A stretch of DNA of 64,000 bases from Pseudogymnoascus verrucosus (taxonomy: Eukaryota). How positions within the stretch are numbered: position 1 is the first letter of the stretch; each line of letters starts with the position of its first letter. A program made the translations under genes and the position numbers. The notes under the pieces are model-generated. The model saw only the letters and a list, made by a program, of their open reading frames with translations, was not told the DNA's origin and ran no database searches. The stretch lies in the NCBI GenBank assembly GCA_001662655.1, contig KV460226.1, one strand, 5' to 3'. This document shows, in pieces, positions 1 through 64,000 of this stretch.

Positions 1-1455
1 GCCTGCCTATTCACGCTTTCCTTGGGGAGATTAGGCAGCATACCACTCCCACACACACAAACATACCCGTTACTCTACCATCTATCTAGCCTGGTTTTTC
101 TGTTTGCTCTGATTTCGAGGCCAGTAACTGGTGACGCACCATTGGTTTACAACATGACAGGTGGAAGAACCTCCCCTTTTTCCAATCTCGGCGGGATTGT
201 GTGGTTTATTCACCCTTCCATCCCGAGGCAAGTGTTTGCAAAGACAGGCAGCATAGCACACTTACTCTTCCACACTGTCACCGGGTTAGTTTGCCTGGTT
301 CTGCCAAGGAGAGGGAGAAGGTTGCTAGGCTCTTCACAGCCAAGGAGGGGTAGGCAACACCAACAGGAGTGACACAGACAGAGAGTTCACGCTCCGAATC
401 TCGGCGAGCTGCTGTTGGTGCTGGGTGACTCCTTATTCCCCCGCGGCGGCGATATGGACAAGTACACCCAAGTACCCCTCGCCACACGTTTCTTTTCGCT
501 TTGCCATCCAGTGGTCGGCTGATTCACAGACCACGGACAAGTGTCCTTCTGTCTTGGAGGTTGGGAGGTGATCCCGTCCGGATCTCGGCGAGCTGCAGAT
601 ATGTGTGTGAACTCCCGAAGTGACGTTTGTAAGACGGCAAATAACACGGATATGCAGATTTGCAGCTTTCTCCTTGCCACCCTTTTTTTCCTCGGCTTTG
701 CAGGACAAAAGGTAGGTGGCCTTCTAGCTGATAGGGGGTTTCGATCTGTCCAGATCTCGGTAGTTAATGAAACGTGTTCTACTGTTACACACCATTTCTT
801 TGCCACTTCTCACATCTGTGATTTCCCGCTTGCTTGCCACGATTTCCCACTTTCTCAACGGGAAATCGAATAATTGTCCTGGGTAGCTAGCGGGGAATTT
901 CAGATCATGGGAAGTTATCAGCTTGAAAATTAGTGCGTCACGCCGCTAGTGCGGACCTCCGGGTGTCATAGTTGAAAATGTGAGAACTTTGGTGAGGCTT
1001 AAAAGTTTGGTGCGAGGCTAGCGAGCGCCCCGTCTCTTCTGCACAGAAATGAGGCCAATGTCGAAAATAGACCCGAGTAAGCATATCAGGCATCTTGTGG
1101 TCAGAGATACTCGGTATCGGTAGTGTTAACTGAATATGTGTGCTCTGAAATGTGCATTTTAACTGCGAGACTCATGTGTTTTTCGTTGTCTGCTGTTGAG
1201 TGCGGTTGTTAGGGGTCCGGCGGCGCGATGTATGTAAACTAGGGTTCGGCGAAGTAGTTAGAATGGAGATGCATCGTCCTATAAGTTAGGACGAGAATGT
1301 AGGAGTCTATAAAAGGAATTGAAGGTTTTGTTTCTCTACTTTTGGTAATATATTTTAATTTCTCTTTGTGGTATTTCCGAAAATATAATTTTCCGGATTC
1401 TCAAATTTCTCATATCGACTTCCAACTTTCCAACCCTCATAATCACGATCGGACG

Positions 1456-2314
1456 ATGGAACATTCGGATGAAACAGGGCTCCCCTCGAGCAACCCCTCA
1501 AGCAACTCATCCCAGCTCGAAGATACTGCTGAACCACAACAAGAGCCACCGAAGCTAGCCTACAAAACTCTCTCCTATCATCAAATGAAAGCCGCCGCCG
1601 AGAGAGAAGCGCGCGAATACATGGCCAGCTGGCCCATGAACGATCGCGCCGCGAAGAACATACCACTCCATGGCTCCATAATTGGTCTACTCCGTGATAT
1701 TAATGATCCGATTAGCTTCAACGCTCTGGTAGTGATGCGGAAATCGATTGAATATCGCATGAACCAGGTGATGGGGGCGGCAACGATGTATAAGGATTTT
1801 TGGGGTATCGATGTACCGGATTGTCATCAGGTCAACGTTGATGCTGGCGGTTGGTCTGCAGAAGCATTCCGCTGGGCGTGCAGGTACGCCTTGTTCGATG
1901 AGCCGGGTAGCTTGCAAGGCCATCGGTATGTTAAGGGGTCTATGTATATGGCATACTGTATAACCGAAGCTGGTTGGGACCAAGCTGAAGCGGAAGCTAA
2001 ACTTGATACTTTGGTGCAATACAAAGGTATGATGCCGTGTTACGTTATCTCACTTCGCACTTATGAAAGAGCTAACTCTGATTTTAGAAGCTGGGGTTTT
2101 CGGCTCGGGCATCTCAAATATTGAGGGCACCAGCCGGATTAGAGCAATGATTCCGAAGATTATGTCGACCCATGAGCGCCCGATCCGTGAAGAACTTGAG
2201 AAAATCGCGCAGTACATGAAGTTAAGAGTCCAGATGGCGTCCTCTACCCAGTCTCTTCAAGAGGAGGTCCCAGAGGAGTCCTCTGCATGGCCACTCAGCG
2301 GAACTATTCAATAG
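1456..2314 (+). CDS. Orphan/hypothetical protein, copy A (2 exons: 1456-2026, 2088-2314)
   Basis: ATG 1456; intron 2027-2087 (GTATGA...GCTAAC...TTTTAG) joins ORF 1342..2124 in frame to ORF 2063..2314 (QYK-E-AGVF). The adjacent paralog conserves the protein sequence and intron position. Confidence 0.7.
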
Positions 2315-2551
2315 CGCGGATGTGAATCACCATTTATTACGGCCTTAGCAGATACGCTTTTAAGGCTTACTATGGAAGGCTACAACACTGGTGAAGTGGA
2401 TTATGATGATAAAAGGCCAATTTACGCGGGGCTAATTAAGGTAATACGAGATGCTATCCATGACGTCGACCTACGAAAAACAAATGTTAGTGCAGAAAAT
2501 GCGGGTTTGATTCACCAGCCAATGTTCTCATCTGATCATGATGAGTGGGAG

Positions 2552-3395
2552 ATGGAATGCGGGGAACGAACAGAACTCGTCATGGTTGAACCACAACCAG
2601 AGCCACCAGGAGTCGAACATCAGTTTGGCCCAGGAGAAAATGTACTTTCCAATTATCAGCTGAAACTTGCTGTTAAGAAAGAAGCACAGAGGTATCTTGA
2701 CAGCGAGCCGGGTATTGATTCAGCAGCCAACAATATCTGACTTCACGGTGCTATTAGCCGCCTACTCAAAGATACCAGCAATCCTGACATTGAAGACTTG
2801 GTAGAGATGCGAGAATCAATCGGCTATCGCATGAACCAAATCATGGGGATGGCAACGAGATACAAGAATAAATGGGGCCTTGATATTCGGGATTGCCATC
2901 TTGTCGACGAAAACAGTTACATGAACAAAGGTCTTCAGAATCAGGCAAACATGTTCAACCTGGTCGGCAAGTACCCCTTATTCGATGAGCCAACATACCT
3001 ACAAGGCCGCCCTTATGTAAAAGGGAAAAAGTATCTCACTCGCTGTATTTTCGAGGCTGGTTGGAACCCAGATGAAGCAGCAGACAAACTAGATAGGTTG
3101 GTGAAGTATAAAAATGAACAAGGTAGACCGCTGCATTACACCTCCTACTATATATATTAAGATATCAAAACTAACATCTACTATAGATCTAGCAGCTCTA
3201 AGCTCCAGCGTTACAGAAGTTGAGAGCACCAACAGTGTCATGGCGACGCTTCGTAGGATTTTTGCGGTCTCTAAGCGCCCAATCCGGGAAGAACTTGAAA
3301 AAATCTCGGGGCGCACAAAGCTAAGAATCAGGTTAGAGTCCTTTAGCATGTCTCCTCAAAAGAGGGTCTCAGAGGAGTCGGTTGAAGGCCAGTAG
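2552..3395 (+). pseudogene. Tandem paralog of the 1456-2314 gene, copy B, with an internal TGA at 2738-2740
   Basis: NI*LHGAISRLLKD...MRESIGYRMNQIMGMAT aligns with NIPLHGSIIGLLRD...MRKSIEYRMNQVMGAAT. Equivalent intron 3123-3186; shared RPIREELEKI in the last exon. Start uncertain (2372, 2522 or 2552). Confidence 0.7.
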
Positions 3396-3901
3396 GGAGA
3401 ATTTGCTCGGGATGCAGCATATGGCTAGGAAAGTTAAGTGCATAAAATCGAGACGCCTACTGGCTTGCTTCCAGAAGGCTACCCAAATTATGGCAAGCAG
3501 CCGATGTGTGCGCTTTCCAACTGACAATGCATATGCCTGTGAAGAATATGGGAAACAACATTGCATATTGCATGAGTGCGGGGATTCTCACTTTTCTCCC
3601 CGTTGCCCTGTTTCCCCATCTTAGGGCTGGCACGGGAAACTAAACTCCCTCGCGGCTTTCGGCGAGCGGCAGAACAGACAGTTGCACTGCATAATGGGCT
3701 GCCTAGAATCTTATGCACCATCACGCATTATTGTTTCCTCACCGCCACTTGCGGCTCCGGCGTGCTGTTTGATTCGCATGCCTGCATTTGCGAGTTTGCG
3801 CTGTAGCAAGCATCATACTCCCAGCTAACAGCTTGCTATTTGTGTGTTGATTTTATGCTTGATGAGTGTTAGAAATATCAAAACAATTATAAGTCCTCGA
3901 C

Positions 3902-6533
3902 CAGTGATCCCCACGGATACCTGAGTATCCGGGGTATCCGGATACTTGTATGCGGATACTTGTATCCTTGAGAATTCGACGAGTATCCGGATACTATGAG
4001 TATCCACGGATACATATCCGGATACCTGCCAAGAATAGCCAAGAATAGCCAAGAATAGAAAATTCATCGTTACGCTTACCGTCACCGTCGATAGGAAGAG
4101 TTGAGAGTTGCTTTACTGTGACTTTGTTACTGTAGACAAAATGAGCGACTCGCCTTTGTCAGATGCTCCCACTAATATTGAAGCCCCTATGGGCTATCAA
4201 GAATTAAATCTCCCGCCCTTAAATACCCCTATTCTACCGCTGTCTACACTAAGAACTCTAGTCTACTTACAGCCGCCACTACAGCATAGTTTGCCTATTA
4301 CTAAAACATCACTCTTCTCTACAAGGCTATACAGCCGTTTACTACTTGAAACGGCACCTTCAACTATACAGTATGAATGCCTTTAGCTAGGCTGCAGCTA
4401 CAAGCCGCCACCCTAACTTGCAACCTAGAACTCAACTAGCAACTTATGGTTGCATTATAAGAGAAAGCACCCTGCTTTAGAGTAGCTACACAATAGCAAG
4501 AACAGCAATATCGGTATATCTAGCGCTTTAAGCAGCAATTCATCATCCTTTTTCGAGCCTCGCTAGCAAGTATAGCCTACACTTAAGCTAGCACTCCACT
4601 AAGCAAAATATAGAGAATTGTTAATATAATTTATTATATCAAATAACCTGTCTTTAAGTATTGTAGAGAGCTACACGTACCGTTAACTAGTACACTTCCT
4701 AAGCCTAACTACACTTAGTATATCTACTACAACTATTAGCCGTGAGCTGCTCCGCTAATTCTCATATTACCGAGGGCAGTTAATTGTAGAGCTTAATTCT
4801 CATATTAAGAGTAGAGGACGAATATCAATTATAATAGACGCCTAGTTAGCTCGTAACTATACTTAGTTTGCAGCAGTTACTAGTCATTAGATTAATGATA
4901 AATGGCAGTAACGGTTAGCTTTACTTAATGTAATACATCTTAAAGAGCCTATTTATAGCAGTGAATATCTTATAGAGGAGTTACAAGCTGTTATAGACGG
5001 AATGGGCATTACAAGAGCTATCTTTACTTACACTTAGGACAATGCCTTAGTTAATGATGTAATGCTCTCTAAGTTTGAGAAACTAGCTAAAGCCTATCTA
5101 ATTTCATCTCAACAACTATGGCCCTTTACTGTTAAGGAAGGCGACGTACGCTATATCGCCTATATTATCAATCTTGTAGTTTAAGCTACTCTTAAAGCCT
5201 TAAAAGCTGACCTATTAGCAGAGATTAATGATTATTAATGTGAGCTAGGCGCAGCTCGGATTCCGTGTATAGTTGAGAGTAATACAGAGATTATGATAAC
5301 TCTAGCAAAGCTACAGAGGCATATATATGTATTCTAGAATCGAAGGCAATGGAACGACGCTCTATAAAGGCAAGCACTTACAGCTAGTCTTAAGCCTCGA
5401 CAGCTAACGCTTAACATGCTAATTCGATGGAATTCTACATACTATATGCTTATTACTACAAAGTACTTACGAGATCCTATAACTACTATATGTGCTACAT
5501 AGACTTTTAATCTAAGTATGAGAGAGATTGCTCTTACTTTAGAAGATTAGACAATTATTTAGAGTCTTAAGGATTTGTTTAAGATCTTTTTAAGCCTATC
5601 TTAAAAGATGTAAGCAAGCGCCTACCTAACTCTAAACTACGTTATTCTAAAATATCTTAAGATGATTAAGAGACTTAAAATGACAATTTAGGTAGTTAGT
5701 AACTAGACGACAATTAGCCTAGCTTGTATAGCTGCGTTGCTTAAACTTAACAAATACTATACTTTAACAATAAGCTAGCGTTATAGTCACTTAGCTATAG
5801 CTATAGTTTGTAATCTATAGATGAATCTTGCTGTATTTTAGAGGCTATAGCTAACTAGCATTAAGAATGCTAAAAGGCATTAAGTATTAGCTTAATTTAG
5901 GGCTATATACAACTAGTATAACAGCCGTGAGTATTAGCTTACTAATGAGAGAATTAAGCAACAGATTCAATTAGAAGTTGAGGAGCAACTAGAGCTAGAC
6001 TCCAATGATGATTTATATGTCACAACTACAACCTCTCATTAAGAGCTAGAATGGAAAAGATGGAACAACGAGGGCTGTCCTAGACCACAGACTAATATAC
6101 TTAAATATTAGGCTGTAAAGCAGTACTAATATCTAGTTATTGCAAAGATTGCAAGAGATCATCTTGCAATCCCTATAACATTAGCTACATCAGAACGGGT
6201 ATTTAGCAATGGTAGTGATATTATTACTAAGAAACGGAACAGACTGTTGCCATTAACAGTTAGATATCTACTTTGCTTACGGGATTAGGGCCATTTACTA
6301 GAGGCAGATGATAGTGATGCAGACGATGAGCGGGAGGAATAGGAGTTATTGTATATATACACTATAGCTATGAGCTTCAATTCTATTTTTATATACTCTA
6401 TTATAGCCTTAAGCCTCATGTATCCTGATACATATCTGGATATCCGGATACATATCCATGGATTTCTCACGGATACTGTATCCTATCCGTAGAGTTCACG
6501 GATAGTATCCGGATACGTATCCGGGGAACACTG
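3902..6533 (+). mobile_element. hAT DNA transposon, full length (2632 bp), RIP-inactivated
   Basis: TIRs CAGTGATCCCC / GGGGAACACTG; 8-bp TSD TCCTCGAC at 3894-3901 and 6534-6541; many subterminal GGATAC/GTATCC repeats; internal transposase remnant. Confidence 0.95.
4141..6343 (+). pseudogene. hAT transposase pseudogene (BED-like finger, DDE core, C-terminal dimerisation domain)
   Basis: Motifs readable through many stops: STSNLWLHYKRKH, IDA*L, T*DNA, RYIAYIINLVV, RWNSTYYML, IAKIARDHLAIP..SERVFS..RNRL. Stops fall where W/Q are expected (TGG>TAG, CAA>TAA). Confidence 0.9.
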
Positions 6534-6866
6534 TCCTCGACTTGTGTATAAAGTGTTAGCAAGCCGATCTTCGTTTTATATTGTTCATTTTTTAAATCAT
6601 CCACTCATTTTAATCTTTCTTTTCTATATTTCAACAACTATTCGATTATCATTATTTCGTTATATATTATTTACCAGATCTCTATTTTTCAACTTTTACT
6701 TCACTCCTTGACCAATCGCCTATATATATATTCAAACAACAAAAATTACACAAATCTCAATCTTGCAATATAGGCTGTCGATTTTGCTAGAGATTCTTCC
6801 TACAATCTTTCGCAAGGCACAGCATCATTCTACGTCAGGCTTACGACCTGAGAACCGCCGAACCTG

Positions 6867-8052
6867 GTGTTTTACCTCTGGCACCCCATTATTCCTCGGG
6901 TACCTACTCGGAGTCTTCGTGCTGAACGCCGCTCGCCGCCGCTCATGCACGCAATTATTAGAGAGAAACAGTGCTGGGCTCGCTATAGAATCACCCTACG
7001 GCTACGCTCTCACCACTGCTGGTCGGGTCTTTTGGAACCAGGAGTTGCAGAAGGAGACATTGTAGACTACGCCATCTACATCTTCCGTCCCCTCGCCGGC
7101 GATGTCCCGAACGCATACGCCGTGCGTGGGCTCGCTGAGTAGAGATCCGCAAAATCCGGAGAGGCCTTATAGATGGAAACGGATGATGCATCATGGCCTG
7201 TGGGTGGAAATTTCTCACGTACTACCTACATAGGGTGAGTAGACCGTTATAATGGGATGGCAACACAATAACTAACAATTTCATTAGGCCACCAAATCTC
7301 CCACCCCCCAGGCAAAACAGCCAAACACAACGACCCCGTCCGCGCATATATCCGCTTTTGTGCGAGCGTGCTTGTCCCTACCCATCTCCGCCTCTCGGAG
7401 AGACGTTCCATTGCCGTTGATTTATACAATGCCCACATCGTCAATGCGAAGCTCGAGAAGGTTCTTGGCCGAGCATGTTGTAGATTACCAGCGATGAAGA
7501 GGCTATACGGGCACCGCCTCGGAGTTGAAGAGAACCGCACACAGCTTAGCGCACTTGCAGGTGCTACTACAATCGAAACAATAGAACTGCGTGACTCCAA
7601 ATTGCACATCGATGACCTTCTGGTCATCCTCAACCCACTTAAGAATTGTCATTCTTACGTCGTCTAGGAACCCCGTAGCAGCTGATCGTGCGGCGACCAT
7701 GGGAGAAAGCTGCATGCGGGATCAAGGATCCCTTCGTGTAGTCAAGCACGGGCGCACAAGTGTCTGGACAAGCGGATCACTTAATGAAATTTGGTCGGAC
7801 TGTAGTTTGAGAGGTCGGATTACGGAGTATTGTGTCCTCAACAAGACTACGATCTCAGAGACAACTTTTGACCTCATCGGAGACGCAATTAGGTCTCTCC
7901 GTGGCCTATTACGCGACGAGGATCATGCAACAACCTTGGAGTATTTGCGATCCATTCCAGTCATAAATGACCTTGTCTTAGCCATTATAACCGGTCGAGC
8001 TGGTTCTAGCAAGACGTTCTTCATATATGCACTGTGTTTTGAGGAGCTTTAG
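6867..8052 (+). pseudogene. Possible degraded gene of unknown family
   Basis: Chain of short overlapping + strand ORFs with one clean intron-like segment, 7235-7287 (GTGAGT...ACTAAC...TTAG). No recognisable domain. Confidence 0.3.
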
Positions 8053-9354
8053 TGCGTTGGTCATGATGGAGCTCATCCCGTCCGAGGTTGGCCTTCCCTA
8101 ATATCCTGCTAAGAGGAGTAGCTAAGTCCAAGCCTCTGAAGCAACATCACTTGAGGACGCATAGAGGGGTATAACACATTCGTTAACAGGGAGTGGTTAA
8201 AGACTATGTTTCGTCCTTGTCAGCGTCTGTGGAAGCAGAGTTGGACAGAATCTAGGGCGGAAAATCCCAACCACATGCTAGAGATAAGCCACATGTTTGA
8301 ACTTCATAGGATAGGCAGCGATTTACACGAGGGACCAACCTTTCAACCCCTAGGTTGCTCCTTCATGTAAATCGTTCCTCACATTCTACTGAAGCTCAGC
8401 CATATGGCTTTTCACCAGTATGCGGTTCCGTTTTGCCGCCTTTGACTCTAGCTACATATCTGTTTTGCATCCTCCTACTCCATCGGTATCAGACCATACC
8501 TGCGTCAACGGCATAAATAAGGACTACTCATCCCGTACAGGAAGACATGTGAAGTCTCTGGTTCAGTTCATTGTTAGCGAGATAGGAGAGAGAAGGGTCC
8601 TTCTGTCAATATGGACACCGTGTGGAGAATTCAAATCCAAGACCACGCAAGATCCAGGGATGTAGAGGATAACTATGGGGCTGTGGAGGGAAAAGGGCGT
8701 GAAAACATATCAAGCTGACGCGCCTCTTTCAACTTACCCCTATCAGTAGCTGGCATCACAGATGCGCGCCCTTGGCCTTGGGGATTGGGGGTGAATCCTT
8801 GTGCCGTTTCAAGCGTTTTCTTCCGTCTGCCGCGCCGGTTACCGCACCGAAGCTAATGCCAGTACAGAAGTCGCCGAATGGTACTAGTGGGGTCGGAGGA
8901 AGCGGCTGAGCGAGGGGATGTCTGTGGAGGATGCTGAGCGAGGGGAGATAACAGAGAAGGATGTGATTGAGAAACCTATCTTGATATTGAGGAGCAAAGA
9001 GAAACTTATCATGTTGTACTTGGAGATAGCGTAATTCGTAGGATATGTGAAAGGGAGTGTTTTTTTTTGGAAGCCCTGGGTTGCAGAATAGTTGGAAATA
9101 ATAATGCATTCAATGGAATTTCCGCTCCCATCTGCGCTATGTAATACCCCAATCATGGTGACTTGGGAGATCTATCGGTGAGTTTGAGATACAGTAGTTT
9201 GTTTGTACATGCCTTCGCCATCTGCTGCAGAAATAGTGGCCCTAATCTCACATATATCGTACATCCAAACTCCACCTTCCCCGCCATGCTATGGAGCCTG
9301 AGCTTCCAATCCAGCTCGTACCATTTATCCCTTCCACTCCCTCATACCAGCGCC

Positions 9355-10089
9355 CTACCAAATTCCCAGCCACTTCTTGACCTGCCTCTTCTTCGGCTGC
9401 TCTAAGCCCTCCTCTCCCGCTTCCATTGCCTCCTGAACAGCAGCAGGAGGTGCCTCCTTAGCAGTCCACCCACCAAAGCCCTCCGTCTCAAGACCGTGCG
9501 CCTTCCTGTACTCTCCCCTCTTCGCCACATCCTCCACCCTCCTCGCTCTCCTATCCTTAGTCTCCGCGCTCCTCGCCTCGGCATCCAGCCTCAAAACCTC
9601 AACCACCGTCCTCACCGTCGCAAAGGGGTGCCATATCGCATCCTTCGGCTCCGGCAGCAGATCCCCAAACTTCGAGTCCCGTCGCAGACTAACCAGGAAC
9701 GTGAAACCCGCCAGCGACGATAGAACTCCGAGCGTGATGTAGATGTGGATGCTGCGATTGTTCAAGAACCAGTGCATGAAGGTCCCCTCGGGGGGCATCA
9801 TGGTAGGGTATTTCTTCGTCTTCTGGGCTGCGATCTCGGATTCGCTGAGCGCAGGGCCGGGGTATCGCACTGTGCGGTTGGGCAGGGTCTTGCCGTGCGA
9901 GGGCGGGTTGAAGCGTGTAGGCTTCTCCAGGACGGGGATTTTGGATGCAGGCGCCTTGGGCTTCGCGGCCTTTGGCTTTGGGGCCTTTGTGGACGCATCG
10001 CGGATGGTGCGGGAGATGGGCGAGGAGAGACGCGGGCGCCAGGTGGCGGGGCCGCGAGGGAGGAGGAAGCGTGGGATTGAGGCGGACAT
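9355..10089 (-). CDS. Hypothetical fungal protein, probably mitochondrial and single-pass membrane
   Basis: ATG 10089 (MSASIPRFLLPR..., Arg/Ser-rich presequence-like N-terminus); one hydrophobic segment IHIYITLGVLSSLAGFTFLV; C-terminal KKWLGIW; coding-like codon usage. Confidence 0.75.
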   Translation of the reverse strand: MSASIPRFLLPRGPATWRPRLSSPISRTIRDASTKAPKPKAAKPKAPASKIPVLEKPTRFNPPSHGKTLPNRTVRYPGPALSESEIAAQKTKKYPTMMPPEGTFMHWFLNNRSIHIYITLGVLSSLAGFTFLVSLRRDSKFGDLLPEPKDAIWHPFATVRTVVEVLRLDAEARSAETKDRRARRVEDVAKRGEYRKAHGLETEGFGGWTAKEAPPAAVQEAMEAGEEGLEQPKKRQVKKWLGIW

Positions 10090-10553
10090 TGTTGCGCGTG
10101 TTAATTGCCTGTTGTCCTGGATAGGCAATCTTGAAGGGACCAGTATAATTTTATCGCGTTGTCTGTACGCCAAAAAGAGCCGCACGGACAAATGGCCCAG
10201 GAACAAAAATATTACGGTCGCCGAGGAAGACCACGTGCGTTCTCCGCGGCGCCGTTGTTCCCTGACCCGAGGTCTCCCGAGAGTACAGCCACGATAACCA
10301 ACGACAAGCCACGGTTGGATGCGGAAATGACAAAGCCGAGCCTTCTGATTGGTGGATTACCACAACATGTGGCTGGGGGGCTGACTGATGACTGGAGACG
10401 CTAATTTCTTGGTTTCCTGGCCGTCATGTCCGGTTTGTCCTGGGTTCGAGAAAGTTTTTCGATTCCTTCTACTTACCTTCCATTACGTCTTGTTTCAATC
10501 ATACAACAAATAAACACCTCCAATCGCTTTTATTGCCTTAATACTTATTCAAA

Positions 10554-11380
10554 ATGCCTTTCAAGGACGGTATGTACCCCGATTCTCTTTCCTACTGGCT
10601 GGCTGTCCTGGGAATCATCGTTTGCGCCATTTATTCACATCGACGGCGCTTTGCCATTGAGACGGAGGCGATGACGGGTATGGGTTGAAGTTTGGCTAGG
10701 GGATGCAGAGATGCTTGGTCAATGTCATGCTGGCTTTGACGAGTGCCTACGATGAATAGATCTGGTGAAAGAGACGGGGCACTTCGCCCTCTTGTCAACT
10801 TCAAATTGCCATCTAAGTAAGGGGAGAATAGCTATCAACAGCTGCTTCTCCCGCCTTATCTATCTCGAAATCACTCGCAAGCCAATGCAAAACAAGCCAT
10901 ATACTCTCGAAAGCACCATTGACTGATTGCCAACCCGCTGCCAACTTTTTCTCATTATCCTCGGCACAGCCAAGCCCTCAACAAACTCCAGAAACAGACA
11001 ACTAACGCACCACATAGGAGACTCAAAGAAGGGTGCCAACCTCTTCAAGACCCGTTGCGCACAATGCCACACCCTCGGTGACGGAGAGGCCAACAAGATC
11101 GGCCCCAACCTCTTCGGTCTCTTCGGTCGCCAAACCGGCGCCGTCGAGGGTTACTCATACACCGATGCCAACAAGCAGAAGGCTATCACCTGGAACGCCG
11201 ACACTCTCTTCGAGTACCTCGAGAACCCAAAGAAGTACATCCCTGGCACCAAGATGGCCTTCGGTGGACTCAAGAAGGAGAAGGACCGCAACGACCTGAT
11301 CACGTAAGTTACCTATATCGATGTACCAAGCAGAAACAATGCTAACACCTCCCAGCTTCCTCCGCGAGGAGACCAAATAG
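10554..11380 (+). CDS. CYC1: Cytochrome c (exons 10554-10569, 11018-11303, 11356-11380)
   Basis: [24 protein letters not shown]...GPNL...[15 protein letters not shown]...LIT-FLREETK*; CxxCH haem motif; canonical introns. Confidence 0.97.
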
Positions 11381-11713
11381 ATGGGGACGCTGATGCTGTA
11401 ATGATATAAAAGGCTGTACTTGTACAATAGGTTAGATAGCGTTGGTTGTTGGGTGGGAAAAGATCTCCTCTTTAACATCGCGTGTATGTCCTGCATATCA
11501 TAAAGAATAGATGAGTTTGGGCGGAAAGGTTTATTTCAATACACATGTTTGTAACTGTGCGCTGCGCTCTGCTTATGCTTGGGTTCCTCTATGATTCTTC
11601 TCATCCAAACGCCTTGCCGATGTTCATGTCCCTCCATAATAGCCCAAGTAATCATCTAGCCATATGTAACCTGTATCTCATCGCCTTCAACCAAGGCACC
11701 ACATATTCACAAA

Positions 11714-12429
11714 TCAAGACGCCAACATCGCCTGTCTCTCCTCCCTTTGCTCCTCCCTCTGCTTCTCCCTAGCCTCTGCCCTCTCCTTGCTCGGCAGCTT
11801 CGTCGTAGGCACACTGGGCATCACGCCTGTAACCTGCGCCTCTAGTGCCTCCAACTCATCCTCAACCTCATCTTCATCCTGGTTCGAGATCTTCCCTCCC
11901 AACATCTCACTGACCTCCTACTCAATTATTAGCAACTGCCTCACACCCACTTAAACACATAGCACCGAACATACCTCCTGATAAGCCACCGCCTCCGCCG
12001 TCTCACCCATCAACTTCTCCACCTGCTCCAACCCTCCCATCTCCCTCTGAATCTCCTTTAACACCCTCGTCCCTTCCTGCAGCCCAAATACCACATCTTT
12101 CTGCACAAGTGCAAACTCCACACTACTCGTCAGCACCTCTAGCTGCTCCAGCTGCGCATCCGTCTTCGCCAGCAGACTTTCTTGGTACTTCTTCCGTCGC
12201 AGCGCCAGTAGAGCACGCGGACGGTCGCCTTGCTTCAATAACGTCGCTGCGATCGCATGCTCGCGGGCTGTGATCACCGTAATCCGCTTCTGGTATTTAT
12301 GCAGCCTATCGCGCTGGATTTTGAGGTTGAGGATCGCCCTGGGGAGGGGTGAGTAAGGCACACGAGCGGTGGGGGAGGGGCAGACACGTACTCATCTTGC
12401 GCCGTCGGTTTGCTAGCGGTGCTGCCCAT
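11714..12429 (-). CDS. VPS20: ESCRT-III subunit Vps20/CHMP6 (Snf7 family), 3 exons
   Basis: Myristoylation-type N-terminus MGSTASK; AILNLKIQRDRLHKYQKRI...ALLALRRKKYQESLL; acidic C-terminus. Confidence 0.9.
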
Positions 12430-12737
12430 GGCTGCTAAATCGCGGAATTATTTGAGTGCGACGAAGGCGCATGCTTCGGCTGGAATCTTATAGTTGTATT
12501 GTCATTGTCAAGGGTCTTTTGTGTCTCGGAGGCCCTGTTTTCGGAGCAGAAGGTCGAGGGCGTCATCCACCCTAAAGGCGGTCGAGGTGCGATAACGGGA
12601 GTTGCCGGCGCGATTACAGGGGTGCGGTTGCCAAAGTCAAAAAAGTTTGGACGGGGAACACAACATCACGGATCAGTGCGTCTTCTTGGGATTTTTGACT
12701 CTGCAAAGCTGCGCGTGACTTGTGATTTGTCGCAGCG

Positions 12738-15148
12738 ATGCCGATTAGAAGTGGCCAAAGGCCGAGCTTGACGCAGAGTCTTGATCGTGAGGTGGGTTTT
12801 GCGAGAAAAGTTGTGAGGAAATATTCTAATCGCTCCAGATATACCAAGTTGTTCGCAAAATCGCCGACGAGCAGGCTGAGCGTGAGGATGGTGGGAAGAG
12901 ACTTTCTACCTCGATAGTATACGACAGCATTAAGAATTCGAATTCAAGCCTGAAGCGCAGACCGAAGAAGTTGCTCGAGGACTCGATCGATCGTGTTCTA
13001 CTGGTTATAAAAGAGGAGCAGGATGATAGCGAGGCTTCACTAGATGGGGATTTTGATGGGATCGCCGATGCTGCACCTGTAATGAAGGAGCACAATGTCA
13101 TGAATAGGAGCATTACGAAGTTGTGGGCACAACCAAAGGCATCCCTCACACCAAACACACAGTCAGATGGCGCCTTAACGACAGGACAAACCACACCCTC
13201 AACCCCAACCCAGGCAATCGATGGAGATGCGACAACACCTGGCAAGGCCGACAGACACACAAATGGAGAGCCACACAAGAAGCGCCGTAAGGCAGAGAGA
13301 GAACCAAAGAAGGAAGTCGACCGCACTCCACCCGCAGACATCTCTCTCGCCAACCTCGGCGGTGTCGACGCCGTTATCGAAGAACTGAATGAACTCGTCG
13401 CCATGCCTATGCTCTACCCCGAAACCTACCTCCGCACCGGCATCCAACCACCCCGCGGTGTTCTCCTCCACGGCCCACCCGGATGCGGCAAGACCATGAT
13501 CGCCAACGCTTTCGCATCCGAAATAGGCGTCTCCTTCATCCCCATCTCGGCGCCGTCGCTCGTAGCCGGTATGTCCGGCGAGTCCGAGAAGAAGATCCGC
13601 GAGATCTTCGACGAGGCGAAGAAGATGGCGCCATGTCTCGTCTTTATCGATGAGATCGACGTTATCATGGGGAAGCGTGAGAGCGCGCAGCGTGAGATGG
13701 AGAAGCGTATCGTTGCCCAGATGTTGACGTGTATGGACGACATGGCACTGGAGAAGACGGACGGAAAGCCCGTCATCATCATCGCTGCCACCAACCGACC
13801 CGACAGCATCGACCCTGCGCTCCGCCGTGCAGGACGCTTCAACAAGGAAATCAACCTCGGCGTACCGAACGAGGCGTCGCGCGAGAAGATCCTGCGCGCG
13901 CTGACGCAAAAGCTCATGTTGCCCGATGAATTCGACTTCCTCAAGCTGGCCAAGATGACCCCCGGTTTCGTCGGCGCGGATCTCAACGACGTCGTCTCAG
14001 TCGCCGGCACAGAAGCGATGAAGCGCATGATGACCGCCCTCAAGCAGCGCGTCGTAGACACCCCCCTAACCCCCCCAACGACACTGTCAACAGACGTCAT
14101 GGAAATCGACAGTGTCCTCACCACCGCCTCTAACTCCGCCATCACCACCACCACCACATCCACCGACCTAACCGCTCACCCTACCCCTCTCTCCGCCCCC
14201 CTCCGCCTCCTCCGCAGCCTCGTGAAACACGCCGGCGAAACCCCCCCCGACGGGGACTTCTCAATAACCTACTCCGACTTCCTCGCCGCGATCCCCAAAG
14301 TCCAGCCCTCCGCTCGGCGCGAAGGGTTCGCCACAATCCCCGACACGACATGGGCGCACATCGGAGCCCTCCACACCGTGCGCGAGCAGCTGACTATGGC
14401 GATCATCGAGCCGATCCGCCGCCCTGCCGCGTTCGCGCGAGTGGGTATCACGGCACCTACTGGTGTCTTGCTCTGGGGTCCCCCGGGGTGCGGTAAGACG
14501 CTCCTTGCGAAGGCGGTGGCGAACGAGTCGAAGGCGAATTTCATCTCTATCAAGGGTCCCGAGCTGCTTAACAAGTACGTCGGCGAGTCCGAGCGCGCAG
14601 TCCGTCAGGTCTTCGAGCGCGCTCGCTCTTCCGTGCCTTGTATCCTTTTCTTCGACGAACTCGACGCACTGGTGCCGAAGCGCGAGGACTCCTTGTCCGA
14701 AGCAAGCAGCAAAGTCGTCAACACCCTCCTCACCGAACTCGACGGCCTCAGCAGCCGCGCAGGCATCTACGTCGTCGCCGCCACCAACCGCCCCGACATG
14801 ATCGACCCCGCGATGCTACGCCCCGGCCGCCTCGGAACAAGCGTCTTCATCGACCTCCCCAACGCGGACGAGCGCGTCGAGATCCTGCGCGCGCTATATG
14901 AGAAGGCGCTGCCGGGGGCGGTGATGGAGGGGTTGGAGGAGGTGGCGAGGGATAAGAGGGCGGAGGGTTATTCAGGGGCGGATTTGGGGAATTTACATCA
15001 GGCTGCTGCGGTGGCGGCTTTGAGGAGGGATGGGGGGAGTGAGGAGGTGAGGATTGAGAGGGTGGATTGGGAGGTTGCGCTTGGGTCGGTGAAGCCGAGT
15101 GTTAAGGATGCGGGGAAGTATCGGAGGTTGAAGGAGAGGGGGATGTAA
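12738..15148 (+). CDS. RIX7: Type II AAA-ATPase Rix7/NVL (60S biogenesis)
   Basis: Two AAA modules (GPPGCGKT twice, Walker B IDEID and FDELD); [16 protein letters not shown]; short first exon from 12738 followed by an intron ending at 12838. Confidence 0.92.
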
Positions 15149-15696
15149 GGGTAAGGGGGGTCTTGGGAATGATTTGATGATGATGGTGGGGTTATGCAGT
15201 TTTTCAGGAGTTGGAGATGGAGATTATGGATGTTGTTGGTATGCTTCTTTGATTTTGTGCATCTGTGAAGTCTATATTATATGTGTTTTGGCCGTGACAA
15301 AAGTCCTCCCAACCTTTAATGCTTCATGCCTTGCGTGGGTATCATGCTTCCATACAAACAGTGCAAAAAAGTATATGCCCCTGTCCACCAATATATGCTC
15401 CTCCCAACCGCCCTCCCCACGCCAAGTTGTTAATGAACAACTCCCGTCTATATAAACCTACTCCTGCTGTATGTGTTAAAACCACAAGTCAGCCACCTCC
15501 CACCGAAAGGTGCATCGTCCACCATCCAAATCTCGTCACGTCTAATCCAAGGCGTCAGTATACTCCAACACAGCCGAGCATATAATTGCAACCTACTATT
15601 CGTCCCTCATACCCCTTCCACACCAGTATTAAACCATAAAACTTCAAGCCATCGAATGCCTCATCCCAATCGTCCACCAAACAGATCAACCACCAA

Positions 15697-18621
15697 TCAA
15701 TCCAACACAATAACCTCTCCAGGCCTCGGCGTACTCCTCGAATACATCTTCGGCCCATTCAGCGCCGGTCCCGGAGCGACTTCATACCGCACCTCACCCC
15801 CCTGCGGCCTAACCTGTCGCGTTACATATCTTGGATCCCTGAGATCCTCTTGCGGTCGTGTACGAACTTCCCCGTACTGCTGTTCTCGTGAAGGGCTAAT
15901 ATGACAGAGAATAGCGTCAGCGAACTGACAGGGAGGAAGAGAGAGAGAGAGAAAGATAAAACGCTAGACTTACACACGTCGATACTCTACAGGCTGCGGC
16001 TCAAAATCGCCGTATGGACGTTCGACTGGTTGGAGTCTGGCTGGTAAGGCAGAATGGGGACGTTCAGTAGCTGGTAAAGGTCTCGCTTGTAACTCAGAAC
16101 GCGGACGATCGGCTTGTGGAGGTCTGGCCGGTAAATACACCGGTACAGGTTCACGAGACTGGTACTCTGCCTGCTCGCGGGTCACTGCAACAGGGCGCTG
16201 ATAGTACTGTGGCTCCTGAGCAGCATAGCGCTGTTCATACGCTCCCGGTGGACGGTTATCAGACACATAAGCGGCCGGCCGCTGCTCTACAACTCGCTGC
16301 CGTATAGGCGCCTGAGACTCACCTCGCTGCGCACGATCATCTAATGAAAGCTTACCAAAAGCCGCATTGTGATCTGGCACGTGTCTGACATGCCGAAGCT
16401 CTCTGGGCGCCAGAGGCTGCTTGCTATCGACGACAGCATTCTGAGGGAATGCATTATCATACCGACGCGCCTCTATCCCCTGAGACGACGCAGCCAACGA
16501 AGACGAAGGAAAGAAACGATCATCAGCACGCGCTACCGGACGAAGACGCACATACTCCACGCCCTGGCTCGCGGGCTGAAAGATGCCAGGGTCCGCAGCT
16601 ACGCGGCGGCGCTTAGGCACGACCTCCGGCTCATCGACGTAGATGACGTTGGAGTGGACGGGGAGGGGTCTGAAGCGCTTGGGCTCAGGCTCACCGCGTG
16701 TGTACAATACCTGTTCTTCATGGGCCCGGGGTGGGGCGTTCCTCACCTGTCGGGTACTCAGCATGATTGGTGACTCTCTTCTATCTGAGCGGTCGCTGGA
16801 CAGGTCGCCGCGCTCAATGGAGGGGAGGACTTCGTGCGGGCTAAATGGCCGAGTTGTACCGGCTAGCTGGCGCGGTTCTCGAGAGCGCGGTGCCTCGGAT
16901 CTCCAAGGTTCGGCGGATTCAGTAACTAGGGGCCGGTTCACATATTCATAGGTGGTCCGGGGTGGTGGATCTTTGTACTGATCAAGGATGTTGGATCTCA
17001 ACATTACCTCGCGTTGTACGTAGTGGCCCTGTTCTGGTGCTCGACTCACAGGTACTTGTTGGTATTGGACAGATTCCAAGGGTCGGCTGACAGGTAACTG
17101 CTTCCTGTTATCAGTACAAATGGTGCTCCCTCCTCCTATGGAACTTACTTCACGATATCTGGGCTGGTTCTCGACAACGTTTCTCTGGAGACGTTGTGGC
17201 TCTTCAGCAGGCAGCCGTTCATCACCGCCATAAAATCCGGATGCATTATTGGACAGTCTGTGAGCCTGCCTTGACTCATTATTTCTCCGGTCATCGAAGG
17301 ACGGCTGTCTGGCTGGTGCTGCATGCGAAGCTTGTTGCCTCTTCTGAGCATCTTCCCAAGCCTGATAACGCTTGAAGCCTCGCCTTGCTTGCTTATCCTT
17401 CCGCCCTCGCGCCTGCTTGTTGTTTGTCTTGGAGCGTGTGCGTGTCGCGATCTCAGAGTAAGCGTCTCCTTCACCTCCCTCGTTTCTCCTCGGATCATCG
17501 ACATGAAACTTGTTCCCATATCGAGGCGGGTTGGTCCCTTGCCGGCGTGGCGCGTCGTGCACAACTTCGCGTAGAAATTGAACCTCGTCATCATCCGATG
17601 CGCTTTCTTCCTCCTCTTCACTTTCTTCATCCGAGTCCGGAATCACGACCACTTCACGCAAGAGTTCATCCAGCTGATCCCGGCCCGTTTCTTCGTCTCC
17701 GCGCCATTTCATGATGAAATCCAGGCAGAGCGGCTCCACCACTCGCCTCGCATTGAGATAATCCGTCTCGTGTAGCAGCTTGTCGTATCGGGTGTGGTTA
17801 TGGCGGATGTGAGCGTTGGCGGCAAGCTGCACACGGCGCGAAAGTGTGAGCTCAGGCTGCAGCCCAACAACAGGTTTGCCCTGGAAGATAGCTCCTTTTT
17901 GGAAAGCATGTTGGATGATCATCTCTCGATCGGTGTTCGGAATCCTGGGGAACAGATCTCTCAGCGCCGCATCCGCTTGCTTGTTTATTTCTTCCTGAGT
18001 CTCTGGGATCTCATCTCCTGAATTCGCCACGATAGGTTTACCATCACCTGTGACAGCCTGTAATCCCCCAAGAGTAGACGCGGCCTGGTCGACAATATAG
18101 CTTCGAAAATGGAACCCTATCCGATGAATATGATCAAACAAGTTATGATTCTGCTCTTTCGTATTCTGCATCCACCTCATCAGCAACCACACTCATTAAC
18201 GCCCATCCCCCACTCCACTCCGATCAAAACCTACCGAAACAATAAAGATCATCGCCCCCTCCTCCCTCGAAACCTCCTTACACGCTCGACTCAACTCCGG
18301 ATTCCCCACCGGCACAAACGTAAACCCCGCCGGCGGCGTCTTATCATTCGTGATCGCAAACTCCAACTTCTTCTTCTTCTCCTTGTTCTCCGTAAACTCC
18401 CAGTACGAGTTCGCGTACTTGAGCTTCGCGTGCACCGGCGCCGCGACCAGGTCTGTCCGCGGCAGCAGCGGCGGCGGCGGAACACCCTTGAGCCTCGACG
18501 ATACCTTCGCTACCCTCGCTGATTCCCGGCCCTTCTTGCCCTTGCGATGCTTCTGCACTGCTGCCGGCCGGCGCGCAGCTGCGTCCGCCAGCGCGGCGCC
18601 GCGGGCTTTCTCGCGCGGCAT
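15697..18621 (-). CDS. DUF2293-like domain protein with a long low-complexity C-terminus (multi-exon)
   Basis: LRDLFPRIP...VQLAANAHIRHNHTRYDKLL...WRGD resembles DUF2293. Introns near 18167-18234, 17098-17148 and 15905-15973; last exon ends GEVIVLD* at 15697. Confidence 0.75.
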
Positions 18622-19288
18622 GGCTGGAGAGGCGCGTTGCTTACCTTACCTTTGTGCCTGGCGGCGCGGGGCCATGGTTTCTACGTTAGTTGGGATGAGT
18701 GACTGGGTACTGAGAAAGTAGTAGAGATGAGAAGGAAAACGATGTGAGTCCTGTAGTCCTGGTACTTTCGCGGACACAATCTGAAACAAAGCTGGTGCCC
18801 TGGCATATGCTGTGTGTGAGCTTTTTTTTGGGGCCGGCCTCGATAGACGGAGGTGGATGTGGTGGTGGTGAGGATGAGGCATGATCGGCGGTTCGTTTTG
18901 CCGTGTTGGAGGTGGGTTGGTTTGTAGGCGGCTAGGTACGGTAACCCGAAGGCTGCTACTATGCAGATTTTCTCTTATCCGCGATTGCGGGGATCAATAA
19001 AGTCTATGACATCATTGTGAAAGGGGTGAGTGGGTTGCCTAGCTTCTCTTGTCGAATGCTGTGACAAGCACGCACAGGGAGTCTGATTTGGAAAAGATGG
19101 GGTTCGTCACGGTTACATGATTACTCTTTGGTTAATTTTATACTAAAATTTAGCTATACTGCTATCGCGCTTTCGCTATAAACCACATATGTACTGTACT
19201 GTACTAAACTATACACGGGAGCCACCCAGGGAACCAAACACCCGCCCCATGCTCATCGTGACATATGCTCTCCCCAAGCCAGCGCGCA

Positions 19289-20588
19289 TCACTTGTCTTC
19301 AAGTGCATTGATGTGCTTCTTTAAGAACTCGAACACCGAGAAGAAGATCGCGTTGACGATGGCGGAACGGCTCATCGAAACCCCTATCCCCCTGTACATG
19401 CGTTTATTGGAGAATTGGATCTTGGGTCTCGTCATGAGGTCGCCCTTTTGGTGCAGAAGACAGTTGCGTTGATATATGCTCTTCGCCGAGTCGATGGGGT
19501 AGATCAGAGCCCAGCTTACGACTCCGCAGAGACCTCCCGCGCCGGCTACCGCTACTGGTGAGGTGGTGGTGTTGTCACCGCGGTAGGTTAGTAGGACCTG
19601 TTTGACGCTCTCGTAGGTCATGAAGTAGATTGCCGTGCCTAGAGTATCTCGGACTGGAAGCTAATGTTAGTCCATATCATGAAACGGTTCGATATGTCCA
19701 CTTACGGAGGTGGAGGCTGAACCCCGAATATAGACCCCCTAAGCCACGTGTCTTGACAATGTGTTTCGCAGTGCTCCATGTTCCTTTATTCTGGTAGCTG
19801 GCAGCAATAGTATTGCTGGATGCAGTATTGCTAGTTCCAGTTGGGTCTGTCAGGGAGCTGGTGACGGTCTTGCCAGCCATCAATACCGAGACCTGGGCAC
19901 TTAATTTGGTCAACTCGAACGGGCCTGTGTAAATTGTGTCAGTCGGCGGTCTGCTAGACGAGATGAGAGTACTCACAGGCAACTAATGTAATAAAAGAGC
20001 CAGCTGTTGCGCCTGCCGCTCCGACGCAAGCTACCGTCGAGAAGCTGGGGTAGTTCCCAGGAGTGTTGATGCGGCTCATCGGGTCCACTCCAAAGTTGCG
20101 CTTCATCCATCCCGAGTAGGTATATTTTGACCTCTGGTATACGGACATCGACACTGTCCGTACAAACGTAATAGAGGCGACAGGAGCCGTGACACCTGTT
20201 TGTTTCCGTTATTAAGAGCCCATGAGCCACAGGTTGCATCGGTTTGCATACCTCGAAAGAAGCCCCTCAGTCTCTCCGTCTGGTATGTTTTGTGGACGCA
20301 GTCGACGAAGCTGTTGTATCTGTATGTCTGCATCCGCGTCTTCACCGAGTCCAGCGGGAACTGTAATTATCACAATGATCAGCATGGGTTCCCAACTAGC
20401 TGCGGGGTAAAAGAGCGGGGACTCACAGAGAGGACGGTGGACAGGACGCTGCTGCTGCTCGCCGCGATCTCGGTCCTGTACCGCTTGAGGAGCCGCTTCG
20501 GGGGAGGAGCCGCGGAGCCAAACGGCACCGCGAAGGCCTCAGTGGGGGCCTGGGGGTAGGCATTCTCAGTAGGTGGTATTCGGCTCAT
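19289..20588 (-). CDS. Mitochondrial carrier family (SLC25) protein, multi-exon
   Basis: Three Px[DE]xx[KR] signatures: FPLDSVKTRMQ, CPFELTKLSAQ, YPIDSAKSIYQ. Substrate cannot be assigned. Confidence 0.88.
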
Positions 20589-21053
20589 GCTGTGCTGCCG
20601 CAAGGGGTGATCGCGGCCGGCGAAGGAGACAATGGCCTTGGAAGACCAATGTTCCTCAACGCAGTCGCGAAAGGGCGCGGAGCAAATAGAAGTCCATGAG
20701 CAGTTTGAAGCGACGTTCAAACTCTCGGGAAGTTGTTTCGGAGGGAGGGAAGATTAGATTGCGACCATGTTTCTTGATCGTTTATTGTCAGTGAGTGAGA
20801 ATGAGGGGAAAGAGAGTAGGGGAGTAGGGGATCAAGAGTCAAGTCAAGTGAAGTGTAAGTCGGTCTTTGGTTTGCGGGGTGTTGATAGCGCATTACCTAC
20901 AAAGTTGCTAGTACTGGATTGTTAGTACTGGAGTATGCCGCACATACACGGAAATACACTCACAAGCTGGATTCCCTCTATTGGAGTACGGTTGGAGTAT
21001 TGGAGCTGTGGACAAGGGGTGTTAGGGTGCGGGTCATGTAGTGGTTTGGACAG

Positions 21054-21255
21054 CCAATCACGGAAGGGGACGTTGAGTGTATGGGCCAATCACAGGTGAT
21101 CAGGTATCGTTAGGAAGGGAGCAGAATGGAGCCAAGTAAACCAGGGTGGGACAGGTGGGACGGGTGGCGAAATAATCCGAGATTGGGTACGTGAAGCCAA
21201 TGAAGCCAATGAAGCCATCGATGGCAATCTTTAGAGGGGGAAGCGAACCCATTGG
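21054..21255. promoter_or_regulatory. Cluster of CCAAT boxes (candidate Hap/NF-Y sites) upstream of the mitochondrial carrier
   Basis: CCAAT at 21054, 21086, 21197 and 21206; ATTGG at 21182 and 21251; the first two read GCCAATCAC. Confidence 0.45.
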
Positions 21256-22202
21256 TGTGATTTATCTGGAGTGTGTATGGTATAGTATGGTATAGTATGG
21301 TATAAGTATGGTATTGGTATAGTAGTATTGGTGATGTACGGTCGAAGAAGAAAAATAGACGCGCATTTATAGATAGATAGGTACATGAAGTCTTTTTGGA
21401 CTACATTTGCTGCATTTGCTGCATTTACTGTACGTATGTATACATAATACACTCATTTAACATCGTAAATCAGACGCGACTCATATTATCCCACATATTT
21501 ATTATCGCACATATCGCACATCGCACGTGTAGAGACGCGGCTTACCCGTTTGATCTCTCCTCTCGTCTCGTTCGTTCTTTCCCTAGTAGTATAGTCTTTC
21601 TGGCTACCTAATTTTCAGCTGATTTTCCTCATTTCTCTGCTCACCTGCTACGTGTTCCATATATTCAATAATCTCTCGCAAAAAAAAAAAAAAGACGTTA
21701 TTACTCTTTGTAATACATATAAAACCCATAAATAATCACACAAACCCCTCCCCAAGTGCTTTTACACTTTTACACCTCTATCGCGTCTCTCCAAATTAAA
21801 TCAACAAAAGTCGCGCGTTGCGGTTGTTGACGGAGCCGCGAATGAGTCACGTGCGACCCAATGAAACAAGGGGTGGCCAAATAGTTCTTAATATAAATAA
21901 GAGGTCCGCCCATTCCCTGTCTGGACTTCGAAGCTGTTAAACTCGCTTGCGCCGCGTCAAGTTAAAGAACATCACAACAACAACCAACCCAAGTCTTCAA
22001 TACTTGACTTTGGTTCTCAACTGATCTCGATTACACCTTCACTGAGTGTTGTCGCCAATTTGCAATTTATTCAGTCTACCAGTTTATATATCCAATAACG
22101 CGCTTTATCACATCAGCCTATTAATTTTATCACCCGGTTGTTGGCGCGCATTCGTAAACTTCCGCCGCTGTTGCGTTAATCTGGGGCGGGATTCGTTTGT
22201 TG

Positions 22203-25040
22203 ATGGCCGTGATGACTTCACTTCCAGATCACAACGTTCTCGAGGAGAAGTCGCACCCGGTTCCATCCTCAGACAAGATGGCTCTGGATCTGGGCATCAA
22301 CGGGTGAGTCTCCCCTCGAGCCGTCCTTGCGCTCCCCTCCCTCTCCCTCCCTCCCCTCTTGCAAAGTGTCCACAAATATTTATCTGTGAAACCCTCCAGT
22401 TCCGCAAACCGCGATGAATTAAACCACGACTCGACTCAACCCGAATCCACCCTCACCTCCAAACCCGATAGTACACCCGAAGTCGTCGCTTCAGTAACAA
22501 CTGCCAATGGTGATCATAACGCGAACGCTTTTGCATTAAATAACGCCGTGGAAAGTTCGCATACTGCCGGTGGCGCGCAAACAGAGGACGCGCCGCTTGT
22601 CGCTGAGATCGTGGACGAGACGAGCACTGCACCAACCGAGGTCGCGCAACCTTTACAATCAACAAGCGACGCGACTTCTGCCAGTGCACCTTCTGTCGAC
22701 ATCACAACACTTTCCGCCCCCGACAACCAAATCGAATTGGAGGCAACAACAATCATACCACCAGTTGTCTCTGCGACAGAATCCGATCTAAGAGAGAACC
22801 CATCACCAGTTACACAAGAAGAAGCTGCTGCGATCCAGGACGCGAAAACAGATCGCGATCTACGCGACGAGACCGAAACCCCGAACGAGCCGGTTCCTAC
22901 AGCAGAAAACGAACAACCTCAACCTAGCTCCTTCAACACCTCTGTGGGCTCGATAGATCAACTCCCATCATCCGATCCAATCAAACCCGCGAGTATGTCG
23001 AACCTCGATCTCAACACCAGCTTTCCAAGCCCCACCGTGTCAACTGCGCCATCCGCTGCTGAGCCCGCTCGGGAAGACACCGAGATGGCCGACGCGCCTC
23101 AAGCACCATCCAAGGTCTCGCGCGAACGCGAAGAAGATCCTGAGGATGAACCATCCGCAAAGCGCACCAAGCTTCAAGATGGTGAAGGTGCTGCACCCAC
23201 CGATCTACCAGCTGCACAGAATGGCGTTTCTACCCAAGCACCTGCGCCTGTCATCGAGGATGATGGACCACTTACACCATACCAAACCAAAGAGATCGGA
23301 AAGGCACTTAGATCGGCCAAGAGCACAAAGGATGGCAAGAACTTCAAAGCTGCAGTCATTGACATGTGGCCATTCCTGAAAGACGGCTATTTAGCAAAGG
23401 TCGAGAACCCGATCGATCTCGCCATCATCGAGCAGAAGGCCAAGGCGGGTTACAGCTCCATGGCGGAGTATATCAACGATATTGAGCTCCTTTACCAAAA
23501 CTGCGTAACGTTCAATGGAGCGGAACATGAGGTCACCCGCTCCGCCATCAACATTCGCGACAGCCTCATGAGCAAGCTTCCCGCCAAAGAGCCTCCGAAG
23601 GTGGAGAAGAAGAAGAAGGCTACCCCAGTCCCATCTGCGCCACGTCACGTCCAAGAGAGGCGCCAATCTCGCGGAGCCCACACTGGCGGTGCGGGATCAC
23701 CTACGACTGCCGGAGGAGTTGCGCAAACCTTTGCACTCGACCCGTCCGGAACACCTCTTATCCGCCGCGATTCCACGAAGGGGGGAGATGGTGGCCGACC
23801 AAAGCGTGAAATTCACCCACCAAAGTCGAAAGATTTGGTGTATAACGCCCGACCGAAGAAGAAGAAGTTCGCGACGGAGCTCAAGTTTTGCGAGGAGGTC
23901 CTCAATGAGCTCAAGAAGCCTAAATACCAGGGCATCAATGCGCCGTTCCTCATTCCTGTCGATCCCGTTGCGCTTGGCATCCCAGAATACTTCAAGATCG
24001 TGAAATCGCCTATGGATCTCTCGACCATCACGGACAATCTCAACAGCGGACACTACACGAACTCCAAGGATTTCGAGGCCGATATCCGTCTGATGTTCAA
24101 GAACTGCTACAAGTTCAACCCACCTTCAACTGCAGTCAATGTCATGGGACAAGAGCTTGAGGCAATTTTCAACTCTGAGTGGCAGCGCAAGGGACAGTAC
24201 CTCGCTGATCACGCAGTTTCCAGCGCTGCCACTCCTGAGAGCTCCGGCGAATCTGGTGATGATGAGAGCGACGAGGAAGAGCCCGAGGAGGACCACAACT
24301 CCGGCGCAGCAAACATTATTCAAGCTCGTCTAGTTGAGGAGCAGAAGAAGCTCATCGAGATCATGTCTGCGAAGAAGGCTGACCAAGCACTGATCCGCAT
24401 GCAACAAGAGATGGTCGCCATCGTCCAGAAGCAAGTTGACGAGGTCGCCAAGCGCTCAGCCGCGACCAAGAAGTCCAAGTCCAAGCCTGCCAAGAAGGCC
24501 GCGGGTGGCAAGAAGGACACCAAGGCTGCCAAGTCTAAAGGCTACCGTCCCAAGAACATTGGCTTCGCCGAGAAAGAGCAAATCTCCAACGGCATCGCCC
24601 AGCTCGAGGGTCGCCCTATGGAGCAGGCCATTGCCCTGTTGAAGAAGGATCTCCCAGACCTCGACCTCGAGAACAACCCTGAGCTCGACATCGACCAGTT
24701 CAGCAACAGCACTTTGAGCAAGCTGCACGATCTCATTCAGCGCTATGCGCCTCACTGCATCCCAGCGCCTGAGCCGCGCGCGCCACGCGCCCAGAAGCCT
24801 GCGAAGCCCAAGAAGAACAAGCCAATGAGCAAGCACGAGCAGGAGAAGAAGATCGATCAGCTCAGACAGCTCGAGCAGCAATTCAAGCGCCACGGCTCAT
24901 CGGAGGAGGCTAAGGTTGTGCCTTGTGAGTATTCCCATCTACATTCTGTGGATAGTTCAGTAACTAACATCCAACCAGCTGTCGAGCAGTACATGTCTTC
25001 GTCTGGGGATGAATCTCCCTCTGACTCGGAGGAGGATTAG
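22203..25040 (+). CDS. BDF1: BET-family double-bromodomain protein Bdf1
   Basis: Two bromodomains (second: PFLIPVDPVALGIPEYFKIVKSPMDL...NCYKFNP), ET domain (EKEQISNGIAQL...ELDIDQF) and C-terminal SEED. Introns 22304-22399 and 24925-24978. Confidence 0.93.
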
Positions 25041-25963
25041 ATCTTCAGATGCACTGCTAATGCACGCTGCACACTTGCTGCACAATCCGCCGCTTGCGCT
25101 CTTCTTGTACATCGTTCGCCGCCATCACAATTACTCGCTGCCACCCCCTGGCCTCGCGCGCCGCGCACCGCCAAAGTCTCGCTGCTATATGAACCGCCCA
25201 CCCACGCCAAGAACCTCGGGCAATCAGTTTTTTTTCAACCCATGCATGCACGACCCGGTGGAGCAGCGAGAGAAATTATCTGTATTTATAGGATTCGGAA
25301 AAGTTGTCGCCATCGCCATGAGGGGATGTATATTATGTCACAATTAGCTTCTTCAAGGGGAGGACTGAGATACGGGGAGGAGGGAGGTATGAGGAGGATG
25401 TTTGGAGAGATGAGAGGATGAGGAGATGAAATGGGGTGGGGATGAGGAGCGTCAGACCGAACCTGCTGGATGGTTTTCGTTGCGGATGTGTTTTTGCTTC
25501 TCCAGGCAGGCAGGGCGACTTGCGGGGTTGAATCTGGACGGAGATGATGGGACGGGAGTGCTACTATCTGGATCGGAGATGAAGCACTTTGGTGGACCTT
25601 GGGGCAGGGGAGGGGTGATTACCTGGTTGTCTGGCGCGGGAGGGGGGAGGTTAGATAGATGTCCTTGGTGCGATTGCTGAGGGAGTGAGTAGGAAGAGAT
25701 AGCTACGCGATTTGCATCGTCCCTCGGCCTCGACTTCGCGGTCCTACTATGAGAGATGGATACGGAGACCAATAGCTACCAGCGCAAGCAAATCAAAAAT
25801 GAAGAAACTGATAATAAACCACATGTGTGCTATGCAATATCTGTCGTGCCATGGCTGTAATGTAATGACTTGATTGTATTTCTATAGATTACTCTATCCC
25901 CAAACTCCGACCTTTTTATTTTGACTCCTCTTACGACAGACAGACAGACAGCAGCGATACCAC

Positions 25964-27108
25964 CTAACTAACCTCCACCCCCTCCAGCCCATCCAGAACC
26001 TCCTCCACAACCCCACTCGACAACACCCTCCCCACCATCCTCTTCACCATCTCCCTCCCCGTCCCCCCCCTCCTCGCACTCCACACCCCCTCTTCCCCCC
26101 CCGTCTCAACCTTCGCCGCTGCATCCCCCCCCGTCGCCGTATTCAGATAATTCGGCACCCCTGGCGGCGTCAACCTCGCCGGCGGATCAATCGTCCTCGC
26201 GCTCAATAATCTAATATCCCTCTTCCTCCCCTCACCACCAGCACCTTGCATATCCACATCCCCCCCTTCATCGCTTGTAGTCGATCGATCCGCGACCGAA
26301 ACAGCGAGCACGGCATCCGCAACGGCAAGTTCCTCCTTACTTGGGTCGAAGAGGACGTTCTCCCCGACTGCGATGACGAGGATGGTGACTGGTGGACGGG
26401 AGGTGCTGGTGTGGCGAGGGTAGAGAGGGACGGCGGCGTCCCAGTCGTCGTTGAAGAGGGGGTCTTCGTCGCGCTCGGATTTTAGGGCTGGGAGGCGGGT
26501 GGAGAGGAGGGCGAGGTAGGTGGTTAGGGAGAGGAGGGGGAGGGGGTAGGAGAGGGGTGGGGAGAGGAGGAGGATCTGTGGGGTGTTAGCGCGCTCGGTC
26601 TTCAAATATGGGGAGACTTTGGGGTACGAACGTCGATATAAAGCTTCCAATGAAACCTCCGATTAATCCACAACCTCGGCGTGAACGACCCATCCGCCAA
26701 CAACGCCTCCGCCAGAATCGAACTCAGCACAACAGGCATCGCATCATCATCCCTAAAGCCCGGGATATCAATACTCAGCTCCACCCACTTATTATCCCCC
26801 CCCTTCTTCCCCCCCCTCCCCTCCTCATCCTCCTCATCCACATCCACGAATCCCTCGCCCGCGCCTGGCTGCTGCGCCGTGCGCTCGACTTCCGCTTTGA
26901 TCCCGACGATGGCCTCGGTGCCGTCCGCGAAGCAGATGCGTGCGGATCCGTTGGTGGAGGGCAGGATGTCGGTCTCCGCGGCGAGGGGGCGGAATTGGGT
27001 TGCGGTGCGCGAGTCGGGGCGGAGGGGGGGGTGCAGGGAGAGGGAGGTGTGGAGGTAGGAGAGCTCGGCGGGGGAGAGGAGGAGGAGTTGTGTGGAGGTT
27101 GGTGCCAT
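25964..27108 (-). CDS. RRP42: Exosome RNase PH-like subunit Rrp42 (2 exons)
   Basis: LSPAELSYLHTSL...RPDSR...FRPL.AETDILPSTNGSARICFADGTEAIVGIKAEV; HWKLYID-ILLLS...SYPL across an intron at about 26578-26632. Confidence 0.88.
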
Positions 27109-27485
27109 GGTGGCGGTTTGCGCGGGGGTAGGGCGCGCGATGAGAGGATGTGTGCGCTGGTGAGAGAGAGGGTGTGCGGATTGACGCGTTTGGGGTGGTG
27201 GTGGTGGAGGGGTAGGAGGTGTTGAAGGGCTGTTTGGGGACTTTATTTCGTTAGTGTGGTGCAGCCTTTTAGCGCAAGGCTGAGGTTGAGATGCGATCGA
27301 TATCATATTTACAGCAGGGATTGGCAAAGTTTATGCCAAGACTCTAGGATGAGGTATAGCTTTTTGGGATGATTGCAAGAAGGGCCTCTAAACAAATTAA
27401 GTGTGCTCTGAGTTAATATTCATTTCATCTGAAAAGTGTACAGTATGCAAAATTGGCGTAAAGGCCGCTTCAATGGTAAAACCTA

Positions 27486-27567
27486 CCAGAGAATAGTTAC
27501 CAGAGAATAGAGAACAGAGAATAGAGACCAGAGAATAGAGCCCAAATAATAGTTACCAGAAAATTGG
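27486..27567 (+). repeat. Short tandem repeat, 13-15 bp unit CCAGAGAATAG(AG/TTA), about 6 copies
   Basis: Directly visible; lies about 60 bp before the 64-bp array. Confidence 0.8.
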
Positions 27568-27627
27568 CACGAGACCATAGATATCATTCTCACAAGCCAA
27601 GTATATCCTCAAGTTTATGAACATATC

Positions 27628-28010
27628 GGAAGCTACGACCAAAGTTTGCTTAATAATCGTTCTTTCCGATGTCTAATTTTGACGTTCTAGAGAAGCCGCG
27701 ACTGAAGCGCTTGATAATCATACCTTCCATATTTATCCCTTGAAGATCCTGAGGAAGGTGCGATTGAAGCTTGCTTGATAATCATTCCTTCCATATATAA
27801 ATATTTCAAAAGTCTCGGGGAAGTTGCGACTGAGGTTTGCTTGATAATCATACCTTCCCTATCTATAACTCAAACCCACCGAGGACGCTGCGACCCAGCA
27901 TTGCTTGATAATCATTCCTTCCATATATATCACTGTGAAAAACTCAAGGGAAACTGCGACTGATACTTGCTTGGTAATCGTTCCTTCCATATCTGTAACT
28001 TCAAGTTCCT
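27628..28010 (+). repeat. Array 1 of a ~64-bp repeat family (6 units)
   Basis: Core GGAAGYTGCGACTGA..YTTGCTTGATAATCATWCCTTCC; the TTGATAATC anchor or its variant is at 27650, 27711, 27775, 27841, 27905 and 27971. Confidence 0.92.
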
Positions 28011-28117
28011 ATAGAGAGTAATCATGGCTCACACAAAACACGACGTGGTATAATAACCAACCCATACCCAACATTACCCCAGATACGCCCCTTTTACCCT
28101 CCCCCTTTCCCCCCACC

Positions 28118-30160
28118 CTACCTCTGCGCAAAGTCCACCACCAACCTCCCCGCCAACTCCGTCCCCACAACCGCCACCAAATCCCCTAGCGCCTGCTTAA
28201 TGACCGGCTCCCCATCCGTCCTCCCATCCCCAGGCTCCGGGTACCCCTCCCAGCCATCTATATCGCTGAACCTTATGACCGCGCCCCGCCCATAAGGACG
28301 CAGGAGGGAACCGAGGTCGAAGGCTTCGAGCTCGTCGGCTGTGAGGGCACCGGGCATGTTTTGGGAAAGGAGGTTGAGGTCGTCGCCGTCGTTGGTGGGT
28401 GGCGGGGATCTGTGGGATGTTAGGGGTTGGAGGTGGGAAGACGGGGTAGGAACGGACCTTGAAGCAGCGGCGGCCTCGGCCTCTTCTTTAGTTGGGGCGG
28501 GGATACCCCGTGCTTTCTCAGACGAGAGAGAGACGTAGCGCCGTGCGTCCATGCGTAGCTTGAGATCGTCATCGAGGAGGTCCCACGTGTACTTCTCTGG
28601 GTCTAGGATGTACTGTGGGTGATAGTCTGCTTTATACTTCATCTTGGTGCAGCCGTGGATGTAAAATCCCATCATATACCATCTACACCCCTGTTCGATG
28701 GCTAAAGCCGTCTCGCGTAGCGCGCTCAATTTACCAGGGCTCCAAGTGTGAAGGTCCTCATGGTACATGAAGTAGACCGCGCTGATGGCGTTGGGAAGAA
28801 GATCAAGAACACCGATGGCGACGAGGCGCCCATCAAGGCGGTAGCATTGGTGGTAGGAGCCTAGTTTCTTCTCTTTACCATCAACAATCGTTGTGCTGCG
28901 CTTTATCTTCGAGGAGCAGAGAAAGTTGCGGAAGCCGTGGCGAGAGATGTCATCTGGACCCTCTTTGTGGACGATACGCTGGTAGTTCTCGTAGAGGAGG
29001 TATTTCTCCTCTGTGAAAGTGTCTGGGTCCAGTGTGACTGCGAATTCGTGGGCGGGCTTTGTTGGCTCTTGGAGATAAGAGAGCTCGCTCTCGTGGACAC
29101 GTTCGCAGAGATCAAAGGTCTGCTTGTATCTTGCTGCTTCGGCTTTGGATTTTGGATGCAGTTTTGCCGTCTCTTTGATGTATTCATCGCCGAGTATGTA
29201 GTGGTTGAAGCGGTTCTGGGCCTGCCTCTGGTCCTTGGTGGCTTTGAATGCGGGTGCATCCAGCCGGAGGGTGTAATGGGGACAACATGCGTTCCTGAGG
29301 TCAGGTTTGTAGAGGAGGGTCCCTGACCGCCTCCAGCCTCTACATATTAAGTCTTCATAGAACTTGGGGGTTAGGTACTTGGAGGAGGCGTAGTAGGAAG
29401 GGCCTATTCAGAAGAATGAGTTTTGCTTCCTTCACAGCGAGAGAAGCATGTAGGAAAATGAAACCAATAAGAATCTGACCGTGAAAAACTGAGGAGAGAT
29501 TCCCCAATGAGAAATGACTATGAGAACCTGACGTCGAAAACAGAGATGAATAGAGATGAATGCTTACTTCCTGAAGACCCGCGACTCGAAGACCTACGCT
29601 CGGCCTTGCTCTTACAGTATCCGCATGAATGTGCGTGGTAGCCTACATGACGTCTCCTATCAGCAATAATTCATCAAGCAGCAAGCTCAATTCAGAATCC
29701 TTGTTAGATCTCGTGACTCTCCTCGTGACTGCCCCTCGCCGGCACAGAACCTCTGACGTGTTCTGGACCAGCATTCTCCAGCGTAGGACTCCCACTCCCA
29801 GCGTGGGGGTTCCGCCACCCACGCCTCCCACGGTTCTCCCCCCCTAGGGGCCAAAAAATGCAGCAGATCATCACCTGCACCCGAAGCGCGGGGGCCACTG
29901 TAGCCAGCAACCCAGCACCGACAGCACCAGGCCATCCTGAAAGTGCGGCGTGCATGCCGCTACGGCGACAGGCCCCGCGGGATATGCGAGGGTGGGAGGA
30001 CGGACGTCATCCAAGGGATGTGCCCACGTTCTGGAATGAATGGAGGAGAGCGCATGTCAGGGGGCGGAATTAGGGTTTGGAGAGGCTGACCTATGGGGCC
30101 GAGGACGGCGTCGGGCACGATGGTGGTGGTGCTGGAGTTGGAGTTTGTCGGCGAGGACAT
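28118..30160 (-). CDS. ATE1: Arginyl-tRNA--protein transferase (N-degron pathway)
   Basis: Spliced N-terminus LGPIG-YHAHSCGYCK...YEDLICRGWRRSGTLLYKPDLRNACCPHY; GSYHQCYRLDGRLVAIGVLDLLP; YMMGFYIHGCTKMKYKADY. Introns 29643-30090 and 29404-29567. Confidence 0.93.
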
Positions 30161-31490
30161 TGTTTTTTGCTTGGATCCACAGCTGTGCCGGACTCGCCGT
30201 GCGGGTAATGTAGGTAGAAGGTGGTAGAGTGGTGTAAGTGGTTTTAGTAGAGTACAGCACGGTACAGCGCGTACAGTACAGCGAGTACAGTGCGGCAGCG
30301 CAGTACGAGTAATGGTACGAGGTCCACTGGCTTCGCTGGCGACCACGCAGTCCGTCGTGGTCGTCGTCGTACGGCGTCTTTGTGTCAGGTGTGTGATATG
30401 GGTAAGCTTGCTTCCGTGAGGTGAACAATTATCGTCGACGCGCCGAGAGCGCGGTGGATGATGAGCTGATGAGCTGGTGAGGTATGTGGTTGGTGGTACA
30501 CAGGCTGATATCACACAAAACACAAAAAGATGGTCGACGAGAGCCTCCCGACGCGGCGAGTTCGGCTGAGGCGACACAAGCAAGGCAAATGAAACCACAG
30601 TATTCTAGACGAAAGGATCTTTGAGGCAAAGCAAAATACGACTAACTACTGTAACTGTACGTTAGTCTCTCGATTTCTTAATGCATGATCCTGGACTACT
30701 GTTATATTAACGCCAAATATTGTCTTTGCTGGCGGACTAAAGTGTCTAAAGTAGGAGGCAAATGCGGCTGTATAGTACTTTTCATGCAGTGTAAGGTTGC
30801 ACAGTGCCTTGCCGGCCTTCCCAATACATGTCATAGTGGGGTAGAAGTGGAAAGTGGAAGCAGCAGAAGAAATCCGGCGCCGGTCCCTGATATGCTGATG
30901 TGCTAATGTGGTGATATGATACTCGTACTTTCTAGAACTGGAACTGGTGATGGCCACAAAAAAGAAAATGGGACAGCCGGGGACGCCCGAGGATGGTAGA
31001 TGGGTAGCTAAGAGTAGAGTAGTGTTAGTAGCTGGTAAGAGGTGCTAGATGGGTCTACCGACTCTCAGACTCTCCTGTCTGACAATGCTGACCATACCGA
31101 CCATACCGATCATATTGACAACAACCTACGAGTCATACTCAGACCTGCTCCTTCCTGCCTTGATCATCAGCTTCTGCCTTCAGCCTGCGATGGCCATTGA
31201 TGGACGGCAATTCAGGATGCAAGATGCAAGCCCTCCAGCCCTTCCATGCCTTCTCAACTGACACTGCATATCATCGTACGGTTTTCACCCCCTCCCCCCC
31301 TCACTCGTCCCTTCCCCCCCCACACATCCCCCACCACCGGCGACAAATCGCCGCTCCAAAGACGAGGCTAGACAAAACACCGAACAGTCCAATAATCCCC
31401 AATAATCCCATTATGATGGGTTCTCCCTCGCCCGTGATACCTCCTCGTACCTCCCGCTCATGCCAGCATGTCTTTCTAATCCCACGCCCT

Positions 31491-31540
31491 TACACGGCCC
31501 TCCACGCCCCTCCACGTCCCTCCACGTCCCTCCACGCTCC
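31491..31540 (+). repeat. 10-bp minisatellite TCCACGYCCC, about 5 copies
   Basis: tacacggccc tccacgcccc tccacgtccc tccacgtccc tccacgctcc. Confidence 0.8.
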
Positions 31541-32800
31541 TAGCTGCTCCAGGGGAGTCATCCAGTGTTCCACAATAGGAAATCTAGCATCAGCTCCGGG
31601 CAAGCTCGGAATTTCCTTCACTCATCAGGCGTCATGTATAGAAGCCTGCAGGCCGGGTTTTGCTGGTTCGCTGGTCAGGATATATTTCCTTTTTTTTCTT
31701 ATTTTGCTTCCCCCCAGAAGGCGTCGCGAGGCGTGGTCTTCGTTGGGCCGCAGATGGTGGGGAAGCTGGTCATGGTTTAACATGGGCATGTAAATTTTTT
31801 GGGGTTGGAGAATTGTCTATATAGATGAATGTCCCGTATCCCTTCGCCGACGAGAAACTTCTCCCCTTTCTTCCCTGTTCCTGAGTTTTTTCTCATAAAG
31901 GCACCAACAACAGTACTCATCATTAAATAAAGTACCCTTTTCCCCCTACCTACACACCAACACCGTCATCCCCACTCAGCCTCACTTGGGACTAGAGTGC
32001 CGCTGTATTTTTTGGGGGACTTATTTTATTTTTATTCTAGACTTGTACACGAGGAGAGCACGCGGGCAGGCAGGCATGAAGACTGACAACCAAAGAAGAC
32101 CGCTTGTTCACTCGCCCCTCTGTCAATTATCAAGACCCCCGCCCCCCTCCGGGCTTACCACTTCGAATTTCAATAATTCCAATACTCACCGCACCCTCAA
32201 TATTCTCAATACTCTCACTATTCTCAATAATACCTATCCTTAGGTTTATCTTTGTTGGATCGCCATAATCACTTTAAAACGACCGAGTTCCTTTCATTGC
32301 ATCATAGGAACCGGATTTGTGTCTCGAAAGCCGGGTACGCCAGAGAGACTTTTTGTTGGTTGGTTGCCTATCACATCGCATCCCACGATACTCAAGTACT
32401 CCCCAAAAATTATTATCACCGCCACGCCCCCAAAATTCGAAATTACGAAATTCCACCTGCTCATATTATCTTACTCTACCACCTCCATTTATACCATTCA
32501 TCCCGTCCCCCTCGAAGCCAATTCCAACTCCCCGGAGCTCTCCTCAGCTCCAACTTTTCCCCTCGTGGTGGTCCTTTCTCGAACCGCCGGCTCGCCCCTC
32601 GTTACCACACTTTAGCTCACCAATGTCGCTACACTAAAAGCCTGGGAAACCCGACCAAACCGCACCGCCCGCACGCCCCCCCCCCAAAACTGCCCGCACT
32701 GCCTGCGAAAACGCTCTTGGGGCAAACGTCCTCTCGCCCATCGACACACCGCCGCCCCAGCAGCACCAGCGCGGTGTCGCTCTCACTCTCCATCCGCCCC

Positions 32801-33506
32801 ATGGCGCAAAGTCGCTCCATGGAGTCGCGCGTCGGAAGAAACAAGCAGCGTGAGTCCCAACTGCCCCTTCCTGCATGAGCGCGAGAGAGTCGCCAAATAA
32901 TTTGTGGTGGGTTGCGTGGTGCGCCGAACACCGCTGTTCTGGTCGTGTGCACAACCCCAAACCACAATATGCCCCGCGGCCACCGCCTCATCTACAAAAC
33001 GAGCTCAGGCTTAGCTGGGGAGCTGGCGATTCTATATGAGTCTTCATAGTTCATCATGCTGACGGATTTTTGTTTTCGCAGGCTACAGCGACAATGGCGA
33101 GCGCCTCGTCGCTGGCATCGTGCCCACGAACAAAGAGAAGACCTTCATCCTGCTGATCCAGTCGACGCGGCGGGCCGAGTGGGTGCTCCCCAAAGGCGGC
33201 TGGGAGACGGACGAGGAGTGCATCGAGGCGGCGGAGCGCGAGGCATGGGAGGAGGCCGGCATAGTGTGCAAGGTGGACTACGACCTGGGCAAGATCACCG
33301 AGACCCGCACGGCTAAGCAGATCTCAAAGAACGCGCCCAAGGCCCTATACCAGTTCTACGAAGCCACCGTTACCGAGGAGAAGAGCGTCTGGCCAGAGAG
33401 CCATAAGCGCAGTCGCAAGTGGTTCAGCTACCCCGACGCCCTCGAAGCCCTCAAGCCTCGCCCGGAGCTCGTCGAAGCCATCAAGCGCTCCACCGTCAAG
33501 CGGTAG
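32801..33506 (+). CDS. aps1: Nudix hydrolase, diphosphoinositol polyphosphate/Ap6A phosphohydrolase type (Aps1/Ddp1-like); exons 32801-32849 and 33082-33506
   Basis: MESRVGRNKQR-YSDNGERLVAGIVP...LLIQSTRR.EWVLPKGGWETDE...AAEREAWEEAG (Nudix box). Confidence 0.88.
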
Positions 33507-34672
33507 CAGGGGGACCTGGCATCTTTAGCTTCCCCTGTGTCCTCTGCAGCTTGCGGGCGGACATCAGGACACGTGGGACATGGGCTGGAGATGCCGGGGG
33601 TACACCTGTGATGGCTCTCGTTATGGCTCTATTAGGGGCCTCTACGATTGCCTCGCCCTCGGGCCTCATTTTGCGCGTTGCGTGCTGTTTTATTTTCCAC
33701 CTACTGATTTTACGGGGGTGGCTGTTTGCTGTACACTTTAAAACTGTCTTGCGCCTGCCGGTGTCTTCTGGACGCTGGCGAAGAGCTATACATCATGTAT
33801 GGCAAAGACACTGACTCGCTGCCTTTGTACCCGCCTCTGCGAGGAAAGGCTGAACGGGCATTACGCGCAAGACTATTATTTGAAGCATTGGCGACGGCGT
33901 TGTTGGGCATATTCTGTTTTATTGCTATAAAGACTTTCCAGGGCCAGAGACCATTCTGGCCGGATTCATAGAACTGGGAGTAGGTGGGGCAGTGGTGTTT
34001 AAACTGCGATTTATGGGCAGAGAAAGAGAAAGACGGAAGAATGGATGCATGCATTGGCGCAGGGCGACATGAAAGGAAAACGGCAGATAAAAAAATCATT
34101 TATAGCCCTAACAATTGTAACAACTCACCTCGACATCGCAAAACCGTGCCTTCCAATGTGAAATACCATACCCAGCTTGTGAATTAAACCACGTAAATCC
34201 GGCCACCACGCGCCAAACATTCTTGTATATAGATAACCGTAAGATCAGCGCAGTCAAATTAGATGATCTTTTCCATCCAAGAATATCGACAGCTACTCCT
34301 ACTACCACTCAGTCACACTAATGGCACAAAATAAAGTTAAGCGCCCCAAAAAAGGAGGCCAGCATTATATATACCCTACCCTACAAACGTATCTATCACT
34401 TGACTCCGACAGCTCTGTCCTACTCCCACAGAAATGCGTTTAATGATATACAAGAAATTTGAAATAGCGCCCCAATGGCACAATCCCCGTACTGACTGAT
34501 TCTTGACGTGGCCCCAGTGTGAAATGCAAGGACATGAAATGATTCAATGCCGTCTTCAACGCCCCTTAACGCCCACCGTACTCTTATCATCGCTCATTAG
34601 AGTCTCTTGGACTCACTCGTATGCTCCGGTCGCTCTTGATTACAGCCGACCTGCGGCTTCGGGCCGCCATCG

Positions 34673-35722
34673 CTACGAACTGAAAGCTTGTCGCCATTTC
34701 TTGGAAAAGGGCTTCGCCTCGTCCTCGCATTTCGGTTGAGTGGTAGTATCGCAACCAGCGAAGTTGACGACAAAATCTCCCTCCTTGTATACTTCTGTCT
34801 TCCCAGTTGTGGCTGTGGGGGCTCTGCTGTACGAATTCATAATGTGCTGCGGGACTATGCCGAGCCTGGACAGGATGGTTGGGTGCCATTGGACGATGTG
34901 TTCCTGGGATTTATTAGCCATCGTCTTGCCTTGCTTGACAGTTAAAACATACCAAGGCGTGTCTCTCTGCCTTTTGGAAATTGTAGGAGCGATATAGCGG
35001 ATCGAACCACGTATCCAGAAGGAACTTTGACCAGTCTCCGTTGCGAACAATAAAGCTTCCTGGCGCCAGACCATCTTTGTCCTGCGTGATAGAGAAATGT
35101 ATTTGTTGGCCCTTTAGGTGCTTGAATGTCTTGATGACACTGTCTGGCGGCACGATGGACTGGTCTTTGATCATGAGGGCGTCCATTCGTTTGGGGTTCA
35201 TAATATGCGTTTCGATCTTGAGGTTAGGGTTCATGATGAGCGCATTCTGATCAAGGAACCAGTAGTACTCCGTGTATGGGAAGTTAGTGAGGGCGTGGCG
35301 CATCGCGGGGAGTTTCGACCATGACACAGGCGAATCGCCAAGCGGGTAGTCGTTGACGGTTGGGAAAAAAGTCGCATATCCTAGAAAGCAGTCAGCCCCT
35401 TGTCCTAATACTGTCCACGCCAGTGAGAATTACCATGCTTCTTCGCGTATTGTTCACGATTCTCCTTGATATCGGCGATATATTGTTTGCTCTGTGACCC
35501 GGGGTCTATAACCGTGATGATCACGACCGGGGGAGTTCCAGGGGGGGCACCACCCCCAAAGCCTAAAATCTTCGCGATGATAAAGAGTAGAGTGCTAACC
35601 CCTAATGCACATAGCACAAGGAATTGTATCCGACTCCGTCGGAATAGCGGCGCCTTTGATGCGCGGGCGGTGAACATTGTCGAATGCGCTGAGGGTTTCC
35701 TTGGGGGAAAGGCAAAGTGCAT
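34673..35722 (-). CDS. MNN11: GT34 alpha-1,6-mannosyltransferase complex subunit, Mnn11-like, 3 exons
   Basis: Type II membrane N-terminus MHFAFPPRK; ENREQYAKKHGY; SWSKLPAMRHAL; FLDQNALIMN; WFDPLYRSYNFQKAERHALEHIVQWHP. Confidence 0.8.
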
Positions 35723-36268
35723 TGTCTTGATAAGAACTATTTGGAAGGTATCCAGACACTAGACAACGAGGAAAGCGCGACCGAAACGAGTGGCAGTCGT
35801 GCTCTCCTAGAGTGAAGATGGGTGGGTGTCGAAGATTGTTGTCGCCAGCTGACGTGCTATGCGCTTGATTTCTGTGTTGCGGATACGAGCCCAACGTGGC
35901 TTCCCAGGTAGTGGTGCTGGCTGAGTAAACAGCTAGCTCTTTGTTCAGACACTATGCGGCAATGATGCTGCACGTATGACAAGGTGTCAAAGAGTTGTTT
36001 TGAGCGGGAGTGGTTGACGTTTAAGGATCATTAGGAGTGTTGAAACCTTAAATTGGGGGAATTGGACGTTTTGGGGGAAAGCTTCTCCCTTCCCATATCC
36101 CCAAACCACGTGCTGATAACGCCCACCACACACGACCTGCCTCCCCACCAACCTCACATCCCAGTCCAGTTCTCGACCTCCAAACAAACTACCACCAACC
36201 ACAACCCCCCATGCAATGGATTGGCAGACCCGATAATCCCCTCCAAACCGAACAAAAGTACACCTACC

Positions 36269-37025
36269 ATGGCGCACGCGCAAGCACACCCCCCGCCGCC
36301 GCTTGAGGCGCTGAGTCTCGACGAGCAGCGCGCTGGGGCTGGGGGACAGGGCGGCCCAGCTCCGCCGGCGCTGGGTCAGGCGATGCATGCCCAGCAGGCG
36401 CCGCAGCAGTTGCCGCCGCAGATGTTTACGACGGCTGCGCAGTTGCTGGATTTAACTGATAGTGAGTCACACCTGCGTTGGTGGCTTCAGGGGAGAGAGG
36501 ATGGCTGGTTGGGGCGCGTTTGAGGGTGAAGATAAAGCGGCGGAGAGGGAAAGCAAAGAAGGGGGTGGAATGGGAAAAAGAAGAGAGGCTAATGCGTGTG
36601 TGTCTACAGAGAAACTTATGGTCGCTCTCCGCGACGGAAGGAAGCTAATTGGCGTGTTGAGAAGCTGGGACCAGTTCGGTGAGCTCCCATGCGTCATCCT
36701 TAAAGCCCCTATGTACTAACATTCCCCAGCAAACCTAGTCCTCCAATCCACATCCGAGCGCCTCTTCACGCACTCACCGCCACTGCAGTTTGCGGACGTG
36801 CCACAAGGGACCTTTCTGGTGAGAGGTGAAAATGTGTTGTTGCTGGGCGAGGTGGACCTTGATAAGGATGATGATGTGCCAGTGGGCTTTGAGAGGGGAG
36901 ATGTGGAGGAGGTGCAAGCGAGGGTTAAGGAGGAGAGGAATGTGAGGGAGAGAAGGGAGAAGGAGAGGGGGAAGGTGTTGAGGGGGGAAGGATTTGTGGG
37001 GGAGGATGGCGAGGGGACGTTCTAG
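36269..37025 (+). CDS. LSM1: Sm-like protein Lsm1, 3 exons
   Basis: [41 protein letters not shown]...FLVRGENVLLLGEVDLDKDD. Confidence 0.93.
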
Positions 37026-37336
37026 GCTTGGTTTTATGGTTTTGTGGGGTGATGGGGGGGCTTTAGAGGGGAGACGAAGGGCTATCAGAGCAGAATATTG
37101 TGAAATGCTTCTTTTGGCCGGGGAGGGATTTGCTTTGGCTTCTTCTGCGGCTGCTGCCAAGCATTTTGACGTGTGGGGAGGAGAATGGAGAGAGGGCGAA
37201 ATACAATCATAGAATTGGACAAAGAATTTTCAAAATTTACAGATTTGCAGATTTGCAGCGCGATCGATGGGACACTGCTACCAAAAAGCTATCCTTCATG
37301 AGGCATAATAATATTATTGCTATCCAAAGAAGCTAC

Positions 37337-39053
37337 TCAGAGTGCCAAGTCAATATGGGCCCCGGAGCTTTTTGCCTTCTCCACCTCGAGAGCTTCCTTC
37401 TCGGCAACCTTATCTTGGCTGCGTGCGTAGAGGTCCTCTCCGGAGGAGATGGTCTGCATGCTCGCGCCGAGCTTGTTCATGGTCTCTACCCACTCGTCGT
37501 ACGGGTCGGAGTCGAAGACGATGCCACCGCCTGTAAGGTTAGTATAAATGAAAATATTAAATATGGGAGAGAAAATAACTCACCAGCCTGAAGATACGCA
37601 ACTTGGTCCTTGACAAGCATAGTGCGCAGCGCAATACACGTATCCATCGCGCCCTCAACCTCATTCCCCTGTGCATCCAAGGTGCCGTATCCGAAATACC
37701 CAACAGCACCAGCATATACACCACGCTTCTCCTTCTCCAGCTCGGCAATAAGCTCCATAGCCATCACCTTTGGCGCGCCGCTCACCGTCCCGGCAGGGAA
37801 AATGCTACGGAAAGCATCGAAGCGGGACTTATCAGGGCGCAGAACACCTGACACCTGCGAGACCAGATGCTGGACGTGGCTGAACTTCTCGACGGCCATG
37901 AGGCGGTCAACGCGGGTGGTGAGGGGGTCGCACACGCGGTTGATGTCGTTGCGGGCGAGGTCAACCAACATGACGTGTTCTGCGCGGTCTTTGAGAGACT
38001 CGCGCAGCTCGTTGGCAAGGGCCTCGTCCTCGGTGACGGTCTTACCGCGCTTGACAGTGCCCGCGATGGGATGGGTAATAACGCGGCCGAGCTCGGATTT
38101 GACGAGCAGCTCGGGCGAGGCGCCGACAATCTGGAACTCGGCGCAAGAGATGTAGAAGAGGTAGGGAGACGGGTTCACGGTGCGCAGGTGGCGGTAGATA
38201 TTGAAGGGGTGGAGGGTGGTGGGGCGAGCGAAGCGCTGGGAGGGCACGGCTTGGATGATGTCGCCTTTGAGGATGTGTTTTTTGAGGGTGGTTACGTGGG
38301 ATTCGTAGCCGGCTTGGCCGACGTTGGAGGTGTATTTTTGGTCGAGCACGATCGGTGCTTGGTGGGGTAGTGGGGTTTCTGAGGATTGGAGGACGTCGAT
38401 GAGCTCGGCGATAGTTTTTTGGCACTTCTCGTACTCTGCTTCGAGCTTTGAGAGGTCGTCGGGAACGTGCAGGAAGGTAATGACTTTGATGACGCCGTAG
38501 AAGCGGTCAAAGGCGATGATGGTGTCGAAGAACATAAACAATGATTCCGGCACTTTTAGAACATCCTCCATATCCCTCGCGGTCTTGGGCTCGAAGTAAC
38601 GAACACAGTCATAGCCCACATAACCAATTGCTCCTCCAGTCAATGGTGGTAACACAAGTCCCGGAATATGGGCAACTGTGTACTTCGCGAGCTCCTCCTC
38701 CAGTGCTGGCAATGGGTCGACTGACGGACCATGGCCTTCTCCGGTTTTTAAGATCTTCTTCGGGCCCGCACCCACAAAGCTGTATCGTCCGAGAAGCTCA
38801 GCGGCTGCGCTCTCGAACAGAAACGAGTAGTCGGACTCCGATCTCGCTGAGATCTTAAGATATGCGGTGGAGGGAGTGATGAGGTCGGAGGAGATTTGGG
38901 CATATACCGGGACTAGGTTAGGCGCTTGCGAAGCCTTCGTGGGAGCTGCGAGCACATCCCGAATAACCTCCAGGGAAGGTTGGAGATCTTCCTATTGAGT
39001 TGTCAGTTACTCGTCTTGACTCACAATCACAACCAACGTACCCCTGCTGCCAT
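37337..39053 (-). CDS. TRP2: Anthranilate synthase component I, 3 exons
   Basis: [71 protein letters not shown]. 12-nt first exon 39042-39053. Confidence 0.95.
39017..39023. promoter_or_regulatory. Candidate Gcn4/CpcA element TGACTCA in TRP2 intron 1
   Basis: Perfect consensus inside intron 38992-39041; near-consensus TGATTCA at 39133-39139 upstream of the ATG. Confidence 0.5.
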
Positions 39054-39672
39054 TTTGCTTATTTTGTGTATTTTGTGATATAAAGTGTTATTTTTGCCGC
39101 TTTGACAATCGGAATACTCGGGACGGTACGGATGATTCACAAGATCTCCTGATCACACTTCAATGTCTTGATGTTACGCCAACGCATCTCACAGCTGTCA
39201 GTCTGTGGTGGGTGAACTTTTGGATAAGATTGCGGGTAATAGTTTCACCGACGGCGAGGAGATGTTTGTTATATGGACCCCGACTCTTGGCATTGCCTTT
39301 ATCAACAACATCAAATGTGCACCGGATGCACTTGCCCTGATATTGCACGAGCCAGCACTCGCAATGCTTATGAGTATTAATATAATCGTTTTTGTTTTAC
39401 CAGAAAAGTACTCCTCTCAGTGTATCAGAAGTGTTTAATCAAATCTTCCGCATCCAAACCGTGAATATTGTCACCATCACCGTCGACCATTGAATCAATC
39501 GCTTGAGCTTTATATGCATATTATGGGGCCAGAAGCTCTACAGCGCCGTGCACTTACCAGAAGACCTCTTGCACAGAGAGGAAGTGGTAGTAACTGAAAT
39601 ACTACACTCACAGAACAGACATCCGGGCCTCACGGCCACCCACCAACCCCCCTTCAAGGCACAACCGCAACA

Positions 39673-40662
39673 ATGAGCCTCCACTTCCTCGGTATCCGCG
39701 ACTTCCCCATCCTTCACCAGCAACTGCGCTCCCCCACCACCCAAGCCCTCCATTCCCGAGACGCAACTGAGGATATCACCCACGACAGCAAAGACGTGCT
39801 CATCCAGCGTCTCCTCGACCTAGCCACGCACCTGCAATCGCAGGACCTGCGCGATGGTGATGTCTCCCTCCTCCACCGCGATGCAGACAGCATGGAACGT
39901 ACTCTGCGGCAATCGCCCGTCCTACGGCAACAGTCGAGTTTCCAGTCGTTTACGAGCGTGGGGAGCGGTGTTAGCAGGGGAGGGGAGGATGAGCGTTTTT
40001 GGCAGCCGCTGTCGCCAAGCATGAAGAGTCCGGGTAGGATGTTCGGGGTGTCGAGGGCGCCGTCAAGGGCTGGGCCTGTGGGTGGACTATCGGCGACAAA
40101 GTCGGCGTTGTTGGCGGAGGAGGCGGAAGCGCTGCTGGTTCAGCTTACGAAGACGGTGTCGGAGCTGAAGGAGAGGCGGGAGGAGTCGGAGGTTAGTTGT
40201 TTGCTAAGTTTCGTGAGGACTTGATCTGACGTGAGCAGCATATCCACGATCTTCTCGTCGTGCGGGCTGAAAAAGCAGCACAGCGAGTGATAGAACTTGA
40301 GGATCACGTGTCGGAGTTGTACGTCGCCTTGGCCTCCTTATTCTACTTACTACCACTAACACTACCGCAGAGATGCAGACTATGAGAGCACGGAATTGGA
40401 GCTGAACTTTTTGCGTGTCCAGCTGCGCGCGCTCGAAGTTCAGGGGCTAGACTATGTGCAGTTTAATGATGACGAGGAGTTGACGCAGAGCATCATCAAT
40501 TGGAAGCAGCAGTGGGCGGATGTGGAGCAGCGCACGAAGGCAAGGCGGCGGAAGATTAAGTCTGAGACGTCGAAGACATCAACGGGAACAGGGACGCTAA
40601 CGCCGACACCGACGCCGATGCCGACGATTGGAAGCCAGGGAGGGCTGGGACTGTCTTTATAG
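39673..40662 (+). CDS. Hypothetical coiled-coil protein, 3 exons
   Basis: ORFs 39673..40224 and 40396..40662 joined through two canonical introns and a middle exon (HIHDLLVVRAEKAAQRVIELE). Confidence 0.7.
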
Positions 40663-42806
40663 GCGTGGTAGGAGTGATGTACATGCTTGTTGGATCATTG
40701 GGGGGGGCTGCATTGTACAATATTTTAAGGCGGTACCCTGGAGAATTTCAGGATGATGGACGACCAGCGTATAATAATTCAATTCTTTGTCAATCTGTGA
40801 GAACAGCCACGGTGCTTACCCCTGTCACCCTCCATTAGCTTCATATTGAGAGTCACACCAGACCTATATATTCTCCATATAACTGCAGGCCCCAAACTTG
40901 CTGACTATATCAGTGGCAGGCACATCCGTCACCCCCGTCAGCGGGCAGAGTAATGGAGACGGCCATGCGTGAAGTTGTTTCTGGTTATCGCAAAGCAATA
41001 TTAACCTCAAACAGGGTTACAGGCAATGAATATGTGCGAAGATGGCCTCGTTGCGGAGCTCCGAATCACTTCACAGCCGAGCTGTCTTGGCTAATCACTG
41101 GAGGCCCCCGAGCTTGAAAATATACTCCCAGGCATTTCTGTTAAGCAACAGGGCCCCGTGCCATCAAATTTACTTCCCAGCGTCTGCTGTAGGAGCACCG
41201 CGACCACAGCAACTCAGCGACCACAGCATTTCCCCCGGTGGCACAACGTGAGTCCATCCCCCTCCCGACACAGCACAGTCCCTGTCCACCGCCTTCCCCC
41301 CGACACGCACCGCACAGCAAATACTGGAACACAGGTTCTCACTATCTTCGATGCTCATGATTCCTCTCAACGGCTCGATGGGACAGAGGGGTTATATAGT
41401 GCTTTTTATTCCCAATTCCATCTCGCTATTTCTCTATTCATATATTCCATTGCCTTGGGAATATAGGGGGAAGAAATCAAGGGAAAGGTATCAAGTACAA
41501 TCTCATATCATCCCAACCTCGTTCCACGTCGTACACCCCTTTTCATCCCAATTTCATCTCATACCCACCCCTCTCATCCGCCTCGCATAATGGTTACACT
41601 CGACTATCAATAATCACGCCGTGAATATCGCGGCAAATGCAGCTCTCAGTGACCAGAGAGGCTGATCGGTGGTGAGAGTGCGCGCGGTAACAAGAGTGGT
41701 GACAGCACCTACCAACAACGACAGAACTCTATGACAACAGCAAGAAGGTGGCGACAGCAATGACACACCAGCATCTCACCCTTCCTTCCACTTCCTGAGG
41801 CAGCACGGCGCAACTCCCGTATTCTGTGAGCACACACCACGCACCACACAGCAGTCACTCATAACTGATTTGAGCTGCTTTACGTCGCCGCTAACGTCTT
41901 CTCATCGGCTGGGAGAGGGTTTATATATACGCATTTTTGCATTCCTTTTTTGTCTTACCCCCGTCGCTCTAGCCCCCACCTTCGTCACTTTGGGGATGGA
42001 TGGTTTCAGTCAGGGGAAAGGTAGGAGTAGCTCTCATATCCCTCAAGTCTCTAATCCCTCCTAACCCAGTCTCTCTCTTCCTCCCTACCCTCCAGTGTAG
42101 TCTACCACGGACAACACGATACATCAGGAATAGCTACCTCTATATAATCCCTCTTGTCCCACTCGAGTACGATCACAGCCGCAGAATTCATCTAACAATG
42201 CAAAGATGGAAAGCCTCACAGCTGACATAACGACAAACAATCAGATCAAGAATTCGAAGAAAGCAACCAGGGGTTCGGGTGTAGTGATGTATGTGTTATT
42301 CTTGAGGAGTAGGATAGCGATGGTAGTGCGCGAGGACAGCAATAGGAATGGCTACAGGAGCAGTGGTGACAGTGACAGCAGCCCTTAACGACAGCACATA
42401 CAGCGACGACAGCAGCCTAAACACACCAGATAACCCCAGCGCCACATCACCAGCCACGTGGCCTCCATTATACCTCGCCGTGTCTTTTTCGTCTTTTGAT
42501 AGACTGATGGAGCGGAGGAGAGTAGGGTGTACTTATAGACGATGGCTATGTGGTTTGGGCGCAGCTTGGGGGGGGGGTCGGTCTAGAAAAGGGGACTGGA
42601 GGCGGCGCCGGGGAATACCGAGAAACACAAACACTGAAACCTACTGAGAGCCACTAGAGAATTGAAAAGCGCGGAAGGACTGATAAAAACTTAAAACCAT
42701 TCAAGAAATGAAAGACACTGTAAGCCACTGAAGACCAATGAGAAACTGAGAAGCGCTGAAGAACTGAAAATCACTGAAAGTAGGCGAGATGGTGGTGAGT
42801 TATTAT

Positions 42807-43691
42807 CAGTGTTGCCCGAGTACCGCTCCGAGTACTACTCGGAGGAACCTCGAGTACCGGCCTCAAAATTGAAGCTCGAGTACCGGTATTCGAGTACTGG
42901 TACTCGAATACCCGAGTACTACTCGCATATAAATAGAAATTGAAATATTACTATATATATACTATTCTAACTCATTATTTACATTATTACTGCTATCCTC
43001 ATCGTTACCTTATAATATAATACCCTAACTTCTTAAGTAGAGTAGATATTAAAGCGTAGATGGTAATATTTAGTTTCAGAACGTAAGTAAGTAAGGTAAG
43101 GCTCCATTTATTTACTCTTTTTACACTTAATTACCCCTGTTTCAGTGTTCCCCAAAATAGTATTAGTATTTGTGGTTTTCGAATAGTATTCGGCGACGAG
43201 TAGTATTCGGGCAAAATTTGGGGTATTCGGCGAGTATTTGCCAAAGACTCGAATACTATTCGAGTTCTTGGCGTGCACGGCCTAGAACGCAAAGCAACGA
43301 ATATTAGCAGGTAAAGTAGTATTAGTAATCAGTTATTATAAAATGTGCTAACACGTGACTGCTGCTGCAGTCACGTGTTAGTTCCACTAACTTTTAAAGA
43401 CTCTTTCTATAGCCTATTATTACTATTCGGCGAGTGCTATTCGACGAGTACTATAACTTCGTATGAGTATTCGCCGAATATTATCAGGTTATGAGTATTC
43501 GGGAAAACCCCGAATACTATTCGAATACTATTTGGTGAACACTGCCCTGTTTGCTAAGGGCTTGGCAGTACTCGTAGTACTCGGAGTAGTACTCGGGGAC
43601 TCACCGAGTACTCAAAAATATCACCCGACTACAGTAGTACTCGGGTACTCGGCGAGTAGTACTCACGGCGAGTACTACTCGGGCAACACTG
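42807..43691 (-). mobile_element. Non-autonomous hAT element (outer; 475 bp once the nested insert and one TSD copy are removed)
   Basis: TIR CAGTGTTGCCCGAGTA / TACTCGGGCAACACTG; TSD GTTATTAT at 42799-42806 and 43692-43699; dense subterminal CGAGTAC/GTACTCG repeats; transposase C-terminal remnant on the minus strand. Confidence 0.95.
43143..43544. mobile_element. Nested hAT-type MITE (402 bp)
   Basis: TIR CAGTGTTCCCCAAAATAGTATT / AATACTATTTGGTGAACACTG; TSD CCCTGTTT at 43135-43142 and 43545-43552; subterminal CGAATAC/GTATTCG repeats. Confidence 0.95.
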
Positions 43692-43867
43692 GTTATTATG
43701 TTATATGCGTCAATTTGGGGGTATCAAGTATAGGCTATATAAATACAAGATTCCACTCCAATCTAATCCCAAAAATAAATTCAAATTCAAATTCAAATCC
43801 AAATCCAAATCCACCACAACAATCAAATCCAACGCCTCTCCTCTATCTTTTCTATCCCCACCCCTCT

Positions 43868-45946
43868 CTAAACCCTCCTATCCTGCACCCTCTCTGTCTC
43901 ACTCTGAAAGGTTTTCTCATCATAATCCGGCTCCCCCACCGGCTCCTCCGGCCTCTCGGCCCTCTTATTCAACTTCCCTCCCTTCAAGAAGTACACAAAC
44001 TGCTGCAGCCCATACTTGGCAAACAACCTGCTCTTAACCCCAAACACGACATCCAGCTCCTCAAGCGTCTTCCCCTTGGTTTCAGGGACAAGCATTAGCA
44101 CCCCGAAGAACCCGATCACGTTCCACGCTGCGTACCAGCAGAATGCCCCCGTCGGTCCGAAGGCTTCGAGGAGCGAGGGCCAGGTGATGGAGAGGACGAA
44201 GTTGAAGAACCAGGTTGTAGCTGTGGCAAGGGACATGCCCTGCGAGCGGATGTACAGAGGGTACGCCTCAGCGGAGTAGGTGAAGGGCACCGGGCCCTCG
44301 CCAGGGGAGTAGACCATTCCGAAGAGGTAAATCCCGAGGGCGATACACGCGATTCTCGCCACCGACGTCTCAGGGATGAGGAACGAGAAACCCGTGAAGA
44401 ACAGCGCCAGCGCCATTAATGGGAAAGTAGTGAGAAGCAGATTGCGGCGACCAAAGGTATCGATGGTGTAGAAAGCGGGGAGAGCGAATAAGAAATTTAT
44501 AGCGCCGAAACCCATTGAGGCGCCCAGGGCAGAGAGTTCAGAGAGGTTGGCCTCTAGGAAGATCTCCGAAGAGTAGTAGGCTATAATATTGACACCGCAG
44601 AATTGCTGCATGAACATGACCAACTCAGACGCCTGGAGGGCGCGGCGGTTTCGCGGGACGCCGATGAGTTCCTTGGCTTTGTTGCCCATGTTGATGGTCT
44701 CGAGCTCGGCGCTGACGAGGTATTGAATGTAGAACAGGTCGCGCGCAGCTTGTACTTTGTTGAAGCGGAGTTGCTGGATTGCTGTCCAGGCTTGGTGGTG
44801 CCGGCCCTGGCTGATGTACCAGCGCGGGGACTCAGGACACATGAAGACGAAGCAGCATACTACGACGGCAGGGATCATAGCGGAGGCCATCATGAGACGC
44901 CAGTTCATCCCCGAGACGCCGGACGGGTCTTTGACTTCGTAGAACATCAGATCAGCCGCGTACCCGACGAAGATACCAAACGCCGTGAACATCTGCCAGC
45001 ACATGATGAGCGCGCCACGAATGGGTGGCGGCGCCGTCTCAGCAGCGTAGATGGGCACGGTGGCCGATTTGGGACCGATGCCGAAGCCGAGGAAGAAGCG
45101 TGCGATGAACATGTGCCACCAGGTGTTGGCAAAGGCTTGCCAGAAGCAGGCGGTGGCGGAGAAGAAGCAGGTTAGGAAGATGGTGCCGCGGCGGCCGAAC
45201 CAGTTGTTGAAGGGGATGGTGAGCCAGCAGCCGATGAAGGCGCAGCAGAGATAGGGGCCGGAGTTGAGGAGGCCGACAAGCCAGGTGGAGCGGGGGTCCT
45301 TCTCGCCGATGCCGAAGTGCTGTTTGTAGAAGATTTGGGCGCCGTTGACAACGGTTTCGTCTGGGGGGAGTTAGTCGCGTGATCTCTTAAAAAGTATCAT
45401 AATTAAAAATGAAAAAAACTTACCCATTCCCTGTACAGCTGCACACAGCGAACAAGGCAGAATCACGAGATACAGCTTCTTAGGCTGCCTCCACTTGTGC
45501 TCCAGCTCATCGGAAAACACCTTGCGCTCGTCCTCAGTTAGTCCCTCGACTTCGCGGAACATATTCGGGTCCTTAGCGACCATAGCCCCGAGTCTGAAGG
45601 CGCGAATATCCTCCGCCTCGCCCAGCGCAAACTCGCGACAGTACTGCTCGCCCATGTCGCCGACCTTCTCGACAGGGAAATTGCCGAGCGGATTCGCAAG
45701 TTTGAGATTTAGCCTGCGGCGCGTGCGCTCCCTCTCGTCGGTGATGCCGGCTAGTCTCTCATCTTCATCCTCTTCTTGATCGGGCTTGCTAACTACGGAG
45801 TCGCGGCGAGGGCTGGACGGGTCGGCGGGGGAGGAGCTGGAGGAGGGCTCGCCGGTGTTGATGCGTGTGGGGACGGCGACCTCATTGCTGCCGATTGGTA
45901 TGGTGGTGAGTTTGTTGTTGGGGTCGTCCATGTTGAGGTCCGCCAT
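43868..45946 (-). CDS. MFS sugar-porter family transporter (polyol/myo-inositol-like), 2 exons
   Basis: AAVQGM-DETVVNGA, FGRRG, PIYAAETAPPPIRG, PESPRW, MQQFCGVNIIAYY, FGRRNLLL, VPETKGKTLEE. Intron about 45361-45424. Confidence 0.9.
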
Positions 45947-48108
45947 GGTTGGCATGCGGATTGGGGATTTGTTTGTTGAAAGATGGAATTGATAGGAATG
46001 AGGGGAACCACAGTATATATTTATGTATATGTGTTTAAGTAGATTTATCAAAGGAAGGAAATATATGATTAGAGAAAGAAAGAGGTAAAACTGCTTAGCG
46101 GTGTGGGGTTCCCACTAAGTTATATGTTGACAATCCGATCTCCAGTTTTTCTATGGATAGTCGAGGGGGAGTCTCTTACGCCTTCTGGTACCTTTGACAT
46201 CATCACGAGGGAATCCTTGATGGGGCGAGATGGAGGTGGTGATGTGGGGAAGTAGTAGAGTGAGTATTGGTAGTCATTGGTAGTGACTTTATGACTTCTG
46301 TAGATGGTAGCACTACTATAGTACTATAGTAGTGATTGCCTTGTAGTCATCTAGGAACGTGATTGGAAGTGCGGGAGGGTATGGGAGGGAAAGGGAGGGA
46401 GGGAGGGATGTGGGGGGAGATAAAGGCGGGAGGGGATGATAGGAATAGCCTGTAACAAGGCATCCCGAGGAGCAATTGGGGAAATAATTGGAGGCAGAGA
46501 AGGAAGGGGAAAAGAGTGGGCATCACACTCTTTTCTCTCTGCGGACTCTAGAATCCCTAGGCGGAGGTGGGTAGGTACATAACATAAAGTGAGAGAATAG
46601 CAGCAAATCGATGTACTACCACAGTTATATTCAGGTCGTATACTTGTATACTGCTCATGACCCGCACGCTTTCCCTTGCTCGTGCAATCGAATGACATTC
46701 GGCAGCGCCAAGAAGCGCGCGTGAAAGTTGAGCAACAAGAAATTAGGAAGATAAACGCACCAAAGCAGGACTTTGCCATGCGAGGAAGACTAAGCGATCC
46801 CAGCGATCCAGCTCACCAAGTGGAGACCCCGCATCCCGACCGGTACTCACCCCGGCTATCCACGGTGGCGTCCAGACGGGGTTTAGCGTACCGTCATGAA
46901 TGAACGAGAGTGGTCCGTTTTGGGGATTGTGGGGGAGTTGTGAGGCGTGTATTGATCAATTGGGATTAGTGGGAACAAAGCGGCGGGATTATGGGAAACA
47001 AGACGCGAGAGTGGATGCTTCATTTGGAAATGGAGGGAGAGAAGAGGATGTAAGGTGTGGTGTGTGGCTTGTTGGTGGTGACGTCATTATATTTGATTTT
47101 AGTGGTTGCGAGGGTGAGGATGAGAGATGGGGGAGCGATGGGGGAGGGATGAGGGAGGGGTGGGAGGAGGTCGGGGGTAAGAAATAGAGCTGATTGAGGC
47201 AAATCGGTGTGGCTTAACGGAGGGGTGATGTCATGGGAATGGGTATAAAATTGTAAAAAGTGAGGATTGGGCCTTGACTTGACTGGCTTGGCGATGCAGG
47301 ATACAAGACTCGACTACTATAACACGGGTCGGTAGTGAGGCCGAGTGACCACGTAGTAGTGTGTAAGAGACGACAGTGTACAAATGAAGTGTTATGTGAG
47401 AGACGAGGAGTGTACAATGGGATGCACTATATGTACGAGAAAGTGTACAGGAAAGAGTATAAATTAAAGATTGTGAGAGTCGAGTCTAGCATAGACTGCA
47501 TTGATAGTCGAGATAGTCGAGATACTATATTGCAGGTTATAGTGTGATTATTGGCTCCTCTACTCACAAACACCAACAGTCAAGTCTAGCCGTACAAGCG
47601 TCGTTAGTCGAGTCGAGTCCAACTGCCGGAGACACTAGGGCAAAACACTATAACGACTACACTCGACAACACTCTATAAAGACTCCATTCCACTCTCATC
47701 ACCAACAGCCTCATGAATACTCCATCCATCTCTTCAAAAACCTCAACCAATCGCCACCCCTACCCCTTCTCATCGCTCAATCCATCCCCCTTTCCCCTCT
47801 CACTTCTTCTCTCTCCCCCAATCTTCCAACCCCCCCACTACCCCCACCATCTCCAACAAACAGCGGATCTTTTCCTTTGGTGGGGTTGTGGGGTAGATGT
47901 GGTGATCGATCTCCCCACTTTCAGTATTTCGACGTCGCAAGTAGAGAATGAGTAAATGAGCAAACAGGTGCTTTAGAGACTTTTTATTTCGTATATGGAT
48001 CACTTCGGTGCGCGAATTGTTGTGAATATTAGTAAAAATGGGGGTGACAATTATAATACTTGTTGCGATAAAATGGAGAATAAATGTCGTATCACCACCA
48101 CCTAAAAT

Positions 48109-48644
48109 CAGTGTGCGGCGAATCACCCCCCGAATACTATTCGGCGATCCGCCGAATCATTCATATTTTTGAGGTATTCGCCGAATCATGACTCGAATCT
48201 GATTCGAGTCATGATTCGAATCTTTGAGGCTGAAATAGAGTGTATGGAATATTGAAAACTACGAAAAATATTTGACTATGCCTAACCTTTGTCTTGACTT
48301 ATATCTTCGACATCCTCATCGTTAACAATACACTCGCATTACTGTTATCTTCATCGGCAACATAATCATCAAGATCCTTAGGAACATCATATAGCTCGGA
48401 ATCACTCATAATAACAATGATTGTACTAATTGTATTAAATGTTAATCTAAAAAGCTATATATTAAGGACGGCGACAAGCCTTCACAGCTAGACGCTTGGA
48501 CATATTATATGTCTTGGCAAGTATTCGAATCATTCAAATACTGGCCGAATCATGATTCGAATCATTAAGAAATAGCCCGAACCAGATCATGATTCGAGTC
48601 TGATTCGGGGCGAATCATGCCGAGTCACGATTCGCTGCACACTG
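48109..48644 (-). mobile_element. Non-autonomous hAT element (536 bp)
   Basis: TIR CAGTGTGCGGCGAATC / GATTCGCTGCACACTG; TSD CCTAAAAT at 48101-48108 and 48645-48652; subterminal CGAATCA/TGATTCG repeats. Confidence 0.95.
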
Positions 48645-49129
48645 CCTAAAATAGAAAAAGGCTTGAGCATCTAAACAAAACAAAATAAAAACAAAACGCA
48701 AACCATAACTCAACAACACATTCTACTACAGCTTAAGGGAAGAAAAAACCATTAATAAAACATCAGCGCTAATTGATCATCTAAAAATAGATCTCATCTA
48801 GGGCTACGAGTTCTCGCAGCTGCCTCAACCTAACCCCAAAATTGGCCTTCGAGGGTAATATATTAAGGGTTCCGGAGATGAAGTTAATCTACTATAAAGT
48901 ATATATAATATCCTTCATCTTATTAAATTTCGTTTGTTGATAGATAAGTAACTAAGCATATTTTGGCTTGTGGTATAAGGCACAGTTCCTCGGGCATACC
49001 GAGGATTAGGCAACCATGCTTAAAAAGGCGCACATTTTACATCTAGATAAAGGAGACTACAGCCGCCAATTCAACTTTCTCGAAGATTCTCCACTAGCGT
49101 GGATACATTAACCTCGTTCGTAGCTCACT

Positions 49130-50923
49130 ATGGAAGACGCAGTACGATATCAATACCTACCCCTCGCCAAAGACAATAATGACGGTTCGACGCGCTTACT
49201 TCAGCTCTTACCCGGCGCAACTGGCGAACCGATCAAGGGCAGCATTGTGAACGTGAACCTCTGCGACAACCCAGGCTACGAAGCTCTGAGCTATTGCTGG
49301 GGCGATACTGCCAATACCATTCGTATTTATATTGGGAAAGAATATATCGACGTAACACGAAATCTTCACGACGCTTTAGTCAAGCTGCGCGACAAGGAAG
49401 ACCCTAGAACTCTTTGGATTGATGCCATCTGTATTAATCAATATAATGTTTTAGAACGATCGCAGCAAGTCGGAATCATGGGGCAGATCTACAAGCAGGC
49501 CAAGAAGACCTTGGTTTGGCTTGGTCTAGAAACCGCGAATACTGCTAGAGCTTTCGAACTTATCCCATACCTCCTAGCGATATTTGAGGAAGCGTTTCAA
49601 GGGAAACCACGTCCAGTTCGTCTTGATCTCCGTATTTTAAGGCATCCTAGTATATTGCGAGTTTATGAGCAAGTACGCTTGTTTGAACCTTTTATTCAAT
49701 TGGAACAGCGCCCATACTTCTCAAGAATCTGGATAATTCAAGAAATTGCTCTCTCGTCTAATAGCGTTTCATTATTTTGGGGGCAATACTGCCTATCCTG
49801 GGAAGAGTATTTCGCAGCAGCGTATACATTCGCTTGTCTCGAAGTTCGGAAAGCGAACCTTCACCAACCTCTTGGCGCATTCCCTGCGTTGGTCATGGCC
49901 GTTCTACAACTAAGAGCGTCGAAGAGCACATCGCTGATAAGCCTCCTGGACCAATATCGACGAAAAGACTCTACTGATCCACGGGATAAAGTGTTTGCGC
50001 TGTTAGGAATTGCTGGATCGAAAGACATCTTATCTCTGAGCTGCAAAGTTGACTATAATATGACTGTCGTCGAGGTCTATACAAATCTCGCTAGCTCGTA
50101 CATACAGAGAGACGATAACCTTGATATACTCAGTTACACTCAATGTGGCCCTAGTATACCCTGCCTGCCTTCATGGGTGCCCGATTGGACAAGCCGGGAA
50201 GATATGCCAATTAATTTTAGGGTACCAAACTGTTCAGGCATTCGTTTCGATCACCACGCTGGAAGCGACAGTGGCTGCGGTACAAGCATATATGTGAACG
50301 GAAAAACTTTAACTAGCCAGGGCGTTCTTCTTGACCAGATTACGAGAACCTCGGGTTTGATCGACAAAGCGTGGGGTATAGGCTGCTGCAATGCTCATGC
50401 TTGGGAAACAATTGCAGAATTGAAGGAGAGGGGTAGTTACGTCGCTGGAGGCACAGCCATGGATGCCTTCTTTATGACTCAACTTGCTGGCTGTCCGAAA
50501 CTTCAATATGATATCATGAAAGGAAGGTTTCAGGAGCTATGGGAGGAAGCAAAAAAGCATACTCCAAAGAAAACGATTCAAGGTTCCCTTACTGTGTCAA
50601 CTGCAGAAGGTTCACAGCTACAGAGGGTTAATCTGATACCAATAGATGACCGGGAAACAGGAGAGATTGAAGCTCTTCTATCGTCAAGCCTTCAATACAC
50701 CAAGAGGAGGCGGTTTGCGATGACTTCTAGGGGATACTATGGGTTAGTGCCAGCCAAAGCTACTCCTGGCGACCAGATTGCCATTTTGAAAGGGGCAAAT
50801 TACCCTTTTGTCTTGCGTGCGCAAGGGCAAAGCTGGAAACTTGTGGGCGAATGCTATGTACATGGAGTCATGAATGGAGAGGCATTTGATGCAACCGCCT
50901 GCGAGGAAGTGTTAATAGATTAA
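49130..50923 (+). CDS. HET-domain (HET-6-like) heterokaryon incompatibility protein
   Basis: YEALSYCWG, LWIDAICINQ...ERSQQVGIMGQIY, YFSRIWIIQEI, TDPRDKVFALLG, LPSWVPDW, LVGECYVHGVMNGE; intronless 597-aa ORF. Confidence 0.93.
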   Translation: MEDAVRYQYLPLAKDNNDGSTRLLQLLPGATGEPIKGSIVNVNLCDNPGYEALSYCWGDTANTIRIYIGKEYIDVTRNLHDALVKLRDKEDPRTLWIDAICINQYNVLERSQQVGIMGQIYKQAKKTLVWLGLETANTARAFELIPYLLAIFEEAFQGKPRPVRLDLRILRHPSILRVYEQVRLFEPFIQLEQRPYFSRIWIIQEIALSSNSVSLFWGQYCLSWEEYFAAAYTFACLEVRKANLHQPLGAFPALVMAVLQLRASKSTSLISLLDQYRRKDSTDPRDKVFALLGIAGSKDILSLSCKVDYNMTVVEVYTNLASSYIQRDDNLDILSYTQCGPSIPCLPSWVPDWTSREDMPINFRVPNCSGIRFDHHAGSDSGCGTSIYVNGKTLTSQGVLLDQITRTSGLIDKAWGIGCCNAHAWETIAELKERGSYVAGGTAMDAFFMTQLAGCPKLQYDIMKGRFQELWEEAKKHTPKKTIQGSLTVSTAEGSQLQRVNLIPIDDRETGEIEALLSSSLQYTKRRRFAMTSRGYYGLVPAKATPGDQIAILKGANYPFVLRAQGQSWKLVGECYVHGVMNGEAFDATACEEVLID

Positions 50924-51056
50924 TTCATGTTTGTAAAGGAAAGAACCGTAAAGGAATATCTCACTTTTTTCATCTTATCCAAGAAAGTCACAACTGAGTT
51001 TAAAGGCATGTAAGCGTCTCCTGTGGGTTGACTCCCTTTGTATAACCTGTTGGATA

Positions 51057-51485
51057 TTGGTGACTTCCCTCTATGCGGTCGTCCCGCCAGCGGCTATCTC
51101 TGTCATCCAACTGGATTGGCAGCCCATTGGATCCCTCTGGATGGCCGCCTCCGCAGCAAACGGCGTTGGCGGCAACGCTCTGGGTCTCGATCCCAAGAAG
51201 GGCGTATACCTCGCGTACGCGGAGGTCGTCGAATGGTTCGGCTCGGAGCACGATGAAGCGGTTGAGGCGCGGGTGATAAGCACAACCTATGCGATCAACA
51301 ATGCGACGTAGGCCGCGGGCTTGTACGATCATTTCAACTACATGGGCGATGCCGCCGGCTTCCAGGCCGTTTATCCCGGGTACGGTGCGGCGAACGAGGC
51401 GAAGTTGTTGTCGATTTCGAGGAAGTACGATCCAACTAGGACATTCCAGACTCTCTTGCCTAGGGGTTTTAAGATTGGAGCGTAA
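51057..51485 (+). pseudogene. 3' fragment of an FAD-linked oxidase (BBE/VAO-like) with an internal TAG at 51309-51311
   Basis: GGNALGLDP...INNAT*AAGLYDHFNYMGDA...YPGYGAANEAKLLSISRKYDPTRTFQTLLPRGFKIGA*. There is no room upstream for an N-terminal FAD-binding domain. Confidence 0.75.
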
Positions 51486-51814
51486 ACAAGACGGCTCTGC
51501 TTAAATTTTGGGACTTGCCCCATTTGTGTAAATCACGTCAAAAGTGCTTGCATATATTATGAGGCTCGCGTTCTAGATGTAGATACCTTACAGATGATGA
51601 TTGTCTATACACTAAAGCGATCAGCACAACCGCTGCATATAGTTATATTGTGGATATAGGCCGATTGCACGAAAGTTGATATCAATCGATGCCAATATCT
51701 GAAGGAGGCTCATTGCGTCTAACATGATGCATGAAGAACAAAATGCCGTATTTTGACAGCCTTGATGATTTGAAGCCTTGTGAGAGTGATTATATCACGT
51801 CAAATGGGATTATA

Positions 51815-51859
51815 TTAGTAGTTGGGTGGGTGATCACCACCGAATACCCACTGTTGTAT
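51815..51859 (+). pseudogene. 5S rRNA 3'-half fragment with Pol III T-run
   Basis: TTAGTAGTTGGGTGGGTGATCACCACCGAATACCCACTGTTGTAT followed by TTTTTTT resembles the 3' end of ascomycete 5S rRNA; no 5' half visible. Confidence 0.8.
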
Positions 51860-52087
51860 TTTTTTTATTTTACCAAAGCAATTTAGAGAAAAGACAATAT
51901 ACCGAGATGCTTCATTAATATCCTAAAATACCTATTCATTCAAAGACGTGACACAAGAGACGATGATTTAAGTGCAAGAATATTAGTAGGAATCGCAGTG
52001 AATAACACAAACGAACAAACACTAATTTAGCAAATAGAGTACGATTAGGGATTTAAATATATTTAAGACGGGTTGAGCTGCAACTTC

Positions 52088-52759
52088 TCAGCCAGTGAAT
52101 ACATCCTCCCCCTCTGCCGTCATAACCTCGAACATGCTTTCGACCTCTTCACCTGCAAAAACCTCAAACCAGAGAAAATATAGAGCGTCTAATCCGACTT
52201 TCAACCAGCCTTGCCACTCTTGTTCCCCTGGTGCTAAGTACTCGACTACCCTGACCCACACAGATTCAAGTCCATAGCTTTGATTTGGATCTTCTGGTCC
52301 CGCTGCTACAGAATTCAGAACAGCCTCATCGACCATGATACACACTCGATGTCGAGCATAGAGTTGGTGAAATTCGAGATCGACCCCATTATCTTTTAAC
52401 CATTTTGTGAATGCAGCTCTAACGTCATCTATACTTGCACCGTCTAAGCCAGGGCTCTCTATAACATCGTTTGCGTATCGTCTCTTCATCTCTTCATTCG
52501 GACCCGAGTCAAAGGGTGGTTCAGGACTAGGGACCCCAAAATTCCTTGGACTGAGCTCATAATCAATAGAAGATTCGACATAAGCATCAACTTTCGCTAG
52601 AAACAAAGGAAACTGGGCATCTGATTGTGGTGTATAAACGGTGCGGAAGATGGTGAAGCCCCAGGTTGGTTGGTGTAAACTGCGAAGGTATCGGCAGATT
52701 GGGCGCTGCCATTCCCGTTTGAAGCGTGGTGAACCTGGTATCACCAGGAGCGGAGACAT
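52088..52759 (-). CDS. Hypothetical fungal protein
   Basis: 223-aa ATG ORF with WGFTIFRTVY, LDGASIDDVR..F..W and CIMVDE motifs reminiscent of an uncharacterised ascomycete family. Confidence 0.7.
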   Translation of the reverse strand: MSPLLVIPGSPRFKREWQRPICRYLRSLHQPTWGFTIFRTVYTPQSDAQFPLFLAKVDAYVESSIDYELSPRNFGVPSPEPPFDSGPNEEMKRRYANDVIESPGLDGASIDDVRAAFTKWLKDNGVDLEFHQLYARHRVCIMVDEAVLNSVAAGPEDPNQSYGLESVWVRVVEYLAPGEQEWQGWLKVGLDALYFLWFEVFAGEEVESMFEVMTAEGEDVFTG

Positions 52760-53782
52760 GATGGGCCTAAGAGAAGAGGGGAGTAGGAATGCGATGTTGG
52801 TTTGAATATAACCTCCACCACCCTGGAATCATGATGAGGGATTTTTTCGCTGCCTCAGGCGGCCACAACCCTTCTAAATTAGGCCACAGGCTCACGGTTG
52901 TAACATTAGTGCTACCTTAACTGTGGCTTTAGCAATTCTGCTTAGTAGTAGTAACCATAGATAGCTTAACCTTTGCAAAATGCTCCATATGAATAGTCTC
53001 TGTCTTTCTACTTGTCCCTCTTTCCCAATCTTGATCGGCACACTAAATTAGATCTGTGAGGACCGATTCACAAACTATGAAGCTCTCAATTGGACATAAG
53101 CACAGCTTCGCATTGGAATCTGATCTTTATATAGTTTCTCAGTTCAAAGCGGGCGCGTTCCTTTTATACCATTTTCAAGCTCATCCTCACACGCCTTCGC
53201 TCGCAAACTCGCAAGCCGCAAAAGAGGAAAGTCGAAGATCACAGACGAAACTAGGAACTGTAAACCCCATCTCACCAGCAACCATCTCGCTCCTCCCATA
53301 GAATCAACAAAAGAAGAAGGAGTACTTTCCGCCGCAGCACCGTAACAGAGCAACAGTAGACGGGATGGCTGATTTCACGACCGAGAGCTATAAGCTCGGC
53401 CATATGTTAGTGAAAGGACGTACCTAGTCCGAGAATTAATTGTTCGGAAGGGGTAGCTTGGCGGGGTAGTGGGGGTAGATCAATGATCAGATCTCCCCCC
53501 TTTGATATTTCAATATTCCGACATCACAAGAAGCGAAGACGCAAATGAGTGACCACAAACTTCATTATTTCGTGTGTTGCCTTCGTATGTAAGTAAGTAA
53601 GTAAGCCAAGCTAGGCAATGCAAAGCAACATTTTCGTATCAGCGCCAGAGTTTGGCCGTACCACGTAGCGCAAGCAAGCAACAGATGTATACAAAAAAAA
53701 ACATATACATATTATTTGCGCCTCTAGACTCTTAGGAGATAGTAAAATGTTTCTGCTCTGCGCCCAACGATCTTTACTATCA

Positions 53783-54211
53783 TCACCATTCCCCGCCGAT
53801 GGAGTAGCGAAACACCCTCGTGAAAACTTTCCCTCCTGTTTGTCCCCATAATTTTGCAATACCCTAAAATCGTCAGCAGATTCAATTCAAACACAGAGAA
53901 TTGATTCTTACTGCGTTAGTGGCAACTCCTGTAAACATAACATTCAAAAATAGGAACTCAAAAGTATTGTTTCCTAACGGCCTCTCGCTGTAATCCAACT
54001 CTCGATTTACAGGCCGATAATCAGGCACCCTCCGATAATTGCTAGGCCAATTGTGAGGACTTTCGGCTGCCGAATGCTGATTTTGACGCGGGATCGGTGG
54101 TTGAGTTGTTGTTGTGCCATTCTCGGATCCCGTGAGATGGATCTCGTAGTCAGTTAGAATATGTTGTATTTCAGCGGTCGTCGCTCTCGCTATCGTAGTT
54201 GTATTCGACAT
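53783..54211 (-). CDS. Small hypothetical protein (2 exons), cluster member
   Basis: ATG 54211; intron after VATNA (GTAAGA...GCTGAC...TTAG); last exon GIAKLWGQTGGKVFTRVFRYSIGGEW*. Confidence 0.75.
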
Positions 54212-54340
54212 ATTAGAGATTTTAATACCGAGATAACCATAAGAAAAGAAAGAGGGCTGCGTTAATGTATTGAATAATATTGGAAGCTGGAGGTTCTGTC
54301 GTTCTTTGTGTCATGTGTTTGAAATTAGGCTCGGCCCATC

Positions 54341-54352
54341 CCCCACATTCCG
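54341..54352 (-). promoter_or_regulatory. Cluster motif CGGAATGTGGGG (copy 1, divergent promoter)
   Basis: CCCCACATTCCG on the + strand between the ATGs at 54211 (-) and 54479 (+). Confidence 0.7.
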
Positions 54353-54478
54353 ATGCGTCCTCCCGACAGCAGGTTGGCCACCCCGATCGTAATTTTCTGA
54401 TATAATGTCTAAATACACAAGCAAGCAGTATTGTTTATCCGGAAAGACCTACCGAAACACTTTCTAGAAATCACGAGA

Positions 54479-56092
54479 ATGGACCCCATCCAGCGCCTTC
54501 AGGAGTCTCTTATTGACCGCCGTACTGAGAACGTTCGCTACCGTCAAAACCAACTACAAAGCTTGCATGCTACTCTTTGCAATAGCGCAAATTTAATATG
54601 CAATTCGATTGCAGAAGATGCACAAGTTGAAAGCTCAAATGCCGAGGCTGAGACAGAGTATTATCTTTCCATGAATGCCGTGAAGCATTTCTACGAGGGC
54701 CTGGGCTTCGAAAAATCAATTAATGACGAGTACTTGATTGCAACAGGGATTGATAACCCTCAGAGACAGGTAGGATATGGTCTAGTAATTATTCGCCCTA
54801 CTACGCATACAAGGTTATATTCGATTGTATGCCCATTGGCGGCGGCTTTAGCGGCGGGGAATGTTGTCGTCATAGAGGTTCGTTAGTCCTGATGCTTGAA
54901 GACGTGTGCCTAATTTATGTAGCTTCCTGATACCCTTCTCAAAGTTGATGCTATCCTGAAGGAGGTCTTACCAGAAGCGTTAGATCCCGACACCTTCGTT
55001 ATTTCCGCAAAATTGATTGAGGACCCGTCAATTCTTTTATCAAGTCTACTCGTCGACCAAACGTCTGCAACAACAACAACAACCATCGCTAACTCGCTTT
55101 CCTCTCAAAACAAGCACCGAACAATTGCTATTGTAGACCGTACAGCAGATATTGAAGCTGCAGCAAAGGCAATTGTAACAGCACGCTTCAAATTTCAAGG
55201 CGCTTCTCCGTACAGCCCAGACCTGGTCATTGTTAATGAGTATGTCAAGGATGAGTTCTTTGCAACATGTTCAAAATATGCGAGCCAAATGTTTGTTTCT
55301 GGCGTGAAAGCCAAGAGGTCGAGAAGCAATGCTGAAGCCGAGACAAAAAAGTTCTTTGAAGACGCTATTGCCAAAGAGCAATTGTCAACATTTCGTTTTG
55401 CGGATTGTATCCTAGCGCATGTCACGGATAGGTTGGTTTTCTCGTCGAGATTTTTGGAATTTGAAGATTAACATGACTCAAGCACCTGCCTAGTGACCGA
55501 AATAAAAATCCACGGCTGCTACCTGCCCATAGTTACAAGCACCAGCATGGTTGATGCCATTATCAAAGAGATGAGGTATATCTACACCACTATTAACTCC
55601 AACTTTAAAGCTCTCAACTTACTGGTAATTAGGTCAAATCTACTCGCAGCTTATATCTTTGCACAACCTCCGGAAGCTAAATTTCTTGCCCAACACCTCA
55701 AGGCACATCTCACTGTCATCAATCAAATACCCGTGAATCTCCTGGTTGGGCCAGCTGCGCCATGTGGGATCGCTATGGAGTACAAGTACCGATATAGCCC
55801 CGAAATGTTTTCAATCCAGCGTCCACAATACATTCATGCTCTACCCACCGAGCTGTCGGTAGTTGATGAACATCTTGTTCCTGGCCGGAACCCAAATGGA
55901 ACCACGAAAGTGAAGCAGTTACGATCATTAGCGACGCGGAAACTGCCTGGGACGGGACAATCGCAGGGGCATGATATTGGATTCTTTGAACAGGGAATAT
56001 TGTTAGGGTTGGGTGTTGTCTTGAGCATTGTGGTGCCGGCGGCAGGGTGGGGGCTATGGGCAGTGGGGAAGAAAGTTAGGAGTTCGATGTGA
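54479..56092 (+). CDS. ALDH3/Hfd1-like fold protein lacking the catalytic residues, with C-terminal TM anchor (multi-exon)
   Basis: GLVIIRP...PLAAALAAGNVVVI; AIVDRTADIEAAAKAIVTARF..GASPYSPDLVIV; LAAYIF; hydrophobic tail GILLGLGVVLSIVVPAAGWGLW. Canonical introns. Confidence 0.8.
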
Positions 56093-56392
56093 TTATGTAG
56101 GAGTACTGTTTTAATAATAAAATCATCTACAACATATGTGCAGTTGCATACGGATGTGTTATCTGAGGGCGCGCAACCAATCTATCTTATTCTATAAAGA
56201 CTTCGGGTTTTATTTATTTTATAATATCGTACGAAACAGCGGGATTCAAACCATGTCACTATGTATGATGTCCGACTCCTATGTTCCAGCTTCATGATTT
56301 GCATTAAAACGATGATGAATATGATAGCTTAAACTTAGAAATGCCCCTAAAACCTGTACATATCAACTCGAATTAACCCAATGGATCCTTCA

Positions 56393-57335
56393 TCAAACAG
56401 CAGCTACCACCCTACCAGTTGAGGGCCACTTCCCAAGCGTATATTGGCTGTTGCACATATTTTGTAGTTCCCAGTCCTCGGCTCCCAACTCAGCTACTGT
56501 TCCTCTATCCTCAACTGAGCCACATAACCCAGCAACAAACATGGCTGACATAAAGTGATCATCAGTGGCGTGAGCATCCCTATATTTGGGAACTTTCATC
56601 AACATCGTCATAGCCCGCCGGAGTTCAGGACCTGATGTCTTTGTAATAGCGTCTTCAAACTCTTGTCTAAAATCAAGTAATAGACTACTGGGTGGAGAAG
56701 GCATGGCGAAGTTATCTGTGCGGTTTCTTATAAGTAAAATATAGCTCCCCGCCCGGATAAACTAATAACGTACCACGGAAGCGCAACATCTGGAACCATG
56801 AATTGCGATATAGATTGTGCACAGCACCACCAGAGCCAACAAACAGAACTTTCTCCTTGCGCATGGGGCGCAAAGCGGAGCCGACCTTCACATGAAAGTG
56901 TGGATCATAACGAGCGTTCATGGATATAATAGTTGTTGGCGGACAGCCCCCTGGAAACATCCGGATGAGAACCAAATATGTATCGTGTATCCAGTCGAAT
57001 TTCTCGTTCAGCTTTGCTTTGAAGCCCGACTGTTTAAGCAGATCTAGACATCTGTGCGACATCGGGATATCGGGGTTGAGGGCGTAAGGGACATATTTAT
57101 CGTGATGGACGTAAGCGACTGGTGATTTCTCCGGCTTGGGATTCGCCGCAATCTCAATTTCATCGCCAATTGTTGCCCAGTGAGCACCCATAATGACGAC
57201 GTGCTCAATGCCATTTGCGAGTGCTTCATCTCCGCATTTCTTCCAGTAGTCAGCAGAGGCAGACTCCTCGCCAAGCATCATGGTTGAACCATGGGAGAAG
57301 AAATGGACAGGTGTCAATTTGTTTGTAGATGCCAT
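56393..57335 (-). CDS. LigB/DODA-family (class III) extradiol ring-cleavage dioxygenase; intron 56716-56773
   Basis: FFSHGSTM, MGAHW, DWIHD, GSGGAVHNL, AHATDDHF: the conserved His ligand pattern of LigB/4,5-DOPA dioxygenases. Confidence 0.9.
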
Positions 57336-57468
57336 ATTTTAAAACTGAAAGACCGATAACGCATACGAAGACGCAACATAATCAAAGAAGAGGTTGAAAG
57401 TGACAGCTTGTAAGCTGAAGTCATAGACAATGGGCAGATCAATAGAACGGCTTCCCAACATTCTTGCA

Positions 57469-57566
57469 GCCCACATTCCGAGACTCGTTTTATTGAGTGA
57501 AATATAATGTGGCGAGACATTTATGTGGGGCCGACCATCCGTTTAGCCACATTCCCCCACATTCCG
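57469..57566 (-). promoter_or_regulatory. Cluster motif copies 2 and 3 in the dioxygenase promoter
   Basis: GCCCACATTCCG at 57469-57480 and CCCCACATTCCG at 57555-57566, plus a partial GCCACATTCC at 57546. Confidence 0.7.
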
Positions 57567-57850
57567 TACTTACCCCCAAAGTATGGGGGTCTATTGTCGG
57601 AATTCTTGTGGCTGCTCATCTCTCCTACATCGTTTTATGGGGTAGTATCACTGAGCATACTTCTATAATTAGTACATGGTATCGGATAGAGAGCTAAATG
57701 CCGTAAAATCAAGTTTTCGTGCTTGTAAAAGCCGCCAATTTTATGCTGCTGAAAGTGACAGGATTTGTACGAGCGCTGTCGAAACATACTTCGTGTCTCG
57801 TTTCTAGTTGTGGAATGAGAAGTGGCATATTATTTATTACCATATCTATA

Positions 57851-60800
57851 TCACTTAACTATTACACCTCTCGCCGCAGCCCCCAGCTCCCTTATTAACT
57901 GGCTTAAATTCTCCACTAGTGGTGGAGGCGGCGCTTCGTCTCCACCAACCACGCCCCTCAAGATCTTAACAATGGCGTTCATGACACTCCCCGGCTCACG
58001 CAACATGGCGATTTCCTCTGACGTACACCCATCAGCCTCAGAGACCAAAAAACACGGTATCCCACGTTGTAGCGCAATGAATGATTTCGTAAATGAACTC
58101 TCTTCCACATCTAACCGGACAAGCTCTTCCCCAGAATTATCACCAGCCTCGTCTACGCTATTTACACCTCCAACGAGTGGTAGCTCAGACTCATTTTGGT
58201 CATGCTGGGCGTTCGGCCTTAGACTCAAGACGCCAAACGCCCAGAATGTGAGCGCAGAGTGGTATACCGCGACGGCGAAGAAATCTCGCAATCCTCCTTG
58301 CAAACCCCTTCTATTATTCAGTAACTTCGCATAGCGGACGATCTGCCCGGCGTGAAACACAGCGGTTCGGGCTTCACGGCTTGCAGCCCATTGTTGGAGA
58401 GAGGGATAGACGCGTCGGGCTTCCTCTTCGCCTTCCCTGCCAGCGAAAACTTGTAGGCTATCGAAGGATACGTATAGATTGGTGATGAGGAGCTCCGTTA
58501 ACAGTTTGGATTGGAGTGCTATGCTTGATTGATTTTTTCGCCCTGGCCCCGGCTCGGGCAATGAGGCGGAGAAAGGCTCTAATAGCTCGCGTAGTTCTTG
58601 GTGGCGGTGTCCAAGCACTAAAAAGCTCGAGGAGAGGCGTATTGATGGATATGCCTTTGCAACCGAGTTTAGTTGGCGGTATTCTAGGATTAGGCCCCAG
58701 ATTCCGTAAGCGATGATAGAATGAGATAGGGCAGAGTCGATGGCTGCCTTGACAGAGGGGCTGTTTAAAGGAGATATGTCATGGAGGCATTGTTGTAAGG
58801 ATGGGATGCGCTCGTTGGAGTTGATGGAAGAAGTTTGAGTGAGGTAGGTTGATTTCCACTCGGCAGCTGTGCGGGCGAGGAAGAGGTTGCGGGATTCCGG
58901 TAAGGGGAGCGAGAGCTCGGCGTAAGAGATTATGGTGGGATTCATGAGCGAGATTGAGGTTTGGGCATCACGGATAAAGAGGTGAAAGACGAGTCTGTCA
59001 GATATTAGCAAATTTAGTTTGGAGCGTAATGTAGGCTGGGATAGCTACCGCTTAAAGGATTCCTGCTGCGCCCAACTCCTCCACTTATTCTCTAAAGCCT
59101 CACCCTCATCACCCTCCAAGGGAATAATAGCCACGTAGTTCGATCTCAAAAATCGACCTGCTCGTCGACACATCGTTATGACCGTCAGTGCATGACTTTC
59201 TGCCAATTCCATCTTTCGTTTATTACCGCTCCAAAGCCCAACATCTAGATTCAGGGCCAGGGCTTGCAACAGGCCAAGGTCACGCGTCATGGAGTTATTC
59301 TCCTCGCAAACTACCGGAAGTGATCTCCTCACAGCTTCATGGATTGCAAATCCTAGCTTGCGAATAGTGAAAGATGTAGAAAGAGCGGCACCCGCTGAAA
59401 CAATGCTACCTAATAGCTCTGCATTCTGTCCCCCAATCTTTAACGTCGGTGAGTGGATCCAAGTATCTGACTGCATGATATGGTATGCGAGGAAGCAATG
59501 CAGAAGGTTATCCAGTAACTCTACAGACGGGAAGCTAGACATGACTTTTGTGAATGATGACCTCAAACATGTACTTAGCACCATAGATATGATCTTGTCG
59601 CGACCCGCGGCATTGAGACTCTCAGTATTGACGTGCATAGATTCCGCGAAATGTGCTGCAGGACTGCTCATCTCGGAAGGATGTAGAGTAAAATTTTCTT
59701 GCTCAACTAATCCTGTGTCTGCGCGAACGGGCGTCCAGCACCAGAGTGATTTGCGAAAAGCCTCAATGCCTAGCGCAAGACGCTCTGCGACCTTTTCTGT
59801 AGGTGCGTTTGATTGTGGTGTGGGCATTTCATATTGCAAGGATGATATGTCGATGACCTCTTTGACATAGGCTGTATCGTAGACGGCCTTTCCTTGGTAA
59901 AAGTCCATGAGGGTGTAATCTTGATCGTTGAGTTCGAGATTAGATTCCAAGCCGAAAGATAAGACATCTCTGAGGGCCATTGACTGGGCGTCGGTTCCCT
60001 GAGAGACGGGTTGTTGGCCATTGAATGGCTCTAACGTGGTCGGCATCATGACCTCTCGTAAGAAATCGGCGAATTCGCTCTCGTCACAGTCTATCAATGC
60101 GTTTGATGATAGGGAGGTTTCCATTGGCAATGACATAGACATGTCTAGGAAATATATCAGAAAGGTAACACTTTATCTTCAGACGAGGAAGCTTACCATC
60201 TCTATTGTGGCTCTGGGCTGGATCTATAACATGTTCACCTCCCCTCGAAGCCAATTCACCAAGAACTAGATTGCTGCCCGAAGTATAATCCATGATATCA
60301 TGCTCCTGAGGCTGTCTTGGTTCATTCGCAGACTGAGTAGCAAATGTATCCTCAGACGAAGGATTACCAATATTTTGCTGTATGGTATCGTGAGAGCTGC
60401 TAGATAGTTGCCACGATCCATTAACTGTCGCGTCTGTCTCGTTATACTCACAAGTGACACCCTTAGCTTCACATCTTTGGCAAGGTTTCTCTTCTTTACA
60501 TTTCAGCTTTGCAGCTGCGCAAGCCTTGCATGCATGCGACACACGTCCTGGGCGAGACGGGCATGTTTTGCGGTGCTGGCGGTTGTCGGTGTGAGCTTGT
60601 GCATGTCTCTTTAATAAATCACTACGAGAAGATTAGATACGTGCACTGATTAGAGAAGAATGACATATTTATATTTAATACATACGGCCTGTTGAAAGTT
60701 TTGAAACAAGCCTCACATCGATATGGTTTCTCGGAGGTATCTAAACGTTGTTGTGGTTAGCACCAAATCTTTTCTGGAGCGGAGGCTCTCGAGAGTCACA

Positions 60801-60952
60801 TTACGGGAACGGAAGTGGCGTGCAAGATGATCTATCCTGGCATATGTCCGTTGGCAGACATTGCACTTAAACGGACCGGGCTGGACTTGATTCTGGCCTC
60901 GCTGATTACTGTCGGGATCGGGATCCGGATCTGTTACGTCGGTCGAGTTCAT
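57851..60952 (-). CDS. Transcription factor with two C2H2 fingers, a Zn(II)2Cys6 cluster and a fungal-specific TF domain (5 exons)
   Basis: FKCNVCQRTYARIDHLARHFRS-HTSEKPYRCEACFKTFNRP-DLLKRHAQAH; ACKACAAAKLKCKEEKPCQRCEAKGVTC; WIHSPT...WRSWAQQESFKR-LVFHLFIRD. Confidence 0.9.
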
Positions 60953-61032
60953 GGCTGCGAAGGGATTTTGATGTGAGGACCGGGAAGTTGTGGAGGAGAT
61001 GCGGAATATAAGGGAATTTAGAGGGTACTTGT

Positions 61033-61044
61033 CGGAATGTGGGG
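61033..61044 (+). promoter_or_regulatory. Cluster motif CGGAATGTGGGG (copy 4, TF/ALDH divergent promoter)
   Basis: Exact 12-mer about 80 bp upstream of the TF ATG. Confidence 0.7.
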
Positions 61045-61626
61045 GGTGCGGGGTTGGGGGCAACTAAGCCATATATAGTAAACTTGCCAAGTCTGGGGAA
61101 ATGTGCTCTTCAGCCAATGACGCATCAATTGGTCACGACCTTCCCAGGTCGCCAAGCCCCTTTTGAGAGACTTGATACATTATCGTTAAATAACACTGAA
61201 AGTGATAACGACACAATTGAGCGAATGCAGCACATAAATAGTGTAACTACGGTGTATGTATAAACACGTACACTATCCTTCGGTGTGGTCCACTAACCCG
61301 AGGGCAGTGAAACGGAGACCAGTAAGCCTCATGGCTGTCCCCGGGGGTTAAGACCATAAACCTATTGTTGTGAGTAAGTGACACTTGTGGAGCTTATCAC
61401 CTGCGAACCTATACAATCGTAGAGCCCCGTGAAAAGAGTAAAGGTGCAGTTCGAATCCTTCCTATCCCCCTATCCTCTTTTAATTTCCTCTTTCTGTCGA
61501 GGCCAAGACAACAACCGCCCTCTCACTCTGAATTTCCTCTCTAACTTTATCAGTTCTTCGTGCTATTTCTGTTTCATCTGCTGTGAATCAAATACTCATA
61601 CGGTTCTGTCGCATCCTACAAAAGCA

Positions 61627-63208
61627 ATGAATCTCTCCACTAGCCATCTCACCGGCCCTGTGAACGGCGAACTTGGGAAACTATACACCATCCCTGCTCA
61701 AATCAATGGCAAAGAAGTCATCCTATCCCCAGCCTTCGACGTCCACTCTCCCATTAACGGGTCTCTAATTCACCGTTGTTCCTCCGCCTCCGTCGCCGAC
61801 GCCCTCTCCGCCGTCACCGCTGCCCAGGCAGCCTTTCCGGAATGGCGCGACCTCCCCCCAGCTGCAAAACGCGACATCTTTCTTAATACTGCTGAAATAT
61901 TCAAGAGTAGAAACGAGGAATTGTTGAGATATATGATCGATGAAACTGGCGCAGGCGAGTTCTGGTCCGACTTTAACATCACACTTGCAGCGGATATCCT
62001 GAAAGATATCGCAGGCAGAATCTCAAGTCTGAAAGGCGATGCGCCGATAACAGGGAATCCGGGAACAAGCGCAATCGTGTATAAGGAGCCATACGGTGTC
62101 ATTCTAGGCATCGCTCCATGGTACTCCTCTCTCCATCTCTTCCTCTTTCCTCTCCTCTCTGGACAAAATGCAGATATATACTTACCCACCTTTCCTCTCC
62201 CGAATATCCTCCACATCACGACTAACATATCCTAGGAACGCACCCTACATCCTTGGCGTCCGCTCTATTGCCTATGCCTTGGCCGCAGGTAACACTGCCA
62301 TTCTCAAGGCCTCCGAGTTCTCCCCGCGCTGCGCGTGGGCCATTGCCGATTGCTTTCGTCTCGGCGGCCTCCCCGCCGGCGTTCTAAACACCATTGCGCA
62401 CTTTACCTCCTCCGCAGCTGCCATCACAGAAGCCCTCATCGCCGATTCGCGTGTCCAGAAAATCAACTTCACGGGCTCTACGGTCGTCGGGCGCATCATC
62501 GCCGAGACCGCAGGTCGGCACCTAAAACCCGTCTTGCTGGAGCTGGGCGGCAAAGCGCCTGTGATTGTATGTGAGGATGCGGATCTGGAAGTTGCCGCGA
62601 CAGAGTGTGCGAAGGGCGCATTTATGCATTGTGGACAGGTGTGCATGAGCACAGAAAAGATTTTGGTGCATAAAGATGTCGCGGCGGCGTTTGAGGAGAG
62701 ATACAGAGAGAAGGTGGTCGATATGTTTACCAAGCAGGGAGTGTTGATAAATAGGGCGGCTGTGGACAGGAATATGCGACTCGTGAGGGATGCGGTCGGG
62801 AAGGGGGCAGAGGTGCTGACTGGGACCGTGGAACAAGATCATCAGCTACCGGGGACGCATATGTCACCAATAGTTGTGAAGGGAGTGACGGAGGCGATGG
62901 AATTGTATAATACAGAGTCGTTTGGCCCGACGGTGAGTATTATTGAGGTAGAAACCGAGGAGGAAGCGGTACGGATCGCGAATGATACCCCATATGGCCT
63001 CACATCAGCAGTGTTCACGGAGGACCTCAGGCGCGGACTGAGGCTTGCAAAGTGCATTGAGAGTGGTGCAGTGCATATCAATGGGATGACGCTGCATGAT
63101 GAGACGATGTTGCCACATGGCGGGGTAAAATGCTCAGGTTATGGCAGGTTTGGGAGTGGAGGATTGGAGGAGTGGGTCAGGAGTAAGACGGTTACTTTTA
63201 AGAATTAG
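61627..63208 (+). CDS. Aldehyde dehydrogenase, vanillin/salicylaldehyde dehydrogenase-like; intron 62121-62235
   Basis: EPYGVILGIAPW-NAPYILG, LKASE, NFTGSTVVG, LELGGK (Glu), GQVCMST (Cys), ESFGP, GAVHINGMTLHDE, HGGVK.SGYGRFG. Confidence 0.92.
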
Positions 63209-63234
63209 ATAGGTGGGAAAGGCGAAAGCTTTCA

Positions 63235-63488
63235 GGAAGCTGCGACTGATGCAGCTTGATAATCATACCTTCCGTGTTTATAATTCGAAAATTCTGAGGA
63301 AGCTGCGACTGAGACTTATTTACTAATCAATCCTTCCATATCTATAACTCGAGAGCCTCGAGGAAGGTGCGACTGAGGCTTGCTTGATAATCATACCTTC
63401 CATATTTACAGCTGTAAAGCCTCGAGGAAGCTGCGACCGAGGCTGGCTTGGTAGTAGTTCCTTCCATATCCATAATTTGAAAGTCCCC
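63235..63488 (+). repeat. Array 2 of the ~64-bp repeat family (4 units)
   Basis: GGAAGSTGCGAC at 63235, 63298, 63362 and 63426; same core as the 27628-28010 array. Confidence 0.92.
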
Positions 63489-64000
63489 AGAGCGAAAGTT
63501 AGAAGTTGTATATGTGAGGAGATTTATTTTGGGAATGAGGATGTTATGGCCTTTCCGATGAATAATTCGCAGTTGCAGATTGTATTGAATGAATATGAGA
63601 ATGACGAATGCTAACAACGAACGTCAATAATGGCTGTGATGTAGTTTAAAGGAACAAGGTTATGTCTAACTATACGTAAGTTATGTATGCTGTACGATCC
63701 AATAGATATATTCCGCACTCCAGCACACTAACTATATACAACCCTCCACTCCCCTCCCTGTCTATCTCTACAACTTTTATAATCCTACAGACTCCGAAAT
63801 TTTAGCTTCGACAGTTCTTTTGCAGCCCTTGTTTTCCAAGCACTGTACTGGGGGTTTATTTACCACGGTTAGTACCATTATGCTCGCCAACTGCTCATTT
63901 CTGATTCTTCCTTGAAAGCAGTGTGGAGCTTTGTCAGCTTTGAATGGAATTTGACGTTGGTTATGCTGCCCACATCACCATAATGGCGGAGCGGCTCAAT

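Follow-up and report, generated by a model that had tools for sequence, protein, structure and literature searches.

Introduction

Clusters containing a ring-opening dioxygenase have been reported in several plant-associated fungi. In Grosmannia clavigera, LPPE-responsive cluster 2 is expressed after exposure to pine phloem extract and was proposed to degrade phenolics (PMC3091685, Table 6). It resembles the locus described here in its adjoining genes for an S15 peptidase, a predicted protein, a ring-opening dioxygenase, a weak 'PutA family dehydrogenase' (E 2e-13) and a cupin, a likeness of annotation rather than of sequence; its authors called the cluster not conserved, and the sections consulted mention no regulator, motif or pseudoenzyme (PMC3091685). 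Genes Bc_04816-04820 of Bipolaris cookei are likewise clustered and induced in planta in sorghum without an assigned function, and by annotation they combine an aldehyde dehydrogenase (ALDH), a ring-opening dioxygenase and an S15 peptidase; they differ in including a galactonate dehydratase, and their ALDH could be of either of the two types found here, g2 or g5 (PMC5722872). Induction by plant material is also reported for the cluster neighbours in Fusarium oxysporum f. sp. medicaginis, whose gene identifiers were not found in the supplement of PMC5094085.

In 2018, Gluck-Thaler and Slot defined the ARD cluster class in a purely computational survey: conserved clusters anchored, like ours, on a ring-opening dioxygenase and enriched in plant-associated Pezizomycotina, some of which, the survey warns, may be biosynthetic (bioRxiv 10.1101/184242). 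The Ceratocystidaceae DODA-like enzyme CDO3 is flanked by unrelated genes, and such enzymes can therefore work without the present cluster (PMC8896014). Together with plant DODA and Escherichia coli YgiD, the Endoconidiophora 4,5-DOPA extradiol dioxygenase EpCDO3 provided the comparison for our dioxygenase, EpCDO3 by its description only (PMC8896014). Aspergillus niger still grew on gallic acid after deletion of all 17 predicted ring-cleavage genes, and gallate need therefore not be a substrate in that species. A regulatory parallel comes from QutA/QutR, GaaR/GaaX and TanR/TanX, where a zinc-cluster activator is clustered with an enzyme-derived, presumed inactive ligand-binding protein (PMC10512348).

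We found no biochemical or knockout study of the cluster in the literature, and no description of it in the portions consulted of PMC10512309, PMC12704424, PMC8120277, PMC10433936, PMC4981995, PMC3680317 and PMC10735191. A preliminary description of the locus had not recognised it as a described pathway, yet the same annotation mix occurs in PMC3091685 and PMC5722872 and the ARD class in bioRxiv 10.1101/184242, none with biochemistry in the sections consulted. The cluster type is thus previously reported but uncharacterised, and its make-up in Pseudogymnoascus is new.

Results

The block occupies positions 53783-63208 of a 64,000-nt window (the whole stretch of DNA that was analysed) and comprises five spliced gene models, g1 to g5, encoding proteins of 126, 486, 294, 955 and 488 aa. 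All introns are GT-AG and there are no internal stops, leaving all five models intact. Two divergent pairs, g1/g2 and g4/g5, are accompanied by a third, separate promoter belonging to g3. The window ends 792 bp past g5, limiting the block neighbours on that side to those 792 bp. Evidence on splicing came from RNA-like contigs of a related strain (run type guessed as RNA), from which the predicted introns of g1 and g3 and the first intron of g2 have been spliced out. ARAGORN found no tRNA, and no Rfam match at E 0.1 or better was found within 48000-64000. The five genes with a shared promoter motif that were first described stood up, with intact models and the same 13-mer in each of three promoters, and the region is confirmed as a real fungal gene group, predicted to be jointly regulated.

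The conserved unit differs from this five-gene block. Genes g1, g2, g3 and g4 belong to a reshuffled cluster in several Pezizomycotina classes, whose other members elsewhere are a CocE/S15 hydrolase, a cupin, a FAD monooxygenase-ADC fusion, FAH and an MFS transporter; none of these five lies within the 64-kb window, of which 792 bp extend past g5. In the 18 groups of loci that span 13 kb or more, g4 and CocE were each present in 15, the cupin and the FAD monooxygenase-ADC fusion in 14, g2 in 13, g1 in 12, the MFS transporter in 8, FAH in 7 and g5 in none. Gene order is reshuffled between related loci, with g3 and g4 divergent in 30/35 loci and g1, g2, g3 and g4 together in one locus in 13/59 groups. 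The locus falls within the ARD class as the sections consulted describe it, since its ring-opening dioxygenase is accompanied in distant fungi by three or more other conserved genes (g1-g4, 13/59 groups). It departs from the G. clavigera type in that the window lacks the S15 peptidase and the cupin, both present in related loci, and adds g5. Linkage, one of the points on which the original proposal could have failed, held for g1, g2, g3 and g4 across classes and failed for g5, which occurs in 0/80 related loci; with five absent families as regular members, the five genes are not supported as the pathway unit. The region is, to judge from gene content, a trimmed form of a widespread cluster. 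Other parts of the original proposal are supported by the sequence data, namely an extradiol-type dioxygenase at the centre of a cluster under its own regulator, a pseudo-ALDH and a promoter motif that is conserved.

Among the additional members, the closest solved relative of the cluster FAD monooxygenase is a decarboxylative vanillate 1-hydroxylase, and the cupin resembles PDB 3es1/8x0u. VdQase was ruled out as the cluster cupin, being instead a quercetinase-like protein from an ORF of 1047 residues, which leaves a flavonol-depside route unsupported.

The g1/g2 pair is head-to-head in 15/15 loci. Gene g1 (53783..54211, minus strand; exons 54211-53912 and 53863-53783) encodes a conserved 126-aa protein of no known family, with 11 homologues and a presence in 25/80 related loci. 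It gave no Pfam match, a homologue gave neither an NCBIfam match nor a usable ESM Atlas match, and its structure model (pLDDT 56.5, pTM 0.17) is unusable. Gene g2 (54479..56092, plus strand; exons 54479-54877, 54923-55431, 55483-55575 and 55633-56092) encodes a class-3-ALDH-derived pseudo-dehydrogenase with a C-terminal hydrophobic helix; a loose end in the RNA-like contigs of the relative fits its intron 3. In C. gregata, the g2 homologue identified lies on a different contig and g1 is 254 locus tags away from LigB. The locus studied here has kept g2 after the apparent loss of five enzyme or transporter genes.

The Pfam match of g2 to Aldedh is weak (E 1.9e-6), and the catalytic Cys is absent in 37/37 homologues, its column holding P in 27, S in 4, A in 2 and Y, V, T or H in the rest. 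Aligned to ALDH3A1, g2 has the remaining ALDH motifs (Glu, Asn) replaced or deleted and the NAD-binding glycine motif deleted. The fold is nonetheless that of ALDH3 in a model of the homologue P0362 (48% identical to g2; pLDDT 91.4), whose best Foldseek matches are FALDH and ALDH3A1 at TM about 0.65. Judged by its residues, g2 lacks the catalytic set of active ALDHs and is not a dehydrogenase, as its first designation as an ALDH-like pseudoenzyme had it. We found no earlier report of a Cys-less ALDH3-like protein or of its head-to-head pairing with a small gene. Whereas QutR, GaaX and TanX are AROM-derived repressors, g2 is ALDH3-derived, has a hydrophobic tail and pairs with g1 rather than with the activator (PMC10512348), and a nuclear repressor of the QutR type is hard to reconcile with a tail-anchored g2.

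Rather than a sensor, g2 might be a neofunctionalised non-redox enzyme (a hydrolase, an isomerase or a carrier of the ring-cleavage semialdehyde) with g1 as an accessory subunit. The family keeps residues of its own (R201, S223 and P227 in 37/37 homologues, R216 in 35/37, H110 in 30/37), and the retention of g2 noted above would suit an enzyme. We regard this as somewhat doubtful, however, given that no catalytic set is recognisable, that the glycine motif is gone and that retention with the regulator is equally compatible with a regulatory role.

Gene g5 (61627..63208, plus strand; exons 61627-62120 and 62236-63208) encodes an intact ALDH (Pfam Aldedh, E 8e-99) with its catalytic motifs in place. 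Its best structural relatives are the bacterial salicylaldehyde and vanillin dehydrogenases 6qhn, 9ihb and 4jz6 (E 3e-89, 2e-86 and 6e-73; exon 2), from which its substrate range is predicted. The 99%-identical protein P0186 scores far below the cut-offs for 2-hydroxymuconic semialdehyde dehydrogenases (TIGR03216, 251 versus 693 bits; HpaE, 275 versus 638 bits), which speaks against the suggestion that g5 oxidises the ring-cleavage semialdehyde. It is a member of a large fungal family that is mostly unlinked. In 11/11 named Pseudogymnoascus genomes g5 is linked to LigB, two locus tags apart, with 87-99% identity where compared, and this linkage, set beside its absence from all 80 related loci, marks it as a genus-level recruit.

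The recruit could still be a passenger: the four-gene remnant would then be the regulon, and the ALDH would have landed beside g4 in the Pseudogymnoascus ancestor without joining. Besides its absence from related loci, the best g5 and LigB matches lie on separate contigs in 6/6 named non-Pseudogymnoascus genomes compared, and the composite site in the g4/g5 divergent promoter (61033..61045, plus strand) is 81 bp upstream of the g4 start but 582 bp upstream of that of g5. We nevertheless consider a passenger unlikely in view of the unbroken linkage within the genus, the fit of the likely g5 substrates to an aromatic pathway and an additional variant site, CGT-GAT-GTGGAG, within the g5 intron (62209..62220, minus strand), a single site whose CGT form was admitted after being seen in orthologous promoters.

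Gene g4 (57851..60952, minus strand; exons 60952-60805, 60740-60686, 60621-60197, 60144-59049 and 58994-57851) encodes a 955-aa transcription factor with two C2H2 fingers, one Zn2Cys6 cluster and a fungal transcription factor middle region (Pfam zf-C2H2, Zn_clus and Fungal_trans), whose recognition helices RxDHLxR and DLLxRH are kept in orthologues. The g1/g2 divergent promoter has the composite site CGG-AAT-GTGGGGG at its middle (54340..54352, minus strand), and the g3 promoter (57470..57566, minus strand) has two copies, one full (57554-57566) and one shorter (57470-57481). Allowing one mismatch, the 13-mer CCCCCACATTCCG has 3 copies in 64 kb, one per promoter (54340, 57554 and 61033), against 0.11 expected, and 3 copies were reached in 0/100 shuffles. 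As the 13-mer was chosen from these same promoters, a fair test requires that orthologous promoters yield it independently, and the motif was indeed recovered de novo from 58 of them with the window left out.

The consensus, CGG-N3-GTGG(A/G)G, fits the two DNA-binding domains of g4. A CGG lies 3 nt from the hexamer at 32/242 upstream sites, compared with 1-13 at other spacings and with 5/205 hexamer sites in other DNA. The composite site occurs in a minority of orthologous promoters (g3 15/43, g4 5/33, cupin 3/22, FAH 1/9), and the top-scoring PWM match of the window, at 36898, is outside the cluster. We found no earlier report of a conserved CGG-N3-GTGG(A/G)G site in the cluster; the site is conserved at the sequence level and would be bound by g4. 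The shared motif might instead be a general CreA-type or other C2H2 site in a cluster that is not self-regulated, since the hexamer also fits the CreA consensus, SYGGRG, and by itself is common (668 sites in 533 kb). Yet a fixed spacing to CGG is seen solely upstream of cluster genes, the window holds three identical 13-mers and the g4 factor travels with the cluster, making a general site highly unlikely.

Gene g3 (56393..57335, minus strand; exons 57335-56774 and 56715-56393) encodes a 294-aa LigB/DODA (class III extradiol) dioxygenase identical to the named Pseudogymnoascus verrucosus protein P0318. It matches PF02900 (LigB) at 45 bits over exon 1, against a gathering score of 26.3, and carries H15, H52, H241 and H173 as metal ligands and active-site His; H15, H52 and H173 are invariant in 34/34 homologues and the third ligand His is nearly so. 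The protein aligns to DODA and YgiD structures, with 4,5-DOPA dioxygenases as its closest solved relatives, and by analogy with that family it is predicted to have extradiol activity; P0318 scores 64.3 bits against the 233-bit cut-off of the YgiD equivalog NF007914. In a midpoint-rooted tree of a selection of 52 named homologues, g3 nests among Leotiomycete sequences, and long-distance horizontal transfer is not indicated. Pseudogymnoascus also has a second LigB paralogue, beside which, for example, the cluster members missing from the window may lie.

FAH, ester hydrolases and decarboxylative hydroxylases are enzyme types characteristic of catabolism. The least probable of the readings considered is a biosynthetic or tailoring cluster that makes a ring-cleaved product (a pyrone or a betalamic-acid-like compound) and degrades no toxin: the solved relatives of g3, the warning in the sections consulted of the ARD survey and the Pseudogymnoascus version without FAH and ADC in the window lean towards it, but there is no backbone synthase among the recurrent neighbour families, the full cluster holds all three catabolic types, induction by plant extract or host tissue is reported, and g3 has HNLY after H173 as in YgiD, versus HP in plant DODA structures.

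Discussion

We consider it fairly probable that the region represents, in Pseudogymnoascus, a widespread Pezizomycotina regulon whose role is the detoxification or catabolism of a plant phenolic by extradiol ring cleavage. The g4 factor would bind CGG-N3-GTGG(A/G)G, its C2H2 pair on the G-rich hexamer and its zinc cluster on CGG, and would activate both the cluster and its own gene. With its metal ligands present, g3 would cleave the ring of a substituted catechol adjacent to its diol, yielding a muconic semialdehyde. In the full cluster elsewhere, the linked CocE-type hydrolase may split an ester to yield an aromatic acid, which the FAD monooxygenase may convert by decarboxylative hydroxylation into a catechol or quinol, and the cupin, ADC domain and FAH may process the opened ring, an order and chemistry that we infer from genes observed together. 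In the window, g5 occupies the place opposite the g4 promoter that is usually held by the dioxygenase, and would most likely oxidise hydroxybenzaldehydes to acids that feed g3, either as they are or once they have been demethylated or hydroxylated by the products of unlinked genes. Finally, g2 and g1 would most likely form a unit that is attached to the membrane, binds aldehydes and either senses or retains the inducer or the reactive semialdehyde, the weakest step of the mechanism and one that we advance tentatively.

By analogy with the reported clusters, this one seems to be switched on in plant tissue, and it probably breaks open plant aromatics by a route that is still to be elucidated in fungi. 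A bolder reading, which we regard as decidedly unlikely, would make this family of clusters the meta-cleavage pathway for plant phenolics that has been missing from fungi. Control would then lie with a hybrid factor that recognises a composite C2H2-plus-zinc-cluster site and with a new kind of sensor, a membrane-anchored dead class 3 ALDH that, with the 126-aa orphan, would bind an aromatic aldehyde or ring-cleavage semialdehyde and gate the factor.

For the favoured regulon, the cluster offers a defined set of candidate genes together with a candidate regulator and its predicted binding site, which makes the question directly testable. Since clusters of such make-up reportedly respond to host tissue in several plant-associated fungi, the pathway may bear on how fungi deal with plant defence phenolics; it may also bear on the turnover of lignin-derived aromatics in soil. 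In Pseudogymnoascus, where most enzymes have apparently been lost from the cluster, the regulator, the dioxygenase and the g1/g2 pair are still linked, and the persistence of that pair suggests that g1/g2 serve a core function not recognised before.

Gene models and surroundings

The five genes of the preliminary description, at 53783-63208, were all recovered intact and with the same limits as spliced models, with exons joined at GT-AG introns and no internal stop, and their labels are backed by Pfam. They encode a small protein (g1; 126 aa, minus strand), an aldehyde dehydrogenase (ALDH)-like pseudoenzyme (g2; 486 aa, plus), a LigB/DODA dioxygenase (g3; 294 aa, minus), a C2H2+Zn2Cys6 factor (g4; 955 aa, minus) and a salicylaldehyde/vanillin-type ALDH (g5; 488 aa, plus). 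In contigs of a presumed-RNA run from a related strain (its RNA nature is a guess, with no run on record as RNA), g1 and g3 lack their introns and g2 lacks intron 1, and 52995-63401 is covered by a single contig of a run with DNA-like coverage. Five public Pseudogymnoascus LigB models (P0013, P0323, P0324, P0326 and P0328) are 312 aa long, a length that in P0013 results from read-through of the intron that the RNA-like contigs splice out.

Upstream of the cluster lies a single-exon HET-domain gene of ~597 aa (49124-50923, plus strand; PF06985, E = 2e-32), and g1 is adjoined by an ORF of at most 246 codons without a Pfam match (52088-52828, minus strand); neither was found in the best 80 of 190 related loci. 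A short element at 51782-51866, which is very deeply covered in a DNA-like run and has a T run at its end, matches 5S rRNA weakly (13 bits, E = 4.2, below the gathering score) and is possibly a 5S-derived dispersed repeat. Directly after g5, a 64-bp unit is repeated in tandem in four degenerate copies (63223-63490). The array looks like a dispersed repeat family, since it is matched by many other contigs of run X5.

Conservation of the cluster in other fungi

When metagenomes were scanned with an alignment of 34 LigB sequences, the best 80 loci were returned for 190 relatives detected, and these dereplicated into 59 groups, many on short contigs. Within these 59, g4 was present in 37, g2 in 20, g1 in 19 and g5 in none (best loose match, E = 0.4). 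The 18 groups of at least 13 kb from the same 80 loci contained g4 (15), a CocE/S15 hydrolase (15), Cupin_2 (14), a fusion of FAD monooxygenase and ADC domain (FMO-ADC; 14), g2 (13), g1 (12), MFS (8) and FAH (7). Gene order is shuffled between related loci, with g1 and g2 head-to-head in 15/15 and g3 and g4 divergent in 30/35 representative loci. Among named genomes, g1 lies 8 tags from LigB in Cadophora malorum, g2 adjoins LigB in Cudoniella and is 6 tags away in Elasticomyces, and Rutstroemia agrees with linkage, its genes being on an equally sized contig; C. gregata is an exception. In these loci, the proposed co-occurrence with the dioxygenase stands for g1, g2 and g4 and fails for g5, and the five-gene form is not the general pathway.

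The CocE, cupin, FMO-ADC, FAH and MFS genes occur nowhere in the 64-kb window, of which 792 bp are visible beyond g5. The FMO-ADC fusion, which joins a salicylate/vanillate-hydroxylase-like monooxygenase to an acetoacetate-decarboxylase-family domain, was seen at L027:342-2621 and in 19 other groups. Three of the 59 groups (L016, L049 and L061) have a histidinol-dehydrogenase-like gene (PF00815) in or beside the cluster, which may be another recruited aldehyde-oxidising gene.

A composite promoter site

The 64 kb contain three copies of the motif CCCCCACATTCCG, one in each cluster promoter, versus 0.11 expected; it had been picked from these promoters of the window itself, so orthologous promoters served as the test. 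When EM was run de novo on 58 promoters of g2 and g3 orthologues, with the window left out, it yielded GGgAtGTGGaGGaG, an independent recovery of the shared motif described earlier. The window's three promoter sites rank 2, 3 and 8 window-wide for the EM motif, a site in the g5 intron ranks 4 and the top match falls outside the cluster.

The composite site is CGG-N3-GTGG(A/G)G. CGG lies exactly 3 nt before the hexamer in 32 of 242 hexamers upstream of cluster genes, versus 1-13 for the other ten spacings, 11/349 inside genes and 5/205 in other DNA. With a CG(G/T) variant, allowed only after the sites had been inspected, the site lies upstream of g3 (15/43), CocE (9/22), FMO (6/14), g1 (6/16), g2 (5/16), MFS (4/11), g4 (5/33), cupin (3/22) and FAH (1/9), compared with 5/325 control windows. 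The finger helices of g4, RIDHLAR and RPDLLKR, are of types that recur in orthologues wherever the search pattern located them and, by the general C2H2 recognition code, specify GTG-G(A/G)G. Zinc clusters bind CGG, and the composite site is therefore what the two domains of g4 predict. The hexamer on its own fits the CreA consensus too.

Individual cluster proteins

At an E-value cut-off of 0.001, the g2 family counts 475 representatives. Among 37 near-full-length members selected from 150 listed, all 37 lack Cys in the catalytic Cys column, and comparison of g2 with ALDH3A1 shows loss of the Asn, the Glu and the NAD-binding glycine motifs. The family keeps invariant residues of its own and is therefore selected for some function. 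A predicted structure of a homologue has a confident class 3 ALDH fold with a long C-terminal helix, and residues 456-474 of g2 form a hydrophobic tail. A sensor role for g2 is possible, if tentative; a non-redox enzyme is an almost equally possible, equally tentative alternative. The conserved small protein g1 gave no family match and no usable structure model.

The dioxygenase g3 is identical to an annotated P. verrucosus protein, which places the window in this Leotiomycete genus, and carries the His set of DODA/YgiD enzymes. In a 53-row tree, it groups with other Pseudogymnoascus cluster copies (100/100) within a Leotiomycete clade, and a second Pseudogymnoascus LigB paralogue (P0023, P0159 and P0167) groups with Rutstroemia; the neighbourhood of this paralogue might hold the cluster genes missing from the window.

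The catalytic motifs of g5 are intact and its best matches are salicylaldehyde and vanillin dehydrogenases; it scores below the semialdehyde dehydrogenase cut-offs, which lends no support to the earlier suggestion that it might oxidise the ring-cleavage semialdehyde. Among the matches listed, g5 and the cluster-type LigB are two locus tags or accessions apart in 11/11 named Pseudogymnoascus genomes, and two further strains are listed with the LigB but not with g5. In 6/6 other named genomes present in both best-120 lists, the listed copies of g5 and LigB are on contigs that differ in length, and unlisted paralogues could still be linked. Sitting opposite the g4 promoter, where other loci have g3, g5 is in our reading a genus-level recruit.

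Proposed pathway and published clusters

A regulon for extradiol ring cleavage is, in our judgement, the probable reading of the cluster. Gene content, linkage, motif conservation and the presence or loss of catalytic residues were all observed; the scheme that follows is inferred. The factor g4 would act on the composite site to activate the cluster. Where the cluster is complete, the CocE-family enzyme would hydrolyse an aromatic ester to its acid, the FAD monooxygenase, whose closest solved relative is a vanillate 1-hydroxylase, would hydroxylate the acid with decarboxylation, g3 would open the ring, and cupin, ADC and FAH would process the product. In Pseudogymnoascus, aromatic aldehydes may enter through g5, with the opened ring either left as the final product or processed through genes unlinked to the cluster.

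Published reports describe clusters that were matched to this one by annotation and not by sequence, and it is less new than first thought. That of G. clavigera comprises an S15 peptidase, a predicted protein, a dioxygenase of the ring-opening type, a dehydrogenase of the PutA family, a cupin and an SDR (PMC3091685, Table 6), with the cupin the only significant gene after pine phloem extract; a cluster of ALDH, dioxygenase and S15 peptidase is induced in planta (PMC5722872). Closely numbered genes for an MFS, a LigB of 292 aa and an unknown protein of 123 aa are all root-induced (PMC5094085), and we infer that these are cluster orthologues. Aromatic ring-opening dioxygenase (ARD) cluster models are enriched in plant-associated fungi (bioRxiv 10.1101/184242) and may already include this gene set. 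The fungal meta-cleavage pathway is described as uncharacterised (PMC8896014), and A. niger can grow on gallate without any of 17 ring-cleavage genes (PMC10512348). The binding site, the pseudoenzyme nature of g2 and the g1/g2 pairing were not found in searches of the full-text literature, which take in only a minority of subscription journals. The cluster is real, a genus-specific variant of a kind noticed before and, as far as we found, not previously characterised, and it makes the question of fungal meta-cleavage testable.

Follow-up and report, generated by a model that had tools for sequence, protein, structure and literature searches.

Genes of the cluster and its regulator

The window, that is, the whole 64-kb stretch of DNA analysed here, carries a small, evolutionarily conserved cluster of a LigB-type extradiol ring-cleavage dioxygenase, an aldehyde dehydrogenase (ALDH)-like gene and a small ORF. 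The dioxygenase gene (56396-57335, minus strand, two exons; Pfam LigB, E 1.2e-11) has 25 metagenome relatives of 46-86% identity, and the 25 metagenome loci with an orthologous LigB dioxygenase served as the comparison set, in which L014/16/22/24 are related to one another, as are L002/5. The small ORF (53885-54211, minus strand, 109 amino acids, from an ORF call) has no Pfam family and no Atlas match; its relatives, of 36-39% identity, adjoin the dioxygenase or ALDH-like gene A in L003/4, L014, L016, L022, L023 and L024. The divergent ALDH-like gene A (54479-56092, plus strand) is represented by three ORF pieces with unmapped introns, the middle piece alone matching Pfam Aldedh (27 bits), and has syntenic relatives in L001, L003/4, L006 and L024. 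In other fungi, genes for a cupin, a fumarylacetoacetase-type (FAAH) hydrolase, an S15 hydrolase and an MFS transporter were also found with the cluster. A second aldehyde dehydrogenase gene, ALDH-B (61627-63205, plus strand, two exons; Pfam Aldedh, E 3e-99), adjoins the cluster and, judged by this comparison, is not a conserved member of it. The earlier note had stated that the motif described below covers all five genes, which is too strong because none of the 25 orthologous loci yielded a relative of ALDH-B (tblastn, E ≤ 1e-5).

The regulator gene (57854-60952, minus strand) encodes a protein with Pfam zf-C2H2, Zn_clus and, in two halves, Fungal_trans domains. Finger 1, with the helix RIDHLAR, lies in exon 1 (60952-60805, minus strand); its zf-C2H2 match (E 1.6e-4, 22.4 bits on the 49-residue exon) is below the cut-off of 25.2 because the exon stops within the finger. 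Finger 2, with the helix RPDLLKR, is split by an intron on the minus strand, and its splice was read from the sequence, in agreement with the annotated orthologue P0153 (...FNRPDLLKRH...). The Zn2Cys6 cluster follows in the minus-strand exon from 60632 (Zn_clus, 33.9 bits; cut-off 21) and has the pattern C-X2-C-X6-C-X6-C-X2-C-X6-C. Both helices and the order finger, finger, Zn2Cys6 had been given in the earlier note, and they hold when read across the exons and against Pfam. The Fungal_trans domain (PF04082) is encoded by two exon pieces (59048-60172 and 57854-59044, minus strand), which score 18.4 and 22.1 bits and cover profile positions 35-152 and 152-226; full-length orthologues of the regulator carry PF04082.

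The regulator is 99% identical to a hypothetical protein of Pseudogymnoascus sp., and its best named matches are hypothetical proteins described as 'C6 and C2H2 transcription factor RegA-like'. Its last finger histidine and the first cysteine of Zn2Cys6 are 20 residues apart, within the family range of 17-28 (64 proteins). The contact residues, R/H/R in finger 1 and R/D/R in finger 2, do not vary among 41 family members, and the finger contact residues are identical in all locus orthologues. In the AlphaFold2 model of P0153, linker residues 83-96 are disordered, residues 129-280 have pLDDT below 50 and no helix is predicted over the roughly 100 residues that follow the Zn cluster, or anywhere before residue 230. 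No coiled-coil dimerisation element was found after the Zn cluster in this prediction, and in 18 relatives the region is unconserved, low-complexity sequence.

Copies of the motif in the window

It was confirmed that the motif recurs in the cluster promoters, as first observed in the earlier note. On recounting, exact copies of CGGAATGTGGGG were found at 54341 (minus), 57555 (minus) and 61033 (plus), and a one-mismatch copy, CGGAATGTGGGC, at 57469-57480 (minus), all at the positions claimed; missing from that list was another one-mismatch copy, CGGAATCTGGGG, at 58695-58706 (minus). This last copy lies inside a coding exon of the regulator and is probably due to chance; it disrupts the GTGG core, which is invariant in the orthologous sites. 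In total, the window holds five matches to CGGAATGTGGGG with at most one mismatch; the shuffles average 0.44, and none of 100 reached five. The core GGAATGTGG occurs five times in the 64 kb (54343-, 57471-, 57547-, 57557- and 61034+), each time within one of the three cluster intergenic regions, where six of the eight copies of AATGTGG are also found. GTGGGG by itself is common, with 55 copies in the window.

Motif site 1 (54341-54352, minus strand, exact) is situated midway in the 267-bp promoter from which the small ORF and ALDH-like A diverge; their ATGs (54211 and 54479) are about 130 and 127 bp away, respectively. In the dioxygenase promoter, motif matching and reading of the promoter sequence revealed a cluster of sites (57454-57566, minus strand), placed 134 and 210-220 bp ahead of the dioxygenase start codon (57335). 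Besides the one-mismatch copy, it includes the exact motif (57555-57566, minus), the degenerate copies GGGAATGTGGCT (57545-57556, minus) and AAGAATGTTGGG (57454-57465, minus), and the core-only sites ATGTGGGG (57523, plus) and AATGTGG (57506, plus). Motif site 5 (61033-61044, plus strand, exact) lies upstream of both the regulator and ALDH-B, in the intergenic DNA between them, at 81 bp from the ATG of the former (60952) and 583 bp from that of the latter (61627); contigs of two close relatives, X5 and X7, have an extra G behind 61033.

Conservation and shape of the element

In most of the sufficiently long loci, the same regulator adjoins the dioxygenase. The two genes are head to head in L002, L003/4, L005, L009, L010, L018, L019/20 and L025, whereas L011/12, L014 and L024 have the regulator elsewhere in the locus; L006/7, the one long locus in which it was not found, has no motif site. 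An unbiased k-mer enrichment over the 500 bp preceding 19 dioxygenase orthologues gave GTGGAGG (21 vs 3.4 expected, p 1e-10), with TATGTGGA, ATGTGGAG and GTGGAG also among the top-ranked k-mers, and recovered ATGTGGAGGA. The earlier note had made conservation in orthologous promoters the point on which its claim should stand or fall, and by both k-mer enrichment and pattern counts the motif is conserved there. Promoters of loci that share the motif have less than 5% of their 12-mers in common.

Among 13 lineages with at least 330 bp of upstream sequence, eight have, 140-225 bp ahead of the dioxygenase start codon, a site with a 3-bp spacer between CGG and core (N3); two further lineages have one with a 4-bp spacer (N4). 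Neither form was found upstream of the dioxygenase in L010, L011 or L006; in L011, whose regulator is the nearest to that of the window among the loci, CGG-N1-GTGGRG occurs twice in its place. The generalised pattern has 19 matches in 195 kb, whereas 100 dinucleotide shuffles gave 0.77 ± 0.94 (maximum 4), a comparison that is partly circular because the pattern was refined on the loci in which it was counted. All but one of these 19 matches lie between cluster genes, and the promoters that bear it include those of cupin/S15, FAAH/cupin, MFS/ALDH-like and BBE/MFS. The motif is restricted to, and common to, the promoters of co-located genes and is conserved along with the regulator.

The conserved element has the form 5'-T-CGG-N-A-W-GTGG-R-GG-A-3', with the T ahead of CGG in most sites. 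In 11 of 33 promoter cores, compared with 9 of 225 in the background (Fisher p 2e-6), CGG precedes GTGGRG by exactly 3 bp, and a scan of 137 kb without the window gave 18 occurrences at N3 against 1-9 at other spacings. CGG lies on the 5' side of GTGGRG, the side predicted in the earlier note from antiparallel docking of the fingers and a C-terminal Zn2Cys6. The 3-bp spacer proposed there holds in that the coupling is specific to this distance, though the spacer is not neutral, with A at -2 in 21 of 27 cores. Such a conserved spacer runs counter to a pure spacer model. A spacer of 4 bp was found in two lineages and in the regulator's own promoter in two close relatives. At position -6, C and G are each present in 10 of 27 cores. 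The assignment of finger 1 to GGG likewise needs widening; GGG is included, but the conserved element points to GRG as the triplet that finger 1 would read. Apart from the motif's own CGG, no second CGG/CCG half-site was found in at least 4 of 18 sites at any offset from -45 to +60.

Reading of the element and comparison with known systems

The sequence evidence suggests that the motif is a cis-regulatory element of the conserved cluster, and its binder is probably the cluster's own Cmr1/Pig1-type regulator. The interpretation in the earlier note is partly supported; the identity of the binder, its stoichiometry, the inducer and whether regulation is positive or negative are what we infer. In the proposed mechanism, a single chain of the regulator would read the whole element, and TCGGAATGTGGGGGA is a candidate target of its N-terminal ~135 residues. 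Finger 1 (R-1, D2, H3, R6) would contact GRG, with Asp2 favouring the next G, and finger 2 (R-1, D2, L3, R6) would contact GTG, comparable to the TTGGRG of ADR1; the basic linker of about 20 residues would span the A/T-rich 3 bp and the C-terminal Zn2Cys6 would dock on the lone 5' CGG. Finger-core sites without CGG would be weaker sites, bound by the fingers only. The lack of a second half-site and, in the predicted model, of a helix after the Zn cluster would fit such a single-chain composite reading. Of the SYGGRG variants, only GTGGRG is strongly enriched (GTGGAG 19 vs 5.6, GCGGAG 6 vs 4.7 expected), which, under the recognition code, fits Leu at +3 of finger 2. The regulator probably feeds back on itself, since a site lies 81 bp upstream of its own ATG and, in most orthologues, in the shared divergent promoter.

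An alternative that we consider unlikely, yet worth weighing, is that the regulator's two fingers alone read (A)TGTGGRGGA, CGG being contacted independently by a different Zn2Cys6 protein or reflecting a preference for context, and the regulator's own Zn2Cys6 binding elsewhere or acting separately. In its favour, no element is more enriched or more general than the finger core; CGG is missing from many sites that retain it, with only one third of promoter cores having CGG at N3, and the regulator-only promoters of L011 and L024 have ATGTGGAGGA without it. The G inserted at site 5 is tolerated in close relatives. According to passages in reviews citing Tsuji et al. 2000, deletion of the Zn cluster of Cmr1 abolished melanin and deletion of its fingers merely reduced it (PMC12426039; PMC5415576), so that the two are not equivalent. 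However, the enrichment of CGG is confined to a single spacing and a single side, most sites have T ahead of it, and the second half-site that a dimer of an unrelated Zn2Cys6 protein would normally require is not conserved here. It is rather improbable that a global C2H2 factor binds the GTGGRG core, be it an ADR1 orthologue or CreA/Mig1, which would place a catabolic cluster under carbon catabolite repression. GTGGGG and GTGGAG both fit SYGGRG, GCGGGG (8 vs 2.9) and CCGGGG (5 vs 1.7) are mildly enriched and GCGGGG-type sites lie near several composite sites, but CreA would leave the A at -2, the CGG at N3 and the downstream GGA unexplained, and no enrichment was found for GCGGAG, CTGGRG or CCGGAG. 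Against an ADR1 orthologue, TTGGRG is not enriched (TTGGAG 4 vs 6.2, TTGGGG 5 vs 4.8 expected), and the motif tracks the presence of the cluster regulator, which speaks against either factor. CreA may overlap or compete at the cluster sites, or separate CreA sites may coexist with them.

Two further readings are contradicted and have next to no probability. A composite of an AbaA/TEC1 site and a G-box, with a tie to development, was suggested by CCCCACATTCCG, which contains CATTCC, the opposite strand of GGAATG, and the AbaA/TEC1 consensus is CATTCY; the orthologous CGGGAT, CGGGAA, CGGTAT and CGGATT before GTGG abolish CATTCY, and the window has 38 copies of GGAATG alone. Chance recurrence, or the remnant of a small dispersed repeat, might be suspected from the 43 other 12-mers with at least three copies in the window. 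These are parts of tandem or dispersed repeats with extended similarity, whereas the sequences flanking the motif copies are unrelated to one another, so that the motif is not a dispersed repeat; the shuffles did not reach the observed count, and the motif is kept across loci with otherwise dissimilar promoters.

Compared with known systems, the element with its A at -2, CGG at N3 and 3' GGA is longer and more specific than the sites of CreA (SYGGRG) and Mig1 (SYGGGG), although GTGGGG and GTGGAG fall within SYGGRG. The two-finger domain of the orthologue P0003 matches that of ADR1 (PDB 2ADR, E 3e-14), and the site of Adr1 is TTGGRG, that of Mig1 being SYGGGG (PMC3897899, Table 2). The core GTGGRG differs from the Adr1 site in the first base alone, with the G/A wobble in common. 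The helices of Saccharomyces ADR1 follow the pattern R-H-R / R-D-L-R, and the regulator's fingers share R-1/H3/R6 and R-1/D2/L3/R6 with them. ADR1 uses paired inverted half-sites and, unlike the regulator, has no Zn2Cys6 cluster. As in Gal4-type Zn2Cys6 sites, a CGG triplet keeps a constant distance to the remainder of the site, but in place of a second conserved CGG/CCG the partner half-site would, if the model is true, be read by the C2H2 fingers of the same chain. AlcR is one of the monomeric exceptions among the Gal4-type regulators.

The N-terminal order of two fingers, a linker of about 20 residues and Zn2Cys6, followed by a middle homology domain, is that of the 'dual-specificity' regulators Cmr1p/Pig1p (Tsuji et al. 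2000, as cited in passages of PMC12426039, PMC10789848 and PMC5415576); in the Alternaria Cmr1 homologues, the fingers span residues 2-24 and 30-52, and the GAL4 motif residues 73-116 (PMC10789848). The regulator has this known architecture and, judged by its neighbours, is not the melanin orthologue. Cmr1 controls DHN-melanin genes, whereas the genes around the regulator (LigB, ALDH-like, cupin, FAAH, S15 hydrolase and MFS) belong to a ring-cleavage, catabolic-type cluster; no PKS, reductase or scytalone dehydratase was found in the window cluster or the orthologous loci. Literature searches returned no binding motif for the Cmr1/Pig1 family, and the recognition details of such regulators are said to 'remain obscure' in a passage of Shelest (2017). 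The motif offers a probable docking site for the cluster's own member of this family.

The motif in the gene cluster

The DNA of the window is fungal, and its genes were mapped from Pfam matches and a reading of splice sites. The cluster is composed of a 109-aa ORF (53885-54211, minus strand), for which Protein Atlas gave no usable match; a very divergent ALDH-like gene A (54479-56092, plus strand; Pfam Aldedh 27 bits, in one piece only); a LigB-type extradiol dioxygenase (57335 to 56396, minus strand); the regulator (60952 to 57854, minus strand); and a canonical aldehyde dehydrogenase, ALDH-B (61627-63205, plus strand). The remaining genes are housekeeping genes and one HET gene. Synteny of ALDH-like gene A with the dioxygenase is kept in several fungi despite its strong divergence; hence, its role may be something other than the oxidation of aldehydes.

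An earlier note had reported that a 12-mer, CGGAATGTGGGG, recurs in the cluster promoters. On scanning the window, the three exact copies were found again at 54341-54352 (minus), 57555-57566 (minus) and 61033-61044 (plus), together with the one-mismatch copy already listed at 57469-57480 (minus); the list was incomplete, in that a further one-mismatch copy at 58695-58706 (minus), in a coding exon of the regulator, had been missed. Five matches with at most one mismatch compare with 0.44 expected, and none of 100 shuffles contained five, so that the recurrence is confirmed as far beyond chance. Five copies of the 9-mer GGAATGTGG are present in the 64 kb, every one within the three cluster intergenic regions; GTGGGG by itself is common (55 copies). 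The flanks of the motif copies have no similarity except a T before and a G after, and other recurrent 12-mers in the window are, unlike these copies, parts of tandem or dispersed repeats. In the dioxygenase promoter, a stretch of about 115 bp contains up to six AATGTGG-like elements.

Several other repeated features were observed in the window. One 64-66-bp tandem unit (GAAGCTGCGAC...TTGATAATCAT...) forms two arrays, at 27692-27992 and 63234-63475; contigs of related genomes show a depth of 200-360 and many joints at 63.2-63.5 kb, indicating that the unit belongs to a dispersed, satellite-like repeat family. Within an AT-rich stretch (GC 0.37 at 4-6 kb), two patches at 3934-4016 and 6441-6507 together contain eight occurrences of the palindromic 12-mer GTATCCGGATAC and words overlapping it; these may mark the ends of an element, or they may form a palindrome that is repeated and bound by a protein. 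The near-palindromic words CGAGTAGTACTCGG and CGAATAGTATTCG recur at 42828-43671 and at 43180-43523 and 48131, flanking a sugar-transporter gene (43871-45370, minus strand). The region 45800-47900 has a strong G skew (GC skew up to 0.22) and contains TGTGGGG many times, without relation to the cluster motif.

Conservation at orthologous loci

A single metagenome scan with exon 1 of the dioxygenase as the query gave 25 loci (L001-L025) at 46-86% identity. By local tblastn, the regulator is head-to-head with the dioxygenase in L002, L003/4, L005, L009, L010, L018, L019/20 and L025 and lies elsewhere within the locus in L011/12, L014 and L024; the small ORF and the ALDH-like gene are likewise syntenic in several loci, and ALDH-B was found in none of the 25. 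Pfam searches of the long loci also identified a cupin, a fumarylacetoacetase-type hydrolase, an S15/PepX hydrolase and an MFS transporter, with a BBE/FAD oxidase in L011; these genes of the L003, L011, L014 and L024 clusters are absent from the window cluster within the window. As read from gene content, the cluster is fluid around a regulator-dioxygenase core, and a conserved, uncharacterised extradiol ring-cleavage cluster is now delimited in Leotiomycetes and other fungi.

The regions upstream of the dioxygenases are unalignable, most locus pairs having fewer than 5% of 12-mers in common. Motif counts were set against a background of about 163-195 kb. In an unbiased k-mer enrichment of 500-bp upstream regions from 19 orthologues of the dioxygenase (172 kb background), the top k-mers were GTGGAG, TGGAGG, ATGTGG, GTGGAGG, TATGTGGA and ATGTGGAG, with GTGGAGG found 21 times against 3.4 expected (p 1e-10). 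Two extra enriched k-mers, CAGTCAGG and AAAGTGAC, were rejected as a general element, since they were found only in two groups of related loci and thus reflect lineage conservation.

A CGG starting exactly 3 bp upstream of GTGGRG (spacing N3) accompanies 11 of 33 promoter cores and 9 of 225 background cores (Fisher p 2e-6). The corresponding counts are 3/33 and 2/225 at spacer 4, and 6/33 and 3/225 at spacer 7, the latter chiefly from one group of related loci. When spacers of 0-10 were scanned in 137 kb of locus DNA, excluding the window, N3 gave 18 matches and other spacings 1-9, and CGG was the top triplet at the N3 offset. Among 27 non-redundant cores, position -2 is A in 21 (p 1e-8), position -1 is T or A, and position -3 is never C; downstream, +6 is G in 19 cores and +7 is A in 20. 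These preferences give the consensus T-CGG-N-A-W-GTGG-R-GG-A. There are 19 matches to this pattern in 195 kb, compared with 0.77 ± 0.94 in 100 dinucleotide shuffles (maximum 4), though the a-priori spacer figures are fairer because the pattern was refined on the very loci counted. It lies between cluster genes in 18 of the 19 matches, the sole match elsewhere being in a DUF2293 ORF at window position 16110.

In thirteen lineages, the sequence upstream of the dioxygenase is 330 bp or longer. An N3 site is found 140-225 bp from its ATG in eight (the window, L002, L003, L005, L009, L013, the L014 group and L025), of which L002, L003 and L005 are mutually related, and an N4 site in two (L018 and L020). 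Neither kind of dioxygenase site was found in L006, L010 and L011: L006/7 is the only long locus lacking the regulator; in L010 there is a remnant site shifted by 1 bp; and L011 has two copies of CGG-N1-GTGGRG ahead of the dioxygenase, its N3 sites being located in the BBE/MFS promoter. Conservation in orthologous promoters, the lack of which would have refuted the earlier reading, is borne out by the N3 coupling and its spread over lineages. The motif is a cis-element that is conserved, as is the cluster that carries it, and this cluster is always accompanied by a Cmr1-type regulator.

The regulator and its candidate operator

The domain order and finger helices proposed in the earlier note were found to be correct: the helix is RIDHLAR in finger 1 and RPDLLKR in finger 2, which is split by an intron, and the Zn2Cys6 cluster follows 20 residues past finger 2, then the Fungal_trans domain. 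Annotation of the orthologue P0153 bears out the splice model. The last exon shares 99% identity with a hypothetical protein from Pseudogymnoascus sp. VKM F-4519, and relatives that have names carry the label 'C6 and C2H2 transcription factor RegA-like'. Precomputed Pfam annotation of the closest public relative, P0151, has Zn_clus and Fungal_trans without C2H2; all three are present in P0153, so the public P0151 gene model probably misses small N-terminal finger exons.

When the full library was searched by HMMER using the Zn-cluster exon (E ≤ 1e-3), 448 proteins were found, and 64 of the best 150 have two fingers upstream of the Zn cluster, with a linker of 17-28 residues. In all 64, finger 1 carries R-x-[DE]-[HY]-L-x-R and finger 2 carries R(-1), D(+2) and R(+6), where +3 is mostly L or I; among 41 full-length relatives that were aligned, no variation is seen at R39/H42/R45 or R67/D69/R73. 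Hence, the finger half of any site should be the same family-wide. No covariation of GGG or GAG sites with the finger 1 helix was found among locus orthologues, since every one has R-x-D-H-L-x-R. In L024 (about 14040-14230), finger 2 apparently lacks the second histidine at the usual spacing (…DLLKRHTDSGTC…) and may be a C2HC variant.

Other readers of the element were considered. AbaA has the consensus CATTCY, and this reading was rejected, as the orthologous sites destroy CATTCY. CreA is a closer rival, its SYGGRG covering GTGGRG; yet only the GT variant is strongly enriched (GTGGAG 19 vs 5.6), while GCGGAG (6 vs 4.7) and the CT and CC variants stay near background. GCGGGG is mildly enriched (8 vs 2.9) and may mark separate CreA sites. 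GCGGGG-type, CreA-like boxes were observed at distances of up to about 10-30 bp from several composite sites (L002 13330-13345, L003 14860-14875, and L014 and L024 beside the CGGTATGTGGAG site), which suggests separate catabolite-repressor sites next to an activator site. The ADR1 two-finger domain (2ADR) matches a regulator orthologue (E 3e-14). Adr1 binds TTGGRG and Mig1 SYGGGG (PMC3897899 Table 2), and TTGGRG showed no enrichment in the orthologous promoters.

The motif halves match the regulator's two kinds of DNA-binding domain, with CGG on the 5' side as the order finger, finger, Zn2Cys6 had predicted. We infer binding by the regulator, its monomeric state, the sign of regulation, autoregulation and the pathway substrate. 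A single chain of a Cmr1/Pig1-type regulator may place three zinc modules, one after another, on one operator of about 16 bp, a possibility that we hold tentatively and at somewhat less than even chance. Finger 1 would contact GRG, finger 2 GTG and Zn2Cys6 a single CGG; the finger half would be generic owing to the invariant contacts, the CGG position would set paralogue specificity, and the variable linker (17-28 residues) would act as a ruler.

Linkers of 20-23 residues accompany N3 sites in six lineages, and the two longest, 24 and 26 residues, accompany N4 sites in L020 and L018, a hint of a ruler from a small sample; counter-examples are an N4 site in L003 and a G insertion in close relatives. 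The contigs of these relatives (X2, X5, X15 and X7) are about 1-4% divergent, and among the differences listed (40 of 671 substitutions, 12 of 85 indels), X5 and X7 have an extra G after 61033, by which the regulator-promoter site at 61033-61044 becomes CGGGAATGTGGGG. CGG is not in every site either: the regulator-only promoters of L011 and L024 have ATGTGGAGGA without it, about 100 bp upstream of the ATG. Of the earlier proposal of CGG plus a 3-bp spacer, the coupling at 3 bp is supported, but CGG is not universal; the spacer is itself constrained, which makes it probable that its bases are contacted or its shape is read. Across 18 sites, no further CGG or CCG was shared at any offset, and beyond the Zn cluster the protein sequence is of low complexity and lacks conservation. 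The AlphaFold2 model of P0153 (mean pLDDT 67.6) has two ββα fingers, a disordered linker (residues 83-96) and then the Zn cluster, with no helix before residue 230. The lack of a second half-site and this predicted structure fit a single-chain composite reading.

Relation to known C2H2 + Zn2Cys6 regulators

Regulators combining C2H2 and Zn2Cys6 domains are widespread in ascomycetes; Cmr1, Pig1, Amr1 and VdCmr1, which regulate melanin in plant and animal pathogens, belong to this class. StMR1 is said in a review to bind melanin-gene promoters directly. No defined binding site of any class member was found in the literature searched, though one may exist in the StMR1 paper or in subscription journals. 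Eight such regulators are reported for A. nidulans (PMC5415576), and recognition details of the combination are said to 'remain obscure' (Shelest 2017). The cluster provides this class with a short, conserved and testable candidate operator, the halves of which correspond to the two domain kinds in the order of the protein. The Cmr1/Pig1 architecture has been known since 2000 (PMC12426039, PMC10789848, PMC5415576). The regulator has this same architecture of two C2H2 fingers, Zn2Cys6 and Fungal_trans; if the reading is true, the operator would give the first cis-element grammar of the 'dual-specificity' C2H2 + Zn-cluster class, melanin regulators included.

Follow-up and report, generated by a model that had tools for sequence, protein, structure and literature searches.

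A multi-copy family of short satellite-like arrays with a 64-bp unit in Pseudogymnoascus

The tandem array directly behind an aldehyde dehydrogenase (ALDH) gene in the 64-kb window (the whole stretch of 64,000 nucleotides analysed here) probably belongs to a family of satellite-like arrays, short and non-coding, each of 3-6 units of about 64 bp, which are scattered in unique gene-rich DNA of Pseudogymnoascus and are selfish or neutral in nature. The family is multi-copy, its loci are non-homologous, the homology between them ends at the ends of the arrays, and the arrays are constructed from whole conserved cores. Head-to-tail units, many non-homologous loci, homology limited to the array and lack of coding capacity are the features of a dispersed family of satellite-like short arrays, and all of them were found. 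A published description of this family in Pseudogymnoascus was not found in the literature outside subscription journals, a search in which Repbase and Dfam are not covered. In that literature the motifs of the unit, searched as text, matched unrelated papers only, and the work on fungal dispersed minisatellites and on repeats, transposable elements (TEs) and RIP in Pseudogymnoascus leaves the family undescribed.

The two arrays of the window and their neighbouring genes

Two arrays are present in the window, both on the + strand, with array A 35 kb upstream of array B, the one behind the ALDH gene. TRF calls array B at 63234-63469 (period 64, 3.7 copies, 75% matches, score 246) and array A at 27692-27992 (period 66, 4.7 copies, 72% matches, score 268). 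Anchoring on the 5' motif of the unit gives unit starts at 63236, 63299, 63363 and 63427 for array B, hence periods of 63, 64 and 64 bp, and six unit starts between 27629 and 27950 for array A. A profile of the unit, run with nhmmer over the 64-kb window, finds exactly 10 units, each with E ≤ 2.7e-12, while the next best match has E = 1.4. These matches are far beyond chance, and array B is confirmed as a true head-to-tail tandem array. The preliminary description had reported four units with these periods 27 bp past the ALDH stop and a second array of the same polarity 35 kb away; TRF and motif anchoring, together with the stop codon TAG at 63206-63208, bear out the former, and the recovery of both arrays on the + strand by nhmmer bears out the latter. 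The 10 units of the two arrays are 57-84% identical in pairwise comparison, the leftmost (sixth) unit of array A being more degenerate (57-70% to the others).

As a whole, array B occupies 63223-63496 (+) according to TRF, nhmmer and the extents of self and cross BLAST (63223/63235-63496). It consists of a partial, spacer-like unit that begins at about 63223, ahead of the first GGAAG, then four units and a short degenerate tail. The first unit (63233-63295, +) carries a 1-bp deletion between the GCGAC and GCTTG blocks, and its best partner by unit alignment and nhmmer is the second unit of array A (79%). The core of the second unit (63296-63359, +) is the most degenerate in this genome; the sister species have the consensus letters at 63318 and 63330. 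The third unit (63360-63423, +) is nearest to the consensus and 84% identical to the third unit of array A. The terminal unit (63424-63487, +) is of the GGTA...GTTCC type. Array A covers 27626-28013 (+) by TRF, motif anchoring and nhmmer and comprises six units of the same family, at 27626-27688, 27689-27750, 27751-27816, 27817-27880, 27881-27946 and 27947-28010 (all +).

A separate 14-bp tandem repeat is located 60 bp upstream of array A (27485-27564, 5.7 copies, 81% matches). A Rfam match to the C/D snoRNA Afu_264 at 27498-27594 (-) lies in this 14-bp repeat tract, outside the array; with 18.4 bits against a gathering score of 40, and E = 0.62, it was judged to be a chance match.

Array B follows the last exon of the ALDH gene (62108-63208, +; Pfam Aldedh, E 3e-99) directly on its 3' side and in the sense orientation, with the first GGAAG 27 bp after the stop. 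Array A is found 105 bp beyond the stop of an arginyl-tRNA-protein transferase (ATE1) ORF (28118-29407, -; ATE_N and ATE_C), to which it is antisense. Proteins of three Pseudogymnoascus strains or species match this ORF with 95%, 90% and 89% identity, and the window is accordingly a piece of chromosome from a member of this genus (Leotiomycetes). On its other side array A faces the 5' side of an ORF with an RNase_PH domain (exosome subunit-like; 26602-27330, -). Both arrays thus lie just 3' of a gene, one sense and one antisense to it, as had been described before.

The 35 kb between the arrays hold ATE1, a GT34 glycosyltransferase, an anthranilate synthase, a sugar transporter, a HET protein, a LigB dioxygenase, a Zn2Cys6 factor and two ALDH-like stretches. 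The earlier suggestion that array B marks the right edge of a cluster is not supported, as the genes between the arrays are unrelated and the family occurs at many unrelated loci. The stretch 54413-63208 contains a LigB-type ring-opening dioxygenase (56712-57338, -), a Zn2Cys6/fungal_trans regulator (57851-60632, -), the ALDH gene (61423-63208, +) and a second ALDH-like fragment (54923-55471, +). This gene group may be an aromatic-catabolism group, and it is probably the cluster that the suggestion referred to. The HET-domain (heterokaryon incompatibility) ORF is a single exon of 599 aa at 49124-50923. Pfam searches found no family in the ORFs downstream of array B or in those flanking three metagenome arrays of the family (L006, L007 and L010, described below).

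Dispersal of the family and change at the array B locus

When 2.5 kb around array A are compared by BLASTN with 2 kb around array B, the only alignment is that of 27628-28017 with 63235-63496, and everything outside it has E ≥ 0.29. Further copies were sought among contigs of four public runs that align to 62600-64000 with at least 80% likeness, a threshold which leaves out less similar units. One run (X1) is the likely source of the window, two (X2 and X6) are close relatives with 57-60% shared 31-mers, and the fourth (X10) is more distant. The unique flanks of array B are matched by one contig each (depth in X1: left flank 209.7, right flank 193.5), and the bins over the array collect many extra contigs beyond these single flank contigs in X1, X2 and X6. 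The numbers of contig records are 24 for X1, 18 of them only partly on the stretch, 26 for X2, 88 for X6 and 6 for X10; 65% (X1), 78% (X2) and 68% (X6) continue into unlike DNA. At least six extra X1 records, among those listed, have single-copy-like depth (167-215) and lie inside or at the ends of contigs of 3.9-38 kb; one of these contigs was recognised by its spacers as array A. We estimate further arrays in the order of ten or more per genome as a lower bound, the copy numbers being minimal counts from contigs and summed contig depth not being a copy number. All listed matching contigs are single-copy-like in depth, though short-read contigs may hide collapsed long arrays. In X10, an RNA run only by guess, none of the six records bridges the ALDH end and the array, which is neutral on expression.

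The family is also found in environmental DNA. An IUPAC pattern of the core matched 14 loci in JGI metagenome contigs, three of which nhmmer confirms as arrays, with five (L006), four (L007) and three units (L010); the remaining 11 are pattern-only matches in which nhmmer finds no array. The same pattern gave single pattern-only matches, and no array, at four loci in prokaryote genomes and at eight in viral contigs. With 95% identity to a P. destructans protein and 98% to one from JGI, the neighbouring gene shows that L006, too, comes from Pseudogymnoascus. L007 and L010 are contigs of the same metagenome data set, as their shared contig-name prefix indicates, and place the family at more than one locus in one environmental genome. 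L010 was considered as an orthologue of the array A locus and ruled out: tblastn with the ATE1 and RNase_PH ORFs gives no match, and BLASTN matches the arrays only. A protein search with the translated array returned two database 'proteins' (P0121 and P0122) that are translated arrays with repeats of about 21-22 residues; they are likely gene-calling artefacts, and two such matches are too few for mapping the taxonomic spread.

Five arrays are readable end to end (A, B, L006, L007 and L010), and their homology is confined to the arrays, without common flanks. The claim of a dispersed family is thus well supported by the many further loci in this genome and its sister species and by the three metagenome arrays.

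At the array B locus, the orthologous contigs of X2 and X6 cross both borders of the array without gaps, with 13 differences on the ALDH side (62600-63401) and another 13 on the side of the right flank (63376-64000). Array B is therefore older than the split of these lineages. No empty site was seen in the comparison, as the array is present in both sister species. The contigs of X1, X2 and X6 end inside the array at 63376-63401, within the third unit, as expected of a de Bruijn assembly where 31-mers are repeated. In the right-hand contig at least 6 of the 13 differences fall in 63456-63488, that is, in the last unit and mostly in its spacer, and at least 5 fall in the 510 bp beyond. The left-hand contig has at least 7 differences in the 634 bp before the array and up to 6 in 168 bp of array. 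These minimal counts point to faster change in array B than in its flanks between the sister species, which speaks against strong constraint on the whole unit.

Anatomy of the unit and relationships among arrays

The anatomy of the unit was derived from 22 units of the five arrays, which represent at least two genomes. In each unit about 44 bp, or about 69% of its length, form a core, and the other 20 bp or so an AT-rich spacer; the mismatch averages 0.136 in the core and 0.343 in the spacer (Mann-Whitney P = 2e-5). The core is thus conserved 2.5-fold better than the spacer. GGAAG and CTTCC mark its limits, and the CGA, TAAT and TTCC blocks within it are invariant; the well-kept positions run in the order GGAAG, CGA, GCTT, TAAT, CCTTCC and ATAT. 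The ends of the core form an imperfect inverted repeat, always with GGAAG/CTTCC and in some units with up to 13 nt at 85% complementarity. Two types of unit differ at one place, which reads GATAATCA in one type and GGTAATCG in the other. The periods of 62-66 bp shift the reading frame, and such ORFs as cross the arrays are short and without a Pfam match; the arrays are non-coding.

None of the 10 ends of the five arrays falls within a core. Such whole-core ends are unlikely by chance (about 0.31^10), although short partial cores would escape detection. The shortened segment that had been described for the first well-formed unit is real in both arrays of the window (the second unit of A and the first of B). 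It is not special to first units, since the deletion occurs in 10 of the 22 units, including the third of four in L007.

The last unit is of the GGTAATCG type in all five arrays, compared with 6 of the 17 other units (Fisher one-sided P ~0.018, a post hoc test). The TTGGTA...GTTCC variant reported earlier for the last units of A and B is accordingly real and extends to the three further arrays. Past their terminal units, arrays A and L010 have about 27 nt in common (local score 12; P = 0.012 by shuffling, without correction for the 10 pairs of arrays), and a TAGGG variant is shared by the last spacers of L006 and L007. Matching of units in preserved order is not significant: for A and B, 2 of 24 permutations score at least as high as the observed order, and the result is poorer still for the nine other pairs. 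The arrays may have been copied as whole arrays, judging from the terminal-unit variant and one shared tail, both noted post hoc. The polarity proposed in the preliminary description is thus partly and weakly supported: the terminal unit is the same variant in five of five arrays, but colinearity of units between arrays is not significant.

Identity within an array equals that between arrays in A (0.697 versus 0.694) and L007 (0.686 versus 0.702), which fits an old heterogeneous array and equally fits other histories. It is higher within L006 (0.787) and L010 (0.752). The units of L006 are 79-88% alike and the first two units of L010 are 90% alike, with a family mean of 70%; these two arrays grew by local duplication of units.

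Nature and spread of the arrays

We infer that the arrays are selfish or neutral. New sites would be seeded with ready-made short arrays or with single units by a process at the DNA level, for which the candidate routes are re-insertion of excised circles, rolling-circle copying and hitch-hiking on a since-lost transposon. Later on, unequal exchange in the AT-rich spacers would reshape the arrays, and the stronger conservation of the core would reflect a requirement of copying and not a service to neighbouring genes. Against this reading, neither a TSD above chance nor a TIR, a partner gene in the short flanks or an empty site in the two sister species was found, and the 2.5-fold better conservation of the core might be the mark of a host function instead.

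Such a function, which the preliminary description had suggested in the form of a repeated chromatin or terminator element, is the main rival explanation: the arrays would be host cis-elements, selected as repeated protein-binding, terminator or boundary modules near the ends of genes. Each unit has a TATATA-like stretch and a conserved core, and UAUAUA is a 3'-end efficiency element in budding yeast. The better conservation of the core than of the spacer in the 22 units, which come from at least two genomes, and the retention of array B in two sister species would suit this role as well. Furthermore, the 3' end of a gene is no more than about 300 bp away from each of the three arrays whose neighbour could be identified (B at 15-27 bp, A at 105 bp and L006 at about 290 bp), but three of three is too few to claim enrichment in a compact genome. 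The orientation to the neighbouring gene also varies, B being sense and both A and L006 antisense. Array B diverges more rapidly than the DNA on either side of it (the right-hand contig has at least 6 of its 13 differences in 63456-63488, against at least 5 in 510 bp beyond), and the core of the second unit of array B has drifted from the consensus in this genome. We regard a host cis-element as unlikely, although the conserved core and the 3' positions of the three arrays lend it some plausibility, and prefer the reading as selfish or neutral arrays.

A transposon that carries the arrays was the other suggestion of the preliminary description, in the form of Helitron-like or rolling-circle spread. 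The arrays would then be the tandem-repeat core of a non-autonomous Helitron- or Helentron-like element. The single polarity in all arrays, the common variant of the terminal unit and the short 3' tail common to A and L010 would agree with it, and PMC10048060 reports that the centre of a Helitron can hold as many as about 10 tandem repeats, and that such repeats are found standalone too. However, no left or right element arm is common to the five arrays, and comparison of their flanks shows no shared non-repeat body around the repeats. In the aligned flanks of the five arrays no common 5' TC, 3' CTRR or subterminal hairpin is seen, and no Rep/helicase gene is found near any copy within the short flanks available. 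Mobility of this kind is therefore without direct support, there being no shared body, TC...CTRR ends, 3' hairpin, TIR or TSD, and we consider it rather improbable.

The same flanks give no indication of other known element classes. The absence of TIR and TSD that had been reported holds for all five arrays: no inverted repeats span any of them, and direct repeats at their flanks do not exceed those of shuffled sequences in length (P 0.42-1.0). Solo LTRs or LTR-borne repeats find no support, as the arrays share no unique sequence on either side. A SINE or 5'-truncated non-LTR retroposon finds none either, with two types of 3' end, no poly(A), no array starting within a core and no TSD. A RIP signature is also absent: the indices (TpA/ApT 0.76-0.86 and (CpA+TpG)/(ApC+GpT) 1.35-1.56) are within the background of the window, and transitions make up 63%, with no C>T at CpA counted.

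Another reading, to which we give little credence, combines copying and host use. The 44-bp core with its imperfect 13-nt inverted ends would be what an as yet undescribed copying system of Leotiomycete fungi, acting on DNA, recognises; the system would move arrays or let them grow by whole cores, and some copies, such as the one behind ALDH, would have been co-opted as a terminator or boundary.

The inverted ends of the core also bring to mind tandem genes or a precursor of a small structured RNA of the snoRNA, tRNA or hairpin type. The 13-nt inverted repeat is up to 85% complementary in some units, and RNAalifold predicts a hairpin of 10 pairs on the minus strand. Compensatory changes are seen in none of the 5 predicted pairs on the plus strand and none of the 10 on the minus strand, the z-scores of single-unit folds range from -1.39 to +0.66, and the commoner unit type weakens the stem rather than preserving it. 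Rfam yields no family at or above the gathering score anywhere in the window and none with E ≤ 10 inside array A, and a search for tRNAs was likewise negative; a structured RNA is very improbable. A one-off segmental duplication, which the preliminary description would have recognised by only two copies with longer flanking homology and which agrees with the window insofar as it holds nothing beyond two copies, is refuted by the lack of flanking homology, the many further loci in the same assembly and in relatives, and the three metagenome arrays.

The satellite-like reading has parallels in animals and plants. Short arrays of fewer than ten monomers, dispersed in euchromatin and either standalone or inside TEs, are described in PMC10048060, where rolling-circle or circle-mediated spread is proposed. 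Dispersed euchromatic short arrays are well described in beetles, flies, oysters and humans (PMC10048060; see also PMC11610590, PMC7403614, PMC7719264, PMC3411249). The arrays of Tribolium Cast, Drosophila 1.688 and Rsp-like and human euchromatic alpha satellite resemble the Pseudogymnoascus family in having fewer than ten head-to-tail, non-coding monomers at many unique gene-rich loci, often beside genes, with homology ending at the array. Their spread is likewise ascribed, without proof, to excised circles, rolling-circle copying or TEs. The unit is 64 bp here, whereas it is about 170-360 bp in those families. Among the listed Pseudogymnoascus contigs, all of single-copy-like depth, no long heterochromatic mother array was seen, although short-read contigs may collapse such arrays, and the units of the family are very divergent (about 70% identity) with a sharp contrast between core and spacer. 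The host is also different, being a filamentous ascomycete, a group for which no such family was found described in the literature searched.

Two further comparisons concern other classes of repeats. Classical minisatellites (VNTRs) are likewise tandem with a unit of tens of bp and gain and lose units, as L006 and L010 do here, but they are usually locus-specific, whereas the Pseudogymnoascus unit family recurs at many loci and across species. The other class is that of repeats borne by Helitrons or Helentrons, such as DINE-TR1 of Drosophila. In PMC10048060, the central repeats of such elements in bivalves, including oyster, and in Drosophila are, as here, few tandem units of one polarity, dispersed and sometimes standalone. 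The shared arms, termini and hairpin of those elements were not found around the Pseudogymnoascus arrays.

How short satellite-like arrays spread is still a question even in the best-known animal systems, and the contrast between core and spacer together with the whole-core ends gives a handle on it in a compact fungal genome. The family also has practical consequences. Short-read assemblies break at it, as seen in array B, where contigs of X1, X2 and X6 all end, and its arrays can be mis-called as protein, as in the case of the two database 'proteins'. Cataloguing it would improve annotation in Pseudogymnoascus, a genus which includes the bat white-nose fungus, and the variable numbers of units could serve as strain markers.

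Short repeats of a different kind are also present in the window. Repeats on GTACTCGG or CGAGTAC-like palindromic words occur at 42875-43682 and 46266-46333, on either side of the sugar-transporter gene (43868-45370, -), and TRF detects similar short GTATCCGG repeats at 3934-3967 and 6432-6524.
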